IMG/VR virus record: IMGVR_UViG_3300046167_000825 | Coordinates: 62,001-126,000 of that record | Direction: 5' to 3' (one strand) | Length of the DNA: 64,000 bases | Part shown: piece by piece, positions 1 through 64,000 of the stretch | How positions within the stretch are numbered: position 1 is the first letter of the stretch | Layout: each line of letters opens with the position of its first letter | Notes under the pieces: generated by a model | Databases searched by the model: none | Told to the model about the DNA's origin: nothing | Seen by the model: the letters and a program-made list of their open reading frames with translations, nothing else | Program-made: the position numbers and the translations under genes

Positions 1-1121
1 AACACTTTTAGGGTTTTGGGGACAGTGGTATTGAGATTGCTGTTATTTAGAGTCATATTGGAAGCACCCACTGTGTTTTTGATGCTCCCCGTTGTGACTG
101 AGTTCGTGATTTTACCATTCCCTAAGATTCTTTGACGGAAAGACCCACCCGTCTTGATTGTTTTGGTTTGTCTCCCAGCGAGAATATTATATTCGTCTAT
201 GTTGGCAGTGGGGGATGGGATAGTTGTCGTGAGAGATGTTTCACGGAGAGGATAGTTGCTCGGCAAACCGTCCTTTGGCCCACTGAAAGAGGTCTGCTCT
301 TGTCCCGTCACAATCTTATTGACGGTCTTCGAGTTGACAGACACTTGGTCAGTGTTCACCTCGAAGGTGTCTTTAGGGGAAACAGCGAACTTGGAGAGTT
401 CAGTGAAGACCACACCATTGGTCGCTGAGAAAACAATGGATTCATTACTAGAAATCCCTACATTTCTAGTGCCTTGTATTAGAACGGACAGTGGCAGATT
501 GTCTGGATCATCGAACTGGGAGGGTTCATTGATAAGCCCCTCGCCTTTAATTTCGATTCCAGAATCTTGTGCAATGAGAGAAACCCCGACATTCTTTTCA
601 CCATTGCCTCCCGCTTGCACTTGGAAAGCACCCTCACTCTTTGAGAGGAAAGACACTTTCTGAGAGTTGCTCCCTAGTTCGATTTGAATACCACTCCCAA
701 AGCGAACTTCAGCAGCGAAGTCTTTATCGCCATTTCTTCGACCAGTGACATTGAGAAAGGCTCTCCCGTTTTTCCCTACTGCAAACATATACGGTGTGGG
801 ATCGATATTGGGTTTTTCGATAGGGGGTGTAATCCTCGTCAAATAAGCGAGATGCTCTGATATATCCTTTTTGGAGGCATCTATAAGTGTGGGTTTCGGA
901 AAGATTTTGGCTGTGAGAGGTTTCCCATAGAGGTCTGGGTCGCTCCTATCATTTGAGATGACCGTCCCCATAACTTGTTCAATGAAGGGCATTTCGGTTT
1001 CGGGATCAACGCCCACATCTGTCTGTTCTGACATTGGGAGTGTGCCATCACTCGTGTGAGTCAATTCAATGCGATGTTCGGTGAGGTTTTCTTCCAGTTC
1101 GTTGTTGATTCGGTAAAAGAT
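1..1121 (-). CDS. C-terminal continuation of the baseplate gene in a shifted frame (partial, runs off the window)
   Basis: Manual translation gives an uninterrupted frame from 1121 to the window edge (IFYRINNELEENLTEHRIELTHTSDG...NTTVPKTLKV). It is not in the ORF track because it has no stop. Confidence 0.7.
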   Translation of the reverse strand, partial: MFYRINNELEENLTEHRIELTHTSDGTLPMSEQTDVGVDPETEMPFIEQVMGTVISNDRSDPDLYGKPLTAKIFPKPTLIDASKKDISEHLAYLTRITPPIEKPNIDPTPYMFAVGKNGRAFLNVTGRRNGDKDFAAEVRFGSGIQIELGSNSQKVSFLSKSEGAFQVQAGGNGEKNVGVSLIAQDSGIEIKGEGLINEPSQFDDPDNLPLSVLIQGTRNVGISSNESIVFSATNGVVFTELSKFAVSPKDTFEVNTDQVSVNSKTVNKIVTGQEQTSFSGPKDGLPSNYPLRETSLTTTIPSPTANIDEYNILAGRQTKTIKTGGSFRQRILGNGKITNSVTTGSIKNTVGASNMTLNNSNLNTTVPKTLKV

Positions 1122-2014
1122 TTACCCCCATACACGGAAGGGTCATTATCGAAGGGATATACTTGGATGTAATCCTCATCAATCATCCCTAGACTTTGAA
1201 GGAACTTGAAGGGATTGAGATCCTCAGAGAACAAATCCGTGTTGAGATTCCCATCCCCATCAACTTCAAAGATGTCATTGGGAGTTAGAATCCCTAGTTC
1301 TGCCTCAGATTCTTGGAGAGCGAGAACTCTGAAGTCTGAGTCAAACAAACTGTACCCCGACCAATCATTACCATCAGAGAACATTTGAGTGGGGAGAGAG
1401 AAGGAATCCCTTTGGACAACACCACTGTAAGACCGAACCCCCGCTTGCACATTGAACAGATTGACACTTTGCGTGACAATACTTTGGTCGGCATCTCTTA
1501 TATGTATTTCATTGCCCCTTCTGTTTGTGAGAAGGACACTTTCGTCTAGGATTAAATCAGAACCAGAAGACGAACTAGCAAGGATATCCCCAGAGTTCAT
1601 AGAGCGTAGTTTATGGCGAACTCTGTTGTATGCCCCCTCAAAGAACTTAGCCCTCTCGTCATTCATGTCATATTGGTCTTGTTCAAAGGGTTGGGACATC
1701 ATCCAATCTTTCCCCATCGACAACCCAGCCCCAATCCAGTTCAGAACTACGGGTCTTTTTGAACCACCCTCCATTGTCCAACCAACGACAGCGAAGTCCC
1801 CAATCTGAGGCATACCCCCCAAAAACATCCTATTACCGATACAAGGGAAGGAGATGGGGATGGGTGTTCGATTAGACTCCGACCCGTTTTTAATACGGAG
1901 GAAGACATTCATATCCTCGTGGTTCACTTCAATCACTTCAGCAATTCGGATAGCCAAATAACCAATCGAATGGGGGTTTTCCGAATCATCTGCCGTTGGA
2001 TCATATTCTGACAT
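1061..2014 (-). CDS. Baseplate hub/spike protein (gp5/VgrG-like N-terminal OB fold), N-terminal part of a frameshifted gene
   Basis: N-terminus IRIAEVIEV...PIPISFPC...GGMPQIGDFAVVGW resembles a gp5/gpV OB fold. The protein-like sequence continues in the -1 frame after YGGK. Confidence 0.55.
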   Translation of the reverse strand: MSEYDPTADDSENPHSIGYLAIRIAEVIEVNHEDMNVFLRIKNGSESNRTPIPISFPCIGNRMFLGGMPQIGDFAVVGWTMEGGSKRPVVLNWIGAGLSMGKDWMMSQPFEQDQYDMNDERAKFFEGAYNRVRHKLRSMNSGDILASSSSGSDLILDESVLLTNRRGNEIHIRDADQSIVTQSVNLFNVQAGVRSYSGVVQRDSFSLPTQMFSDGNDWSGYSLFDSDFRVLALQESEAELGILTPNDIFEVDGDGNLNTDLFSEDLNPFKFLQSLGMIDEDYIQVYPFDNDPSVYGGKSFTESTTNWKKTSPNIALN

Positions 2015-2100
2015 CTTAACACCTCGTTTCGTTTATCCTTTTATTATTGAAAGACTATGACAGTGTATGTCAGCAATCTGAAATAATTAAGGAGTTCATC

Positions 2101-2253
2101 ATGGCTAATTTACCCATTTATCTCACATTACCGAGCAGTCGTAAAGGCAAAAAAACTACTGGAACACCTAAATCGGGCGTTACGGGTGCTGGAAACGGTG
2201 GGGCGAAAGAGTATCCTAATGCGGGAACGAAGATTATTCGTAACCGACTGTAG
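2101..2253 (+). CDS. Small basic G/K-rich protein
   Basis: AAGGAG RBS before ATG 2101 (MANLPIYL...). Confidence 0.5.
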   Translation: MANLPIYLTLPSSRKGKKTTGTPKSGVTGAGNGGAKEYPNAGTKIIRNRL

Positions 2254-2261
2254 GAATAGAT

Positions 2262-2531
2262 ATGTTCAGAAGAAGCATTGATTATCGTGTAGATGGCGAG
2301 GAGGTTCGTCTTTCTATCCGTGTGCATGATTTTATTGTAGAGGAACACTCTCTCAAAAAATCGGACTTCCCACAGTTTGTTGGAAGTGTCCCGACTGTTT
2401 GGGTTGGGGATAAAGTTTCTGTCAAAAAAGTCGGTGCTTCTTCTTTTCTTCGTATTCAGTGTGGGGATATCAGAAAGATATATCTCCTATCAGAACACGA
2501 GATTCTTTCTCTTTGCTACGAAATGAGGTAG
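2262..2531 (+). CDS. Hypothetical protein
   Basis: ORF tiles between its neighbours, with AGGA upstream. Confidence 0.55.
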   Translation: MFRRSIDYRVDGEEVRLSIRVHDFIVEEHSLKKSDFPQFVGSVPTVWVGDKVSVKKVGASSFLRIQCGDIRKIYLLSEHEILSLCYEMR

Positions 2532-2535
2532 TCGG

Positions 2536-3447
2536 ATGTCTTTTTCTAATCAAGATCGGATAAATCTCGTCACGAAATCCCTTGTCGCTGGTGTTTTGGA
2601 TGGGAACTCCCTCAGTCAGTGGTATGAAACCCTTTTCCCCTTCACCTTCATGGTGGAGTCTGGGAAGGTTTTGACCCAACTTGATACCATCAGACAACAC
2701 CCCGCTTCGACTATCCTAGAAGCCCAAAACAATGTAGCCCTCCACTTACAAGGCATAGTCGCAGATTATTCTTCTTTGAATACTGCCATTCGATTGACAG
2801 AGGTGACCGACAGCAACAAGACCACATGGGCTGCTTATTCGGTACATGGTGACACTACTTCTCCTATGCTAGACAACTGGATTCAACCACAGTTAGTTCC
2901 CCAAGCAACTGGAAACCCTTCCAACGGTTATGGGATTCTCTTGTGGGATGGTGACCCATCGGCTGGTGGCGAACTGTTGTCCACGACAATCTATATGACG
3001 GGTGTTGGTGCTTCTCGTAGTGTGGCGTGGTTTTGGAACTACTCCAATGGGTTACTGTTGATATCTGAAATGTTCATAGCAGCACGACCAGCCTTTGACC
3101 CTTACATCACGGGTTTTCGTTATATCGGAACATCCATAGGATCAGTTTCGACTGACATCGACATCCTCACCACAGAGATTGAGCAACTGAAAGCCAGTTT
3201 TGATTTGTTTAAGGTCGAGATAGAAACACAAGTGTTGGCTCTCAAGAACATAGTGGAAGGTATCACGGTCACTTCTCTTGGTTCGGGTGTTGAATTAGGT
3301 CAGATGGGTGGCGTAGGAGAAATCGAACTAAAGACCTTGAAGGGAGGTGACCATGTTTCTATCACAGAAGCCAACGGGGAAGTCACCATCACTGTAGAGG
3401 GTGGTTCAAGGACTGGCATGATAACTCGATTTGTGAGAGGAGGTTGA
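2536..3447 (+). CDS. Putative virion structural protein
   Basis: GAGGT RBS. C-terminal SLGSGVELG...LKTLKGG segment resembles the fibre linker motifs in 51906 and 54315. Confidence 0.45.
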   Translation: MSFSNQDRINLVTKSLVAGVLDGNSLSQWYETLFPFTFMVESGKVLTQLDTIRQHPASTILEAQNNVALHLQGIVADYSSLNTAIRLTEVTDSNKTTWAAYSVHGDTTSPMLDNWIQPQLVPQATGNPSNGYGILLWDGDPSAGGELLSTTIYMTGVGASRSVAWFWNYSNGLLLISEMFIAARPAFDPYITGFRYIGTSIGSVSTDIDILTTEIEQLKASFDLFKVEIETQVLALKNIVEGITVTSLGSGVELGQMGGVGEIELKTLKGGDHVSITEANGEVTITVEGGSRTGMITRFVRGG

Positions 3448-3448
3448 T

Positions 3449-5320
3449 ATGGCTATTGTCACTATCGGTAGACCAGCGTATTTCTTTGTTCTCTTTGTAG
3501 ATGAAGACCAAAACCCCGTTTCTGTTGTGGGGACAACCATCCATCTTTTTACTTTTGATGAAGATGCCGAACTCGTTCTTGAAGATGGAGTTATGACACC
3601 CACCAATGAGGTTGGGAAGTTTATGTATTCCTTCATGATCCCAGAAGACTGGAGTTACGATTCCAATCTCTATGCCCACATGAGAGGGACAGACGATAAG
3701 GGTCTTAAATATCTCACAGAGCAACAGTTCGACTTATGGAATGAAGACGGGACACCTTATCGTAAGCCACCCCCACCACCTCCTATGTCGCATTGGAACA
3801 CAGACGATGGTGGTAACGGTGCTGATGGATTTGCTTCCAATACCGATTTGGCTTTCCAAACAGCACGAGTTCCGACAGCAGACGGTGCTGATGGCAACCT
3901 AGTCCTCTCAGAGGCATGGGGGAATACCACTCAAGACAGAGTGACAAAGACTGGTGTGATCGAAATAGACACAGTCGGACACACGACTGGCTTCGGTGGG
4001 GATTCTCAGTTTGTAGTTCGGATTGAGAGTCTTAATCAAGTTTATGAAGAGGTTGTTTTCCCAGCAACGGGGGACATATCTCAGTTCTCTCCTAGTTCGG
4101 TGATACACTTCACCATCACTGATTTCCAAGATGACAATCAAGACCGCAAGAAAGCCTTCGCTAAAGTAGTCCTTGATTTGGATATGTTGGTGAACTCAGT
4201 GGGGAGATGGGGCAGTGTGTTCCGTGTCACGACAACGCACATCACAGACACGGTTTCAGATGGGGGTGGTTCGTATAGCCACACCATCAATACTTTTTAT
4301 TATGATTCCAATCCCGAAACGCCCTCTTTTGATCAAGTGCTTTTTGAGGAAAACCTCCGTGTAGTTCGTCATCTCTCTGGGATTGCGTATTACACCAATG
4401 ACACAGTGTTCCGAGTGACCGTCAAAGACATCAATCACCTCAATAATGCTTCGGCTAAGGCATCCAAGAATCTTACAGTAGAAGCAGTTAATATCGATCT
4501 ACCGAAGTTGGAACACTCCCCTTTTGGAGTTGGTGCGGGTTATTTTTCGAGTTGGGACTCGAAGGTCAATCGGAACTTCGTGGATTACCAAAAAAACGAT
4601 TGGAAAGTCCAAGAGCCGAACTACCGTGTGATTGATCAGAATATTTATGTGCAAGCACACGCTGATGACACATGGAACAATGGGGTCACAAAGATATCCC
4701 CGTCCCTCCCAGTTCTGATTGACACTTACGAACAGACCTCCACCCCTCAATACGATGGTTTCGATGATGAAATCCACCGAACAGAGAGTGATTATGTCAC
4801 TGTTTGGGATAGCCTCAATCATTTGAACTCTGGTCAAGCGTTGGTGCAAGGGGGCTTCTTACAGATACCTCACACAGATTGGTCGCCTTATCTTCCTCTC
4901 GACCCTTTACCGAATCCCGATTACACGGGGATTGGGCAAGGTGCTTCTTATTATAGGACATTTGAAGCGACAGATGACGGAACAATCTCTCACTCAAACC
5001 TAGAGATGAGTATTTTCGGTCAGTTCGTTAATGGTTTGGAACAAGACCTCATCAATGGTGACCTTCAGATTTTCATCCGTAAGAAAGTTTCTGAGTCGGG
5101 TGCATCTGGTGTGAACTCCCCTCCTTTAATGGTTCATGGCACAGCATATAATCACACTCTTTTTGATGATGGTGTCACCAACGGTCAGATTCGTGAGTTT
5201 GTTGTGGGGAACACCCTCTCTGTCACTTTTGGTGGGTATGCTGTTAAAGAGGGGGTGTATATGGAAATCCGTATCACCAACCCTCTAGTAAAAATAGACT
5301 CAATGTCCGTGAGTTTTTAG
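3449..5320 (+). CDS. Putative virion structural protein (beta-rich, Ig-like N-terminus)
   Basis: 623 aa, T/G/D/N-rich, GAGGAGG RBS, structural context. Confidence 0.45.
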   Translation: MAIVTIGRPAYFFVLFVDEDQNPVSVVGTTIHLFTFDEDAELVLEDGVMTPTNEVGKFMYSFMIPEDWSYDSNLYAHMRGTDDKGLKYLTEQQFDLWNEDGTPYRKPPPPPPMSHWNTDDGGNGADGFASNTDLAFQTARVPTADGADGNLVLSEAWGNTTQDRVTKTGVIEIDTVGHTTGFGGDSQFVVRIESLNQVYEEVVFPATGDISQFSPSSVIHFTITDFQDDNQDRKKAFAKVVLDLDMLVNSVGRWGSVFRVTTTHITDTVSDGGGSYSHTINTFYYDSNPETPSFDQVLFEENLRVVRHLSGIAYYTNDTVFRVTVKDINHLNNASAKASKNLTVEAVNIDLPKLEHSPFGVGAGYFSSWDSKVNRNFVDYQKNDWKVQEPNYRVIDQNIYVQAHADDTWNNGVTKISPSLPVLIDTYEQTSTPQYDGFDDEIHRTESDYVTVWDSLNHLNSGQALVQGGFLQIPHTDWSPYLPLDPLPNPDYTGIGQGASYYRTFEATDDGTISHSNLEMSIFGQFVNGLEQDLINGDLQIFIRKKVSESGASGVNSPPLMVHGTAYNHTLFDDGVTNGQIREFVVGNTLSVTFGGYAVKEGVYMEIRITNPLVKIDSMSVSF

Positions 5321-5330
5321 AGGAGGCTGC

Positions 5331-6341
5331 ATGTCTTTAGACGAGAAGATTAAAACGATTTTGAAAGAGTTGGGTGTGGATGTTTTTTTCCACACAGATC
5401 CTAAAACAAATACCACCGTTGGCAGTTTCGTATTGCCAAAGGAAAAAGCGAAAAAACAAACAAAGGATAACTTAATGTATGACTTAAAACTGAATGACAA
5501 ATATCTCATCCCTATCGAGAAGGGTCAAGCCGTAGGAAAGGGTTGGAAATCACGTTCTGGTTATAAACCAATGGGTGTCACATGGCATTGGACTGCTGGA
5601 TGGGATTTAGAACGAGGTTGTTCTAAGATTCTTGGTGGTGCTAACGCTTCTCGGAAAGGAAAGGCATCTGCTCACTTTGGTGTGGGTCGTTCTTTTGATG
5701 AAGGGATTGATAGATATGTCACCATCGAAAACCGTTCGTGGCACGCTGGTGCGAATCAGACACTTCGTTGGGATGGCAAGCCTTGTGTTATCAATGGTGT
5801 TCGATACAGTGGTGCTTCCTACTGTATTGGAATCGAAACTGTGAATGTAGGCTATGCTCGTAAAGGTGTGAAAGCCAAAGAGGATTGGAGTGAGTGTGCT
5901 TCAGCCAATGGGACAGAGTACAAGATACAGCCTTGGACAGAAGAACAGATTGAAATGATGATTGCTCTAGGGAAACATATCCAAGAGAAATGGAGTCATC
6001 TCACTTGGGAAGACCACCATGATCATCAAGATTTATGTGCTGGTTATAAGACAGACAGTATTGGTTTTCCTTTCGCTCGTGTTCTCAGAGGTGTTTATAA
6101 CGACCCTTCCATCCCAGATGTGTGGTCACCCTTCCTCACAAATGAACAACGCCAACAAGCCCTCATCGATCTAGGTTATGACTTGGGTAAATGGGGTGCA
6201 GATGGCGATTGGGGTCGTATGTCCGACTCGGCTCTACGGGATTTCCAAGAGTTACACGGAATGGTTGAAAACGGTATGTGGACGACTTTCGTGTCCAAAA
6301 AAGTTTATACTGCACTAGAGGAAAAGGGGTTGAAGAAGTAG
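5331..6341 (+). CDS. Endolysin: N-acetylmuramoyl-L-alanine amidase (Amidase_2) with C-terminal peptidoglycan-binding domain
   Basis: TWHWTAG, ASAHFGV, RSWHAG, IGIETVN and HDH motifs. C-terminal LGYDLGKWGADGDWG...ALRDFQELHG is PG_binding_1-like. Confidence 0.85.
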   Translation: MSLDEKIKTILKELGVDVFFHTDPKTNTTVGSFVLPKEKAKKQTKDNLMYDLKLNDKYLIPIEKGQAVGKGWKSRSGYKPMGVTWHWTAGWDLERGCSKILGGANASRKGKASAHFGVGRSFDEGIDRYVTIENRSWHAGANQTLRWDGKPCVINGVRYSGASYCIGIETVNVGYARKGVKAKEDWSECASANGTEYKIQPWTEEQIEMMIALGKHIQEKWSHLTWEDHHDHQDLCAGYKTDSIGFPFARVLRGVYNDPSIPDVWSPFLTNEQRQQALIDLGYDLGKWGADGDWGRMSDSALRDFQELHGMVENGMWTTFVSKKVYTALEEKGLKK

Positions 6342-6355
6342 GGTCTTTTCGTATA
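6327..6355 (+). promoter_or_regulatory. Variant of the bipartite promoter motif (GGGTTG-N15-TTCGTATA)
   Basis: Same spacing as the consensus, about 32 nt before ATG 6388. Confidence 0.45.
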
Positions 6356-6387
6356 TATAAAAAGGCACATATAATAGGAGAATACAA

Positions 6388-7107
6388 ATGACAAAAAAAG
6401 CCTCAAAATTAGAACCAGACCTTCAAAAGGATTTGCTAGACAAGCCTCTTCATTGTTTGGAGGGGGTTGACCTCGTGGGTCTAACAATGAATGACGGTAT
6501 TCATTTAATAGAGCAGATTGTAGGAGAGATCAACGGCTACCTTCATGGGTCAAGTCTAGCGAAAAACCTCGCTCGTCAAAAGATCAACCGTCAGAAGAAG
6601 TTGGCTAATCTTTCGATAATCTTCGATAAACAACTTGAAGTAGTTATTTTTGAAGATCCCTCTCAAGAAGAAAATACTCAAAAAGAAACTATTCAAAAAA
6701 AGACACCCAAACCCAAGAAACCCAAGAAGAAAAAAACCCCAACTCCAGCCCCAACTCTCATTGTAACTGAAGGCTTTGAAATAGAAGAAACCCCCGATTT
6801 GGATTCTTTGATTGTAGAAGCCACGAAAAGGAACATCCCTTTGAAGGGTATCCCCAAAACAGTAGATGCCATTCGGGATCACATTAAGAAAGTTGTATTG
6901 GAAAGGGACGCAGAGTTACCCATAATTAAACCATCAAAACCCAGACCAACTCGTGTGGTTTCCATGACCCCCAACAAAGAAAAGAAACAATCTCGATTGT
7001 CTAAGTTGGTGGATTTGGCAAAAACAAGAGACTTAGAGGAACTTGAACAGTATGCCTCAAAGACACTGGGAGTAGAGGACACCGATGACAGCCAAGACAG
7101 ATTTTGA
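6388..7107 (+). CDS. Hypothetical protein with K/P-rich linker
   Basis: AGGAG RBS, 239 aa ORF. Confidence 0.65.
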   Translation: MTKKASKLEPDLQKDLLDKPLHCLEGVDLVGLTMNDGIHLIEQIVGEINGYLHGSSLAKNLARQKINRQKKLANLSIIFDKQLEVVIFEDPSQEENTQKETIQKKTPKPKKPKKKKTPTPAPTLIVTEGFEIEETPDLDSLIVEATKRNIPLKGIPKTVDAIRDHIKKVVLERDAELPIIKPSKPRPTRVVSMTPNKEKKQSRLSKLVDLAKTRDLEELEQYASKTLGVEDTDDSQDRF

Positions 7108-7339
7108 AAACTTTTTGAATACCGTACTCGGTGTTCTATGTGAATATCCAGAGCGATGTGTAATTGATATCCATTCCTCTTCCCAATCCTCTTTTCTAGT
7201 GTCTATTAAAGTAGACCCCTCAGATTATGGGAAAGTGATAGGGCAAGGTGGTGAGATAGCGAAAGCAATACGAACCATCATTCGAGCGTATGCTGGGAAG
7301 CACCGTGTCAAGTTTCTATTTGAAATAGGTTCATTATGA
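7085..7339 (+). CDS. khpA: Single-KH-domain RNA-binding protein (KhpA/YlqC-like)
   Basis: VDPSDYGKVIGQGGEIAKAIRTII matches the KhpA GxVIGxxG...IRT signature, and 84 aa is typical. Confidence 0.8.
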   Translation: MTAKTDFENFLNTVLGVLCEYPERCVIDIHSSSQSSFLVSIKVDPSDYGKVIGQGGEIAKAIRTIIRAYAGKHRVKFLFEIGSL

Positions 7340-7629
7340 ACTGGTGGTATTCGGGAACAAAAACCAAACGAAATGCTCTTCAAACATTGTCAGATCAGCA
7401 CATCCTAGAGTTCATCCAACAACATGAACTTGCTCGGAAAGACTTTGACGAGGCTTTCGCTGCTTGTTCCCTTGAGCGACAGTACTACCTCCAAGAGTTA
7501 TTGGATATCACTTCCAAGAGGGATAAAAGTCCCGTTATGGATGCCGTTCAAAAAGCAGATAAGATTCAAAAGAGGGGCAATCGTTTGGCGTACTTTCATG
7601 GGAAACCTCGAAAGAAAAGGAGTTCGTAA
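7336..7629 (+). CDS. Hypothetical protein
   Basis: Overlaps neighbours at ATGA and TAATG junctions. Confidence 0.6.
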   Translation: MNWWYSGTKTKRNALQTLSDQHILEFIQQHELARKDFDEAFAACSLERQYYLQELLDITSKRDKSPVMDAVQKADKIQKRGNRLAYFHGKPRKKRSS

Positions 7630-7955
7630 TGGAAAAGTTGCCCTTATCCTCAAAAAAGTTTTTAGCCTATCTTCTAGCAGACATCGGCTGGAAGATGATT
7701 ATCGGTGTCTTAATTTACAAGAATTGTGAAGGCAATAATCAAGTGCTATTATTATCAATAGTGGGTATATCGGGTTTCGTACAAACTGGGTATATTCTAG
7801 GGCAAGCCGCATTAGATCGGTATGTTCGTATCGCTCAAATAACTGCAAAATCTATACAAGGAGAGAATCATGTATCTACCAAAAATAACCAACAATCAGA
7901 ACAAGAACAAAGCCACGAAAACTCTGCCGAAATTGGCTCAACCGAGCAAGAGTAG
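7629..7955 (+). CDS. Small two-TM membrane protein (holin candidate)
   Basis: Two hydrophobic segments and a charged C-terminus, 1.3 kb from the endolysin. Confidence 0.4.
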   Translation: MEKLPLSSKKFLAYLLADIGWKMIIGVLIYKNCEGNNQVLLLSIVGISGFVQTGYILGQAALDRYVRIAQITAKSIQGENHVSTKNNQQSEQEQSHENSAEIGSTEQE

Positions 7956-8325
7956 GGAGATTCTTGAGACAAACAGTATCCCAGCCTTCTCTGAAAGACG
8001 TTTGAACGCCAAACATCGTAAAGGTATTTTGGTGAAGACCCCAGCCACACAAAAAACGACCACAGAGACCGTTGTGGTGGATAAGCCTAGAACACCCGTA
8101 AAGAGTGTGGAAGAAGCCCTAGAACTCACCACAGCCCCCACAGAAGTTGTAGAAGAAGTTGTAGAAGAAGTTGTTGCTGTTGAGACCGAGGCTAGTGAAG
8201 AAACCGTAGATTTGGAGTCTTTGACGAAGAAGCAACTAATTGAAGTGGCGAAGGTAGAAAAGGTGACTTACAAGAATCTGACCAAAGCCGAGTTGTTGGA
8301 AGCACTTTATATTGTAATGGCATAA
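7870..8325 (+). CDS. Protein with C-terminal Rho_N/HeH-like nucleic-acid-binding domain
   Basis: DLESLTKKQLIEVAK...NLTKAELLEAL. Confidence 0.6.
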   Translation: MYLPKITNNQNKNKATKTLPKLAQPSKSREILETNSIPAFSERRLNAKHRKGILVKTPATQKTTTETVVVDKPRTPVKSVEEALELTTAPTEVVEEVVEEVVAVETEASEETVDLESLTKKQLIEVAKVEKVTYKNLTKAELLEALYIVMA

Positions 8326-8336
8326 GGGGGGCGACT

Positions 8337-8900
8337 ATGAGTGATAAGAATAGATTTGGTGGTTTGAACCCAAAGGGCTTATATGTTCCTATGTCAGATG
8401 TTGAGCAAGAAACCTTAATGGTGCTTTCCCAACGTCAAGCCTTCCGTGTTCATATCGTGGATTGGGGTTGGCACAACGCCCCCCAGATTATTGTGGGTGA
8501 TCATCGTCTTTCGATCCAGTTCACGATGACCTTCAATAAGCCCGAAGTCCCACAGCCGTGCTATTACTTTGATTTACAGTTGTATGCTGCGGGCATTAAA
8601 GTATTTCAAGAGAGGCAAGCATTGGTGTATGGAGGGCAACCTCAAATGATAGGGGCTGGCTTACAAATAACACTCGCTTGGGATATTGCTATTGCACATA
8701 TTGATCCTAAACTTGTGAAAGCAGTCACGGGTGCGACTGGTCTGACTTCTCGATTGCAAGATAAAGACACGGGTGCTATGACACTATTCGGGAATATGTC
8801 CTTGTCAAACTCCGACCGAGAAGCGATGGTGAAGATGCGTCACTCTGAAAGCCTCATCCGTTTGGATAATCAGAACTCCGTGAAAAAGTTTAAGAAATAA
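8337..8900 (+). CDS. Hypothetical protein
   Basis: 187 aa ORF with purine-rich RBS. Confidence 0.65.
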   Translation: MSDKNRFGGLNPKGLYVPMSDVEQETLMVLSQRQAFRVHIVDWGWHNAPQIIVGDHRLSIQFTMTFNKPEVPQPCYYFDLQLYAAGIKVFQERQALVYGGQPQMIGAGLQITLAWDIAIAHIDPKLVKAVTGATGLTSRLQDKDTGAMTLFGNMSLSNSDREAMVKMRHSESLIRLDNQNSVKKFKK

Positions 8901-8913
8901 ACTTTGCCATTTG

Positions 8914-8942
8914 GGATCGTTTCCAAACTCAACCTCCGTATA
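8914..8942 (+). promoter_or_regulatory. Bipartite promoter motif GGATCG-N15-TCCGTATA
   Basis: Exact consensus, 33 nt before ATG 8976. Confidence 0.75.
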
Positions 8943-8975
8943 TAAAACAGACCAGTTATATACGGAGGTTTTTTT
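8931..8975 (+). terminator. 15-bp perfect inverted repeat plus U-tract that contains the promoter -10 element and the downstream RBS
   Basis: aacctccgtatataa (8931-8945) / ttatatacggaggtt (8956-8970), followed by T-run. Confidence 0.75.
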
Positions 8976-9851
8976 ATGTCAAATGTTTTGCACACCCCAG
9001 AGTCACACTCTGAACACCCCGACTTTGAGGAGTATCTCTCCATTCTTTTGTTGGAAGAGGAGATATCAGTAAATAATGTTTCTGAGAGAATCCAAGAACT
9101 TATAAAGCCAGCAACCCTATCCAAATCAATGGAACAAACAATCACAACACAAGTTAACAGAAGGCTAATTGAACTAGCCATACCAACCCCCCCACCAAAG
9201 GAACAAAGCACTATGCCTACAACCCAATTTTTGAACCAAATGGATAAAGGATGTTTATATGCCACCGAACTCTTGGATAACAATGAGAACGCTGTCTATG
9301 ATATTTTAACCTTCGTGAAAAGGGTTTCCAACCGAAAACGAGGAGGCAAAATCCGAGTCCCCTCAAAGGTTCGTGAAACTCTATTGCCGATTTCAAACTC
9401 CCCCACCACCTTCAGTTCTTTCCTTGTATCTCTTTTAACTCATTGCTTATGTCAGATAACGGCAGAAGACCTCAATGCGACTTACCAGTTTGTGACGGGT
9501 CGAAAACACAACTATTCTAAGCCTCGTCAAGTCCTAGAACATGCAGAGAAAACACACTGGAAGGACACAGAGATTATCTTTCGTGGCGATTTGGATGAGA
9601 TGGCAGCAGAGGTCGGGGTATTCTTTGATGAACCTACGGATCTCACTGAACCTACGGATCTCCACCAAACCGTCCGAGACTTGTTGGGTATGGTGGAGAA
9701 ACAATCCAAACAAATACAATACTTGTCAAGCATTGTATTGGCTAACCAACAAGCCCCCAATGAGGACAACAAGGTTTCTTTCTCTATGGATAAAGAGGAA
9801 CTCCTTCAATATCTCATTCAAAACAACAAACTCAATTTAACCATCAACTAG
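8976..9851 (+). CDS. Hypothetical protein
   Basis: GGAGG RBS, 291 aa. Confidence 0.65.
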   Translation: MSNVLHTPESHSEHPDFEEYLSILLLEEEISVNNVSERIQELIKPATLSKSMEQTITTQVNRRLIELAIPTPPPKEQSTMPTTQFLNQMDKGCLYATELLDNNENAVYDILTFVKRVSNRKRGGKIRVPSKVRETLLPISNSPTTFSSFLVSLLTHCLCQITAEDLNATYQFVTGRKHNYSKPRQVLEHAEKTHWKDTEIIFRGDLDEMAAEVGVFFDEPTDLTEPTDLHQTVRDLLGMVEKQSKQIQYLSSIVLANQQAPNEDNKVSFSMDKEELLQYLIQNNKLNLTIN

Positions 9852-9860
9852 GAGTACAAC

Positions 9861-10598
9861 ATGTCTAAGTACATTCCATCCATCAGCCCCTTAACCGAAA
9901 GCAAACTTCCCCACACAAAATGGGTTGCTGAGGTGCTTCCTTTCCTTACTGAGTCCGAAGAAGAAATCTGTTTTTCAAAGAAGCAAGAGCAAGTTCTCCT
10001 CTCAGCAGTCACGGGTGATAAAGATAATCTCCCTCAAGCCCAAAGTTTATTCAAAGGGTTGGGATTAAGTAAAAAATATAGAGGATACCTCTTTTCTTAT
10101 CTCACACTCAAAGCCTCAAAGACACTCGGACACCTTGTATCGATCCGTGACATCATGTTGGCATACAAGGCTATCTGTGGTAATGCTTGTCACCCCGACT
10201 ACCCCTTACTGGTGGCGAACTATGGTGGCTTCTATGTCATGCCAACGAATGCTTCCACAGTGTATGAAGCCAACAGCACAAGCCTTGCAGAAGACCATGT
10301 GCAGAATGTGACGGAGTTGCTTATGTCTGTCACGAAGTCAAAAAGAAAATCTTATGACACCAGCAATCTCCAAACACTTGAAGAGTTGGAAGTGACAAAC
10401 AAGACATTGGAAAAGAAGGACATGGAGTTTGTGTTCCAGTTCGCTCATAACAATGATCTTCTGAGAGAATTAATGACCGAACTTCAAGATTCCACTCCCG
10501 ATGTAGACCTTCAACGGTCGGTGGATTTATTCGCTCAGAACTCTATGATGTACGATTTCTTTTCTTTCATGCGAGAGAAGGGTATCTCTATTGCATAA
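9861..10598 (+). CDS. Hypothetical protein
   Basis: AGGAG RBS, 245 aa. Confidence 0.65.
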   Translation: MSKYIPSISPLTESKLPHTKWVAEVLPFLTESEEEICFSKKQEQVLLSAVTGDKDNLPQAQSLFKGLGLSKKYRGYLFSYLTLKASKTLGHLVSIRDIMLAYKAICGNACHPDYPLLVANYGGFYVMPTNASTVYEANSTSLAEDHVQNVTELLMSVTKSKRKSYDTSNLQTLEELEVTNKTLEKKDMEFVFQFAHNNDLLRELMTELQDSTPDVDLQRSVDLFAQNSMMYDFFSFMREKGISIA

Positions 10599-10622
10599 AC
10601 ATTGACTAGACGATTTTCCAAC

Positions 10623-10656
10623 AGCCTCCCGTCAATTCTGTGGGAGGCTTTTTTTT
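10623..10656 (+). terminator. Intrinsic terminator
   Basis: agcctccc / gggaggct stem followed by T-run. Confidence 0.7.
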
Positions 10657-10667
10657 AGAGGTATGAA

Positions 10668-11249
10668 ATGAAGATATTGTGGTTTGACCTAGAAACAACT
10701 GGCTTAGACAAAGACACCAACACCATCCTTGAGATAGGGATTGTCGTTACGGACATGGAGGGGAATGTTTTGAGTGCTTGGGACACCAAGATTAAACCCA
10801 CACCCAACGACATAGCACGGGCATCAAAACGAGCCTTGGAGATTAACGGCTACACCACAAAAGGGTGGGAGGATGCTCCAACTCCAGAGGAAATTGCCCC
10901 CATCATTCGTGAGAAGTTCAATGGGAAATATATTCTCGGTGGTCATAATGTCGCTCACTTTGACGTACCCTTTCTGAAAGCGTGGTTGAAGAAACACAAC
11001 CAAGACCCCAACATTGGATATAGATTTTTAGACACCATGAGTACGGCAGTCGAACATCTTTTCCCTTGTGGGCTGAAATCAGCCTCCCTTGTCAATATCC
11101 GAAAGGCATTGAATATTGAAACGGGGAAAGCACACACTGCTCTTGCTGACACACTCGCTTGTGCTGAGGCATACCGTCAAATGGCTCGTTCCTCTCTTAT
11201 CAAACGACTATGGTGGTCGTATGTCATCCCCAAGAGGATGAAGCAATAA
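10668..11249 (+). CDS. DEDDh 3'-5' exonuclease (DnaQ-like)
   Basis: FDLETTGL (ExoI), GHNVAHFDVPFL (ExoII), HTALADT (ExoIII). Confidence 0.9.
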   Translation: MKILWFDLETTGLDKDTNTILEIGIVVTDMEGNVLSAWDTKIKPTPNDIARASKRALEINGYTTKGWEDAPTPEEIAPIIREKFNGKYILGGHNVAHFDVPFLKAWLKKHNQDPNIGYRFLDTMSTAVEHLFPCGLKSASLVNIRKALNIETGKAHTALADTLACAEAYRQMARSSLIKRLWWSYVIPKRMKQ

Positions 11250-11289
11250 ACTGTCTATTCTCAACTATCATTGAACTGGATTGTATTCA

Positions 11290-12732
11290 ATGAAACTTAA
11301 TTTTATCTACCCCATAAAGGCTTCTGATTTACCCAAAGTCGTTGCGATTTCCATGAAGATGGGGGTTAAGGCTTTTTTGTCCAAAGCCCCCTTCTTGAAA
11401 GAGAAGGTAAAACCCTCCTTAAAGAAGTTACGCATTGAAACAGAAGAGGGACTGCCCGTGAGAGTTTCATATTCTCCCCTCACGGGATTGATAAAAGTCA
11501 ATCCCGAAATGCGACAAATCCGAGATAACCGAAAGGGAATCGTACCCAATCTTCTGTTGGCGTTGGGTATGGGCTATTATGACTTTGGTTTGAGTAAGTC
11601 CGACCAGTTGTATTGGAGAAACCTCACAAGGCGAGAAAAGGTGGACTTGACCCTTCTGAAGCGTTCATCCTTTTCAGTGAGCCAAGTGGGGAAACCTCGT
11701 GTTCTGTTTGCCACCGAGTTATTGAAACACACTATCTTTCAAACACCCTCTGCTCTTTTAGAAACCTTTTTTGATGTGGGGACATCCGATATCATCGAAT
11801 TATCTCCCACGAGATTCAGAGGGCTAGGTCTTACGAGGGGCGAACGGAAGGAACAAATTGAAACTTCCAGTTCTCTGATCGACAGAAAAACAGTGTCTTT
11901 AGAAGATGCTTTGGATATCGCTGGAATCACTGGGTTGACTGACGACATGCGAGAGGCTGGTTACCGAACTGAACTAGATTATGACCAATCGGGGATTATG
12001 GAGTTCAGAGCCTATTCTGGTTCAAGAGTCGTCCTACAAATGAAGCGTTACTTCTTTGATGATATCATCAAAAATGAATATTTCACCCTCAGTGAAGACT
12101 TGCAAAGACAAGGGTTAGGGATGAAAGCCTTCGCCACACAATTGACCTCAGCCATCAAACATGGTGTTGAAAAGATACAGTTGGTGGCAGAGAGGGAGGA
12201 TGCCTCTGGGTTGTTTGGATACAATGTTTGGTGGAGATTCGGTTTTGATGGTCACCTCGATAGTGGGAGATATGGGTCTTCCCTCGAAGCAAAAGCATGG
12301 TGGAAGCAAGCCGTTGTAGAAAAGATTCTTGGTGCATCCGATATGACTGCCCAGAAACAGTTCTACGGTATGGTCGAGAGGTTGAGACGAAAAACAGAGG
12401 AAGGCTCTTTCTCCAACTCAGCCTTCCAATATTTTATGGATGTCACCCTTGATGGTGAATACAGCAACTTAAAAGCCTTTCAAGCACCTAGTCGCAAAGA
12501 CTTCTTAGCCCTCGTGGATTTCTTTAATAAAGTTTCCCCCGAATCACCTTTTTTGAAAACAGAAGATTTGTCCTACAAGTCCCAGAGAATCCAGCGATTG
12601 ATGGAACTAGAAGGTTTTGAAGATTGGTGGCAACAATACGGGGATAAGTGGAACGCTTCATTGGATTTATCCTCTGGGGTAGAAAGCCCCTCAGTAGGTC
12701 TAGTTCGCAATTATATACGAGGACGGCAATGA
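11290..12732 (+). CDS. GNAT-like domain protein, paralogue 1
   Basis: FTLSEDLQRQGLG (acetyl-CoA motif A-like), GYNVWWRFGFDG, C-terminal LMELEGFEDWW...ASLDLS shared with paralogues 2 and 3. Confidence 0.6.
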   Translation: MKLNFIYPIKASDLPKVVAISMKMGVKAFLSKAPFLKEKVKPSLKKLRIETEEGLPVRVSYSPLTGLIKVNPEMRQIRDNRKGIVPNLLLALGMGYYDFGLSKSDQLYWRNLTRREKVDLTLLKRSSFSVSQVGKPRVLFATELLKHTIFQTPSALLETFFDVGTSDIIELSPTRFRGLGLTRGERKEQIETSSSLIDRKTVSLEDALDIAGITGLTDDMREAGYRTELDYDQSGIMEFRAYSGSRVVLQMKRYFFDDIIKNEYFTLSEDLQRQGLGMKAFATQLTSAIKHGVEKIQLVAEREDASGLFGYNVWWRFGFDGHLDSGRYGSSLEAKAWWKQAVVEKILGASDMTAQKQFYGMVERLRRKTEEGSFSNSAFQYFMDVTLDGEYSNLKAFQAPSRKDFLALVDFFNKVSPESPFLKTEDLSYKSQRIQRLMELEGFEDWWQQYGDKWNASLDLSSGVESPSVGLVRNYIRGRQ

Positions 12733-14771
12733 TATATGAAACAACCCCCAGACCCCCTTCGGATAGAAAAGGGTTTACGATAACATCCTTGAAAGACCTC
12801 TTTCATTTGGTTGATAAATACCCAACCAAAGAACCGTATATCATTGCTTGGGAATATGTTTTCATGGACTATTCTTGGGTTTGGATACATCCGAGAGTGT
12901 TGAAAGAAAGTAAACACATGCCAGAGTTCTGGATTCAGTTGGAGGACTGGAGAACAAAGGGCAATCTAGTTCGGTCAGATAACAAAAGTTGGGGTGATAA
13001 AAAGAAAAAATATGCCAAATTAACACAGCCCGTTGATGCAAAGAACTCGGAGGCACTTCGTTTTCCGAAGATTCTTGGAAGGGGTGTTCTTTCAATTGCT
13101 TATGGGACTTCACCAGAGAAAGCAGAACTCTTTAAGAAAAAATGTCTTGCTATCATAAAACGCTTTCAAGGGGATGATTCCCTCGCAGATATTAACGATC
13201 TGTACCCCCGAAAGATGAAGGTCACGGTTAGCGTTATCGAAACCTCTGAGAAATGGGTTATCAACTACGCAGAAGGAGTCCTAGAGATCAATGCTAGTGC
13301 GTTCTTGGGGCAGAGCCTTTCAAGGCAACAGATGCTGTTGTTGAGAGGATTCGGTTTGGCTTATTTCTCTTTGAAACTACGCCCGTCTGATATGAAGAAA
13401 TGGTTCAAGTATTACCGAGTCAAAAAACCCATTGCCAACCGTAAGTTCTATCACCCAGACATCACAAAACTTCAGATAAGTTGGGCAAGTGGTTTGGCTG
13501 ACTTCGTGTTGGGTGAAGAAACCTCTGTGATGAAGACCTTCAGAGAGTACTTCCAGAGAACCTCCGTTGGGGCTAGTCGGGTTGACCTCTCTCAGTTCCC
13601 AACTGAAATGGCTAGTTCGGTGATGGCATCTAGTATTGAACTAGCCGAACCCTTCAAAAACACTCCGTTTCAGAACCTTGAAACCAATGATATCCTAGAT
13701 ATTATGGGTTTGAGCGATGCTGCCGTTGCCACTCCCACTTTACTGGGAGGTTTGACGGGTGCTAATAAAGTGGTTGCCACTGACAACACCTTCAGAGATA
13801 TTGTGGCATACTCCATAGAAACCGATGAGGGGGGTAATGCTGAATGGGATCTTGGTGAGGGTAAAGCCGTATCAATTGCTAGAACCATTTGGTACAACAA
13901 GAAGACGGGTGTGTCTGCCATAGAGAATGACCTTTTTGAACTAGATGAGTCTTTTCAAGGGAAAGGTATTGGGGTTCGGATGGTTTCAAATCAGATAGAT
14001 ATGTGTCTAGCGAAGGGCATTCAAAAAATCATGTGCTATGCCGCAAGAGGTGATGATGAATATGTGGGCTACAAGGTGTGGCACAAAATGGGTTATGATG
14101 CCCTCCTAACTCCCAAGAATCTTGATGAGCACTCCGATGATGAAGATGGTTTCTATTGGTGGGTCTTGAAATCCCTAGAAAAGAAAATAAATGAATACCC
14201 CGAAGATATCTTGCACCGAGAAGTGGATCTTCTCTTACAAAAAGCCGTGGGGTCAAAGAAACCCAGTTATTTCAGAAGCCTCCCCACCCCATTCTTTTCT
14301 CGTTATATGAACATTCGCTTTGAAGAACCACCCTTTGCCAATGATTGGTCAGACCTCGTGCCGACTTTATCCAGAGCAGAGATTTTTCAATACTATTCTT
14401 TCTTGAGTGCTCAAATGAGTAAAGGTGACATCGTCAGTTTCAATCTGTTCAAAGACTTAGAACTCAGTATCACGAAAGACACCATACAAAATCTTATGGA
14501 TGTTGAAGGTTTTGAGGATTGGTGGGGTGAGAACGGTGGTGGATATAAAGCCACTCTTGATTTGAGTGAGGGTGTCAATAGCCCCGCTTATATGATTCTC
14601 TCTTTATACCGTCAAAAGAAGGGCTTGACAAAGATGTCCTCAGACGATCTATTGACTAAGGCAATGGGGTATCTTTCATCGAAAGACATCGCCCTCTTTG
14701 ATGAGGCTCGGAGAGAACTCCGTGTGGCTTCAAAATCTGTTTCTCGCATCGCCACTCTTTGGCTTGCATAA
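12729..14771 (+). CDS. GNAT-like domain protein, paralogue 2
   Basis: FELDESFQGKGIG, GYKVWHKMGYDA, LMDVEGFEDWW...ATLDLS. ATG 12729 overlaps the upstream TGA. Confidence 0.6.
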   Translation: MIYETTPRPPSDRKGFTITSLKDLFHLVDKYPTKEPYIIAWEYVFMDYSWVWIHPRVLKESKHMPEFWIQLEDWRTKGNLVRSDNKSWGDKKKKYAKLTQPVDAKNSEALRFPKILGRGVLSIAYGTSPEKAELFKKKCLAIIKRFQGDDSLADINDLYPRKMKVTVSVIETSEKWVINYAEGVLEINASAFLGQSLSRQQMLLLRGFGLAYFSLKLRPSDMKKWFKYYRVKKPIANRKFYHPDITKLQISWASGLADFVLGEETSVMKTFREYFQRTSVGASRVDLSQFPTEMASSVMASSIELAEPFKNTPFQNLETNDILDIMGLSDAAVATPTLLGGLTGANKVVATDNTFRDIVAYSIETDEGGNAEWDLGEGKAVSIARTIWYNKKTGVSAIENDLFELDESFQGKGIGVRMVSNQIDMCLAKGIQKIMCYAARGDDEYVGYKVWHKMGYDALLTPKNLDEHSDDEDGFYWWVLKSLEKKINEYPEDILHREVDLLLQKAVGSKKPSYFRSLPTPFFSRYMNIRFEEPPFANDWSDLVPTLSRAEIFQYYSFLSAQMSKGDIVSFNLFKDLELSITKDTIQNLMDVEGFEDWWGENGGGYKATLDLSEGVNSPAYMILSLYRQKKGLTKMSSDDLLTKAMGYLSSKDIALFDEARRELRVASKSVSRIATLWLA

Positions 14772-14818
14772 TTTATCTATATCTCTATTTATGTGATGAC
14801 TTTTATTAGGAGTATTCT

Positions 14819-17140
14819 ATGAAAAAACAAGCAAAACTCTCTCGGATTCCAGCAGAGGATGAAACTTCAATCGGTGTCCCTATGAAGTTTTTGGGGAAGC
14901 CTTACACAGTTACAGCCCCAGAAAGCCAAATGGATGAGATATCTATGTTGTGGGCGAACTGGAAACCCTCCATGACAATGTTGAATAAAAATAGTCTTTC
15001 ATACAAGACAGTCCCGAAGTTCAAACGGGGTGTTCGGAACTTGATGAGTAAGAACAGTTTTATGCTCTCTATGTCAGATGAGAAATGGGTTTTCAACTGG
15101 TCATTGGCTCAACAGACTCTCGAAATCAATGTCCAAGCGAAAATGTCGAAAGCGAAAATCAGACGATTGGCTGCCTTTGCTTTTGGGATTATGATGTATG
15201 ACACGGGCCTCAAGCCAAAATCTCGAATCTTTTTCAAGCGTAAAATCAAGAGAGAGAAGCCCCCATTACAAGGTATCCAAAAATATCTCGGTTTCTTGAA
15301 AGACGGTATGGCGTTGGGTCGTGCAAGAGCCGCTTTCGCTTTCGGCTTTATGATGCACTTGGAACAAGTCAGTAAAAAGTTTTTTGGTCATCCCCTCCAT
15401 GCAATGGTGGGAGAGGTCTTCTTCGACAAAAACAACTTTGTTGTTGATGAAGAAACACAATACACCCGCTTTGAGATAGATGAAGAAAGTCCTCTTGGTT
15501 ATGAGTTTGACTCAGAGCGTTTTGACCTTGTTTATAAAGGGAAATCAGAAAGTCAGATTGCTGCAATGAAACGGGTTACTGTTGCTGGGATGGATTATGA
15601 AACAGCCCTAGATTCTACTGGGATTGCCCCCTTCACAAACGCTTTGAAAAAATATATCACCAATGCCGTGAATGACCCTCAGAGCCGAAAACACTCTGAA
15701 GTTCTTAGGGGTTTAGGATTAGGTCAGTCTTCTCAGTTTGATCCCAACAAGTTCGAGTTACGGCTTAATGTTGGTTCAAGTAGTATAGGCTTTCGTCTTA
15801 CTTATAATGGCAGACATTGTTGTAACGGGTCTCGTAGTCAAATGACAAAAAACACACACTACAACGCTTTGTGTGAAGTGTCTAGTTCTTTTCAAGGATT
15901 GGGTGCTGGGATGCACATGTCGGCTTCTCAGATTGAACACGCAATGAAAACGGGTAAGAAGAAGATTAAGGTTTCTGCCGCTTTGGATGGTGGTTGGAGA
16001 ACTTGGAACAAGTTCGGTTTTGAGTCCAATAACCCAGTTATGGGTATAGTCAATGGTGCAAAAAGTTGGTGTGAGAAGTCTGTCGATGCCAAAATCTACG
16101 AGATGGGTTATGTAGATCGTCAACAAGTGATGACGGATCTCATGGTGGGTATGGTTCAACAACTCGGGGGGGCTTCTGCCTTCAGTGGTGCAAGCACGAC
16201 TCAAACTGGCCCCGTTACTCCAGTATTACCTTCAGATTCAAATGCAGATATTGCAGAAATCTTGAAGGAAGTGATTGATACCTCTGGTTCGTATTCGGGA
16301 GCGATGAAAAGGATGCTTCAAGCCGCTGGACTCCCACCAACGGCAAACAAAAGACATATAACCACTTGGTTTGCTGGTAATACCGTCACAGTGGCTCAAC
16401 AACAGAAAGTACATGATTATTTCACTTCGGGTAGTTCTGGCTTTGAAGATAAGTTCCGTAGATTGCGTGGTTATCCTCCTCGTGCGGGGCAATCAAGATC
16501 AAATGTTAATACCTCTCAAATGAACTCAGATATCAAAGGGTTAATAGAGTCTTTTGGTTGGTTTGGTGGTGAAGCCTTTAACGGCACATCCGTTCTTAAC
16601 CTCATCAAATCTCCTCAGTTCGATGTTGTTTTTGGTTATGATAACTTGCCTAAAATTGTGGCGTTCTTCCGTTCTAAAAACTATGAGGATCAAGTTCCAG
16701 CACTCACGAAAGCAAAACTCACTCCTAGAACACAGTACATGCAAGATTGTATGGAACTAGAGGGTTTCTCAAAGTGGTGGTCAGAGGGTGGTGGTCGCAA
16801 TTGGAGTGGAACACTTGACCTCACAGACGGGAAATACTCTATTGCTGTTTTGGCGATGGATCATTATCGAAAAATGAAAGTTCAAAACAAGCCCGATGTT
16901 TATGCAGAGGATTCAGCCTTTCAGCGTGCTCGTGTTGCAAGTGACATGACTTCTATTATTGATGCTGATATCCTTGAGAACTTTGTCAATATACCAGAAT
17001 CTGAAGAATGTGGTGGTGGTCTTCTTCGTATGGATATTGCTTTGATGGAACAAGCAACTCGTAATGCTCGTCTTGAAAAGAAGGACTTGGAAAAAGGTGG
17101 TCTTGTTCGTGTTGCTTCTCGTTGGTTGGGTGGAGAGTAA
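14819..17140 (+). CDS. GNAT-like domain protein, paralogue 3
   Basis: CEVSSSFQGLGAG, GGWRTWNKFGFES, CMELEGFSKWW...GTLDLT. AGGAG RBS. Confidence 0.6.
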   Translation: MKKQAKLSRIPAEDETSIGVPMKFLGKPYTVTAPESQMDEISMLWANWKPSMTMLNKNSLSYKTVPKFKRGVRNLMSKNSFMLSMSDEKWVFNWSLAQQTLEINVQAKMSKAKIRRLAAFAFGIMMYDTGLKPKSRIFFKRKIKREKPPLQGIQKYLGFLKDGMALGRARAAFAFGFMMHLEQVSKKFFGHPLHAMVGEVFFDKNNFVVDEETQYTRFEIDEESPLGYEFDSERFDLVYKGKSESQIAAMKRVTVAGMDYETALDSTGIAPFTNALKKYITNAVNDPQSRKHSEVLRGLGLGQSSQFDPNKFELRLNVGSSSIGFRLTYNGRHCCNGSRSQMTKNTHYNALCEVSSSFQGLGAGMHMSASQIEHAMKTGKKKIKVSAALDGGWRTWNKFGFESNNPVMGIVNGAKSWCEKSVDAKIYEMGYVDRQQVMTDLMVGMVQQLGGASAFSGASTTQTGPVTPVLPSDSNADIAEILKEVIDTSGSYSGAMKRMLQAAGLPPTANKRHITTWFAGNTVTVAQQQKVHDYFTSGSSGFEDKFRRLRGYPPRAGQSRSNVNTSQMNSDIKGLIESFGWFGGEAFNGTSVLNLIKSPQFDVVFGYDNLPKIVAFFRSKNYEDQVPALTKAKLTPRTQYMQDCMELEGFSKWWSEGGGRNWSGTLDLTDGKYSIAVLAMDHYRKMKVQNKPDVYAEDSAFQRARVASDMTSIIDADILENFVNIPESEECGGGLLRMDIALMEQATRNARLEKKDLEKGGLVRVASRWLGGE

Positions 17141-17188
17141 TGAAGAGCCTCGTTTCTCGCATTGCTTCTCGGCACATGGGTGATGAAG

Positions 17189-17217
17189 GGATCGCTTTCA
17201 ATAGGACTTTCCGTATA
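17189..17217 (+). promoter_or_regulatory. Bipartite promoter motif GGATCG-N15-TCCGTATA
   Basis: Exact consensus, 30 nt before ATG 17248. Confidence 0.75.
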
Positions 17218-17247
17218 AGAGTTGCACACCAACTTGAGGAGAGAACT

Positions 17248-17724
17248 ATGACAGCATCCTTCACCCCCGTGACTGAGTTACAACCGAGAAAGAAATGGCG
17301 TAAGAAAATCATTTACGCTGGGTTGTTCCTTGATGACACCACTAGAGCCAACTTGGTTCGGTGGTGGAATCAACAAGAAGGGACAGAAGCACTCCACGAA
17401 AAACAGATTGTCCACCACCTCACTATGGTTTTTAAGCCCTCTCAAGAAGATGTTGAGAATATGCCATTGGGTAAGATCGTGAAGATGTCCGTCATTGGCT
17501 ATGGTCAAGACGATAAAGCCCAAGCCCTTTTCGTTAAAATTGAGGGAGGGGTTCGGTCACAGAACACTAAACCTCATATCACGATGGCTATCTCTTCAAG
17601 TGGTTCTGCAAAGAACTCCAATGACTTGGACATTATCCCTTTAACGGGGCCGACCTTTGAGGGTATCTTTGGATACAGTGGTAAAGGGAAGGATTATCAA
17701 CAAATTGCTTGGGAATCCGAATAA
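17248..17724 (+). CDS. 2H phosphoesterase (a longer in-frame start at 17140 is possible)
   Basis: Two HxT motifs (HHLTMVF, PHITMA). GAGGAG RBS before 17248. Confidence 0.7.
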   Translation: MTASFTPVTELQPRKKWRKKIIYAGLFLDDTTRANLVRWWNQQEGTEALHEKQIVHHLTMVFKPSQEDVENMPLGKIVKMSVIGYGQDDKAQALFVKIEGGVRSQNTKPHITMAISSSGSAKNSNDLDIIPLTGPTFEGIFGYSGKGKDYQQIAWESE

Positions 17725-17741
17725 ATATTGAGAGGATAGGT

Positions 17742-18053
17742 ATGATGGAACAGACTTTACAAGGAGTTTCTATCATGCTTCCCCCTTCTTCGGTATCCAC
17801 TACCATCGACAATTACATCTGGGATCTCGCCCAGCACCAACCACTCATAGACGACTTGGAGAAAAACCTTCAAGTGATCTGTTTGTTTCACCCCGAAAGA
17901 GAAATCCTTTATCTGATAGATGATTATTACCATCTACCCGTAGCAATAAAGAAAATCACAACTAACCCTAGAGAAGACATCCAAGAACTAGCGTATCTTT
18001 GGTTCTCTCTCATACAACTAGCACGAGGACGATATGCCACAATCACTGCTTGA
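17742..18053 (+). CDS. Hypothetical protein
   Basis: GAGG RBS, tiles with neighbours. Confidence 0.55.
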   Translation: MMEQTLQGVSIMLPPSSVSTTIDNYIWDLAQHQPLIDDLEKNLQVICLFHPEREILYLIDDYYHLPVAIKKITTNPREDIQELAYLWFSLIQLARGRYATITA

Positions 18054-18321
18054 CAGAATGGATTACACACAACTTAAAAGCCTTGCTGAGTCACGAGGGT
18101 GCTTACCCGAAGAACCTCATAACAGTGAAGAGATACGAAAAGCCATCCACGATTGGGAGATGGATCGTGGCTTACCCTTCAAGGGTTTGAGAGAGATTGC
18201 CACGAAAAATACCGAGAACACTACCAACTTGAGTGAGGTCTTACAAGCCCTTTCTGAGTTACAGACAACGGTCAATGAAGTCAATGACCGATTGAAACGA
18301 TTAGAGAACAAACATGCGTAG
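18034..18321 (+). CDS. Hypothetical protein with C-terminal coiled coil
   Basis: LSEVLQALSELQTTVNEVNDRLKRLE heptads. Confidence 0.55.
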   Translation: MPQSLLDRMDYTQLKSLAESRGCLPEEPHNSEEIRKAIHDWEMDRGLPFKGLREIATKNTENTTNLSEVLQALSELQTTVNEVNDRLKRLENKHA

Positions 18322-18430
18322 ATTTCTGAAACACAAAATGAAGTACGTTTTCTTAGGGGTTGTCATCACGACAGTCATCGGTGCTTCAATGATAAAGGTG
18401 ACTCTCAAGCCTACTCGGAGTTATGTATGA
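18314..18430 (+). CDS. Small single-TM protein (38 aa, not in the ORF track)
   Basis: MRRFLKHKMKYVFLGVVITTVIGASMIKVTLKPTRSYV fills the gap and overlaps the next ATG. Confidence 0.4.
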   Translation: MRRFLKHKMKYVFLGVVITTVIGASMIKVTLKPTRSYV

Positions 18431-19152
18431 AACTTATCTCTTTTAGGGGTGTGCGAACTACAAGTGATTTGAAGCAAGCCCTAGATTCTTTAGAGGCTCG
18501 TCTAGCGAAAGTCGGGGGAGTCCATTTGAAGATATCCTCTAGTGATGTTTCTCCTTTAGGTGGGTTGGGTCGTGAGATTCGTATGAACCTTGAGGGTGAC
18601 CACACCAAAGAGGAATTGATGTGCCTCTTATGGGGGAACGCCATACCTTGTGGGTTCACACCCATCGACCGTTATCCCAACTTGAACACCGACACGAAAA
18701 ATGTATTTCATTTTTATGGTGCTTGGCAGATATTGCTGGATAATCATTTGAAAGAAGGGCAAGGAGAGTTTGCTTTTTCATCCCTCGTCTGTGCTTGTCA
18801 GTGCGAACTAGGTGTGTGGGAGGGTGGTCGTGCCATAGAGAGAGCGATACAAGCCCATCTACACCGTCTTGGTTATTCTGTGGGTGCTATCACTGGTTCT
18901 ATCTCTGAACTAGACTTGAGGGCTTTCAATGCGTTGGGTTTGTCTAGCCTCCCTCTCGAAACCATTTTGAAAAGACTCACTTCATTTGAGAAGCCGAAGC
19001 CTAGCCCACAAGAAACCCAGACGGGACATCTTGTTTTACCCGATATTGAACATCAAGTGTATTCGTATGGTAATGTGGCAACGACTCAGACCACGAATGG
19101 TGCTTTGATTACAAAACGAGGCTACGGTAGGATAATTATAGATTTTCCTTGA
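18427..19152 (+). CDS. Hypothetical protein
   Basis: 241 aa ORF with ATGA coupling. Confidence 0.6.
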   Translation: MKLISFRGVRTTSDLKQALDSLEARLAKVGGVHLKISSSDVSPLGGLGREIRMNLEGDHTKEELMCLLWGNAIPCGFTPIDRYPNLNTDTKNVFHFYGAWQILLDNHLKEGQGEFAFSSLVCACQCELGVWEGGRAIERAIQAHLHRLGYSVGAITGSISELDLRAFNALGLSSLPLETILKRLTSFEKPKPSPQETQTGHLVLPDIEHQVYSYGNVATTQTTNGALITKRGYGRIIIDFP

Positions 19153-19155
19153 AAG

Positions 19156-19184
19156 GGATCGTGTCCTAGATTCTTTTCCGTATA
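19156..19184 (+). promoter_or_regulatory. Bipartite promoter motif GGATCG-N15-TCCGTATA
   Basis: Exact consensus, 32 nt before ATG 19217. Confidence 0.75.
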
Positions 19185-19216
19185 TGCCTCTGAAACTATT
19201 TAACCCAGAGGTATTT

Positions 19217-20821
19217 ATGGATGAGATATTGAAGAAAGCCTATACGAAGTTGCAGAAGGTTCGTGAGGACACAGAGTTGGAGATACGGAACTCCACTTAC
19301 ATAAAAGACAAGATTGTTCTGTTGGATGGTCGAGAAATCGACTTCAAGTTGAGGTATTATCAAGCCCAGATGGTGGTACATCTTCTGACAATGAGAAGAT
19401 TCGTGGTAGGGGATGACACGGGTTTGGGTAAAACTCTTGAGGCAATTGCTTCCCTTTGTTATTTGTGGGAGAAGAATCCAGCCAAAAAAGTGATTGTGAT
19501 GACAAACAAATCGGTGGTGGGTCAGTGGGCATCCGAGTTTGAGAAGTTCACGGAAGGTGTCACCACATATCAAATTAAAGGCACGAAGAAGAAGCGACAG
19601 AAGCAGTTGGATGAGTTTTGGTCACACGAGGACACCCCTTCAGTTGCTATTATGGGATATCGCAGTGCTTGCTCGGACTTTGAGATTCTCCAGCATTGGA
19701 CAGATTACAATATTGTGTTTGATGAAGCAACGGCATTTAAGACACCTACCACACAAGTACATCAAGTTTGTAAGCATCTTGCTAGTAATGCTGACCGTGC
19801 TTTCGGACTCACAGCAACCCTAATCAAGAACAATTTATTGGAGGGGTGGGGTATTTATAAGGTGATTGTCCCCGACCTCTTCACACCCCATAAGAACGCT
19901 TTCGTGAAGCAGTTCTGTGTGACTCGCTTACAGAAGATTAAAGGTGGTCGGAAGATACCTATTATTGTGGGTTATCGGAAACGGGATATCATGCGTTTCC
20001 GTGATATGATTGACCCCTTCTATCTCGGTCGACCCAAGCACTCTGTGGCATCTGAACTCCCCGTCTTAACCACAAAGAAACTTCGTGTTGGTATGACGAC
20101 ATTCCAACATCAGAAATACCAAGAAGCCTTGACGGGATTGCTAGAACTAGGGACTGGTGAGGAAAAGGAAGTCACGAAACTAACGGCTATTATCTACTGT
20201 CAAGAGATAGCCAATCACCCTTGTTTGATTGAGTGTGATGGTGCATCTGAGAAGTACAACACTTTGGAACAAATGCTGACAGAGGGTGGTGACCTTTATG
20301 GAGAGAAGGTCATTGTCTACACTCGTTTTCGCAAGTTGGTGGATCACTGCATCCCCCTACTTGAGAAGAAGAAGATTAAATGTGTTCGTGTGACTGGTTC
20401 AGAGAATGAGGATCAACGGAAGGACTCCCAAGACATATTCCAAAATCTGGAATCTGGAACGAATGTCATTTGGTTGACGGCTGCTGGTGGGGAAGCGATC
20501 AATCTCCAAAGTGCGAAGGCGATTATTTTCTATGATAGTCCTTGGAGTGCTGGAGATTACTTGCAAATACTCGGTCGCATGATCCGTATTGGTTCGCCCA
20601 ATGACCGTTGTTACGCCATCCATCTAGTCTGTGAAGACACAGTCGATGAGAGAGTGATGGATGTCTTGAGCCGAAAGATGAAACTCATTGAAAGTATCAT
20701 CGGAAAGCGATTAAAAGGTGAAGAGGGATCGGAAAATGATGAGAATACCGTAATAAAACAGACGAGTGAACTCGGAGATATTTTCTCAGCCCTCCAACAA
20801 GACGCAAGGAAGAAAAAATGA
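19217..20821 (+). CDS. SNF2-family (SF2) helicase/ATPase
   Basis: GDDTGLGKT, FDEAT, LTATLIKN, GGEAINLQ, QILGRMIRIG. GAGGT RBS before 19217. Confidence 0.9.
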   Translation: MDEILKKAYTKLQKVREDTELEIRNSTYIKDKIVLLDGREIDFKLRYYQAQMVVHLLTMRRFVVGDDTGLGKTLEAIASLCYLWEKNPAKKVIVMTNKSVVGQWASEFEKFTEGVTTYQIKGTKKKRQKQLDEFWSHEDTPSVAIMGYRSACSDFEILQHWTDYNIVFDEATAFKTPTTQVHQVCKHLASNADRAFGLTATLIKNNLLEGWGIYKVIVPDLFTPHKNAFVKQFCVTRLQKIKGGRKIPIIVGYRKRDIMRFRDMIDPFYLGRPKHSVASELPVLTTKKLRVGMTTFQHQKYQEALTGLLELGTGEEKEVTKLTAIIYCQEIANHPCLIECDGASEKYNTLEQMLTEGGDLYGEKVIVYTRFRKLVDHCIPLLEKKKIKCVRVTGSENEDQRKDSQDIFQNLESGTNVIWLTAAGGEAINLQSAKAIIFYDSPWSAGDYLQILGRMIRIGSPNDRCYAIHLVCEDTVDERVMDVLSRKMKLIESIIGKRLKGEEGSENDENTVIKQTSELGDIFSALQQDARKKK

Positions 20822-21579
20822 AACACCCCCACGCCAACCCAAAATGCAAGGCTTGTAAAGGAGAAGGCAAAATCCGTATCCAAACCAAGAATGCCCCTCC
20901 CAAAGAAAAGTTGTGTGACTGCACCATAGCCTCTCGTCTGCTGAAAAATGCTGACAATGGGTGGTACGGGGTATCCTCTGCACCAAAAGTGTCAGAAAGT
21001 CCTTTGTCGGAAGTTTTAGATAGCAATGTGTGGATGACTGCACCCATTGATTGGATGAAAGCCCATGTTCGTCACATTGCTATACGGAAACCGTTATCGT
21101 GGCGATACAAGGTCATCACCGATAAAGAGTTGATGGCTTCTTGGTTGGCGACTGCTGCTCTCGCTGGAGTTGATATCCTAGACAAAGAAGCGTACTCGGT
21201 CACGACTGCCAAACTGTCAATTGAGGATTTGGTTCAGCCGTATGATCTTGTTATTATTCGATTGGGTGTCAAAGCGGCAAGGAACTCGGCTATGCCAGAG
21301 GTATTATTGGAAGCCCTTGCTTTGAGAGATCACTTAGAACTCCCCACATGGGTGTGGGATCAGCCGAGCAGACCTTTACATGAGGGGCATCGGTGTTGGT
21401 CTATGCAAGTGCAAGTGGAACTCAATGCGTGGGCGAGAGTGAAGCACAATGGGATTGCGAGGGTATCCTCCCCATTGGTTGAGGATTTATCCGACACTTT
21501 GACCCCGAATAGACATCGCACCCAATCTTCAAATCGACCAAAAATAAGAACCTTATCATCATCTACGAGAAAGAAATGA
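20818..21579 (+). CDS. Degenerate DnaC/DnaI-like helicase loader with N-terminal Cys motif
   Basis: CKACKGEG...CDC. DLVIIRLG resembles Walker B DLLIIDDLG, and there is no Walker A. Lies directly upstream of dnaB. Confidence 0.5.
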   Translation: MKHPHANPKCKACKGEGKIRIQTKNAPPKEKLCDCTIASRLLKNADNGWYGVSSAPKVSESPLSEVLDSNVWMTAPIDWMKAHVRHIAIRKPLSWRYKVITDKELMASWLATAALAGVDILDKEAYSVTTAKLSIEDLVQPYDLVIIRLGVKAARNSAMPEVLLEALALRDHLELPTWVWDQPSRPLHEGHRCWSMQVQVELNAWARVKHNGIARVSSPLVEDLSDTLTPNRHRTQSSNRPKIRTLSSSTRKK

Positions 21580-23090
21580 AAACACTCTTACGATCAGCCT
21601 TTCAAGTACAATCCTCTGAATCCCTTGATTTCGCCTTACAGAACTACAACCTCATTCGGGGCTCTGGATTATCCTTTGACCTCCCCGAAGACACCACGAT
21701 ATGGAAGTACATTGTTGACTTTGTTCGTGACCACCAACATGTCCCCAATATAGGAACATTGCGAACACACTTTGACCGTATCCAAGAACATACCGTGGCA
21801 GATAGGCTTGAAATGTTGTCGATGGAGAAACCCAAAGTTCAAGGGGATTTCCGTGTTCACCTCAATGTGTTGGTGGAGGATAAACGCCTCAGAAAAATGA
21901 ATCAAATCCTAGCCGATGCCAAATCTATCTTGACAACGGGTATTCAAATCAAAGAGGGGAAAAAGACTAGAGTGATGAAAGGCCCAGTCGACTCAGTTCG
22001 CTTTATCCTTGACAACTCTCAAGAGGTTGTTGCACCCGTAACGGGAGAACGCTTATCGGGGGATGTCACAAGTGACGGTGTTGACTTTTGGGATGAGTAT
22101 GAACGAGTGGAGAGTGACCCTTTGGCTGGAATGGGGCAGTTCTGTGGGATTGAACAAATCGACACGGCTATTCGTGGTGCGAAGAAACAAGAGTTGTGGC
22201 TTCATGCCGCTTTCACGGGAGGGTTGAAGAGTACCTTCACTCTGAACTGGGCATACAACCAAGCCGTCTATTATAAGTTCAGTTCGTGCTTCTTCTCATT
22301 GGAAATGCCTTACAAACAAGTACGAAGAATCTTGTATGCCATGCACAGTGGTCACGAGAAGTTCGATAAAGTTCGCCCCAAAGGAAAAGGGGATGGTGTA
22401 ACGGTTCAAGGGATACAGTTCGGGGAACTCTCAGCCAAAGCAAGGAAGTTCGTGAAAGAGTATGTAGTTCCCGATTTCAATGACCCAGAGAACAACTATG
22501 GTTCAATATACATCGAAGTGGCTGACCCCGACAAGGAAGCCATTAAAGTCGCTGACATTCGTTCCCGTGCCGAAACCATATTCGCCAAGAACCCCTTCAA
22601 AATACTCTTTGTCGACCACGCTCTATTGGTTGCCCCCCGTAAGTGGGTGTCAAGCACCACAGAACGATTAAACGAGGTTCTGAGGGACTGTAAGCGAATG
22701 GCTATGAACTTCAATCGTGGTGAAGGTATGGCAGTGTTGTGTTTGTTTCAGATATCTCGTGAGGGATTTAAGAGTGCCATGAAGAAAGGGGAGAAAGACC
22801 CAGAGAAAAGAGGGGAGTATGATCTCACGATGTTGTCGTATGCAAATGAAGCCGAGCGAAGTTCGGATATTGTGACAGCGACTTGGGTGGATGATGACCT
22901 CCGAAAAGAGTCTTTGGTGAAGTTCCAGTGTTTGAAGACTCGTGATCACGCCCCCTTTGAGCGTTTCACGGCTAGTGTTCATTGGGAAACTAGGCGAGTG
23001 AAAACCCTTGACCCCAACGAACACGGGCTGAATGTTGAGGAAGTGGGTCAGAGTATAGACGATCAAATCGAAGCCGTTCTCCCCGTTTGA
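21576..23090 (+). CDS. dnaB: DnaB-like replicative helicase
   Basis: AFTGGLKS (H1), FSLEMP (H1a), ILFVDH (H2), FQISR (H3), EAERSSDIV (H4), KTRD. Confidence 0.88.
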   Translation: MKTLLRSAFQVQSSESLDFALQNYNLIRGSGLSFDLPEDTTIWKYIVDFVRDHQHVPNIGTLRTHFDRIQEHTVADRLEMLSMEKPKVQGDFRVHLNVLVEDKRLRKMNQILADAKSILTTGIQIKEGKKTRVMKGPVDSVRFILDNSQEVVAPVTGERLSGDVTSDGVDFWDEYERVESDPLAGMGQFCGIEQIDTAIRGAKKQELWLHAAFTGGLKSTFTLNWAYNQAVYYKFSSCFFSLEMPYKQVRRILYAMHSGHEKFDKVRPKGKGDGVTVQGIQFGELSAKARKFVKEYVVPDFNDPENNYGSIYIEVADPDKEAIKVADIRSRAETIFAKNPFKILFVDHALLVAPRKWVSSTTERLNEVLRDCKRMAMNFNRGEGMAVLCLFQISREGFKSAMKKGEKDPEKRGEYDLTMLSYANEAERSSDIVTATWVDDDLRKESLVKFQCLKTRDHAPFERFTASVHWETRRVKTLDPNEHGLNVEEVGQSIDDQIEAVLPV

Positions 23091-23118
23091 GGTCGTTCTG
23101 AGTGTGTGTTTCCGTATA
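23090..23118 (+). promoter_or_regulatory. Variant promoter motif AGGTCG-N15-TCCGTATA
   Basis: Exact -10 element, 30 nt before ATG 23149. Confidence 0.65.
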
Positions 23119-23148
23119 AGGTTCACACACTCAAACTTGGAGAGCACA

Positions 23149-23535
23149 ATGAGAGTAACATCATTCAAAAGTGGTAGTAAGCGTAAATCCAGTATGGAAT
23201 ATTACAAGGATATTTACCTCAATATAAATGGCACTGACACGAAAGTGGGGCTGATTGGTAAAACGGGGTGGGGGGAGTATCTGGAATACCGAGTGTACTT
23301 CTTCAAAAATGACTTTGATGTTGCAAGCAGATCGATGCGTTTGCTCCACCATAATATCAGCCACAATCTCACTCAAAACACATCCCCCAATAAAGATGAA
23401 TCTGTGATCTTGATGCAAACCTACGACAATCTTAAAGAAGCAAATGGCTATGCCAAACGAGTCTTCAAGGACACTAAGACATTAAAGACAGAAATGTTCA
23501 ATGTCTATCTTAAACTACTACAAGCACTTGGGTGA
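23149..23535 (+). CDS. Hypothetical protein, tandem paralogue A
   Basis: LEYRVYF...TLKTEMFNVYLKLLQALG. GGAG RBS. Confidence 0.65.
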   Translation: MRVTSFKSGSKRKSSMEYYKDIYLNINGTDTKVGLIGKTGWGEYLEYRVYFFKNDFDVASRSMRLLHHNISHNLTQNTSPNKDESVILMQTYDNLKEANGYAKRVFKDTKTLKTEMFNVYLKLLQALG

Positions 23536-23590
23536 GTCATGTTCCGAAAACACCCAGATCATATACTACAAACGGCAACGATAGGTCAAG

Positions 23591-23926
23591 TTGACCGACA
23601 TAGATTCGCAAATGCTGGGATCGATGGTGATATACCGAAAATGCCTAGATATCCAATGGCACACCAAAGACAAGAAATACCTCAAACTAGGTGCGTTGAC
23701 TCCCATCAAAATGGGGAAGGGACTCATTGAGTACCGTGTGTTTTATGTATGTCCCAATTATAAGATGGGGAGTTCCAATAACTCTCACGATGGTTGGATT
23801 CTCATGGATATCTTCCCTAGCGAAGAAGAAGCCAAGGAATACATACACAGTGTGTTTCACAGCAAAGAAACCTTAAAAGAAGAAATGTTTAATATATACA
23901 TCAAACTCCTACAACCAATTGGGTAA
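23591..23926 (+). CDS. Hypothetical protein, tandem paralogue B
   Basis: IEYRVFY...TLKEEMFNIYIKLLQPIG. Start uncertain. Confidence 0.6.
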   Translation: MTDIDSQMLGSMVIYRKCLDIQWHTKDKKYLKLGALTPIKMGKGLIEYRVFYVCPNYKMGSSNNSHDGWILMDIFPSEEEAKEYIHSVFHSKETLKEEMFNIYIKLLQPIG

Positions 23927-23934
23927 AGTGAAAA

Positions 23935-24177
23935 ATGCAACGATCTGAACACGAAATCAAGTTTATTAAAGAGTACTGCAAAAGGATGATGACGGTGGTG
24001 TGTGCTAACTACGCAAGAGAGCAAGCATATCCCCCCATCACCGAGCCGTACTTTTCTATGATGAAAGAGATGGGTTTATTGGGTAAGAAAGACCCCAATG
24101 CACCGACCGCAAAGGGTTGGAAGACTGCCACAACACAACTACGCAAAGGGGGTTCTATGCCCTACAGAGCCAAATAA
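23935..24177 (+). CDS. Hypothetical protein
   Basis: 80 aa, tiles with neighbours. Confidence 0.55.
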   Translation: MQRSEHEIKFIKEYCKRMMTVVCANYAREQAYPPITEPYFSMMKEMGLLGKKDPNAPTAKGWKTATTQLRKGGSMPYRAK

Positions 24178-24188
24178 GGAGAACTATT

Positions 24189-24758
24189 ATGGGTGGAAAC
24201 GGTTATTCAAGCGATGACAATCGCTCTATGCAACTCAACGACAATAACGACAGATACTATTCCTCACGAGGCATTGATCGTGACGATGATTATGACGATG
24301 ATGGAGATTATGGGGATTCTCTTTATGGTTCAAAGCCCGTAGCCGAGTTTAAGGGGTACATAGAGATTACTGAGTTCCTCCCCTACTTTGAGAGATGGAT
24401 TGAGAACCTAAAAATCAATACGGGTAAAGCATACGAAACCACAACTGTGTTCAAGGGTTTCACCACCAAAGGCTATGTTCCCTACTTTATCGGTTTCAAC
24501 TATTTCGATAAAGAGCAAGCCGTTACTTGGGGCTACTACCGAACTCGTGCTTTGATTGATTACTTGGCAGACAAGAACTTGGGCTGGACAATGTATCGGA
24601 GTGAGATCATTGAGTACAAGGTTGGGGATTGGAATAACTTTAATTATTCAGCCGAAAGGGTTTTGTGGGCGAACCACTTGATCTATAAGAAGAACGGATT
24701 GGATTTCCCAAACCTTGAAGAAGCCAAGAACATGTTCCTCACAGTACAAGAAGATTAA
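24189..24758 (+). CDS. Hypothetical protein with acidic N-terminal low-complexity region
   Basis: AAGGAG RBS before 24189. Confidence 0.6.
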   Translation: MGGNGYSSDDNRSMQLNDNNDRYYSSRGIDRDDDYDDDGDYGDSLYGSKPVAEFKGYIEITEFLPYFERWIENLKINTGKAYETTTVFKGFTTKGYVPYFIGFNYFDKEQAVTWGYYRTRALIDYLADKNLGWTMYRSEIIEYKVGDWNNFNYSAERVLWANHLIYKKNGLDFPNLEEAKNMFLTVQED

Positions 24759-24760
24759 AG

Positions 24761-25354
24761 ATGACTATACTATCCATAAATCAAGGGGATTGCTTGGAGC
24801 ATTTGACAACGATGCCAGACGGTTCTGTTGACAGTGTATTGTGTGATCCACCCTATGGGTTGAAGTTCTTCTCACACAACGGTGGGTTTGATAACATAGG
24901 GAACGCCACCCAACAGAAAGAATGGCATCGTGAATGGGTGACACACGCATATCGGCTGTTGAAACCCAACGGTGTTATCAAAGCCTTTTCTAGTCCACGA
25001 ACTCTGCACCATCTGTTGGCGATAATGGTGGAGATCGGCTTTGAGGTGTCCGTAGATTCTTGGTTGTATGTGTCTGGGCGACCAAAGACCATTGATGTGG
25101 CAAAGAGTATTACGGCTTACGAACTAACGGGTTCTTCCTATCAAGGGAAGTTCCACGAACTATCCAAAGGACACAAGAGGTCGAAACTAGACATAGACGA
25201 CTATGTGAATCGAGGGAAGTTCTTCACAAAGGGGCATCAAGAAACCCTAGATTTTGAACTAACCGAGAACGGTCAGAAATGGGATGGATGGCAGTACGGA
25301 TTGAAACCAGCATTTGAACCAATAATTATGGGCTATAAAGGAGCAAAACAATGA
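24761..25354 (+). CDS. N4/N6 DNA methyltransferase, N-terminal catalytic module only (N1)
   Basis: GDCLE, CDPPY, RLLKPNG, YVSGRPK, LKPAFEP. Stops without an FxGxG motif. Confidence 0.8.
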   Translation: MTILSINQGDCLEHLTTMPDGSVDSVLCDPPYGLKFFSHNGGFDNIGNATQQKEWHREWVTHAYRLLKPNGVIKAFSSPRTLHHLLAIMVEIGFEVSVDSWLYVSGRPKTIDVAKSITAYELTGSSYQGKFHELSKGHKRSKLDIDDYVNRGKFFTKGHQETLDFELTENGQKWDGWQYGLKPAFEPIIMGYKGAKQ

Positions 25355-27261
25355 CAACATTAACACTAATGAATGGCGATTGTGTCGCCAAGATGAAAGA
25401 GATGGCAGACGAATCTGTGGATGCTGTTCTGTGTGACCCCCCGTACGGACTGAAGTTCATGAACAAGGATTTCGATGATTTGGGTGAGGGGAAACAACAG
25501 AGAGAGTGGCATGTCCAATGGGTGAAAGAAGCCTTTCGAGTTCTGAAACCGAATGGGGTTATGAAAGCCTTTGGGGGAACTAGAACCTACCAACATCTTC
25601 TTGCAGCAATGGCAGAAGTGGGATTCTCTGTTGACCTTTCTGTCTGGGCATACGGATGTCTATCGGAAGACACCGAAATACTTACGGGCGAAGGGTGGGT
25701 TGAACAATCAAAACTCAATAATGGTTCTATGGTTGTGTCCTATTGTATAGACAAGGACACTTATCAAGTGCAAGCCGTTGAGGAGGTAGTTCGATATGAA
25801 TACAAGGATACCGCTTACAGAATACAATCAGATCATACAGACCAAATCGTGTCCCGAAACCATCGTTGCATTGTTGAACGAGAGGGAGAAAGAACTTTTC
25901 TTTTCGCAGAACACTTGCAAGCAAACGAAGTCGTACCCTTTGTGGAGAGTGTGTCGATACGAGGGTTGCGAAACGATCTTTCAAACGGATACAACACGGC
26001 ACGGGCTAAGAAAGAAACTCTGTTCGACCATTCGAGCACACTATCCGACAAAGACTTGCAAGGGGTGTCACAAGGAGTTTCAAACCAGAGAGAAAACAAC
26101 AAAGTATTGTTCGAGGGCATGTCGACCACCTACATGGGTGACGAAAGTATGCAAGGGGTGCAACAAAGAGTTTCAAACAAAGAGATCCTCACAGACTTGG
26201 TGCAAGCGAGAATGTATGACACTGCCGAAGATCACAAAAGAGTGTCAAGGTTGTGGGAAAGAGTTTCAAGTACCAGATGGGAAAGTGGGGCGAGCAAGGT
26301 TGTATTGCAAGCAAGAATGTCAGAGGAAACCAAAGGTGGAATTGACTTGTTATGTCTGCCAAAAGGTGATCCTAGTGAGAGCAAGAAGATTAGAGCGAGC
26401 AAAAAATCCAACTTGTTCAAGGCAGTGCAACGGAGTTCTGAGGGGCGAGGAATGGAAAGCACACGCTCACAAGGGGCGGGCGAACTGGTCACAAGAGAGC
26501 GAACAAGCCTTAGTGGAGAGAATGACGGGAAGCACCAACCCAGCGTGGAAGGGTGGGGTGACCTATCGCAATCGCAAGGGGAACTACATAACTCAGAGTA
26601 TCGCTTATGTGAGATGCCCAACCGAGTACACCTCAATGGCGAGGAAAGACGGGTATGTGATGGAACATCGTTTGAAAGTGGCACAAGCAGTTGGCAGACC
26701 ACTGACGAGAACCGAATGTGTTCATCACATCAATCACAACGCAGAGGACAATCGGTTGGAGAACTTGATGTTGTTCAAGAACAATCGGGATCACAAACTG
26801 TACGAAGCACATGGGAAACCCGAACCACTTTGGCAACCGTCACCCCAATAGAGTACGAGGGCATTGTATGGTGTGTGAAAGTACCAACGGGTGCTTTTGT
26901 CGCTAGACGGAATGGCAAGGTCTTTGTTACGGGGAACTCTGGCTTCCCAAAATCCCTGAATATAAGTAAGAAACTGGACTCAAGACATAAAGCCCGAACG
27001 GGTGAGGAAGGGGCTATCATTGGTTTCACGAAAGGAGTTGGTGGCGAGAACATCAATGATATCGTGGCTGGTAAAGAAGTGCGAACCACAGATGAAGAAG
27101 GTGGCAAAGGTGTGGGTGCTTACGGTACGGGTGCGAAGCAAGTAGCCGTTGATGTTCCCGTCAGAGAGTGGGTCACAGACGAAGCGAAGACTTGGGAAGG
27201 CTGGGGCACGTCTTTGAAGCCAGCCTTTGAGCCAGTGTGTGTAGGATACAAAAGAGTATGA
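25351..27261 (+). CDS. N4/N6 DNA methyltransferase N-terminal module (N2) containing an intein
   Basis: GDCVA, CDPPY, RVLKPNG, AYG|CLSEDTEILT...VFVTGN|SGFPKS, LKPAFEP. No FxGxG motif. Confidence 0.85.
   Translation: MTTLTLMNGDCVAKMKEMADESVDAVLCDPPYGLKFMNKDFDDLGEGKQQREWHVQWVKEAFRVLKPNGVMKAFGGTRTYQHLLAAMAEVGFSVDLSVWAYGCLSEDTEILTGEGWVEQSKLNNGSMVVSYCIDKDTYQVQAVEEVVRYEYKDTAYRIQSDHTDQIVSRNHRCIVEREGERTFLFAEHLQANEVVPFVESVSIRGLRNDLSNGYNTARAKKETLFDHSSTLSDKDLQGVSQGVSNQRENNKVLFEGMSTTYMGDESMQGVQQRVSNKEILTDLVQARMYDTAEDHKRVSRLWERVSSTRWESGASKVVLQARMSEETKGGIDLLCLPKGDPSESKKIRASKKSNLFKAVQRSSEGRGMESTRSQGAGELVTRERTSLSGENDGKHQPSVEGWGDLSQSQGELHNSEYRLCEMPNRVHLNGEERRVCDGTSFESGTSSWQTTDENRMCSSHQSQRRGQSVGELDVVQEQSGSQTVRSTWETRTTLATVTPIEYEGIVWCVKVPTGAFVARRNGKVFVTGNSGFPKSLNISKKLDSRHKARTGEEGAIIGFTKGVGGENINDIVAGKEVRTTDEEGGKGVGAYGTGAKQVAVDVPVREWVTDEAKTWEGWGTSLKPAFEPVCVGYKRV
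25781..25787 (+). promoter_or_regulatory. Internal Shine-Dalgarno AGGAGGT for the nested HNH ORF
   Basis: 8 nt before ATG 25796, encoded within intein codons. Confidence 0.7.
25796..26851 (+). CDS. HNH homing endonuclease with four CxxC...CxxxC Zn repeats, overprinted inside the intein in a different frame
   Basis: GYVMEHRL...VHHINHNAEDNRLENL (HNH_3-like), NPAWKGG, repeated CKGC.KEFQ...CSRAC, own RBS. Confidence 0.88.
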   Translation: MNTRIPLTEYNQIIQTKSCPETIVALLNEREKELFFSQNTCKQTKSYPLWRVCRYEGCETIFQTDTTRHGLRKKLCSTIRAHYPTKTCKGCHKEFQTREKTTKYCSRACRPPTWVTKVCKGCNKEFQTKRSSQTWCKRECMTLPKITKECQGCGKEFQVPDGKVGRARLYCKQECQRKPKVELTCYVCQKVILVRARRLERAKNPTCSRQCNGVLRGEEWKAHAHKGRANWSQESEQALVERMTGSTNPAWKGGVTYRNRKGNYITQSIAYVRCPTEYTSMARKDGYVMEHRLKVAQAVGRPLTRTECVHHINHNAEDNRLENLMLFKNNRDHKLYEAHGKPEPLWQPSPQ

Positions 27262-27329
27262 CTTTTCTTGCGAACCACTATTTTGTCTGCTACCCTAATA
27301 CAACCAACCAACAGCGAAAGGAGTTTGTT

Positions 27330-27941
27330 ATGGATTGTGTGTGTAAGGGCTGTGGGAAAGACTTTCGTGTTTCTCCCAGTGTTATCCGAAAGGGTGGTGG
27401 TAAGTATTGTTCAAGGGCTTGCACGAAAAAAGGTGAGAACCGAGAGTGTCCTACATGTGGTTCGCAGTTTTATGTCAAGAACGCAGAAATCAAGAGGGGC
27501 TATGGCACATACTGTTCGAGAGAGTGTGCCAACCCAGCACGAGGATTGAGTGGTGAAAACCATCCTCAATGGAAGGGTGGTAAGTACAAGCATGGTGACG
27601 GTTATATAATGGTGCGTGTAGGCACGGATAAATACGAACTAGAGCATCGTGTAGTGATGGCGAACCATTTGGGTCGGGAACTGAAAACCCACGAGCATGT
27701 TCATCACATCAATGGTGTGAAGGATGACAACCGTATAGAGAATCTTGAACTGACTACGGCAAGCCAGCACACGAAAGAGCATCACGCTCCCAAGAAGGAT
27801 TTATCGACTTGGATGGCAGTCGCTTGTTTGAGTTGTGGGAATGTCTTCGCTGAACGGAAGAAAAAGGTAGAGAGAAACCCGAACTGTTTTTGCAACAGAG
27901 ATTGTTATATCGCTGGCAAGAAAAAGAGAGTTGTGCAATGA
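27330..27941 (+). CDS. Free-standing HNH endonuclease with Zn-ribbon repeats
   Basis: AAGGAG RBS before ATG 27330. HPQWKGG, LEHRVVM...HVHHINGVKDDNRIENL. Confidence 0.88.
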   Translation: MDCVCKGCGKDFRVSPSVIRKGGGKYCSRACTKKGENRECPTCGSQFYVKNAEIKRGYGTYCSRECANPARGLSGENHPQWKGGKYKHGDGYIMVRVGTDKYELEHRVVMANHLGRELKTHEHVHHINGVKDDNRIENLELTTASQHTKEHHAPKKDLSTWMAVACLSCGNVFAERKKKVERNPNCFCNRDCYIAGKKKRVVQ

Positions 27942-28225
27942 ACAAGTGTAATAAATGTGGGAAAGAATTGAGTATGTATTATGTGACGGTGGGCGTGATG
28001 GGGAACTTCTGTGGAACAGAGTGCCTAGAAGCCTACCGAACTTATTTACAGAAACAAACTGAACAGAATGCCTACAAGAATCTTTGCAAACTGATTTATG
28101 CAATGAATAGAGTGATGCTCTCCCAAGACCCTTCCGAAAAGGATGTCATCTTCATAAAGAGGGTAGAAGCAGAGGTTTTGAATATGAAAGACTGGATCAC
28201 ACAACTAGCAAAAGTAGAGCAATGA
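27938..28225 (+). CDS. Small Zn-finger protein
   Basis: CNKC...FCGTEC, ATGA coupling. Confidence 0.55.
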   Translation: MNKCNKCGKELSMYYVTVGVMGNFCGTECLEAYRTYLQKQTEQNAYKNLCKLIYAMNRVMLSQDPSEKDVIFIKRVEAEVLNMKDWITQLAKVEQ

Positions 28226-28285
28226 CAGATTTTTGGAAAAAACTAGATGAGGCTTTCGCCTATATCTTTCAAACAAAGAAGAAAA

Positions 28286-29980
28286 ATGACAATACTAAAA
28301 TTAATGAAAGGCGATTGCCTCGAAAAAATGAAGAACCTTGAAAGTTCTTCTGTCCCCTCTATCTTATGCGACCCACCTTACGGCTTGGAGTTCATCACTG
28401 AACTAGAAGGGAAATCACGGAACTTGATGAACCCCACTAGCGAAGCAGATATCAAACGGAAAGAAGACTATGGGAACTCGTACGCTGGGCGTGCCTCCAA
28501 CCTTCCCGATTTGGGTAAGTTCGGACAGTATGGGAAAGGGGTACAAGAGTGGCACAAGGGTTGGGTTGGGGCTTGTCATAGGGTATTGTCAGAAGACGGC
28601 TCGTTGATGGCTTTCAATTCCAGCAAGACCTCTCACCGAATGATAGCCGCTATGGTCGAACTAGGGTTTCACATTTCTATTGATGCTTGGGTATATCTGT
28701 CTGGGATGCCCAAAGCACGAGACTTAGGGGCTGGTGTAGGTTGGTATACAAACTTGAAGCCCTCTTATGAACCTATCATTGTGTGCCGAAAACAAAAAGG
28801 AGAAACTATGCACAAATCACATTTAATTTATATCGGACGGAAGCCTTTGAGCGAGAGGAACATCGCAGAGAATGTTTTGAAGCACGGGACGGGTGCGATG
28901 AACATTGATGCTTGTCGAATAGGTGACGAGGAGCGAACTTACACGGGAAGTGGTGAATCTCAAATGAGATACAATGACGACCGTGCTGGTTTGGCAGATG
29001 GGAGAGGAAAAGAACTTGAGTTCACGGTAAAAGGTCGATGGCCCGCAAACTCTATCTTCTCTAGTTCATGTGCCAAGATTCTTACAAAGCAGATTGGGGC
29101 AGAGGCTTCCACTTATTTTTTCATTTCTGAGGATCGTTTTGATAACCACAATTCGTATAACAACAACAAGGAGAACACTATGAATGTACCATCAGATTTA
29201 TTAGACTATTTACACACGATGATTACCCCCACACATGTGGGAGGGGAAAGTCTCATCATCCAAGAGGGCTTGAACGATCACGACTTCAGCCAATACACCG
29301 ACAATCAATGGCACGGTTGTATCGCTGTTGGAACACCGACAGAGGAAACAAGCAAGGAACTTATGAGAGTCATGAAGGCTGGTGCTCATTTGATGTTGAT
29401 AGCCCCCGAAGAAGAACCCACTGGTTATAAGGGTGCTTGTCAGATTGAGGACACGGGATTTGAAATCAGAGATTCTATATTTTGGGCGAGAGAAACCGAC
29501 CCAGAGAATCCCAACTTCATGTACATGCCAAAGGCTTCACGGAGTGAGAGAGAACTAGGCACAGAGCATTTGAAAAAAGTCAGTGGTGCTGAAGCCGTTG
29601 ATCGGAAAGAAGGTTCTGCTGGGATGGACAACCCCCGTGCTGGTGCTGGTAGAACAGCCACAGAGATTGGTAATTTTCATCCGACTGTCAAGCCCATTGG
29701 GATTATGGAATGGTTGGCTCGTGATGTACCAAAAGGTGCGACAGTTCTAGACCCATTTATGGGTTCTGGCACTATGGGTATCGCTTGTGTGAAGACGGGA
29801 CACTCTTATATAGGCACAGAGATTGACGAGAGTTACTTCCCTATTGCAGATGCTCGTATCCGTCATTGGAATGAAACCTATTGTGCTTGGGATAGTGCTG
29901 AGGTCATTTCTGACCTAGATGAGGAAGAGACAGAGGATGTCCTAGCCCCTATCGACTTGAACAGTTTCTTGGGTTTTTAG
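28286..29980 (+). CDS. Beta-class N4/N6 DNA methyltransferase: N module (N3) + middle module + C module
   Basis: CDPPY, YLSGMPK, IGRKPL...NIDACRI...GRWPAN, HPTVKP, DPFMGSG. In-frame AAGGAG+ATG at 28808 and 29180. Confidence 0.85.
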   Translation: MTILKLMKGDCLEKMKNLESSSVPSILCDPPYGLEFITELEGKSRNLMNPTSEADIKRKEDYGNSYAGRASNLPDLGKFGQYGKGVQEWHKGWVGACHRVLSEDGSLMAFNSSKTSHRMIAAMVELGFHISIDAWVYLSGMPKARDLGAGVGWYTNLKPSYEPIIVCRKQKGETMHKSHLIYIGRKPLSERNIAENVLKHGTGAMNIDACRIGDEERTYTGSGESQMRYNDDRAGLADGRGKELEFTVKGRWPANSIFSSSCAKILTKQIGAEASTYFFISEDRFDNHNSYNNNKENTMNVPSDLLDYLHTMITPTHVGGESLIIQEGLNDHDFSQYTDNQWHGCIAVGTPTEETSKELMRVMKAGAHLMLIAPEEEPTGYKGACQIEDTGFEIRDSIFWARETDPENPNFMYMPKASRSERELGTEHLKKVSGAEAVDRKEGSAGMDNPRAGAGRTATEIGNFHPTVKPIGIMEWLARDVPKGATVLDPFMGSGTMGIACVKTGHSYIGTEIDESYFPIADARIRHWNETYCAWDSAEVISDLDEEETEDVLAPIDLNSFLGF

Positions 29981-30352
29981 ATGGGATATAGCAGAAAAAT
30001 AGGGCGTTATTCGTATGAATGGTCTTCGGAAACATTGGAGTCTTTTAAGGGGGAGATCACTTTGGTTTCTATCAATAGAGTTTCCACAGACACAGTCATT
30101 GGGTTTATCCGTGACACATTAGATTATCGACTAGCCTTGTTCAAGGAAATCCCATCAAGGGGTGGCAAGGATTACCCCATTGTACTTCTCACACTTGAGG
30201 GGGATTATGAGGTCATTAGAGGACATAATACTGTTGTGTGGCATATCCACAATGGTTCAAATGGACTTGCTTGTCATGTTTTCACAGAGGAAGACCTAGT
30301 TCGATTGCCTCATTTGAAAACGCAAGACTGGCAATGTATAACGGTGACCTAG
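29981..30352 (+). CDS. Hypothetical protein, weakly ParB-like
   Basis: YPIVLL...YEVIRGHN resembles ParB PIVV...IDGHHR. Confidence 0.45.
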   Translation: MGYSRKIGRYSYEWSSETLESFKGEITLVSINRVSTDTVIGFIRDTLDYRLALFKEIPSRGGKDYPIVLLTLEGDYEVIRGHNTVVWHIHNGSNGLACHVFTEEDLVRLPHLKTQDWQCITVT

Positions 30353-30353
30353 A

Positions 30354-30908
30354 ATGTCAAAACGAGCAAAAAGAATACAAGACAATATTTCCATCGAGTT
30401 GGTGCTTCAAGATATTGGATATCCCGTTCGTGGTGGTGGTATGCGTGAGGAACAATTTCCTTGTGATTTACACGGGGATGGTCAAGACGGTGCATTTTCA
30501 GCACGAGTTTATCCAGAGAGTTCCTCGTGGTATTGTTTTGCTTGTGGGAAAAGTCGGGATGCCATCGAAACCTACCGAGATAAGTTTGGGTTGGAGTTCG
30601 GAGAGGCATGTGAAGTAATAGAGAAGAAGTATGGGTTGTCTGTTTGGAAATGGACAGCGAGAGAAGAAACACAACAAGAAGAAACAATAGAAGACACATC
30701 GGATCAAGATTTTGAAAGTATGCGACAGAGAGTAGAAAGAGTGTTGTATATGGTTCAGAGAGAAAAACCCATGCAAGAGGTTCTTGCCTTTTGGGAAGGG
30801 TATGATTGTGTCTTATGGCATTTGGAGAAAGATTTATGGGATTATCAACGAGCAACTGCTGGATTAAAAAGAATCCATACCAGTTTAATAGGGAGGAAGC
30901 CCTCATGA
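30354..30908 (+). CDS. DNA primase zinc-binding (CHC2) domain protein without TOPRIM
   Basis: FPCDLH...SARVY...WYCFACGKSRDAI. Confidence 0.75.
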   Translation: MSKRAKRIQDNISIELVLQDIGYPVRGGGMREEQFPCDLHGDGQDGAFSARVYPESSSWYCFACGKSRDAIETYRDKFGLEFGEACEVIEKKYGLSVWKWTAREETQQEETIEDTSDQDFESMRQRVERVLYMVQREKPMQEVLAFWEGYDCVLWHLEKDLWDYQRATAGLKRIHTSLIGRKPS

Positions 30909-31060
30909 CGAAGCACTTTGATATGTTGCCGAGCCTCCTTCAAATAGAGGTGAGGGCTTTACACGACAGAAGGTTATCACTCACACCTATCGAACGCAGA
31001 AGGTATCTTTGGTTGGCTAAGAAAGCCCTTTATCTCTATGCCTTGAAAGCCTCGTTATGA
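30905..31060 (+). CDS. Small hypothetical protein
   Basis: GGAGG upstream, ATGA coupling on both sides. Confidence 0.45.
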   Translation: MTKHFDMLPSLLQIEVRALHDRRLSLTPIERRRYLWLAKKALYLYALKASL

Positions 31061-31227
31061 CAGAGAAGCACCACCGACATTTGGCTTGGTTACGAGAAGC
31101 CGAACACCGTATTTTATCGTATTTATCTCTTATGGAATACAATGAGCGAACTGAGGGTGAAGCCCACGAACTTGTGAAGCATCTCTTGCAAGTTTCCAAT
31201 CAGATATTGCAACTGGAGAATCTGTGA
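31057..31227 (+). CDS. Small hypothetical protein (56 aa, not in the ORF track)
   Basis: MTEKHHRHLAWLREAEHR...QLENL, with ATGA and GTGA coupling. Confidence 0.45.
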   Translation: MTEKHHRHLAWLREAEHRILSYLSLMEYNERTEGEAHELVKHLLQVSNQILQLENL

Positions 31228-31649
31228 GGGGTGTTCGAGAAGCAAAAATATCTTGTCCAGAACAAGGGGATTTTTTGTTGTTGTGGGCTATCCCAAAAGA
31301 GAACAATCCGAGAGGTGTCTTTTCAGTTTTGGAGAACACGGCATGGGATTGTCTAGTTGGTAAGGTGAGTGGTGAAGTGTTGTCCCACGCTTTTCATGGT
31401 TGGGCGACACCTTTAGTTCGAGAACTCCCCCCACCACCCAAACAGATTCTTAGAAAGATGAAGGGGGAGGAATGTTGGATGCAGAAAGAGTGTGTAATGC
31501 ACAACAAGAAATGTTATCCCCACATGGATGTTCCAAATTGTTTTGAACCAGAGGAAGAATCCATCAGACACATTGTGAATTATATACTAGCAATGATGAA
31601 GCATGGTTATCGGGTAGTTTGGGTTGAGGGAAAAGAGTTTCAGATTTAG
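31224..31649 (+). CDS. Hypothetical Cys-containing protein
   Basis: 141 aa ORF with CWMQKEC...CYPH...CFEP. Confidence 0.55.
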   Translation: MRGVREAKISCPEQGDFLLLWAIPKENNPRGVFSVLENTAWDCLVGKVSGEVLSHAFHGWATPLVRELPPPPKQILRKMKGEECWMQKECVMHNKKCYPHMDVPNCFEPEEESIRHIVNYILAMMKHGYRVVWVEGKEFQI

Positions 31650-31677
31650 GATCGTTTCCCGTTTGGTTCTCCGTATA
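31649..31677 (+). promoter_or_regulatory. Bipartite promoter motif GGATCG-N15-TCCGTATA
   Basis: Exact consensus, 25 nt before the polymerase ATG. Confidence 0.75.
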
Positions 31678-31702
31678 ATAAAAAACAAACAAGGAGAAGA
31701 AG

Positions 31703-34399
31703 ATGAACCTCAATGACTTTCTATTCGACAAACATGGCAGAAGTAAAGCGTCTGCCCCCACAGCCACAATGAAAGAGTGGATGAGAGATTATCGCTTTGA
31801 ATTAGTGACAAATGACACCATCGCAAAAGTGGTGGATGAATGTATTGAGGCTGGTTTGTACGGGATAGACTTGGAAACAACGGGTCTTGATAACCGAGTT
31901 TACAACAACAGAACAGTCGATCAAATTGTTGGTATATGCCTCGCTCCGAAAGCCCATGTGGGCTATTACATTCCCGTTCGTCATCGGGAGGATGGGGCAG
32001 AGAGAAATGTGTCAATATCGTTGGTTGAGAGTGAAATCAAACGATTGTCTGAAGCAGACTCAGTGGGCATTTTCCACAATGCGAAGTTCGATCTCGTGTT
32101 CCTTGAAAACAGTGGGATGGGGATGTGGGATTCACACAAGGGCTTTGAGGATACTTTCATCCTTGCTTACTTATCCGACACGAGGATGCGTAGGAAAGGT
32201 TTGAAATACCTCACCAACAACTTGTTGGGGTTAGAGATGATCGAACTCAAAGAGTTGTTCCCACAAGACCATAAAGGGAAACTAGATTACTCTTTGCTTG
32301 ACCCCTCTCTCCCAGAGGTGTTGGCGTATGCTGCGAGTGATGCCGTTTGTACTTATATGTTATTCAAGGAGTTCCACCCGAAAGTCATTGGTGACAAAGC
32401 CGAGCCAGATCAGTCTGTTGTGTATGCTATGGAGAAGGGGTGTCTAGCAGCAACAAGATGGATGGAGAAGAATAAGATGCCCACTGACCGAGAGGTCATT
32501 AAAGAATTGATTAAACTTGGTCAGCAAGAAATGTTCGACTCATTGGAAGAAGTCTATCTCACTGCCAAAGATATTCTCGGTAGAGAAGTCGCACCGAGTT
32601 GGTTCTATTATTTGAAAGAGAACTTTGACCCCTCACCCACCCAGCCGATCAAAGACCAAATTGACAACGCAAAGAACCACGAGAAGCGAATGGGCGTGGT
32701 TGAAGTAGACACCGTGCATAAAGAGGTCAAGAGCCTCCTAGACGGTCGTAAAACGGAGATACGGGAGTTTCCCTTTGTCTATGACATTCTCTCAGCCAAA
32801 CAGTTGGGGACAATGATGTGGGAGATGGGTATTGGAGGTTTGAAAGTCACAGACAAGAGCCGAGAGAAGCATGAAGCCGACCCTAAGAAAGACTTACAGA
32901 TTAAGACCACCAAAGATGAGATGGATCGTTTGATGAACACGATGGGTGATAAGTTCCCTTTCATGAATAAAATCAAACGGTTTCGTGAAACACAGAAGGC
33001 TTTGTCTACCAATCTCCTCCCTATGTATGAGGATGCAGACGAGAATGGCGACCTCAGAATTAATTTCAAGCAACAAGGAACTGACACGGGGAGATTTACT
33101 ACGCCAGGGACTAAGGATCGTGGTGAGGGATTACACGGAGGCACAAGGTTCAATCTTCATTCTCTACCCTCCACTTATGACCCAAGTCGTCCAGAGTGTA
33201 TGAGAAGACTCCGAGAGTGTATAAAAGCCCGTGAGGGTATGTTCCTAGCAGCCATTGACTTCAGTGGTGAGGAATTGCGTATTGTAACCAATCTATCGGG
33301 AGAGCCTTTGTGGTTGGAGCAATTTTTCCGATGTTCTGATTGCGATACCCACTTTGATAGGAAAGAACGTCCACCCAAGTTTTGTCCGAATTGTGGTTCT
33401 GATAAAATCGGTGACTTGCACTCATTGACGGCTCTCTCTATCTTTGGTAAAGAAGCCAAGAAAGACCCCCGATGGAAAGCCCTTCGTGGTCAAGGGAAAG
33501 CCACGAACTTCGCTCTTTGTTATGGTGGTGGTCGTGGGGCAGTAATGCGTGCCGTTGGTGTTGATGAGAATGAAGGTGCGAGGATTAAAGCCCAGTTCGA
33601 TAAGACCTACAAGGGTCTATCTACTTGGTGGGGTCAGCAGAAAGAAAAAGCAGTGCAGAAAGGGTGGGTGCAGACCTCTTTCGGTCGGAAATACCCCGTG
33701 CCAGATGCTCTCTTGCCGAAGAAAGGTATGACACATGGTATTCCCAACAGTGGTTTGATTGCGAAAGCCCAACGGAACTCTATCAATGGCCCCATTCAAG
33801 GCACTGGTGCAGATATCTTGAAGATCGCTATGTGGCACATTTATCACGAAGCAAAGAAACGAGATTGGTTAGACCGAGCGAGAATACTTGCTTGTATGCA
33901 CGATGAAATCTTGTTTGAGATTGAAGGGGAAATCCTTGAAGAAGCCATTGATGTCTACACCGAAATTATGGCACAGAAGACAGTCGCCTCAAGACGGTGG
34001 CGAGTTCCCTTGACGGTCGATGTTGAGATAGGGAAGAACTGGAAAGTTCCGTATGACCTCTATGCTATCCGAAACGGTGAAGAAGCCATGCCAGAGGAAC
34101 TAGCCCCTTACCTCAATCAAGAACGAATAAAAGAATCCGTGAAAGACAAAACCCCCGAAGAAGATAAACCCGAAGAGATCCAACTCAAGGGGGGTGTCTT
34201 TGAGTTCGTGATTACGAAGGACAAGTCTTACGGGCTAGGCGACTGTCTTGCCAAAGTGCTGTTCAAAGCCAATAACAGTGGTACGAAACCTCTCCGTGTC
34301 CTCACAAGAGGGGGTGGGGTCATACTAGATGTTGAGGATGGCTTCCTCGTTAATCCATATATTTTCACAGAAGAAGCAACCGTTGAGGGATTGGTATGA
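31703..34399 (+). CDS. polA: Family A DNA polymerase with 3'-5' exonuclease (no 5'-3' exo)
   Basis: IDLETTGL, HNAKFD, YAASDA. Motif A DFSGEELR, motif B RGQGKATNFALCYG (Phe at the 762-equivalent), motif C MHDE. Confidence 0.93.
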   Translation: MNLNDFLFDKHGRSKASAPTATMKEWMRDYRFELVTNDTIAKVVDECIEAGLYGIDLETTGLDNRVYNNRTVDQIVGICLAPKAHVGYYIPVRHREDGAERNVSISLVESEIKRLSEADSVGIFHNAKFDLVFLENSGMGMWDSHKGFEDTFILAYLSDTRMRRKGLKYLTNNLLGLEMIELKELFPQDHKGKLDYSLLDPSLPEVLAYAASDAVCTYMLFKEFHPKVIGDKAEPDQSVVYAMEKGCLAATRWMEKNKMPTDREVIKELIKLGQQEMFDSLEEVYLTAKDILGREVAPSWFYYLKENFDPSPTQPIKDQIDNAKNHEKRMGVVEVDTVHKEVKSLLDGRKTEIREFPFVYDILSAKQLGTMMWEMGIGGLKVTDKSREKHEADPKKDLQIKTTKDEMDRLMNTMGDKFPFMNKIKRFRETQKALSTNLLPMYEDADENGDLRINFKQQGTDTGRFTTPGTKDRGEGLHGGTRFNLHSLPSTYDPSRPECMRRLRECIKAREGMFLAAIDFSGEELRIVTNLSGEPLWLEQFFRCSDCDTHFDRKERPPKFCPNCGSDKIGDLHSLTALSIFGKEAKKDPRWKALRGQGKATNFALCYGGGRGAVMRAVGVDENEGARIKAQFDKTYKGLSTWWGQQKEKAVQKGWVQTSFGRKYPVPDALLPKKGMTHGIPNSGLIAKAQRNSINGPIQGTGADILKIAMWHIYHEAKKRDWLDRARILACMHDEILFEIEGEILEEAIDVYTEIMAQKTVASRRWRVPLTVDVEIGKNWKVPYDLYAIRNGEEAMPEELAPYLNQERIKESVKDKTPEEDKPEEIQLKGGVFEFVITKDKSYGLGDCLAKVLFKANNSGTKPLRVLTRGGGVILDVEDGFLVNPYIFTEEATVEGLV

Positions 34400-34548
34400 A
34401 ATACAAAATCGTCAGACATTATCGAGATATAAATAAACGCTCACGAACCATCAAGAGGGGTTTTTCTCTTGAGGAAGCCCAAGCACATTGCCGTGACCCT
34501 AAAACCAGCACTGAAACCTATTTTGATGGCTATACGGAGGACACATGA
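34396..34548 (+). CDS. Small hypothetical protein (50 aa, not in the ORF track)
   Basis: MKYKIVRHY...RTIKRGFSLEEAQAHCRDP...YFDGY, with ATGA coupling. Confidence 0.55.
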   Translation: MKYKIVRHYRDINKRSRTIKRGFSLEEAQAHCRDPKTSTETYFDGYTEDT

Positions 34549-34763
34549 TAGACGAACATAAAAGAGCAAACGAGCAGTACTTCCGAAAGGTGCTTTCATT
34601 GGTGGCTGAGAACGGTGTTTACACCTACCCACACATTGCAGAAGCCTACACTGTCAGAGGGGGGGTCTTTTATGGAACTAAGAATGGTGTGAAAAGAATG
34701 AGAGAGGTCACCCCCAAAGGCTTCCACAAGCATATAAAGTTAAAGGGCAAAAAAAATGACTGA
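34545..34763 (+). CDS. Hypothetical protein
   Basis: GGAGG RBS. Confidence 0.55.
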   Translation: MIDEHKRANEQYFRKVLSLVAENGVYTYPHIAEAYTVRGGVFYGTKNGVKRMREVTPKGFHKHIKLKGKKND

Positions 34764-34965
34764 GGATGAGATCAAGATGAACGCAGTGGCTATCGCTGAG
34801 GGTTGGTACGACAAAGAACCCTCCGAAAAAGAATGGGTGTCGGCTTTCCAACATCTCATTGACACGGGGATGTGTTGGCAATTACAAGGGTGGTTTGGTC
34901 GTACCGCTATGTCTTTAATAGAACAAGGGGTTTGTCACCCACCAAAAGGAAACACCAATGAATAG
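34756..34965 (+). CDS. Small hypothetical protein
   Basis: AFQHLIDTGMCWQLQGWFGRTA, tiles with neighbours. Confidence 0.6.
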   Translation: MTEDEIKMNAVAIAEGWYDKEPSEKEWVSAFQHLIDTGMCWQLQGWFGRTAMSLIEQGVCHPPKGNTNE

Positions 34966-35755
34966 CCATGCCACAGAAGACTTCCTATCCGAGTGTATGA
35001 TAGGACAGAAAAAGATATCCGAGAAAGACTTCGGGCAGCAGTTCTGTCGTGTCTGTAAAAACCAAGAATGTCATCGTGCTGGTTGGGGGGAATCCCAATG
35101 GGTGCAGAGAATGACGACTCAAGTTGATAGATTATTGGATAACCCCACTTTCGCTGACCCCCGTGACCCCCAGTATCGTCAAATCCGAGAACATGATTTC
35201 CCAGACTTGTTGAAAGAAGCCATCCGTGTCGAAATCATAGAGCAGAAAGGGGACTGGAGTATTCCGAGTGAAGTCGATGTTATGACGAGCGTGGGAGCAA
35301 AGGGTGTCCAAGTCCTACCCGAACTAGCCCCTAGTTCAACTACACAAGAGGAAAAGACACCCCAAAACGGACACCCAGAGAAACCCGCCCCAATCATACA
35401 TTCGGAACTAAATGTACCCCAAAATAATCCGAGTGATAGTCTGACATCTGAACAAGCCCAATCAAATCCTCAGATAAATCCTCAAGAAAAAAAGGGTGTG
35501 TCTATCTATACCAATACCCCTTTCCCGAAAGAGGGTTTAATGATTGACGGGTCAAGCCCAGTGCAGAAAACTAACGCAGATCAGCCTCCTACGAACCCTA
35601 TGGGGAGTTCCCCAGTTCGACAACCTAGCAGATTTACTCTGGATAGTTGGTCAGCCCCCGAACTATCTAAGCCGAAAAATCTAGTCAAAAAAGGTGCGAG
35701 AATCCAAATGGGTGGCACACCTTCTCCTAATAAAGGCAATCCCGATGACAAATAA
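34958..35755 (+). CDS. Hypothetical protein (Cys cluster, P/Q/S-rich C-terminal half)
   Basis: FCRVCKNQEC, AAGGA RBS. Confidence 0.6.
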   Translation: MNSHATEDFLSECMIGQKKISEKDFGQQFCRVCKNQECHRAGWGESQWVQRMTTQVDRLLDNPTFADPRDPQYRQIREHDFPDLLKEAIRVEIIEQKGDWSIPSEVDVMTSVGAKGVQVLPELAPSSTTQEEKTPQNGHPEKPAPIIHSELNVPQNNPSDSLTSEQAQSNPQINPQEKKGVSIYTNTPFPKEGLMIDGSSPVQKTNADQPPTNPMGSSPVRQPSRFTLDSWSAPELSKPKNLVKKGARIQMGGTPSPNKGNPDDK

Positions 35756-35987
35756 GGATTATGTTTATACGATTGATCACGAGGCGAAGCATGTTTGTTT
35801 ACCTCCTCCTAGATTGGCGGGTGATATTGGTTCTCCCCCTAGTTGGGCGTGCTATGCTCGAAGTCATAGATTCAAGGTTTATTTCAAGGGGTATTCTAAT
35901 GGGATACTCACTCAAGAATCTTGGGAAAAGCACATTCAAAAAAACGAAACATTTATAATCAATTCAAACGATATGGAGAAAGAATGA
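35745..35987 (+). CDS. Hypothetical protein
   Basis: ATG 35745 overlaps the upstream gene end. Confidence 0.5.
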   Translation: MTNKDYVYTIDHEAKHVCLPPPRLAGDIGSPPSWACYARSHRFKVYFKGYSNGILTQESWEKHIQKNETFIINSNDMEKE

Positions 35988-36490
35988 ACATACACGAAAA
36001 ATTGTGGGAGAACTACAAGCAGAACACCACAAAAGACATATATGACCAAGAGGGGTCATATAACATTATGTACCAAGCCGAGATTCTTGGTGATGGTGGG
36101 CAGACGATTTCATTTAAGGCTTTAGATCGTCATCATGAGTATGACTTTGAATCTGTGTATGGGCAAGTTGATGTTGCTTTATATGAGCAAGATGCTCTCT
36201 TTGTACGGAACTTTGAGAGGGCAGTTGGAGAGAAATCTTTGGAAGGTATTGTTGACGAGATGTTCCCCCAGTGGAAAGAAGATTGGGATATACCCAACAA
36301 TGACCTTTATTCAAACTTGAACATGGAAGATTTACTAGAGGACATCTGTTGGCATAAAGATGGGATGCAGAGATTCATGACTTTCTTCGGCTATGCCCGA
36401 TTGCTCAATAGTGATATTTGGTTCGACACTAATTATGTCGCACCCTTCCATGAAGATCCGAACCAGTTGAAACTTGACTTTGGTGTATAA
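35984..36490 (+). CDS. Hypothetical acidic protein
   Basis: GGAG RBS, ATGA coupling. Confidence 0.6.
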   Translation: MNIHEKLWENYKQNTTKDIYDQEGSYNIMYQAEILGDGGQTISFKALDRHHEYDFESVYGQVDVALYEQDALFVRNFERAVGEKSLEGIVDEMFPQWKEDWDIPNNDLYSNLNMEDLLEDICWHKDGMQRFMTFFGYARLLNSDIWFDTNYVAPFHEDPNQLKLDFGV

Positions 36491-36909
36491 TGAAAACCTT
36501 CACTATGAAATATTGTGGGTGTGAATACACTTGGGACGTGGAAGTCATTTGGGAGGCGACCTCCTCATTTGAGGGCGAGGCTTTACCTCTCACCGAACTA
36601 GAACACACTCTCGATTGGGATTGCTGGAGTGGTGAGATGTATCCGAGCAACCTTCTCTATCACTATCAAAGGGTGATTGATGCTGATCTTCATTTCCCTA
36701 TAATAGTGACAAGAAACCAGTGGGGGAACATCGATCATGTTGTGGATGGTATGCACCGTATCGTTAAAGCCTTTGCTCATAGTCACGAGAAAATAATGGC
36801 TAAAGAGATAGGGGTAGATTGGCTCACGGGGTTGCCTACTATATCAAAGAATTGTTATTGTGGTGTGTGTGGCTGTGACCCATGTGATTGCAATTGGGGC
36901 AACGAATAA
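36490..36909 (+). CDS. ParB/Srx-like domain protein
   Basis: ADLHFPIIV...VVDGMHRIVKA. Confidence 0.7.
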   Translation: MKTFTMKYCGCEYTWDVEVIWEATSSFEGEALPLTELEHTLDWDCWSGEMYPSNLLYHYQRVIDADLHFPIIVTRNQWGNIDHVVDGMHRIVKAFAHSHEKIMAKEIGVDWLTGLPTISKNCYCGVCGCDPCDCNWGNE

Positions 36910-37112
36910 TGAAAATCACAGAGGGAAATAGACGGATAAGAGATGCAAGAATATCTTATAAAGGGAGAGGGGGTGTGATTCTACGAGCGAGAGTCGGGAG
37001 AAAGCCCACACCCATAATGGCAGAGATACAGTTCCAGTTTGGGGATAGAGAAACGCACGATATCTCTGAGGCTTATTGGGACACAGAGAAAAAACTTTGG
37101 GTGGTGGGATGA
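36909..37112 (+). CDS. Hypothetical protein
   Basis: TAATG coupling. Confidence 0.5.
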   Translation: MKITEGNRRIRDARISYKGRGGVILRARVGRKPTPIMAEIQFQFGDRETHDISEAYWDTEKKLWVVG

Positions 37113-37537
37113 TTATTACAATAGGAAGAAAGCCTTTTAAGGGTGCAGTCATAGACAATGTCATGAAGAATCACTGTGGGGGGATCAACATAGACCCTTG
37201 TCGGATTACCTTTCAGACAGACGGGGTGCGAAAAGAAACCAAGCGAACCCCAAGAGATGACACAGCCGTATGGACTGACAAGAACAGTGGTATGAAGAAA
37301 GAGAACTCTTTGTATGCCGATGCCGACCCACGAGGTCGCTTCCCCGCCAATGTTCTGTTCTCAGAGAGTGTTACCCACCACTTACCCAAAGCGACACAAG
37401 GTCACTGGGCTAATGCGAAGGTCACGGGCTATGGTGATCGTATCGGTTCGGGGACAGTTGAATATCCTGATGTTGGTGAAAAAGATCAAAGTGGTGGCTC
37501 GGTAGCAAAATACTTCTTCATTTTGCGAGGTGTTTGA
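37109..37537 (+). CDS. Stand-alone methyltransferase middle module (M2)
   Basis: MIITIGRKPF...NV...GGINIDPCRI...GRFPANV...SVAKYF aligns with the middle of the 28286 ORF. No DPPY or FxGxG motif. Confidence 0.75.
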   Translation: MIITIGRKPFKGAVIDNVMKNHCGGINIDPCRITFQTDGVRKETKRTPRDDTAVWTDKNSGMKKENSLYADADPRGRFPANVLFSESVTHHLPKATQGHWANAKVTGYGDRIGSGTVEYPDVGEKDQSGGSVAKYFFILRGV

Positions 37538-37713
37538 TGCTTATTATAGGTTTCTTTCTACTGGGGTGTCACCACAGAACGGTTGGAGTGATAGACATTA
37601 TTGATAATGGTGTCTGTGCTGTCCAGATTGATGAGGCTACCACAATACTAGTCAATGGGTCGAAATGTAAAGGACTTAAAGAGGGCGACAGCCTTTTAAT
37701 GGAGATGAAATGA
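37537..37713 (+). CDS. Small putative lipoprotein (58 aa, not in the ORF track)
   Basis: MLIIGFFLLGC lipobox-like, TGATG coupling. Confidence 0.45.
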   Translation: MLIIGFFLLGCHHRTVGVIDIIDNGVCAVQIDEATTILVNGSKCKGLKEGDSLLMEMK

Positions 37714-37754
37714 TTATTACGATTGGGAGAAAACCTTATTTCAAAAAAGTCTAG
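37710..37754 (+). pseudogene. 14-codon remnant of a methyltransferase middle module (MIITIGRKPYFKKV)
   Basis: First 9 aa are identical to the starts of 37109 and 40575, and YFKKV matches the end of 40575. Confidence 0.6.
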
Positions 37755-37759
37755 TATTG

Positions 37760-37788
37760 GGATCGCTGCTCTGATTGATTTCCGTATA
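37760..37788 (+). promoter_or_regulatory. Bipartite promoter motif GGATCG-N15-TCCGTATA
   Basis: Exact consensus, 32 nt before ATG 37821. Confidence 0.75.
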
Positions 37789-37820
37789 GAAAAGGAACAA
37801 TTAAAAGACGAGGTGGTCGC

Positions 37821-38153
37821 ATGAGTAGAACGGGAACTTGGGTACTAGCCCAACAATGGGAAAATGAGAATTGGTCACCACACGAAGGTGATTACATGGA
37901 TTATTCCCCACACGATTTTGCGATCTCTCAACCAGAATGGCATGCAGTGTTCGGTGAATGTGTGGGGTTGCTCTTTCAAGCCCTCACGGAGCAAGGTGGT
38001 GGGGAAACACCCGCACGGATTCTGTATAGTAAGGCAGAGAATATGGCTGTCGATATCATTGCTATACAGAGAGAGAAGAGCATAGCCGAAGCCTATAAAG
38101 AACTTGGATATGAAATGGCTAACACCGAGTCATCAGATGAACTACCCTTTTAA
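37821..38153 (+). CDS. Hypothetical protein with SSB-like C-terminal tail (SSDELPF)
   Basis: GAGG RBS, acidic tail ending in PF. Confidence 0.6.
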   Translation: MSRTGTWVLAQQWENENWSPHEGDYMDYSPHDFAISQPEWHAVFGECVGLLFQALTEQGGGETPARILYSKAENMAVDIIAIQREKSIAEAYKELGYEMANTESSDELPF

Positions 38154-38163
38154 GGAGGATACG

Positions 38164-38610
38164 ATGAAAGTTAAAATCAAAAAACTACACGAAGATGCAG
38201 TCATACCGAAATACGCACATGAGAGTGATGCTGGAATGGATTTACACTGTGTTCGGAGAGGTTGGGATGACTATGGGAATGTTGTTTATTTCACTGGGCT
38301 TGCCTTTGAGATACCGAGTGGGTATGTGGGGTTGCTATTCCCCCGTAGTTCGGTCTGTAAGAAGGAACTCTCGCTCACGAACTCAGTGGGTGTCATAGAT
38401 TCTGGTTATCGGGGTGAAGTCATGATGAAGTTCAGCAACACCGAGAACCCAAAAGAACCGTATCTCTACACAGAAGGGAAAATCTATGAGGTAGGGGAAC
38501 GAATCGGTCAGTTGATTATCATGCCCTACCCCAAGATTGAGTTCGTCTTATCAGACGAGTTGGGGGATTCTGAGAGAGGATCTGGTGGTTATGGTTCAAC
38601 GGGACAATGA
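38164..38610 (+). CDS. dut: Trimeric dUTPase
   Basis: AGMDL, PRSS, GVIDSGYRGE, RIGQLI, RGSGGYGSTG. AAGGAGG RBS. Confidence 0.95.
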   Translation: MKVKIKKLHEDAVIPKYAHESDAGMDLHCVRRGWDDYGNVVYFTGLAFEIPSGYVGLLFPRSSVCKKELSLTNSVGVIDSGYRGEVMMKFSNTENPKEPYLYTEGKIYEVGERIGQLIIMPYPKIEFVLSDELGDSERGSGGYGSTGQ

Positions 38611-38629
38611 TAAACAAAAAGGAGGTCTT

Positions 38630-39163
38630 ATGGATTATGTGAAGCAAACCCTAGTTTCTTCAATACAGAGTATTATCGGAACGTCTGAGGGCAACATGCA
38701 CTACATTGCGACTCATGTGCGTGATGGTAAGCGAGTACCACTTCGCTTGCTTGACATCCAAGGGGCAAGGGGTCGGAGAGCCTTTGAGTTGGAAACGCTA
38801 CGGAGATACACGACTCTTTGTGTTCAAAGGGGTGAAACCCACAGTTATTTCCTCATGGAGGTCTTTATGTTGATGGCTGTGGAGAGGGGTTTGAAGGAAG
38901 TGGGCGTGGTTTTACATCAGAGGCTAACTCCCACTCAAATTGTTGCTTCGGCAGAACAAGTTTTCCCTCTGAAAGATTGGCTTGCTGCATCGAAGATGTC
39001 AGATGAGATGCTGTTATCTGACGAGAAGCATGCCCCGAAAGTGATGGAAACTGTCATTGAGGTGGAAGACGAGGAAGACGAGGAAGATGTACTAGAAGAG
39101 GACAAGGGGAAAGAGGGGGATAGCGATGATGACGATGACGATGACTGGGGAGGTTGGTTATGA
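38630..39163 (+). CDS. Hypothetical protein with a long D/E tail
   Basis: AAGGAGG RBS, ends EDEEDEED...DDDDDDDWGGWL. Confidence 0.65.
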   Translation: MDYVKQTLVSSIQSIIGTSEGNMHYIATHVRDGKRVPLRLLDIQGARGRRAFELETLRRYTTLCVQRGETHSYFLMEVFMLMAVERGLKEVGVVLHQRLTPTQIVASAEQVFPLKDWLAASKMSDEMLLSDEKHAPKVMETVIEVEDEEDEEDVLEEDKGKEGDSDDDDDDDWGGWL

Positions 39164-39369
39164 AAGTGACTGTAAAGATTGTGGGGGATAAAGGGTATAT
39201 CGAGAAGGGTGTGATAGGTGTTGGTTTTGGGGCTTGGGGGAGGGCTGGGAGTATAAAAGTACAACTTGGTCTGCCCGATTTCCCGAAGTCTTTACCACAA
39301 GAAGAATGGCGAAGCATCACGGCAGATAGGATTGTTGATGTTGAAACCAACACCCCACGAAAGACATGA
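39160..39369 (+). CDS. Hypothetical protein
   Basis: GGAGG RBS. Confidence 0.5.
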   Translation: MKVTVKIVGDKGYIEKGVIGVGFGAWGRAGSIKVQLGLPDFPKSLPQEEWRSITADRIVDVETNTPRKT

Positions 39370-39575
39370 GTGGGTATGATGTACGAGTGAAGGTGAAAGA
39401 CGGTGTTCCCTATGTCATTAAAAAGACAATAGGGGAAACTTATGCTTCTTGGGCACATAGCGAGAAGTCCTTAATACCGAGAACACTGGGGCTAAATGAA
39501 AGACCCGTTGCAGTGTCACAAACACAATGGAATAAGATCAAGGCAGACCGAAAGGTCACAATACGACTGACATAA
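39366..39575 (+). CDS. Hypothetical protein
   Basis: ATGA coupling. Confidence 0.5.
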   Translation: MSGYDVRVKVKDGVPYVIKKTIGETYASWAHSEKSLIPRTLGLNERPVAVSQTQWNKIKADRKVTIRLT

Positions 39576-39590
39576 AAAGGGAGCGAGGAA

Positions 39591-39800
39591 ATGACAGAAG
39601 AAATTACAGTGGAAAGCACAGTCCAGAAGTTTTTGGTGTTGAAGATGTTTTCCGAAACTATGTATGTGGGAAACATCAATCAGTTCGTGGGCATCATAAA
39701 TGGTGATGATCACGACAATATCCGAGAGTTTTACCCCAATAAAGACATCCAGTTTTTCAAGGATGTCCTTGATAAATTAAATGAAAGTTACGAAGTATAA
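39591..39800 (+). CDS. Hypothetical protein
   Basis: GAGG RBS. Confidence 0.55.
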   Translation: MTEEITVESTVQKFLVLKMFSETMYVGNINQFVGIINGDDHDNIREFYPNKDIQFFKDVLDKLNESYEV

Positions 39801-39808
39801 AGGAGCAA

Positions 39809-40117
39809 ATGATGAACCTAGAATTATCAGACAGAGAGCAAATGTTGTTGGAAAGTGTCTTACGGATGGTATTGAGTGACCTATTAGATGGCGACCCAAT
39901 GGTAGTTGAGGATTACACAGCCGTTCTCACAAATCTGAACAATGGGGTTTTTGGGGAGAAGCAATATAAGTTTGATGACCCCAATGATTGGATGACGACC
40001 CTCCTTGATTTACGCACTCTCTTAGATCGCCTCAATCCAGAGTGGGTTGAGATATGTAAAGAACGAGGTGTTGAATCATACATCGAAGAAGATTCTGATT
40101 ACGAGCCTCTTGATTAA
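39809..40117 (+). CDS. Hypothetical acidic protein
   Basis: AAGGAG RBS. Confidence 0.6.
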   Translation: MMNLELSDREQMLLESVLRMVLSDLLDGDPMVVEDYTAVLTNLNNGVFGEKQYKFDDPNDWMTTLLDLRTLLDRLNPEWVEICKERGVESYIEEDSDYEPLD

Positions 40118-40129
40118 GGTTGTGCTGAT

Positions 40130-40321
40130 ATGTTGAAAAAGTTTTTAGAGAGAATCGGTTTTGTTATAGGTCACCCTAGAACCTTGTCCCACAAAGAGAA
40201 TAACCTCTTGAGGGAAGAGGGCTTGATGTCATCATGTGAGGTCGCTTGGGAATCTTTCGACTGCAAACATTGGTTTATACGGAACAACAAAACCAGTGAA
40301 ATGCGAGTGGTGACCAAATGA
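40130..40321 (+). CDS. Hypothetical protein
   Basis: AAGGT RBS. Confidence 0.5.
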   Translation: MLKKFLERIGFVIGHPRTLSHKENNLLREEGLMSSCEVAWESFDCKHWFIRNNKTSEMRVVTK

Positions 40322-40560
40322 TTATCAATATATTTCTGACATTGATAGCGATGGTGTTTCTGACGACAGTTTTCTTTGAGGCATTGACCCCTTTGTTTGA
40401 GATGTTTTTCCCAAAAACAGTCACTCAATGGGGGCTGAGGAAGAAACGGATAGAACTGAACAAGATAGAGCAAGAGAACTTGCTTCTAGGACAGAAGAAA
40501 GAAGCCATCCAGAAACAGAAAGCCTTAGAAGATTTTCTTCGGGAACATAACCTTTCATAA
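40318..40560 (+). CDS. Single-TM protein with coiled coil
   Basis: Hydrophobic N-terminus, ATGA coupling. Confidence 0.55.
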   Translation: MIINIFLTLIAMVFLTTVFFEALTPLFEMFFPKTVTQWGLRKKRIELNKIEQENLLLGQKKEAIQKQKALEDFLREHNLS

Positions 40561-40574
40561 CATACGGACAGATA

Positions 40575-40886
40575 ATGATTATCACAATAGGTAGGAAGCC
40601 TTTCAAGGGTGCAGTAGTGGACAATGTGAAAGACAACGCTTGTGGTGGGTTAAACATCAATGAAACCCGTATTGGAACAGAGGGAGGTCGAACCAACAAA
40701 GGGGGCTATCAAGATTCTTTTGTGGGAGGCACAGTGGATTACAAAACCTCTGGGGTTGAAACCGATCTCACACCGAAAGGGAGATGGGCTGCGAATGTGA
40801 TAATCAATACTGCTTCTTCTCGGGCTTTAGATGAACAAAGTGGGGGTACTGTTGCAAGCAGATATTTCAAAAAGGTGGGCAAATGA
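40575..40886 (+). CDS. Stand-alone methyltransferase middle module (M3)
   Basis: MIITIGRKPFKGAVVDNV...GGLNINETRI...GRWAANV...VASRYFKKV. Confidence 0.75.
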   Translation: MIITIGRKPFKGAVVDNVKDNACGGLNINETRIGTEGGRTNKGGYQDSFVGGTVDYKTSGVETDLTPKGRWAANVIINTASSRALDEQSGGTVASRYFKKVGK

Positions 40887-41656
40887 AGAATCTTAATGAG
40901 GGTTTGTTGTCTGGACATGCGAGTCGGTCATTCCAGTGTGAAGTGGAAGCCCATTTTCGTGACTTGGAAGAAGTTTTGGTCAATGAGATACAGCAACACG
41001 ATATCATCTTAGGTTGTGTCGCTTGGGTTAGTTCGCCAAAGGTCGTGGAAGCACTTGCTGGTAAAACCACTTGCTTGATTGTCGATAGGAAGTTCCCCCG
41101 ATTGAATAAGAACATGAAAGAGATGTACCAGTTGCTTCAAATGAATGACAAATCACCGATTTATCGGATGTTGAAAAACGGACATGGGTGGGATGAATAC
41201 TTCTGTTATTCCAATGGGGGTAAGACATTGCCGTACACGATGTATGGAGATTGGAACTTTGAGTCGGGCATGTACTATGTCGATGGAGGACACTTCCGAT
41301 ATATGCACCACAAGTTCCTCTTGATGCTCAAAGAAAAGGGTCAGTGTTCTTGTGGGAAAATCCTTTATGAACCGACAGTGTGGACGGGGTCATATAACTT
41401 CACGAAGAACGCCAAGACTGGATTGGAGAACGCTATGATTATCCGAAACAACGGAGTGGGTGCTTCCTATCTAGGGGAGTTCCTTGAAGTTTTCCACAAC
41501 CACGCTCTCCAATTGAATATCCTCGATTGGGAAACTATGGAAAAAACGGGTTGGAAGGAAACAGATAGTGGGTATCCTATGCCATTATGTCGTCTTCATA
41601 ACTATTTCCCATTGGGTTGGTTCGATAGTTGTGGGTACGAATCAGAGGAGATTTAG
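40883..41656 (+). CDS. Phospholipase D-like (HKD) nuclease-domain protein
   Basis: GCVAWVSS, MHHKFLL, VWTGSYNFTKNA...ENAMII. Confidence 0.8.
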   Translation: MKNLNEGLLSGHASRSFQCEVEAHFRDLEEVLVNEIQQHDIILGCVAWVSSPKVVEALAGKTTCLIVDRKFPRLNKNMKEMYQLLQMNDKSPIYRMLKNGHGWDEYFCYSNGGKTLPYTMYGDWNFESGMYYVDGGHFRYMHHKFLLMLKEKGQCSCGKILYEPTVWTGSYNFTKNAKTGLENAMIIRNNGVGASYLGEFLEVFHNHALQLNILDWETMEKTGWKETDSGYPMPLCRLHNYFPLGWFDSCGYESEEI

Positions 41657-41657
41657 T

Positions 41658-41834
41658 ATGCCGATTTATGAATATAAATGTAAAGAGTGTAAGGTCAAAA
41701 AAGAAGAACTACAAGGTTTTGATGACCCAGCCCCAAAGTGTGAGAAGTGTGAGAAAGAAATGGTGCGACTTATCTCTCAGACCTCTTTTCAGTTGAAAGG
41801 GGGTGGTTGGTACAAGGATGGATATCAAAAATGA
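41658..41834 (+). CDS. FmdB-family zinc-ribbon protein
   Basis: MPIYEYKCKEC...CEKC...RLISQTSFQLKGGGWYKDGY. Confidence 0.85.
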   Translation: MPIYEYKCKECKVKKEELQGFDDPAPKCEKCEKEMVRLISQTSFQLKGGGWYKDGYQK

Positions 41835-42445
41835 TCACAGTTGCTCGCAAACCCGTAGAAACCTACCGCACTCTCCTCATTGATCCTCCTTGGAAGATGT
41901 GTTCGGGGGGGAGTACAACCATCAACCCTAAGTTTAAGTATCCTTTACAGAAACAAAAAGATATCGTGGCTACGGTCAAGGGTTGGTTAAAAGAGTATCC
42001 AGTGGCAGAAGAAGCCCATTGTTATATTTGGGGGATAAACTCTTTTTCAACTGGGGGTTCAAGAGGCTTGCTTGATACGATTGACCTCTGTGAACAGATT
42101 GGGTTCAAACCCGTCACTTTCTTGGTTTGGACTAAACCACAAGGGAATCCAACCCCTTATGGGCTAAGGAATACCGAACTGTGCTTGTTTGGGGCGAAAT
42201 GGCGAAATGGTCAGAGTGATAGAGTTATGTACAAGGCAAAGAAAGATTCTGAGAGTGTTGTCGGTCGGGGCTTAACCTCTTCTGTTGATTTCATTCATGC
42301 TTCTCGGAGAGAACATAGCCGAAAGCCTCTTGAGTTCTATGACTTGATTGAGCAACGCTCCAATGGCCCCTATCTTGAATTGTATTCAAGGTCTAAAAGA
42401 TTTAATTGGACATGTGTTGGTAATGAAGTGGGGAAATATGTTTGA
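41831..42445 (+). CDS. MT-A70-family adenine methyltransferase
   Basis: LIDPPW, AHCYIW, FLVWTK, NTELCLFG, HSRKP, YLELYSR. Confidence 0.88.
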   Translation: MITVARKPVETYRTLLIDPPWKMCSGGSTTINPKFKYPLQKQKDIVATVKGWLKEYPVAEEAHCYIWGINSFSTGGSRGLLDTIDLCEQIGFKPVTFLVWTKPQGNPTPYGLRNTELCLFGAKWRNGQSDRVMYKAKKDSESVVGRGLTSSVDFIHASRREHSRKPLEFYDLIEQRSNGPYLELYSRSKRFNWTCVGNEVGKYV

Positions 42446-42935
42446 GGGTTTATTAAAGGGTTCGATGGCAATGTCTGTCGGCTGTACAAAGAGTGGTAAG
42501 ACCAAATATCTTTCTGAGTTACACTCTCGGATGGTGTTGAAGAAGCAAGTGTGTGGTTATTTCCAAGCGAAGAAGGGTGAGAAGGGTTTCTATGTGTCTG
42601 AACCTTCTCAGATATTTGAACGAGGGAAGAATCTCCCAATTTTGTTGATTGATAACATCCACTTGATGTCACCAGAGGTCACAGAAATCCTAACCATTCT
42701 GAAGATATCCAAACAGTTGTATGTCACCAGTGAGGAGATCACCCCTTATGGGTTGGCTTATCCTCATGTGGGGAAACTCCTTTGTCACGCAGACCAAGTG
42801 ACAAAACTTTCTGCCGTTTGTACGAAATGTGGAGCAGATGCTCGGTACACTTATGTGAAGGCAAAGAAAGATAACGAAAAGCAAATCAAAGTAGAGCCAA
42901 GATGCTTCACCCATTGGCAAAAGAGGACATTATGA
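42438..42935 (+). CDS. Thymidine kinase-like protein (type II), degenerate
   Basis: GCTKSGKT, LIDNIHL (consensus DEAQF), ADQVTKLSAVCTKC, EPRC. Confidence 0.65.
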   Translation: MFEGLLKGSMAMSVGCTKSGKTKYLSELHSRMVLKKQVCGYFQAKKGEKGFYVSEPSQIFERGKNLPILLIDNIHLMSPEVTEILTILKISKQLYVTSEEITPYGLAYPHVGKLLCHADQVTKLSAVCTKCGADARYTYVKAKKDNEKQIKVEPRCFTHWQKRTL

Positions 42936-43126
42936 GAAACATACTTTTGTGGGGGGCGATTCCAATGTTGTACCTTCTTATACAGAGTGCTAGGATTGGG
43001 TCAGTCCATTACACCGCGAATATAGATTGTGACAGTCTGAAAGGCGACCGTCAATCCTTTATTGTGTGTTCTAGGAAAAAAAGAGTGGCACAACGAAATA
43101 TGAAGAGGTTCTGGGATGGATATTGA
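42932..43126 (+). CDS. Small exported or membrane protein
   Basis: GAGG RBS, hydrophobic N-terminus. Confidence 0.45.
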   Translation: MRNILLWGAIPMLYLLIQSARIGSVHYTANIDCDSLKGDRQSFIVCSRKKRVAQRNMKRFWDGY

Positions 43127-43985
43127 ATCTAAAATGAAAAATCTCACCCAACAGTTGGTGGCACAAAATCCCGAACTAGGTGCAGTTCTTAAACAAGTTG
43201 AGGGGAAGGGCTTCGAGGAACAAGTCGAGGCGTTAGTTCCAGTGCTCATGGGGATATCCAAGAATCTTGATTTGGCTTCACTGATGGATGCCAATGATAT
43301 CATTTACACCAATGAACAAGGCACGGAAAGGTTGAATCCCAAATACGAAGCCTATCTTGCAGAGAGACTTCAATTCGATGGGGATATTCCCGAACTCCGA
43401 ACTGAGAATCTTCCGAGAGGGAATAAACCAGCCGTTCCCGTGAGTACTCAATCGAAGAATCCCACGATGATTGGGTCGCAGTTGGAACAAGCCTCTGAGA
43501 AAATACTAGATCAGTTTCGGTCGAGCAGTTCAACGGCTTTAACAAAGACGGATGACCCAGAAGATTATCAAAGGGGTCAATTGCCAGTCGCTCAAACAGT
43601 TGAAGGTTTGTCTGCAAAGGAGTACTTCGCTTTGACTCCCGTTGAGAAAAAAGAACACACTTGGAGGTTCATCTCCACCACGCAAGGGAGAGTGTCTGCT
43701 GTCCCCGTCATTGCTGATGTTCTATTAGAGATGTTTGCGAAGAAGAAACATGCGATTTATTACGGGAAGGGGTCAGAGATGGTTCGGGAACACACTTGGA
43801 CATTGAGTCTAGTGGATGGAGCGAACTCCACACAGAGCAACTTCTCTTACATTGATATCGTGGCGAGGTCATTCGTCCGTGACTTTGAGGCTGGTGTGAA
43901 AGGGAAATCCTTCACGATTGACCCAATAAATAGAGTGGCTGATCGGCTATTCGGTTGGAAGATAACCATTTGGGATCGATCATAG
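43116..43985 (+). CDS. Hypothetical protein
   Basis: 289 aa ORF. Confidence 0.65.
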   Translation: MDIESKMKNLTQQLVAQNPELGAVLKQVEGKGFEEQVEALVPVLMGISKNLDLASLMDANDIIYTNEQGTERLNPKYEAYLAERLQFDGDIPELRTENLPRGNKPAVPVSTQSKNPTMIGSQLEQASEKILDQFRSSSSTALTKTDDPEDYQRGQLPVAQTVEGLSAKEYFALTPVEKKEHTWRFISTTQGRVSAVPVIADVLLEMFAKKKHAIYYGKGSEMVREHTWTLSLVDGANSTQSNFSYIDIVARSFVRDFEAGVKGKSFTIDPINRVADRLFGWKITIWDRS

Positions 43986-44001
43986 ATTCTTTATTCGTAT
44001 A
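43973..44001 (+). promoter_or_regulatory. Bipartite promoter motif GGATCG-N15-TTCGTATA
   Basis: Exact -35, 37 nt before ATG 44039. Confidence 0.7.
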
Positions 44002-44038
44002 GAAAGTGTCAGTAACAACAAACACATTGGAGAACTAA

Positions 44039-44350
44039 ATGACACAAATCTACGAAATACTTGAAGCAATAAAAGCAAACACGAATCACATTGTCGTGAT
44101 GACCCCCTCAGAAGATGAGAGTCGCATTATCGTCAATGAATTGCGAACTGCCCAAACTTTTGCTGGACACGGTCGAGTGTTCTTCAAGGACAATACAAGA
44201 ATCTCTATCATCACCGCGGGGGATACCTACGATGAAGGTGTCACGGACTATTCTCTTTTGCACTGGGCTTGGTATAATCAACCAGAAGCAAACAAAATGA
44301 AAAAGGCACAACAATGGGAAGCGAAGGCGAAGGAAATCCTCACGAAGTAA
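44039..44350 (+). CDS. Hypothetical protein
   Basis: GGAG RBS. Confidence 0.55.
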   Translation: MTQIYEILEAIKANTNHIVVMTPSEDESRIIVNELRTAQTFAGHGRVFFKDNTRISIITAGDTYDEGVTDYSLLHWAWYNQPEANKMKKAQQWEAKAKEILTK

Positions 44351-44751
44351 AAAGACTTTACACTGTGATATTGAAGGGAGGCACTTCTTTTGAAGTTGGT
44401 ATTCCTTATTCGGGGGCTGTGGCACATGATGGTGTTCACAGCCTTCATCATATCTACTGCACGAGTGAAACACTGGATATGATTTTATCTCTAGGGGCTA
44501 CCTCCTCTACGGTATATCACGAGAGTGAGAATGAAGAACAGCGAGCCGAGAGGAAGTTGCTCCACCGAGAAGACTTACAGAAGGTGTTCCCAACATCCGA
44601 GTGTGGTTCTTGTTTTTGGTTCGACCTCTCCACCAAGAATCTGTGTGGGGCTATCGACTGGGAGGATGAACGAAAAAAAGCCTCTTTGGAGTTTCACAAA
44701 GAGGCTATCGGTTCTCTACACAAGTGTCCTATTAGGTCAGAGGCACTGTGA
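44314..44751 (+). CDS. Hypothetical protein with Cys cluster
   Basis: CGSCFWF...CG...C. Start uncertain. Confidence 0.5.
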   Translation: MGSEGEGNPHEVKRLYTVILKGGTSFEVGIPYSGAVAHDGVHSLHHIYCTSETLDMILSLGATSSTVYHESENEEQRAERKLLHREDLQKVFPTSECGSCFWFDLSTKNLCGAIDWEDERKKASLEFHKEAIGSLHKCPIRSEAL

Positions 44752-45526
44752 GGATACCATCGTCAATGACAAGTCTGAGGGTTTTATTCTCATCGAGGTA
44801 AAACTCTAGTTCGTCACTGAGGTGAGCATGGACATCATATTCAGAGGCATACCACCAATGAACAGCGTGTCGTGAGGAAACTTTATCCCATGCCTTATGG
44901 TAGGGCGTGAAATCTTTCTTTTCAAGATAAGCAAAGACAAAGAGTAAATCAATCCAATAGAACTGTTCTGCCATTTCGGGTTCAAGTTCCCAAACACCAG
45001 CGTTGTGTTGTTCCATACGATAGAGGGCTGCATCAATCTCAGCCATAGAGGAACGCAAACGAAAGAGGGTTTCCCAATCAATATCAAGGAACATTGCCCC
45101 CCTCGCCATGAGCCGAGCGTACTCCTTACTCTTATTCACGAGATACCAACCGATAGTAGCGTATGCCAATTGGAATTGTTTATACACTGTCGGTTTCTCG
45201 AACCAACGGAACATCTTCTTCCCAAAGGTCGTGACAAGGTCACCCTCTGGAGGTTGACTCTCTTTCCATTCAGCGAACAACTTAAACAACTTGAGTGGGT
45301 CTGTTTGTCTAGTGATTGAAGGGTTTGCGGCATGGAACGCAGACATTGTGTACTGAGAATCCTTTCGGATGGTTTCCGAGAGGATTCTCCGAGACCAAAA
45401 GATGATCTCAGAAAAGGGTAGATGCTCAATGCCTTCAGCCAACCAAATGGGGTCGGGTTTTTGACCCGAAAAAACAGCCATAAAATCGGTAGTGTTCTGT
45501 GGGGGTGGTGGGTAAATATCAAACAT
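44732..45526 (-). CDS. Hypothetical aromatic-rich protein
   Basis: AGGAG RBS and promoter motif upstream. Confidence 0.65.
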   Translation of the reverse strand: MFDIYPPPPQNTTDFMAVFSGQKPDPIWLAEGIEHLPFSEIIFWSRRILSETIRKDSQYTMSAFHAANPSITRQTDPLKLFKLFAEWKESQPPEGDLVTTFGKKMFRWFEKPTVYKQFQLAYATIGWYLVNKSKEYARLMARGAMFLDIDWETLFRLRSSMAEIDAALYRMEQHNAGVWELEPEMAEQFYWIDLLFVFAYLEKKDFTPYHKAWDKVSSRHAVHWWYASEYDVHAHLSDELEFYLDENKTLRLVIDDGILTVPLT

Positions 45527-45554
45527 TTGTGTCTCCTTTTATGATTTCATCTTA

Positions 45555-45583
45555 TATACGGAAAGAGAACACGTTCACGATCC
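45555..45583 (-). promoter_or_regulatory. Bipartite promoter motif GGATCG-N15-TCCGTATA
   Basis: Exact consensus on the minus strand, 28 nt before ATG 45526. Confidence 0.75.
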
Positions 45584-46378
45584 CACTCTCTTTGCCCACT
45601 TCTTATTGGGGCAAGAGGCACAAGGTTGGACACAAGCCTTTTTCACACGATCCTTCTCCTCAGAAACCATAATCCCAGCACCATAATTAGCAGACATCAC
45701 GGCACAATTGAATAATCCTCCCGTGTAACGACCATCGGAGTTATGACAGTAACCAAAGATTTGACCGTCATCCCTAACCCGTAAACGAGCACCCACTGCC
45801 AAAGGTTGATCATGAACCAAAGCCCAACGGTGTGCATCGTAGAAAGTCGGCTTGGAGGTGTGATCATATACCGTGTGACCACGCAAGAAAGCCATATTCA
45901 AAATGTCTATGACCTCCAGTTCATCTTCTGTGAAACCAACCCAACCTTCGGAAAGGGTTTCTTCTGGCTCAGAATCGGGGTTGTGCGACCAATCAACGAC
46001 TTCTGACTCCTCCTCTAGTTCTAGTTCAGTGGGTTCTACACAAAGGGTCTTATCGTCCGATTCTGAGGCTTCTTGTACTTCTAGTTCTAGTTCAGAGGGC
46101 TTCCAGTATTCTCTACCACCCTCCGATTTCTGAAGTGTCAGCAAGCCCATTTCTTGGACTCTCTCACAGACGGCATCCCACTTGTCGCTTGAAAGACGGG
46201 AAATACCGTAGTACTTCGTGACGACTCTTTTCCACTCTGAGTTGTCTTTGCTCTTACGACCGAGACCACTTTTCAGTGTTCCTACATATTGGGAAACAAC
46301 ATTGAAAAGGGCTTGGCACGCTCCATCGAGGGTTTTTTCTTCTGAGGGTTGTATGAAAGTTGATAGTATGTCACTCAT
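45575..46378 (-). CDS. Hypothetical protein with acidic linker
   Basis: AGGAG RBS, 267 aa. Confidence 0.6.
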   Translation of the reverse strand: MSDILSTFIQPSEEKTLDGACQALFNVVSQYVGTLKSGLGRKSKDNSEWKRVVTKYYGISRLSSDKWDAVCERVQEMGLLTLQKSEGGREYWKPSELELEVQEASESDDKTLCVEPTELELEEESEVVDWSHNPDSEPEETLSEGWVGFTEDELEVIDILNMAFLRGHTVYDHTSKPTFYDAHRWALVHDQPLAVGARLRVRDDGQIFGYCHNSDGRYTGGLFNCAVMSANYGAGIMVSEEKDRVKKACVQPCASCPNKKWAKRVGS

Positions 46379-46863
46379 TGTGCATTCTCCTTATATTGAT
46401 CAAACCATTTGGGTGTGGGGGTGTGTTTCCAAGTGGGTATCAACCCATTCTTAAAAATCTTATTTGCTATATAATATTGATAGGAAGCGTGGGGGTTGTC
46501 TAGTTTCCATTTCACATCCATTGCCAGAACGAAAGGAGTCCTATCACCCAACAAAGGCACGAGAGCCTTCGCACACTCTTTAATTACAAGATGCGACTTG
46601 TGAATCTTACCATACCGTCTAGTGTATTCTTCACCAAGACCGTTGCCGTAAGCGATAACCCACTCCCAGTTCCCCAAACTCTCTCTTGCCCACTTGGTAC
46701 AAGGGTGGTTCTTGTGGGTGGGTTTATAAGGTGCTTCAAGCCCCCAGAGGTGAAGGTTGGTGCAAAGTATTTGAGCAACTTCTAGTGGCATTTTGATTGC
46801 GTGTGCCTCACATGACTCCCGTGCTGAGATTAAGGGGTCTTCATTGACAGCAAATAAGTTCAT
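46375..46863 (-). CDS. Pyrimidine-dimer DNA glycosylase / endonuclease V family (Pyr_excise-like)
   Basis: MNLF...HAIKMPLEVAQIL...YKPTHKNHPCTKWAR...EYTRRYGKIHKS. AGGAG RBS. Confidence 0.8.
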   Translation of the reverse strand: MNLFAVNEDPLISARESCEAHAIKMPLEVAQILCTNLHLWGLEAPYKPTHKNHPCTKWARESLGNWEWVIAYGNGLGEEYTRRYGKIHKSHLVIKECAKALVPLLGDRTPFVLAMDVKWKLDNPHASYQYYIANKIFKNGLIPTWKHTPTPKWFDQYKENAQ

Positions 46864-46891
46864 TGTTCTCTCCTTGTTTATTGGAAACATT

Positions 46892-46920
46892 GATACGGAG
46901 AAATCTATTGTGAGCGATCC
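46892..46920 (-). promoter_or_regulatory. Bipartite promoter motif GGATCG-N15-TCCGTATC
   Basis: Exact -35, 28 nt before ATG 46863. Confidence 0.7.
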
Positions 46921-46943
46921 CACACCTCTTTCTTATTTAAGTG

Positions 46944-46972
46944 CGGTTGCATTTCCGTTTGACTTCCGTATA
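46944..46972 (+). promoter_or_regulatory. Variant promoter motif CGGTTG-N15-TCCGTATA
   Basis: Exact -10, 30 nt before ATG 47003. Confidence 0.6.
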
Positions 46973-47002
46973 GAGAGTGTCACTAAAACACGAGGTATTA
47001 CA

Positions 47003-47695
47003 ATGACTACTAAAACCACTAAAACCACTACTAAACCACGCACTACTAAACCACGCACTAGAAAAACACCAACAAAAGACCTTTTCGCAAACCTAGACCG
47101 ACCATTCTCTGACCAAGATGTCAAGTGGCGTGTCGGTCGTCAATCCCGTGATGGCAAGAAAGCGGCTTTGCTCGCTTATGTAGATGCACGCTCCGTTCAA
47201 GCCCGTTTTGATGGGGCAGTCGGAAAAGAAAACTGGTCTGTGACCTATGTTCCATTTGGCGATACGGGTGCAGTTATGGCTACTGTGTCAGTCCGTATCA
47301 ATGGTGAGTGGGTGTCCAAGTCTGACATTGGTTCTCCATCCAATGTAGAGAGAGAAAAAGGGGCTGTGTCTGATGCCTTTAAGCGTGCTTCTGTCGCTTG
47401 GGGTGTGGGAAGACACCTCTATGACCTCCCCGAAACTTGGCGACCAATCATTGCCGCTAAGCCTTCTGACCCCCGTGCCTTTTGGGTTAAGGGTGGTTAT
47501 ATCACCCCACCTCGTATGGCTGATTTCAAACCAAAGGTCACAGAGGACGAAGAACTGAAGCGATTTGAAGAAGCAATCAAAGGTGAGTTCAACATCTCCC
47601 TTGCAGAAGCGATTGCTCTGGCTGGTAACGATCTAGATACACGCCAACTCCGTGTGGCTTTCTATACAACCCAAAAGGAAGCGAAAGCCTCCTAG
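47003..47695 (+). CDS. Rad52/Rad22-family (Sak-like) single-strand annealing protein
   Basis: LAYVDARSVQARFDGAVGKENW...SKSDIG...EKGAVSDAFKRASVAWGVGRHLY. GAGGT RBS. Confidence 0.85.
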   Translation: MTTKTTKTTTKPRTTKPRTRKTPTKDLFANLDRPFSDQDVKWRVGRQSRDGKKAALLAYVDARSVQARFDGAVGKENWSVTYVPFGDTGAVMATVSVRINGEWVSKSDIGSPSNVEREKGAVSDAFKRASVAWGVGRHLYDLPETWRPIIAAKPSDPRAFWVKGGYITPPRMADFKPKVTEDEELKRFEEAIKGEFNISLAEAIALAGNDLDTRQLRVAFYTTQKEAKAS

Positions 47696-47706
47696 TCTTC
47701 CCCACT

Positions 47707-47740
47707 CCATCACTTGCCCTTTTGGGTGAGTGGTGGTTTT
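47707..47740 (+). terminator. Intrinsic terminator
   Basis: 13-bp stem with G-U pairs (ccatcacttgccc / gggtgagtggtgg), UUUU loop, T-run. Confidence 0.7.
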
Positions 47741-47779
47741 ATTCACCCCCATTAGATTCTTGAAATCTCTGGAGAACAC

Positions 47780-48313
47780 ATGACATCATTAAACAATGAC
47801 GAACTAAAGCGAACTTTAATCACGAAACTCTTTGAAAAAATGATCGAGAAAGACGATATCAACACAGATGAAGCCGTTCTCTTGATGCGAGCCCTTGGGC
47901 GATATGCCGAAGAACATTATGAAATCCCACCCACAATCAAAAAACAGATGACGAAGTTCATTGAAACAAACGAAGACACCGTGACTATGATTTTCAATAG
48001 CGACATCGAAACCATCATGGCTTTTCTCCGTCAAAAGTATATCAACTGGGAGAGTCAAGAAACCTTTGAGAGCCTAGCCACAATCAATGAGTTCTATGTG
48101 GCATTGATGGGCTTGTGGATGATAGACGAGTATGACCCCACCGAGGGGAAAGCGTGGTCTCTCCTCACAGAAACAACCTCGTATGTCGAGAACAATATGA
48201 ATCGCTTCACACCCTCAAAGAAGATGGTCAGTCATTTTCACAACCCATCAAGTATGAACCCAATCCAAGACTTGTGGAAGGCGATGAAAGGTCACCCCAC
48301 AATCTCCGTCTGA
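47780..48313 (+). CDS. Hypothetical protein
   Basis: GGAG RBS, 177 aa. Confidence 0.6.
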   Translation: MTSLNNDELKRTLITKLFEKMIEKDDINTDEAVLLMRALGRYAEEHYEIPPTIKKQMTKFIETNEDTVTMIFNSDIETIMAFLRQKYINWESQETFESLATINEFYVALMGLWMIDEYDPTEGKAWSLLTETTSYVENNMNRFTPSKKMVSHFHNPSSMNPIQDLWKAMKGHPTISV

Positions 48314-48566
48314 AACAATCAGCGATGGAATACATTATGGCACTGAAATAAATGTTCTCTTTATAGGGGGCATCTATCTCTAAAACCAAAAGGCGATAAC
48401 CAATGATGGTATCGCCTTTTTTGTTTTCACCTACAAGAACTCGTGTTTTTGCTTTCCACTCGGGGTGGTAAGACACTTCAAGAATCTCGTGGCCCTTAAT
48501 GCACCAATCTCCTTGTAAGTCTTCTTTCCAAACATGAATGATATCGTTTTCAATTTCCAGTGACAT
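48228..48566 (-). CDS. Hypothetical protein (3' end doubtful)
   Basis: GAGGAG RBS before ATG 48566. Runs through the hairpin and overlaps the convergent gene. Confidence 0.35.
   Translation of the reverse strand: MSLEIENDIIHVWKEDLQGDWCIKGHEILEVSYHPEWKAKTRVLVGENKKGDTIIGYRLLVLEIDAPYKENIYFSAIMYSIADCFRRRLWGDLSSPSTSLGLGSYLMGCEND
48388..48422. terminator. Bidirectional terminator-like hairpin between convergent genes
   Basis: aaaaggcgataacca / tggtatcgcctttt with A- and T-runs. Confidence 0.6.
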
Positions 48567-48936
48567 GGATGTGAATCTCCTCTCCTCTGTTGATGGTAGT
48601 GGTAGCAACAATCTTCCCCTTCCCTCCAAACAAAAGAATACGAACATTGGGTGTGTCTGTCCTTTTATAGAACGGAGCAAACCCAGAAATAAGATGACCA
48701 TCAACACAATGTTGGTGGTTGAACTTCCCGTATACAATCACATCTTCAACAATAGCACCCTTCTCCAAATATCTCGAAGCAACCACAACACCCTCTTTCA
48801 ATCGAATATGGGCTTTGGGGTTAGTCTGTTTCGGGACTAGCAAAGGACGGTCACAAGACACACAAAGAACATAAGAAGCATAAACTTTCTGCTTCAAACC
48901 ACAACGGCAAGTGATTTCCTCTGCGTGTTTCAACAT
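48550..48936 (-). CDS. Degenerate SET-domain-like protein with N-terminal Zn ribbon
   Basis: CRC...CVSC, GVVVASRYLEKGAIVE, DTPNV, IVATTTINRGEEIHI. Lacks the NHS motif and terminal Tyr. Confidence 0.55.
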   Translation of the reverse strand: MLKHAEEITCRCGLKQKVYASYVLCVSCDRPLLVPKQTNPKAHIRLKEGVVVASRYLEKGAIVEDVIVYGKFNHQHCVDGHLISGFAPFYKRTDTPNVRILLFGGKGKIVATTTINRGEEIHIHVTGN

Positions 48937-49205
48937 GTTTTTTTCCTTTTGAAAAAAGTTAGTTATTTTTTATATGTTTCATAGTTATTATACACGGTGT
49001 AGTTCTAGTTCGTACATCTTATCTGGCATATTGGAGAACTACCGAAAGAGTGCTTCCCATATAAAACATTTATATTTGATTTGATTTATTTATAACTCTC
49101 ACCAAAACCCTAGAGTTTATCTTGTGTTTCGTTCGCTGAACAGTGTTTGGGCGAGTTAATAAATGTTTCTCTAGGAGGTCTGAGTTGTAGTTCGGTGAGT
49201 AGATC

Positions 49206-49238
49206 AAAAAAAAGGCTTGGAGTTTCCCCCAAGCCTTT
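49206..49238 (-). terminator. Intrinsic terminator of the fibre gene
   Basis: aaaggcttgg / ccaagccttt stem with an A-run (U-tract on the minus strand). Confidence 0.75.
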
Positions 49239-49259
49239 CAAGCATAAACCAGAAAGAGG

Positions 49260-51746
49260 CTAGTCTTTCAAGCCCATGTAATCAACAGTGATGATATCTT
49301 GGGTGTTCAGAACACCACCGAACTCAACCTTGTAATAACGAATCAGTCCAGCATTTGGATGAACGGTGTTCGCCAAAGGGTGAGCAGTTGTGGGAGTAAC
49401 ATCAGTGTTTGTCTGTCCAGCCAAATTGTGACTGTCACCAGCATTGGTATCGGTCTGTCCAATAGTTAAAGACAACACTTGTGCTCGCCAAGCCGATTCA
49501 ACTTTTGATCCGTACTTGATAGGATAACGAACGAACTCGTCACTGGTATCATAATCACCGTATGTGGCGGGGTAATTGACTGGATTAACCACTGCAACAA
49601 CTTTGTATTCGTCTGCACTTTGAAGTGTCGCACTTGAGTTTCGTTGGATTAAACGGACACCGTTTTTATACACACGAACACTTGACCAATAGGTGTTGTT
49701 ATTGAGATGAGAACTATTCCCACTGTTCGCTGGATTAGTCGGATTAGGAGCATTGGCTAACAAAGAACCCAAGACAAGAATCTGATTATTCCCAGCCACT
49801 GTTGGAATACGGAACTCATGTAAGTCACCGAAACCACCCCCGTTTGTGCCACTTGTGTTGGTCGCATCAGCGTCATAGACCTCAGAAGCGTAGGCTTGAA
49901 GATCGTTAGCATCATCCAAACGGGCAAAGTCGGCATACTGATGACTCATAGGAGCGACAGTCAAACGACCAGTGTCTACGGGAGCAGTGCTAGATTGTTC
50001 GAGAGCAGCATCCAGTTCTTGGATAGCATCTTTGAATGAACCCGTCTTCGTGATGATGTGTGTAGAACCCGAACCAGTAGAATCAAAGTCAGTCTTCGTT
50101 CCGTCATTCTCTAAACCAACAGCCGTTTCAATGCTATCCATCTCTGTGTTGATATCACCAATGTCAGAAGTATTGGTAGCAATGTCAGAAGTATTGGTCG
50201 CAATATTTCCAGCATTCGTTCCAATGTCTGTGGCATTTTGAGTAATGTCACCTTCATTGGTTGTGACACGACCTTCAAGAGCCGTGAGGTCAGTGTTGAG
50301 TTGAGCGATGTCACCTTCGTTGGTAGCAACTTTTCCGTCAATAACACTGGAATCAACCGTCCAACCAGAATCGGCAGAACCCGATACAACGATATTACCG
50401 CTGTCTTGAATATTAGCATTGGTGTTGTCGATGATGTCAATTGTGTTGTTTGGCGAAGCGTTGTTCCAAACCAAACCGTCATTCTGATTGGCATAAAAGG
50501 TATTCACACCGTCAGAGAAATAACCAGCACTAGCGACCTTGTAATAATCACCAGCCTCTTTTTGCGTGAGAGTGGTCGAAAGGTCGGTAGCAGAGGTATT
50601 ATTTGCACCACCCGAAACTGTTCCAACATACTCAAAAGCAGAACCGAGATTGGAGATGCTCGTTGCGTTCGCTTGAACGGCAGTATCAAGAGCAGAAATG
50701 TCAGCCGTTACGGTTGATCCAGAGATGTAAGTCCCACTATTGGAATAAGCCGTGTTGATAAAACCAAGAGAGGTTTGAGTGGCATCAAGTTCAGTTTGAA
50801 GACCACCGATATTTGTTGCGTTGGTGGAAATATCCCCTTCGGCAGTCGTCAAACGAAGATCGAGATTGGTAATGTCTGTGGCATTTGTTCCAATACTTGC
50901 TAGATTGGCAGCGATATCTCCGTCATTACTTACAATCGCAGCATCCAAAAGACTCAAAGCATTTGAAACATCGGTTGCACTTTGCAGATAGGTGCTTGAA
51001 CCCAAATTGAAAGCCGTAGCACTTGTAATGTTGGTGATACCAAGTCGATTTTCTACATTTGACTCAAGAGTGTCAATGTTTGCTTGCAAGCCTTGATCAG
51101 CAGAAATCAGTGCTTGTTCGATAGTATCCAATGCACTATCAAGTCCTTCGATAGCACCGAAGACACTAGTGATAGTGGCGGCAGTAAGATAGTTCGTTCC
51201 AGCGAAGCCAGCAATACCACTTGGATTTGCGACATTCAGACCGAGAGTAGCATTTACATCACCACGAAGGGTTGTAATATCCCCAGCATTTGTTCCAATG
51301 CCAGCCGTGTTGGTGGCAATATTGGATGTGTTGGTGGCGATGTTTCCAGCATTTGTAGAAATGCCCGTTTCAGCCGTTTTGAGAGCAGTGTCAATCGCTT
51401 CAATAACACTTGTCCAGTCAGTTAAAATGGCTGGAGCAACGGGTGCAGCACTTGAAGTGAGGTTTATTGTTCCGAAAGTGAAGGTGTCGTTAGCGGTATC
51501 ATAAGTGATTCCAGCACCAAGAACGGTAGCCAAAGAACCCAAACGAGCATCAAGGTCTGAGTCAATTGCCGTTTCAATAGTGGCTTCCAAAGCATTCAAG
51601 TCAGCGATATTGGCTACGGCAGCATTGCCATTCGTTAAGGAAGAATCGACAAGGAAACTAGCATATTGTGTGGTGCTTGAAAAGTGATCGGAGGTCAGTT
51701 GATCGTCCCCGAACTGTCCAGACCGAATAGAGATATTAAGAGCCAT
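49260..51746 (-). CDS. Long coiled-coil fibre-like virion protein
   Basis: 828 aa, T/N/A/D/G-rich, with heptads such as IATNTSN/IATNTSD/IGTNAGD. AAGGAG RBS. Confidence 0.6.
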   Translation of the reverse strand: MALNISIRSGQFGDDQLTSDHFSSTTQYASFLVDSSLTNGNAAVANIADLNALEATIETAIDSDLDARLGSLATVLGAGITYDTANDTFTFGTINLTSSAAPVAPAILTDWTSVIEAIDTALKTAETGISTNAGNIATNTSNIATNTAGIGTNAGDITTLRGDVNATLGLNVANPSGIAGFAGTNYLTAATITSVFGAIEGLDSALDTIEQALISADQGLQANIDTLESNVENRLGITNITSATAFNLGSSTYLQSATDVSNALSLLDAAIVSNDGDIAANLASIGTNATDITNLDLRLTTAEGDISTNATNIGGLQTELDATQTSLGFINTAYSNSGTYISGSTVTADISALDTAVQANATSISNLGSAFEYVGTVSGGANNTSATDLSTTLTQKEAGDYYKVASAGYFSDGVNTFYANQNDGLVWNNASPNNTIDIIDNTNANIQDSGNIVVSGSADSGWTVDSSVIDGKVATNEGDIAQLNTDLTALEGRVTTNEGDITQNATDIGTNAGNIATNTSDIATNTSDIGDINTEMDSIETAVGLENDGTKTDFDSTGSGSTHIITKTGSFKDAIQELDAALEQSSTAPVDTGRLTVAPMSHQYADFARLDDANDLQAYASEVYDADATNTSGTNGGGFGDLHEFRIPTVAGNNQILVLGSLLANAPNPTNPANSGNSSHLNNNTYWSSVRVYKNGVRLIQRNSSATLQSADEYKVVAVVNPVNYPATYGDYDTSDEFVRYPIKYGSKVESAWRAQVLSLTIGQTDTNAGDSHNLAGQTNTDVTPTTAHPLANTVHPNAGLIRYYKVEFGGVLNTQDIITVDYMGLKD
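50160..50201 (-). repeat. Two 21-bp tandem units encoding a heptad repeat
   Basis: aatgtcagaagtattggtagc / aatgtcagaagtattggtcgc. Confidence 0.8.
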
Positions 51747-51905
51747 AATGGTTCTCCTTTTTTAGATTAAGAGGGTGTTTCAAAAAATGGGTTTTGAGCA
51801 CACCCATCTTCAGATAAGGGTTTGAAATAAAGTAATTATTGGTCTGAGATAATCTGTCTATATAAGTCGGACGGTAGAATGTGAAGATTATGGAGATGTG
51901 ATACT

Positions 51906-54302
51906 ATGGCTCAAGCATTGATACAATCTCTCCTCAATGGTGACCCCAATACCGTTGTTGAGGGTCAGTCAAGAAATGACTTATCCTTTGGGGATAAGGT
52001 CTATCTGAAAAGTGTGAGTGATGGTGCGAACACCTATTCTTGGAATCTTTTGTATAAACCCGAAGATTCAACAGCAAGTCTCTCTGGGAATCCGACATCA
52101 GTGGCGGTTGGTTTTTTTGAGGTAGATAAAGAGGGGTCATATCTAGTTCGCTTGATTGTTAATGCGGGTGCTTCGGGAGAATCCACGCAGTATCTTCGTC
52201 TGAGAGCCTTGACTCAATTTGGGAACTTGCATCTTGTGTCAGCGGGAGAGCGTAAAACCTTCCAAGAATCTATCCCGTCAGATATTGATATATCGGGTTG
52301 GACGAACGACCAAAATCGTAATCTCCTCACTTTATTGGATTTCATCAAGCCTTTGGTTTCATCTGGGCGTGTTTTATATGTCGATGCCAATGACGGCACA
52401 AAGGAATACGGCAATCATTCTTCCATTCAAGAAGCCATTGACTACGCTTCAGCAACAAGTCCGAGCGAGAACGCACCCTACACCATAATGATACGGGCTG
52501 GTGTTTACACGGGTGACATCACCTTAAAGCCTCATGTCCATCTCGTTGGTTTTTCGGGTGATAGTTCAGTGGAGGATAGACGAGTTGTCATAGATGGTTT
52601 AATCACGACTGACCTCCCGAATATAGGCGATCAATCTTTCGTCACCAATCTCTATATTAAAGGGGATGTCGCAACGACCAACCCCCTCGTGACCAAAAGT
52701 GGAAATGGGACATTAAGTTTTGTTCGTACTCATATCATGCAAACATCTTCTAGTGTCGGTCAAGGTGCGACTCTTTCTGTCGAAGATGGTGTAGTCAATT
52801 TGGATAACTGTAAGGTGACAGCCAATGATGGGGGGTTAGACGATCAGTTCGCTCTAGTTCAGAAAGGTGCTTCCGTCATCAATGCTCGGAGAACGGAGTT
52901 CGTTGCCCCTTCTTGTATCCATCTCAATGTAGATCGAGAACCAGCCAACACAATGAAAGCCAACTTCGTGAGTTGTGAGATTTCCTCAACGGGTGGCGTG
53001 ACCAGTTCGGCTGTGAGTGGTCAATCCCAAGCAAACTTCGACCATTGTTTGTTTGATGTGAACAGTGGGAAAGCCTTTGATATAAACTCTGGTGGGGGTT
53101 CATTGGTCACGGGTGATATCGTCATACAATTAAGATGGTCGTTCATCCCCACAGAAGTTTATTGGGATGTGAATGACACTGACGGTTTGAATGAAATCCG
53201 TGTCGGGGCAATTCAGTGGAGTGGTCTCCAAGAATCTGGAATTGTTGGTTTGCCACCCCATGCCGTGAAGATAACACCTCTTGTTGGGGGTGACACCATT
53301 GGTTATGACGGTGCTGCTTCTGCTGATAACATTCAAGATGCCATTGATGAAACATATTCTCTCACAAATATAACGGGTGGGAATGTCGGAACGGGAACGA
53401 GAGTCTTCAAGCAGAAGAACTCCAATGTCCTAGAGTTCAAAACACTTGTGGGAGATGGAACTGTCAGTGTCAGTTCGACCACAAACGAGATTCAGTTGGG
53501 CTTCAGTGGGGCAGTCAGTTCGATATACCAAGACAATACCTCCATCACTATCGTGGACGAGGGTGGGTTAGCCGATGGGAGTATCCTCATCAATATAGAT
53601 GGTGTGGATTATTGGATGTTCGACACCAATGGTTCTTTCCTCCCTATGAATACGGGAACACAAGACATCGGCTCACCGACCAATAGAGTTCAGAGTATCT
53701 ATGTCGATGCCATTTCCTCAGTACATTTCGTCTATGACGATGGGGCTTCTCAGTTTGATTACCCTCTCAATATAGATGTCACTGACACTTCCAAACCAGA
53801 GTTGTTGTTCAATGGTGTCCCCATCGCCACTCCTTTTGAGGAGAAGTTCTATGAGGTGAAGGGTACAGACATTGGGTGGTACAACGATGTCAAACTGTTG
53901 GCTTCTCCTCTCAAATATGACAGTGGTTACACGGGTGTACCCGTCCTATTAATTGAAGACACCACAATGGCTGGGACAAGTGCCACCAATGACAAAGGAC
54001 AAGCCATAAATCTCAAGAACCTCACAGTGGTATTGCGATTGAGTGGGGAGAATGGCACAATTGACGACACCATTCTGACAGAGATTGTTGTGGATGTTTA
54101 TGTGGGCAGTGAAGAAGCCAGTTTCTCAGTGACTGGCTATTCTTTCGATACACTACAAGAGATAGAGTTGCCTTTGGATATCCCGAATATCCCCCCCGAA
54201 GAAAAAATCCGAGTGGAGATATTTTTTATACGAAACCCTAACAGTAGTGTTGAGATTCCAGTTTTACCTCTAGGGGTGAAGTTTGGTTATGTCCTACAAT
54301 AA
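51906..54302 (+). CDS. Tail fibre/tailspike-like protein: PKD/Ig-like domain + pectin-lyase-like beta-helix
   Basis: YSWNL...DKEGSYLVRLIV, then SSIQEAIDYA...PYTIMIRAGVY. Confidence 0.6.
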   Translation: MAQALIQSLLNGDPNTVVEGQSRNDLSFGDKVYLKSVSDGANTYSWNLLYKPEDSTASLSGNPTSVAVGFFEVDKEGSYLVRLIVNAGASGESTQYLRLRALTQFGNLHLVSAGERKTFQESIPSDIDISGWTNDQNRNLLTLLDFIKPLVSSGRVLYVDANDGTKEYGNHSSIQEAIDYASATSPSENAPYTIMIRAGVYTGDITLKPHVHLVGFSGDSSVEDRRVVIDGLITTDLPNIGDQSFVTNLYIKGDVATTNPLVTKSGNGTLSFVRTHIMQTSSSVGQGATLSVEDGVVNLDNCKVTANDGGLDDQFALVQKGASVINARRTEFVAPSCIHLNVDREPANTMKANFVSCEISSTGGVTSSAVSGQSQANFDHCLFDVNSGKAFDINSGGGSLVTGDIVIQLRWSFIPTEVYWDVNDTDGLNEIRVGAIQWSGLQESGIVGLPPHAVKITPLVGGDTIGYDGAASADNIQDAIDETYSLTNITGGNVGTGTRVFKQKNSNVLEFKTLVGDGTVSVSSTTNEIQLGFSGAVSSIYQDNTSITIVDEGGLADGSILINIDGVDYWMFDTNGSFLPMNTGTQDIGSPTNRVQSIYVDAISSVHFVYDDGASQFDYPLNIDVTDTSKPELLFNGVPIATPFEEKFYEVKGTDIGWYNDVKLLASPLKYDSGYTGVPVLLIEDTTMAGTSATNDKGQAINLKNLTVVLRLSGENGTIDDTILTEIVVDVYVGSEEASFSVTGYSFDTLQEIELPLDIPNIPPEEKIRVEIFFIRNPNSSVEIPVLPLGVKFGYVLQ

Positions 54303-54314
54303 TGGAGATTAAAA

Positions 54315-57300
54315 ATGGCTATTGCTTCAATTAAATCAACAAGAAACTCAGACCCAGCAACCTCTCTCGTTGATTCCAGTCGAGAGGATGTTCTTAGTGG
54401 GGATGTCATCACTTTAGAAAGTATTGGAGTGGGTGTCACCACCCATTCGTGGAGCATTATGTTCTCCCCCGATGGTTCTAGTGCCTCTCTCACTTCCACC
54501 AACGCTGCTGTCACTCAGTTCGCTATTGATGAGGAAGGTTCATATCTATTAAGGCTGATTGTCGATGCGGGATTACCCACAGAACATTCTATGTATGTTC
54601 GCCACCGAGTTTTGACTCAGTTCGCTGGATTGCAATTGGTTGCCGCTGGTGAAAGACGGGATGAAGAAGCGATAATACCAAATGACATCGGGATTTATGG
54701 TTGGGCATACGAGCAGAATGGTAACCTCCGTAAGATTCTTGAAATCCTAAAGCCGATTGCTATGAGTGGTCGAGTTGTTCATGTCGATTCAAATCTAGGA
54801 ACACAAGGTTATGGTGATTTCGCCACCATCCAAGAAGCCATTGATTTCTCTGTTCTGGATGGAGCAAGTGAAAGCCAGCCTTATGTCGTGTTAATCAATG
54901 AAGGTGTCTACGAAGAGACTCTGACTCTCCAACCTTTCGTGCATTTGGTGGGAACTCAACATAAAAGCACCCAAGATGTGCCAGACCTCACAGCCAAGCC
55001 GAAGTTGTCACCACGAGTGGTTGTGAAATCGGAAGTGTCACACGATGCTACTCTCACAGCCAATAGTGAATTGGCTATCCTTGTCGGGCTTCATTTCTTA
55101 TGTGAGGTAACGACTGCCAACCCCATGTTTGCTAAGACGGGTGAGGGTGTCCTCCAAGCAAATGCTTGTACATTCGAGGGTACTGCCATCACTGTCGGAC
55201 AAGGGGCATTGATTGATCTCCAAGAGGGTCGCTTTGTCGGGATGGACTGTCGCTTCCGAATGGATGAAACTGGGGATATCGGGAACTTCGCTTTCTTACA
55301 GAGTGGGGAAGACACCACATCTCTCTTAGATTCTTGTGTTTTCACAGCACCCTCTTGTTTGGCAATCAACCCGAATCAACATAATGTCGGTGGGGTCATC
55401 AATGTCCTCCGTGATTGTATTGTTAGTTCGGCCCAGTATGGACTCGCCACCAACGGAACATCGACTGTCATCAATTCATCTCTGAGAGATGGGGTAGAGA
55501 ATATATCTATCAACTGGTTGGGGTCGTCTTACGGTGTGTCGAACTCTGGGAATAGCGAGCAGACTATCCTTTTCTCTGAAATTGAAGGGGATATCTATTG
55601 GAACAAAGACAACACAAACCACAATAATACCTTGAAAGTGGGGGCAGTCGTTTTTGAAACCCTCAACGAAAGTGGTACGGGGAGTGCTATTTCGGTAGAG
55701 GCTCTCGCTAATGCTCTTTCTATCAGTTTTGATAACACCCTCAGTTCTTTGGTCAGCACAAATGTCCAAGATGCCCTCTCCGAACTAGAGAGTTTACTCG
55801 CCAACAAAGTCGAATCTGCCGTCAATATAGGGACTGGCTCTGAGGTTTTCAAACAGAAGACGGGGACAGACCTAGAACTGAGAACAGTTCTAGGAACGGG
55901 TGGTATCAATGTCGCTCTCAGTGGTACTGGTGATGAACTAGAAATCTCCTACACGGGTGCGGGTGTTTCTAATCAAATCAATCAAGATGACTCTTCTGTC
56001 GTTGTGACAGACACGGGTGTCCTCGCCACAATAGACTTCACCATCAATGCCACAAATGAATGGCGTATAGACGGTGTGGGTGACCTTTTATCTATGAATG
56101 GTGGTGCGTTGGGGGCTAGTACTTCTTATATCCCTAGTCTTTATTTAGAAGCCCTCCAATGGGATGTGACTACGGGTGTGACGGTATCAGAAGGGCAGAT
56201 GGCTTGGAATGACACTGCTGGCACAATGGACATTGGTTTGAAAGGTGGGAATGTAACCCTTCAAGTCGGTCAAGAGGAGGTGTTCCACGCTGTTAATGAC
56301 GACACCACCCAGATAAACGATGGGCAAGCCGTTTTTATCAGTGGAGCGAACGGGGCTTCGGGGCAACTTAAAGTCCAACGGGCTTCTTATGACACAGCCA
56401 ATGCTCACAGTTGTGTGGGACTTGCTACCGAGAATCTTATATACCCCAATGGTCAAGGCTTTGTCACGACCTTTGGTTTGGTGCGAGGGATTGATACGAG
56501 TGGTTTGGCTGGGGCTGTTGGTGACCCCGTTTATTTGGAGGTGGATGGTGATTTAACAACTGTCAAACCAGATGCAGCCACGAATATAAACCACCGAACT
56601 GTGGAGATTGGTTACCTCGTGAAGAAAGGCAACAATGGTCAGATTTTTGTGCGAGTCCGTGATGTTCATTTGGAGAATTGGCAAGAAGATGCAAGTGGGA
56701 ACTTACTCCCCCTCCAAAACAATGCTTTCAACATTGGTTCTCCCTCTTACATTGTGAATAGTATCTACGCCAATGCTTACAATTCAATCCGATTTATAGA
56801 TCCCAGCACAACAGAAGAGTTCCATTTCCGAGTGGATACAACCTCATCAATGCCTCGAATGAAAATCGGTGACATGTTCGTGGCGGGTGTTCCCGACACA
56901 GAGAATATGGAGAATATGCCCCCTCTAGCACTTGCAGAGATAACCACTATGAAGGCAGAGGGTTTTCGTCCTCTTTTATGGGATGTTTCTGGGAACGGGC
57001 AACACATACTAATTAAAGATGCAGTTCAGAATGTGACTCCTTCCGTCCTTAAACTAGGGGATAAAGAAATTGTAACATTATCAGAGGATGATTTTTTGAT
57101 TTCTGACGATGCTCATGACACCTTTATGGTGTATAGCACCACTGAACATACTTGGAGAACGCAGAGTAAGGCTTCGATGACAGTACCCTACAACAATCTA
57201 ACGGGGAAGCCGACACTTTTGAGTGATTTCACGAATGATGTTGGATTCCTTACAACCGTAGGAAACATAGACTACAATCAGATTTCAAACACTCCCTCTG

Positions 57301-57833
57301 ATCTATCGGATTTCAATAACGATCTCACGATTGCGTACGACACCTTGACTGGCAGACCGACTCTGTTCGATGGTCAGTACAGTTCTTTGACGGGAACTCC
57401 GAGTATCCCTTCTGCTATCAATGACCTCTCAATGCCAAATGGTGGCTCAAATGGCGATGTTCTCACAAGGAATGGGAATGATGTTGAGTACACTGACACT
57501 AAAGATATCCACTTGGACAGTATTTACGCCCATTCGATGTTGGCACAAGGCAACCCCACCAAACCAGTCGTAGCAGAGTTCGGGAAACTCCACTTCATCT
57601 CGTTGGTTGACCAGCATGTCACGCTGAATCTCCCAGCCGCTTCAAGTGTCGGGAACTTCAAGACAATCAAAATCAAACTCATAGAAAGATCGGGTGAATG
57701 GACATTGACTATCAAACCCGATGGGACAGACGAGATAGATAAAGCCAATGCCGATATCGTGTGGAATAACAACACCTTCTTGATGAAATCAATCACGCTA
57801 TATTCAGACGGCTCTAACTGGTGGTTAATCTAA
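54315..57833 (+). CDS. Tail fibre/tailspike-like protein, paralogue of 51906 with a longer C-terminus
   Basis: HSWSI...DEEGSYLLRLIV, then ATIQEAIDFS...PYVVLINEGVY. C-terminal LNLPAASS...TIKPDGTDEID fibre end. Confidence 0.6.
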   Translation: MAIASIKSTRNSDPATSLVDSSREDVLSGDVITLESIGVGVTTHSWSIMFSPDGSSASLTSTNAAVTQFAIDEEGSYLLRLIVDAGLPTEHSMYVRHRVLTQFAGLQLVAAGERRDEEAIIPNDIGIYGWAYEQNGNLRKILEILKPIAMSGRVVHVDSNLGTQGYGDFATIQEAIDFSVLDGASESQPYVVLINEGVYEETLTLQPFVHLVGTQHKSTQDVPDLTAKPKLSPRVVVKSEVSHDATLTANSELAILVGLHFLCEVTTANPMFAKTGEGVLQANACTFEGTAITVGQGALIDLQEGRFVGMDCRFRMDETGDIGNFAFLQSGEDTTSLLDSCVFTAPSCLAINPNQHNVGGVINVLRDCIVSSAQYGLATNGTSTVINSSLRDGVENISINWLGSSYGVSNSGNSEQTILFSEIEGDIYWNKDNTNHNNTLKVGAVVFETLNESGTGSAISVEALANALSISFDNTLSSLVSTNVQDALSELESLLANKVESAVNIGTGSEVFKQKTGTDLELRTVLGTGGINVALSGTGDELEISYTGAGVSNQINQDDSSVVVTDTGVLATIDFTINATNEWRIDGVGDLLSMNGGALGASTSYIPSLYLEALQWDVTTGVTVSEGQMAWNDTAGTMDIGLKGGNVTLQVGQEEVFHAVNDDTTQINDGQAVFISGANGASGQLKVQRASYDTANAHSCVGLATENLIYPNGQGFVTTFGLVRGIDTSGLAGAVGDPVYLEVDGDLTTVKPDAATNINHRTVEIGYLVKKGNNGQIFVRVRDVHLENWQEDASGNLLPLQNNAFNIGSPSYIVNSIYANAYNSIRFIDPSTTEEFHFRVDTTSSMPRMKIGDMFVAGVPDTENMENMPPLALAEITTMKAEGFRPLLWDVSGNGQHILIKDAVQNVTPSVLKLGDKEIVTLSEDDFLISDDAHDTFMVYSTTEHTWRTQSKASMTVPYNNLTGKPTLLSDFTNDVGFLTTVGNIDYNQISNTPSDLSDFNNDLTIAYDTLTGRPTLFDGQYSSLTGTPSIPSAINDLSMPNGGSNGDVLTRNGNDVEYTDTKDIHLDSIYAHSMLAQGNPTKPVVAEFGKLHFISLVDQHVTLNLPAASSVGNFKTIKIKLIERSGEWTLTIKPDGTDEIDKANADIVWNNNTFLMKSITLYSDGSNWWLI

Positions 57834-60800
57834 TGGGATTATTCTTACCCTCAAATGGTATCTCAACCTACGGCTACGGTGGTTATGGTGTTGCTCCTTT
57901 CGGGGCGACAAATCCACCCACACAGCAAAGCCTTATTTCGGGTTTCGGTCAAAGTCTTATCTTTGGTGGAGTCAGCACCTTCCCAGCACCACCCATTGCT
58001 TCAGTCGATGGCTTCGGTGGGCATTTCGGTCTTGGGGTTTATGGTACAAGAGGAACAAGTCTCACGAGAGTCAGTTCAGCGAGAGCAGTGGATGGGAACA
58101 CCCTCGAAATCTTCTTTTCGGCTGATGTCCTAGAGGATGCTTCTTATTATGCTGTGGCTTCTTACAAGATTCTTGAAACACTTGGTGCGGCATGTGATAT
58201 CACTAGCGTGGAAAAGGGTCGGGTCGGAGAACTAGGGCTTAGTTCTGTCATTGTCAAACACAACGGAACGACAATGGGAGGCTATTACCAAGTCCTCGTA
58301 GAGAATCTCACAGACACCTCCCATAATCCAATACTCCCAGAAGAAGGTTCAAAAGCCTTCTTCTGTGGATTAAGACCTACCACAGAAGTTTCTGCCGAAT
58401 CTATTGACGGCAATGTCATTATCACTTTCAATGAAGGAATCGAAAGTGGAGGAGATGACACCTCTAATTACTTGTGGGAATATGATTATCCAGTAAATGT
58501 CACCGTGACAAATATCTCCCAACCCCAAGAAAATAAGGTCGAACTAGAACTACAAGGTTTGACACATACTGACTATTTACTCACGCTGGGAAGACTTCCC
58601 AGCATCCTATTCTCTGATAATGTGGGTTCAAACTATGTTTTTACGGGATTAGGGGAGGCTTCGAGAGTTCCTTCTGGGTTATTAATTTCTAAAGAACAGA
58701 ATGATGCTTTCCTAGTTCGCTTTCCCGATGAGCATGGGGATATCCAACCCAACTCGGCTTACACCGTAGAACTCTCCTTTGATTTGAGCACACCTCACAT
58801 CCGACCTTATTATCTGACAGAACCCGTCATGGAGATATTTGTTTCGGATGGTTTGGTTGAGATTGGTTTGGTGTTCAAAGAGATAGATGGTGTTGGTGTC
58901 ATTGAGATGAACAGTGGTCTTTATTCAACTCAAGTCATCTCTGATTGGAGAAGAACTCGTCAAGATTTGAAACTCATTCGGAATGAGAGATATGGTTTTT
59001 ATGCCCTTGAGGTAAATGGGGCATGTTTGCTTTCTATTCCATTGGGTTCTTTGACGGGGATTGATGTACATGGAGTGGGAGTTTCCTTTAACTTCAATCC
59101 GTATTATCGGTTGTTACACTTCCTTATAGAAAAGGTTATCTTCACGGCTTCTCAGACGATATATACCACCTCTGGGAACTTTATCCATAACAGTGTCTTG
59201 AACATACGAGGGAACTCCACCTCCGTCCAAGAGATACTCCTAACCCAACACGGCCCCCTCACTAAAGGATGGGGAGATGCAACGCCCGCCACTGATCAAG
59301 ATGTGGCTGTGTTTGTTAATGGTGTGGCAGTTGAAGTTGAGGCTGTCAATCCTTACGAGGGTGCAATCCAGCCTCTCATTCCTATCCCTTTAATGCCTAG
59401 TGGTCTGATTGATGTGCGTGTTGATTACAAGTGGCACAAAAGCCCTATTATGCAGATGGCTGGATTGAATACGGAGGGTTTGACACTGAATAAATGGGAC
59501 AGAGCAAATCATCTCCATGACACCAGACCCAACAACTCCTCAAGAGGGAAAGAGAACATAGGGAGATTCCCCTTCGGTGTGGTGTTGCCATTCGGAGAAC
59601 GCAAACAACCAAAACTGGTTTCCCACAGATACATTGGTTTTGAGCGAGATTACAGTGCTGTTCTGAACTCACCCACCACAATGATGTTGAACCAAGACCC
59701 ACATAGAGTGGCTATCCCCGAACTACACGAGATGGTGAATGGGGAGGTACATTCTCTCGATGGGAACTCCACGCCCAGCGACAATGGTTGGGGCGTGTCT
59801 GAGATAAGTGCGAATATCAATGGTGACGGGACATTCACGACAAATGGGAAGGGTCAGTTCTATAAAGAGATAGACTTCGCTTTCCCTAAGAGTGTGGTGT
59901 TTGCCTCTCGATTCCAAGTGAAAGAATATGAACTGACGGGTGTCTTCACCAATGTCGCCTTCGGTGTGAAAACAAATCATTTTTTACACATGGTGGGGAT
60001 GCTAGAAATAAATGGTGTGCAGCACATTGGACTTTGCACGAACTTCGATGAACCCCATCTGCAAGATTCTTGGAATATCGGACTCGAACAGACAGTCGAT
60101 CTCATCTCGCAAAATCAATTCAAGATCGCCACAGAGGATTACCCCCTCGTTTCGTCATTGGCAACCCTTCGCTTCCAAGTCTTTAATGGCACGCAAGTCG
60201 GAACATACACTGTGATTGAAGCGACACCCCTAACTACTGGGGAAACAATCGTGGAGTTCAGCCCTCCAATGTCAGCCCCATACACCGAATGGGAAAATAG
60301 CCCCGTCACGCTGAACTTTGAGCATCTGTTCTCGGATTTCAATCAGACTTATCGGTTGGTGTCTAACACCGAAAGCCGTGAGGTGCAGTTGTTTATTGGT
60401 GGGGCAGTCAGTGGATTGGCGTTTGAAGACGTGGTTGAAACCACCGTTGTGCGAACTAGAGATGCCTTCAACTTCACAGAAGGTGTTTTCTCTGGAGGAC
60501 TACTAAGCAACGGCTACAAAAACACGACAATTGATTATTCATTGATTCAATTCGGAACGACACCCAAGAACGCTCTCTTGTACTCAAGGGGACATGTCAT
60601 CTCTGAGCATTTCTCCCAAGTTCCAAGTGATTGGTTCGTGCTAGGGGATTACGGACAAGCAATCATAGATGTCGACCGTATGGATTTGAGAGGGCAAGGG
60701 GGATACACTTTCCACCGTATTGAGCCTTTCTTCCAAAAGAAAGTCATTTCCGATACAGATTTATTCTTCCAAGTGGATGAAGGCGATATCGAAGTTCGAG

Positions 60801-62998
60801 TGGATGACGGAGTGCGGCTCATCTTATTCAAGAATCTTCTATTTGATACAGATGTCTCTGGGAAGAAACACCTCGTCAATCTCACGAAGGAAGTTCTGAA
60901 TGGGAGTTTAAGTTTTGAGGAGGCTGACTGGGAAACAACGGCTCTCTACTCTCAACTGAATGACATATATCATATAGCACATGGAACAATTGCCCCTAGT
61001 CCTATCCCTTGTGATTATCAACCCCCCAAGTTTGAAGCCAAGAAAGATATCACACCGAATGGTCAAGGGTTGTCCATTGAGTTCCGACTCCAACAAGTGA
61101 AGTGGGATGGGGGTCTTAGCGGGACTTCGCTGCTGTTCCAGCAAGGCGATTATTCCGTGCTAGTTCAGTTCGGAAATAATGAGTTCACAGTAGGTTTGCC
61201 AACGGGCGTGGTAAATACATACCCTTTCATGCACATAGGGGAATACCACACCTACCGATTGGTTCTCGATGTCATAACATCAACCTTAAATATCCTTGCA
61301 GACGACACCCTTGTAGATTCATTAGCCCTCCCTCTGTTCGCTGACATCTCTGACCCAAGTGTTGTTATCACCAGTGAGGAAGAGTGCTTGCTAGACTATC
61401 TCACGGTTCTCCAAAGACCCAACGCCACAGCCCAACGAACAATCGGTGTGTGGAAACAAGGAGTTCAGACAGACTTAGACTCGTGGGAAGTGCCAAGAAC
61501 AGATTCCCATTTCCTCCCCAACAGTTCAAGCATTTCCGTGATAGAAGAAATGGACTGGCGAGAGATGATGGATGTACGCCTCCACCGAGATGCTGGGTGG
61601 GGTTTGACCTTGTATCGGACAGACTTAGCCCCACCACCTTATTTTGATGGTGTGTGGGCAACCGAAACGACCGACCCCTCTGCTGGTTGGATTAACATCG
61701 AATATGATGATTTACCCCCGTCAGAAAGTCCAGTGGGAATGATTTCTTTTGGGGCTGACATTGGGTACTCCGTGTGGCGACTGTTCCGTTATCGTATGTA
61801 CCTCACAGCGAAGGAAGATTGGAGTTCGCCCCACCACATGATTCTCAACCAAGCAAATGTGCTGACCTCCGATGAGATACACAAGGACATCACAATTGAG
61901 TTGTGTGAAGTGGAGAGTCTTTCCAACCAAGTGATTAGTTTAATCCCGACTGATTTGTTTGCAGAGAATATCTTTGTGGTGCGAGTGGAAGACATCGTTC
62001 TCCCTAGTTCGATGTGGGAGTTCGATGAACAATCTCAGAGTATCTTCGTGAAACAGCCATTGGGTTTCACGGAGGGTAAGCCCTACATTGGATTGGTTCA
62101 TAGCCATGAGGGAATCTTGATGGTGGGGGAGTATCACATTGAGGATGCGAACCAAGAGATTCTTGAGATACGGGAACATTACACAGCCCACATCTCTTAC
62201 GCCCCCTCTAGGACAACTCGGACAAAGACTTATCTGAAAAACCAAGAGGTTCTTTCTTCCATCACTTTATTGAATGAAGGAACACCTCCCGTACCCAAGT
62301 CGCAGATTGCAGATGCCATCAGAGAAGTCGTCTTTGGTTCGGGTGTTAATATAGTTCAAGATGTCTTGAACAATGACCCCGACTTCTTCTTAAATGACCC
62401 TTCCAAGTCTGTCCAGTTCAGAGATCCCAATGAAAGATATGAAAACTTAGAGTTCATTGAGAAGGAACTCGGTTCAGATGAACCCATCACGATTGCTTGC
62501 GATGACTTCAACGAGATCGATATCAGAGGCTCAAAGTTCTCAGAGAATGTGGAGGTCGTGAAGCAAACCCCTCAACAAATCGGTCATGTCATGCACTTAT
62601 CTGGTGGGGCATATCTAGGGAAGACACTCGGGGGGACAAATGCCGTTCTGTACCCCAATGCTCCCGCCACACAAGTAGGGAAAGGATCAGTCCAACGACA
62701 ATGTCTTATTAAACTTAGTGTGAAATCTATTCTGAGAGGGAACACGGAAGAAGCCCTAGAAGAAACAATCCCAACCCCAAATGACGGGGGGTCTTGTGAT
62801 ATGGTTCTCACAGATTATGCCAACCTACACACGCACATCGCTCCTTGGGGTACTATGATAGCGTTAGGTCAGAACTCATTGTTGTACGGTGCTAGTTCTG
62901 TTCAACCAACTGGCGTGCCAAGTTCTGGCACGGGGGTGACCCTTGAAGGAGGACTCCCTTTACCTCAACCAACCACAACTACAATAACTGTTCCATAA
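57833..62998 (+). CDS. Very large beta-rich virion protein (baseplate wedge/tail-associated)
   Basis: About 1720 aa, ATG 57833 overlaps the upstream TAA, lies between fibre and baseplate genes. Confidence 0.5.
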   Translation: MGLFLPSNGISTYGYGGYGVAPFGATNPPTQQSLISGFGQSLIFGGVSTFPAPPIASVDGFGGHFGLGVYGTRGTSLTRVSSARAVDGNTLEIFFSADVLEDASYYAVASYKILETLGAACDITSVEKGRVGELGLSSVIVKHNGTTMGGYYQVLVENLTDTSHNPILPEEGSKAFFCGLRPTTEVSAESIDGNVIITFNEGIESGGDDTSNYLWEYDYPVNVTVTNISQPQENKVELELQGLTHTDYLLTLGRLPSILFSDNVGSNYVFTGLGEASRVPSGLLISKEQNDAFLVRFPDEHGDIQPNSAYTVELSFDLSTPHIRPYYLTEPVMEIFVSDGLVEIGLVFKEIDGVGVIEMNSGLYSTQVISDWRRTRQDLKLIRNERYGFYALEVNGACLLSIPLGSLTGIDVHGVGVSFNFNPYYRLLHFLIEKVIFTASQTIYTTSGNFIHNSVLNIRGNSTSVQEILLTQHGPLTKGWGDATPATDQDVAVFVNGVAVEVEAVNPYEGAIQPLIPIPLMPSGLIDVRVDYKWHKSPIMQMAGLNTEGLTLNKWDRANHLHDTRPNNSSRGKENIGRFPFGVVLPFGERKQPKLVSHRYIGFERDYSAVLNSPTTMMLNQDPHRVAIPELHEMVNGEVHSLDGNSTPSDNGWGVSEISANINGDGTFTTNGKGQFYKEIDFAFPKSVVFASRFQVKEYELTGVFTNVAFGVKTNHFLHMVGMLEINGVQHIGLCTNFDEPHLQDSWNIGLEQTVDLISQNQFKIATEDYPLVSSLATLRFQVFNGTQVGTYTVIEATPLTTGETIVEFSPPMSAPYTEWENSPVTLNFEHLFSDFNQTYRLVSNTESREVQLFIGGAVSGLAFEDVVETTVVRTRDAFNFTEGVFSGGLLSNGYKNTTIDYSLIQFGTTPKNALLYSRGHVISEHFSQVPSDWFVLGDYGQAIIDVDRMDLRGQGGYTFHRIEPFFQKKVISDTDLFFQVDEGDIEVRVDDGVRLILFKNLLFDTDVSGKKHLVNLTKEVLNGSLSFEEADWETTALYSQLNDIYHIAHGTIAPSPIPCDYQPPKFEAKKDITPNGQGLSIEFRLQQVKWDGGLSGTSLLFQQGDYSVLVQFGNNEFTVGLPTGVVNTYPFMHIGEYHTYRLVLDVITSTLNILADDTLVDSLALPLFADISDPSVVITSEEECLLDYLTVLQRPNATAQRTIGVWKQGVQTDLDSWEVPRTDSHFLPNSSSISVIEEMDWREMMDVRLHRDAGWGLTLYRTDLAPPPYFDGVWATETTDPSAGWINIEYDDLPPSESPVGMISFGADIGYSVWRLFRYRMYLTAKEDWSSPHHMILNQANVLTSDEIHKDITIELCEVESLSNQVISLIPTDLFAENIFVVRVEDIVLPSSMWEFDEQSQSIFVKQPLGFTEGKPYIGLVHSHEGILMVGEYHIEDANQEILEIREHYTAHISYAPSRTTRTKTYLKNQEVLSSITLLNEGTPPVPKSQIADAIREVVFGSGVNIVQDVLNNDPDFFLNDPSKSVQFRDPNERYENLEFIEKELGSDEPITIACDDFNEIDIRGSKFSENVEVVKQTPQQIGHVMHLSGGAYLGKTLGGTNAVLYPNAPATQVGKGSVQRQCLIKLSVKSILRGNTEEALEETIPTPNDGGSCDMVLTDYANLHTHIAPWGTMIALGQNSLLYGASSVQPTGVPSSGTGVTLEGGLPLPQPTTTTITVP

Positions 62999-63047
62999 TT
63001 CTTCTATTGAAAGAAATAGATAACCCCAACACATTGGTGGAGATAAA

Positions 63048-63677
63048 ATGAAAAAAGATAAAATGAATCCTATGCGTGAAAATCTGAATGTCGGTTTCCA
63101 ACTAGCCCCTAGTGAAATTGGACAGTTTGTTAAGAAGGGGAGCATCATATTTGATATGTATGATCACGCAACGGGCGAGAGAACGTACTTCGAGAAAGAC
63201 AATGTCATTACATTGGATGCTGGTATCCACGCTGCTCGTTTATTCAAAGACAATGCCGAACCGAACTTCGGGATGTTTATGTTAGCGTGTGGGACGGGTG
63301 CAACTGGTGCGTTGTTATCCCCCGATGCTCCAGACCCCCGTCAGAGAAAACTCAACAACGAAATTGAAAGAAAAGGTTTCTCAGCAACAACTTTCAGAGA
63401 CTCTTTAGGGAACGCTGTGGCTTACCCCACCAACATTGTGGATTTCACATGCACTTACGGTGAAGCAGAAGCAGTGGGGCCTCTCAACGAAATGGGTTTA
63501 TTATCACCCCTTTCAGAGAACCCAGCCCAAAAGACACCGAACCCAAATAACTTCCCAACTAGAGATACAACAGTGGATGTCACGCAATATGATGTTCTTC
63601 TGAACTATCTCACTTTTGGTGTGATCACCAAGCCCTCAACGGCTACCCTAAGCATTTCCTGGCGAATTACGTTTTAA
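63048..63677 (+). CDS. Baseplate/tail-fibre attachment protein
   Basis: NVITLDAG...MLACGTG...LNNEIER...FTCTYGEAEAVGPLNEMGL. Confidence 0.6.
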   Translation: MKKDKMNPMRENLNVGFQLAPSEIGQFVKKGSIIFDMYDHATGERTYFEKDNVITLDAGIHAARLFKDNAEPNFGMFMLACGTGATGALLSPDAPDPRQRKLNNEIERKGFSATTFRDSLGNAVAYPTNIVDFTCTYGEAEAVGPLNEMGLLSPLSENPAQKTPNPNNFPTRDTTVDVTQYDVLLNYLTFGVITKPSTATLSISWRITF

Positions 63678-63727
63678 GAGATGTTTGGGATTTTGGGTTT
63701 TTTATAGATTTATGGAGATAGGATAAC

Positions 63728-64000
63728 ATGGCAATACATAAGAAATATTATACGGGTTCGACAGTATCAAGGGATTTGCCCACTGGCGAGCATTCGTTTT
63801 CTCAAGTGGTGTATCAGAGTGGTAAGCCCATTCTCGATGCTGAACTCAACCACGATCAAGATATCAAGCAAGAGATTCAGAAACTCTTAGGAGATGTCCA
63901 TCTTCCCTCTGGGTTCTTCCGTCATCAAACTAGACGGGACAACGAGGCTCAAGATTTTGAGTATGTGGCTGACACCAATACCTTCTTGATAAATAAACTT
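63728..64000 (+). CDS. Baseplate/tail-associated protein, N-terminus only (partial)
   Basis: Manual translation MAIHKKYY...VVYQSGKPILDAELN, resembling the QQG..LD.ELNE starts of phage baseplate proteins. Confidence 0.55.
   Translation, partial: MAIHKKYYTGSTVSRDLPTGEHSFSQVVYQSGKPILDAELNHDQDIKQEIQKLLGDVHLPSGFFRHQTRRDNEAQDFEYVADTNTFLINKL

What the first reader, a model, noticed from the sequence alone, without database searches (positions are those of the whole stretch)
28286..29980. MTase ORF with internal RBS+ATG at both module junctions and a duplicated degenerate catalytic half
Seen: in-frame AAGGAG+ATG at 28808 and 29180, exactly at the module borders. The N1/N2 junction has the same aaggag...atg layout but with a stop. 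The C-module begins PSDLLDYLHTMITP (a copy of the KPxxLMxYL helix), then DNQWHGCIAVGTP / LMRVMKAGAHL / IEDTGFEIRDSIFW (motifs IV-VIII without DPPY), before the intact FxGxG. Established: permutation by duplication is the proposed route to MTase circular permutation. Inference: this is an intermediate of that process.
Basis: partly seen in the sequence, partly recalled or inferred. Interest (0 to 1): 0.6.

Follow-up and report, generated by a model that had tools for sequence, protein, structure and literature searches.

The report
Fused piece of a split phage methyltransferase
This marine jumbo-phage gene joins three modules of a DNA methyltransferase that relatives, and this genome elsewhere, encode as separate genes; it keeps their ribosome-binding sites and start codons inside the reading frame, and it carries an old, conserved, catalytically dead copy of the catalytic half that probably docks exchangeable catalytic halves.

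Summary
AAGGAG+ATG lies in frame at 28808 and 29180, exactly at module borders. Residues 353-405 are a real but degenerate copy of the catalytic half (hhalign 97%, E 1e-10).

This is not a transient permutation intermediate. The dead copy is an old domain, found in 73 of the 79 aligned homologues, with dN/dS about 0.05. The intact DPPY and FxGxG motifs sit on the outer halves, and AlphaFold pairs those halves into a normal beta-class fold.

The internal starts mark gene borders. Relatives have genes that begin exactly at each internal ATG. The AAGGAG before the second ATG is kept in seven lineages, once in a different codon phase.

The same 289-kb genome also encodes two free N-halves and two free middle modules, but only one SAM-binding core. 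An unrelated GC-rich phage has 6 + 6 + 1. A predicted N-half + middle + core complex scores 0.90 against 0.50 for the best control.

Best reading: this is a secondary fusion within a split, modular beta-class methyltransferase system. Its internal starts probably still supply free core subunit. I found no published description of such a system.

The parts
28286..29980 (+). Fused ORF, 564 aa: N-half, middle module, insert, C-half. A beta-class amino-methyltransferase (Pfam PF01555).
28286..28807 (+). N-module (aa 1-174): motifs IV-VIII, with DPPY at nt 28370-28381. It ends with the strand KPSYEPIIVCRK. It is a paralogue of the two free N-half genes.
28797..28810 (+). Junction 1: AAGGAG (28797-28802) plus in-frame ATG 28808. 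This corresponds to the start of the mid-insert-C genes of relatives (P0010; P0011, P0013 and P0014 begin within a few residues of it).
28808..29179 (+). Middle module (aa 175-298), the TRD-like part: IGRKPL, GTGAMNID, GRWPAN, YFF. The last 16 codons are a neutrally evolving linker.
29168..29182 (+). Junction 2: AAGGAG (29168-29173) plus in-frame ATG 29180. This is the start of the insert-C gene in relative L012. The hexamer is conserved in 7 of 7 lineages.
29180..29512 (+). Insert (aa 299-409): a degenerate N-half-like mini-Rossmann domain (helix, strand, IV* = VGTP, alphaD to beta7*). It has no DPPY and no FxGxG. It is the most conserved part of the protein.
29513..29977 (+). C-half (aa 410-564): FMYMPKASRSER, HPTVKP (nt 29678-29695), FMGSG (nt 29756-29770), motifs II-III and an acidic tail. 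This is the SAM-binding half.
24761..25354 (+). Free-standing N-half gene N0 (197 aa, DPPY, ends KPAFEPIIMGYK). AAGGAG lies in its last codons and its stop overlaps the next ATG.
25351..27261 (+). Second free N-half gene (P0002), interrupted by a 427-aa intein (nt 25657-26937).
37109..37537 (+). Free-standing middle module mid-a (142 aa; starts MIITIGRKPF, ends KYFFILRGV).
40575..40886 (+). Free-standing middle module mid-b (103 aa; starts MIITIGRKPF, ends SRYFKKVGK).

Best explanation
The ORF is a secondary gene fusion inside a split, modular beta-class (N6-adenine / N4-cytosine) DNA methyltransferase system of marine jumbo phages.

The system has three kinds of part:
- N-halves: motifs IV-VIII with the catalytic DPPY.
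- Middle modules: the target-recognition part, with GTGxLNID and GRWPAN.
- One core: an old, catalytically dead N-half-like domain (the 'insert') followed by the SAM-binding half (HPTVKP, FxGSG).

In the folded enzyme, a real N-half completes the Rossmann sheet of the core. Its beta4/DPPY strand lies next to the core's beta1/FxGSG strand. The insert packs against the edge of the N-half (alphaE, beta6, beta7) as a built-in pseudo-partner. Inference: it acts as a docking platform.

The two internal AAGGAG+ATG pairs are the retained start sites of the former mid-insert-C and insert-C genes. The one at 29180 most likely still initiates translation. One ORF would then yield the full 564-aa enzyme and free 266-aa core (and possibly a 390-aa form). 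The free core is needed by the two other N-halves and two other middle modules encoded in the same genome.

Shown: the homology, the borders, split and fused relatives, conservation of the SD motif, purifying selection, and the module census. Inferred: assembly in trans, use of the internal starts, and different specificities for different N/middle sets.
For: 1. Gene borders.
- P0010 begins at the junction-1 Met; P0011, P0013 and P0014 begin within a few residues of it. P0012 begins exactly at the junction-2 Met.
- In L012 an out-of-frame deletion removed the N and middle modules. The core gene stays intact from that ATG, at 95-96% aa identity and dN/dS 0.057.

2. SD conservation.
- AAGGAG precedes the junction-2 ATG in 7 of 7 lineages, although the linker around it evolves neutrally.
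- In L013 the hexamer lies in another codon phase (K-G-D instead of K-E).
- Chance that six K-E pairs all use AAG-GAG, given the local codon usage: about 7e-5.
- 40 of 73 family members have a Met within 8 residues before the insert helix, mostly preceded by G/E/D-rich residues.
- Junction 1 keeps AAGGAG+ATG in all three fused genes read at DNA level.

3. Fold.
- Full-length AF2 model: pTM 0.81. CcrM and M.RsrI match at Z 19-20, rmsd 3.2-4.0, 214-220 residues aligned over model range 1..537-543.
- C-module alone: it splits into a mini-Rossmann (residues 299-411) and a bare SAM-binding half.

4. Census.
- The 289-kb record holds 3 N-halves, 3 middle modules, 1 insert and 1 matching C-half.
- L020, a GC-rich phage with 45% identity, has 1 insert-C + 6 N + 6 middle modules as separate genes.
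- L013, L017 and L018 have arrays of 2-6 N-halves and up to 5 middle modules.
- In IMG/VR the insert was seen only in loci with free modules. 66 of the 80 IMG/VR loci carry N-mid-C on one ORF without the insert.

5. Free modules are under purifying selection: pN/pS 0.10-0.25 for N-halves and 0.25 for the mid-a orthologue.

6. Predicted complex of N0 + mid-b + core: score 0.90, best of 3 controls 0.50. The mark was reached by 51 of 78 solved complexes and by 2 of 108 mismatched pairs. Runs agree in at least 81% of contacts; partner pLDDT is at least 72.
- N0 residues 22-31 contact core 484-493.
- Insert 378-401 and 410-416 contact N0 79-105 and 173-185.

7. The N fusion is derived. Five of the six N-fused proteins (the sixth, P0119, lies elsewhere in the tree) sit in a shallow clade (SH-aLRT 99) nested among 62 mid-insert-C proteins. 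The fused protein also keeps both copies of the junction strand (EPIIVCRK and HLIYIGRKP), where canonical enzymes have one.
Against: - There is no protein-level or ribosome-profiling evidence for internal initiation.
- The RNA-library contigs over the region cannot show transcript or translation starts. They could also be DNA carry-over.
- The complex prediction reassembles pieces of a fold solved many times, so its pass may come from memory of the monomer (the tool's own caveat).
- N:middle ratios are not always 1:1 (L018 4:5; L013 2:5 within the loci read). A simple one-N-one-middle pairing rule is therefore not established.
- 33 of 73 family members lack a Met at junction 2, so internal initiation is not universal.
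- I had no model coordinates. The insert's position rests on aligned ranges and on the contact list of the complex job.
- The tree root is a midpoint, and the 8-member clade is unresolved.
Confidence: 0.58

Rival explanations
1. The gene is an evolutionary intermediate of circular permutation by duplication. A tandem duplicate of a beta-class methyltransferase is being trimmed towards a new motif order, with the internal starts as the future N-termini.
For: - Part of the N-half is duplicated inside the protein.
- The inner unit has the non-permuted order: helix, beta1*, beta4*-beta7*. It folds as a small Rossmann-like domain in the model.
- An in-frame start sits exactly at its beginning.
- The permutation-by-duplication model predicts such duplicated intermediates and cites DNA methyltransferases as documented examples (PMC3320104).
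Against: - The inner unit lacks DPPY, FxGxG and beta2-beta3.
- The outer halves carry the intact motifs and form the active fold.
- The architecture is old and widespread and is under strong purifying selection.
- No examined relative ends after motif VIII*.
- The motif-X copy is not detectable by sequence.
- The internal starts coincide with gene borders of a split system.
- The insert could equally derive from capture of one of the many free N-half genes rather than from a whole-gene tandem duplication.
Confidence: 0.1
2. The fusion is real, but the internal SD+ATG pairs are silent relics. Only the full-length protein is made. The free N-halves and middle modules either use full-length P0001 as a partner or do something else.
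For: - The N fusion is recent, so junction 1 could be a leftover.
- There is no direct evidence of internal initiation.
- 33 of 73 family members have no Met at junction 2.
Against: - The junction-2 hexamer survives saturated synonymous divergence (pS 0.5-0.8) in a linker whose codons otherwise drift. In L013 it is kept in another codon phase.
- Both internal sites are better SD matches than the ORF's own start.
- In L012 the same ATG is the only start of an intact, conserved core gene.
Confidence: 0.22
3. P0001 is the only working methyltransferase of this family in the genome. The free N-half and middle ORFs are decaying fragments left by duplication and homing-endonuclease traffic. The insert is a neutral structural decoration.
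For: - Homing elements crowd the locus: an intein with a nested HNH, and a free HNH gene.
- L012 shows that deletions do occur here.
Against: - The free N-halves and middle modules keep intact frames, DPPY and their terminal strands across lineages with saturated synonymous change. pN/pS is 0.10-0.25.
- The same split layout recurs in a distant GC-rich phage.
- An intein sits in a conserved motif of a free N-half. This is typical of functional host proteins (own knowledge).
- The insert has dN/dS about 0.05.
Confidence: 0.07
4. The internal AAGGAG motifs act as translational pause sites at domain borders, aiding co-translational folding. They are not start sites.
For: Both motifs lie just before module borders in disordered linkers (pLDDT below 50 at residues 289-297).
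Against: - Each motif is followed at ideal spacing by an in-frame ATG, and relatives' genes begin at those ATGs.
- SD-induced pausing is itself disputed (own knowledge).
Confidence: 0.03

Closest known systems
Beta-class amino-methyltransferases (CcrM, M.RsrI, M.PvuII, Mod of EcoP15I; Pfam PF01555 N6_N4_Mtase)
   Same: - Motif order IV (DPPY) ... TRD ... X, I (FxGSG).
- Pfam score 94.5 bits, well above the cutoff.
- Sequence hits to CcrM and M.BceJIV.
- AF2 model superposes at Z 18-20.
   Different: - A roughly 110-residue dead N-half-like domain is inserted between the TRD and the SAM-binding half.
- Relatives and paralogues encode the N-half, TRD and core as separate genes.
- There are in-frame internal start sites.
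Naturally two-subunit C5 methyltransferases M.AquI and M.EcoHK31I
   Same: One Rossmann-fold DNA methyltransferase is divided between separately encoded polypeptides that must assemble (PMC3404938).
   Different: - Those are C5 enzymes with one fixed pair of subunits.
- Here it is a beta-class amino-methyltransferase cut at two other places.
- It has arrays of 3-6 alternative N-halves and TRD modules and a single shared core.
- It has an extra pseudo-domain.
METTL3-METTL14 and ciliate MTA1-MTA9: an active subunit paired with a degenerate beta-class subunit
   Same: An active methyltransferase fold works beside a catalytically dead paralogous fold. Beta-class enzymes are held to need a dimer with division of labour (PMC7544214). 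These structures also appear among the fold matches at Z about 9-10.
   Different: The dead unit here is half-sized, lies inside the same polypeptide as the SAM-binding half, and is predicted to contact the edge of the N-half. Whether it replaces a second protomer has not been tested.
Type I HsdM/HsdS and multispecific phage C5 methyltransferases (SPR, phi3T) (own knowledge)
   Same: One catalytic/SAM machinery is combined with several exchangeable recognition modules to cover several target sequences.
   Different: In those systems the Rossmann fold itself is not split. Here the catalytic half of the fold is one of the exchangeable parts.
Duplicated intermediates of methyltransferase circular permutation (Jeltsch 1999, as cited in PMC3320104)
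   Same: There is an internal repeat of methyltransferase segments, and the central part has the alternative motif order.
   Different: The central unit is degenerate and old, the outer halves are the active ones, and no trimmed, permuted descendant was found.

Membership tests
Beta-class N6A/N4C DNA methyltransferase (PF01555) | Profile match above the curated threshold | tested here: met
   94.5 bits against a cutoff of 26.7, E 1.2e-26
Beta-class N6A/N4C DNA methyltransferase (PF01555) | Motif IV (D/N/S)PP(Y/F) lies N-terminal to motif I FxGxG | tested here: met
   DPPY at aa 29-32 and FMGSG at aa 491-495
Beta-class N6A/N4C DNA methyltransferase (PF01555) | Seven-stranded Rossmann fold built from the N-terminal and C-terminal segments | tested here: met
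   AF2 model against CcrM, M.RsrI and M.PvuII: Z 17.5-20, 214-232 residues aligned, model range 1..537-547. This is a prediction, not a solved structure.
Beta-class N6A/N4C DNA methyltransferase (PF01555) | SAM-dependent methylation of DNA adenine N6 or cytosine N4 | not testable with these tools
   Needs an enzyme assay or methylome sequencing.
Permutation-by-duplication intermediate | Two full tandem copies of the domain, every motif present twice | tested here: not met
   Only alphaD-beta6 is significantly repeated. The motif X/I copy is not significant. Motifs II-III and the TRD are not repeated.
Permutation-by-duplication intermediate | The central unit is a complete, potentially functional permuted enzyme | tested here: not met
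   VGTP stands in place of DPPY, and there is no glycine loop. The fold is only a small Rossmann-like domain, Z 6.5-8.7.
Permutation-by-duplication intermediate | Transitional state: relatives exist that are trimmed at one or both ends towards the permuted order | tested here: not met
   Relatives that start at the inner unit all keep the C-half. None of the examined homologues ends after VIII*. The architecture is old and under purifying selection.
Naturally split (multi-polypeptide) DNA methyltransferase | Parts of one catalytic fold are encoded by separate genes | tested here: met
   Free N-half and middle-module genes occur in this genome and in L012, L013, L017, L018 and L020.
Naturally split (multi-polypeptide) DNA methyltransferase | The polypeptides associate and are jointly required for activity | tested here: inconclusive
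   The predicted complex scores 0.90 against 0.50 for the best control, with beta4 against beta1. There is no biochemical test.
Nested in-frame isoforms by internal translation initiation | SD plus start codon in frame inside the ORF, conserved beyond what the coding sequence requires | tested here: met
Nested in-frame isoforms by internal translation initiation | The shorter products are actually made | not testable with these tools
   Needs a western blot, N-terminal proteomics or retapamulin ribosome profiling. Read laying gave contigs only.

The most novel reading that the evidence does not exclude
These phages carry a combinatorial, multi-specific methyltransferase. A single SAM-binding core has a fossil N-half that serves as a permanent docking surface. 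The core accepts any of 3-6 exchangeable catalytic halves together with 3-6 exchangeable recognition modules. One core gene then supports many target specificities against host restriction systems. Internal initiation in the fused gene tunes the supply of free core.
Probability: 0.4. Interest if true: 0.8.

Novelty: new variant of a known kind. Interest (0 to 1): 0.64.

Why it matters
- DNA methyltransferases are usually read as one gene, one enzyme, one specificity. If the Rossmann fold itself is split here into swappable catalytic halves and recognition modules around one shared SAM-binding core, phages have a compact way to build many specificities. Annotation pipelines that score the 100-250-aa pieces as fragments, or leave them unscored, would be missing working enzymes.
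- It would be a natural example of fragment complementation, with a built-in pseudo-partner. That is relevant to engineered split methyltransferases.
- It is a well-dated case of gene fission and fusion that leaves functional start sites inside an ORF.
- For the permutation question, it shows that a duplicated layout can be a stable end state rather than a way-station.

Tried and rejected
- Direct BLASTP of aa 1-298 against 299-564 found no significant repeat (E 0.067). The repeat only appears through third-party sequences and profiles.
- Pfam on the isolated insert is weak (E 0.2). Pfam on aa 290-345 finds nothing. hhalign of the insert against the C-half profile is not significant. I therefore do not accept the motif-X copy on sequence grounds.
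- I considered the linear Pfam reading, in which IV*-VIII plus X-I form one dead methyltransferase domain and the DPPY half is left orphaned. I rejected it for three reasons. The full model aligns to solved enzymes from residue 1 to about 540. The C-module alone does not form a whole beta-class fold; its best beta-class matches cover only residues 95-246 at Z about 7. The complex places the N-half's beta4 against beta1.
- A nucleotide search of the phage collection found no close relative. The nearest polymerase is 46% identical, in an unannotated 485-kb uncultured phage.
Module counts for L013, L017 and L018 therefore cover only the fetched flanks.
- Five literature searches found no description of split or modular beta-class methyltransferases in phages. 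This covers the held library only.
- Read laying returned contigs only. It shows that the fused frame is present in independent samples, but it gives no information on RNA ends.
- The large representative-protein search was not used. The word search and family scans had already settled the family.
- Only genetic code 11 was used.
- Read laying was given 2,201 letters.
Full report
WHAT IS THERE

The window is bases 62001-126000 of a 289-kb virus record (CheckV completeness 66%), a marine jumbo phage. The ORF 28286-29980 (+) encodes 564 aa. Pfam PF01555 (N6_N4_Mtase) matches twice. Residues 26-171 match the first half of the profile and carry DPPY. Residues 352-521 match profile positions 32-219; they lack DPPY and carry FMGSG. 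AAGGAG+ATG lies in frame at 28808 (codon 175) and at 29180 (codon 299).

This signal is specific to gene starts in this genome. Of 14 AAGGAG-N4-8-ATG sites on the + strand, 12 are at gene starts. The only two deep inside an ORF are these two. Both are better Shine-Dalgarno matches than the ORF's own start. Contigs from independent seawater metagenomes cross both junctions with no stop and only 3-nt indels, so the fused frame is not an assembly artefact.

ANATOMY AGAINST ORDINARY RELATIVES

Single-unit phage enzymes align to aa 1-265 and to aa 403-527. The examples used were Mycobacterium phage PattyP gp61 and Klebsiella phage Chronis gp34. They also align a second time to aa 350-400 (E 2e-8). 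The protein is therefore a canonical beta-class enzyme (N-half, TRD-like middle, SAM-binding C-half) with about 110 extra residues (299-409). The insert sits between the YFF strand that ends the middle module and the FMYMPKAS strand that starts the C-half.

Profile-profile comparison confirms that the insert contains a copy of alphaD-beta6 of the N-half (97% probability, E 1.2e-10). Its motif IV position reads VGTP. The proposed copy of the motif-X helix at the start of the insert is not detectable by sequence.

FOLD

The full-length AlphaFold model has pTM 0.81. It superposes on CcrM, M.RsrI, M.PvuII and EcoP15I Mod at Z 17.5-20, with 214-232 residues aligned across model residues 1 to about 540. 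The DPPY half and the FxGSG half therefore build the normal fold together, and the insert is a separate domain.

Modelled alone, the C-module (pLDDT 85) falls into two parts. Residues 299-411 resemble small class-I Rossmann methyltransferases in the non-permuted order (TrmI, PrmA, Trm11; Z 6.5-8.7). A bare SAM-binding half resembles the C-halves of beta-class enzymes (Z about 7). No coordinates were available to me, so domain packing is inferred from aligned ranges and from the contact list.

THE INTERNAL STARTS ARE GENE BORDERS

- Fused forms (N-mid-insert-C): P0004-P0008, at 69-83% identity.
- Mid-insert-C proteins: P0010 begins at the junction-1 Met; P0011, P0013 and P0014 begin within a few residues of it.
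- P0012 begins exactly at the junction-2 Met.
- In L012 (core 95-96% identical) an out-of-frame deletion removed the sequence from LCDP of the N-half to GRWPA of the middle module. It left an 86-aa remnant whose stop overlaps the junction-2 ATG. The core gene behind it is intact.

The AAGGAG before that ATG is conserved in all seven lineages read at DNA level. In L013 it sits in a different codon phase (K-G-D rather than K-E). The 16 codons before it evolve about neutrally. The chance of AAG-GAG six times from codon usage alone is about 7e-5. Across the wider family, 40 of 73 proteins have a Met in the last 8 residues before the insert, usually after G/E/D-rich residues.

Junction 1 keeps AAGGAG+ATG in the three fused genes read. 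The fused protein also keeps both copies of the border strand (EPIIVCRK, then HLIYIGRKP), where canonical enzymes have one. On a tree of core sequences, five of the six N-fused forms occupy one shallow clade (SH-aLRT 99) nested among 62 mid-insert-C proteins, and the sixth (P0119) lies elsewhere. The N fusion is therefore derived (midpoint root, clade unresolved inside).

A SPLIT, MODULAR SYSTEM

HMMs for the four modules were run on the whole record. They find three N-halves: 24761-25354, 25351-27261 (with an intein), and the one in this ORF. They find three middle modules: 37109-37537, 40575-40886, and the one here. They find one insert and one matching C-half.

| Locus | Module arrangement |
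|---|---|
| Window genome (289 kb) | 3 N-halves, 3 middle modules, 1 insert, 1 C-half |
| L017 | Five free N-halves before the fused gene |
| L018 | Three free N-halves and four free middle modules |
| L013 | Two N-halves, three free middle modules in tandem directly before the mid-insert-C gene, and one more after it |
| L020 (GC-rich phage contig, 45% identity) | One insert-C gene followed by six N-halves and six middle modules, all separate |

Every N-half ends with the KPxxEPxxxGxK strand. Every middle module begins MI(I/V)(T/N)(I/V)xRKP and ends with the (R/K)(F/Y)F strand. Among the 80 IMG/VR loci fetched with the core, 66 carry N-mid-C on one ORF without an insert. In that set the insert was seen only in loci with free modules. 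Of the 73 insert-bearing proteins in alignment A1, only six carry a DPPY half in cis; P0006, which was not aligned, is a seventh.

The free modules are under purifying selection (pN/pS 0.10-0.25). So is the insert (dN/dS about 0.05), which is more conserved than the N-half (0.14).

ASSEMBLY

A predicted complex of the core (aa 299-564), mid-b and N0 scored 0.90, against 0.50 for the best of 3 controls. That mark was reached by 51 of 78 solved complexes and by 2 of 108 mismatched pairs. The runs agree in at least 81% of contacts, and the partner's pLDDT is at least 72.

The contacts are the expected ones. N0 residues 22-31 (beta4, DPPY) lie against core 484-493 (beta1, FMGSG). The insert (378-401) and the FMY strand (410-416) lie against alphaE, beta6 and beta7 of N0. 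The GRWAAN segment of the middle module lies against the last strand of N0. Because the pieces belong to a fold solved many times, this shows complementarity. It does not show binding.

INTERPRETATION

The reading as a permutation intermediate is not. The duplicated inner unit is dead, old and conserved. The outer halves are the enzyme. No trimmed descendant was found.

A tandem duplication remains a possible remote origin of the insert. Capture of one of the many free N-half genes is an equally good origin.

The better-supported account is a secondary fusion within a split, modular methyltransferase system. The start site at 29180 is probably retained by selection because free core is needed by the other N/middle sets. 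Beta-class enzymes are thought to need a partner subunit, sometimes a dead one (PMC7544214). The insert may be such a partner built into the core, but this is inference.

Naturally split methyltransferases are known only as fixed two-subunit C5 enzymes (PMC3404938). I found no description of the present arrangement in the held literature.

LIMITS

- There are no protein or ribosome data.
- No model coordinates were available.
- Module counts in metagenome relatives cover only the fetched flanks.
- RNA-library contigs over 29430-29749 do not prove transcription.

Noticed in passing
window 25351-27261 (intein 25657-26937; nested ORF 25796-26851): The second free N-half gene is interrupted at WAYG|SGFPKS by a 427-aa intein that its orthologues in L012 and L017 lack. 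Inside the intein, in the +1 frame, lies a 351-aa HNH endonuclease ORF with repeated CxxC fingers (Pfam HNH_3, E 1.4e-6). Two frames stay open together for about 1 kb. This looks like a homing endonuclease nested out of frame in an intein.
   Followed up: partly
window 27330-27941; loose ends at 27928 in runs X5 and X6: A free-standing HNH endonuclease gene sits between the N-half genes and the fused gene, where relative L012 has a C5 methyltransferase. Contigs from two independent seawater samples diverge from the window just upstream of 27928. The HNH gene therefore appears to be polymorphic in the population.
   Followed up: partly
window 28307-28332 (run X6): Metagenome contigs match the first 15 or so codons of the fused gene and then run on into unlike sequence. 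Another contig starts matching at 28307. This suggests recombination or alternative N-modules joined at the conserved GDCxExM start.
   Followed up: no
P0006, P0012; L012:6001-7884: Close relatives carry a Hint-type intein (with a homing-endonuclease-sized insert) inside the HP|TVKP motif of the SAM-binding half. The window's copy has none.
   Followed up: no
L012:5744-6004: An 86-aa remnant ORF marks an out-of-frame deletion of most of the N-half and middle module in a phage whose core gene is otherwise 95-96% identical to the window's.
   Followed up: yes
L020:5400-9557 and 9569-18707: The GC-rich relative has a DnaB helicase gene with two inteins directly upstream of its array of one core, six N-halves and six middle modules. 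Its core protein has a 150-residue low-complexity Pro/Glu/Thr-rich N-terminal extension.
   Followed up: partly
window 27938-28225: A small conserved zinc-finger ORF (zf-FCS-like, E 2e-4) always lies just upstream of the core-bearing gene in this phage group: window, L012, L017, L018 and, in a divergent form, L016. Its function is unknown.
   Followed up: no
G000:C1:168459-169136 and 141036-141806 (outside the window): Two further small, apparently complete methyltransferase genes lie outside the window. One (218 aa) has DIPY and HPTEKN motifs. They do not belong to the split family.
   Followed up: partly
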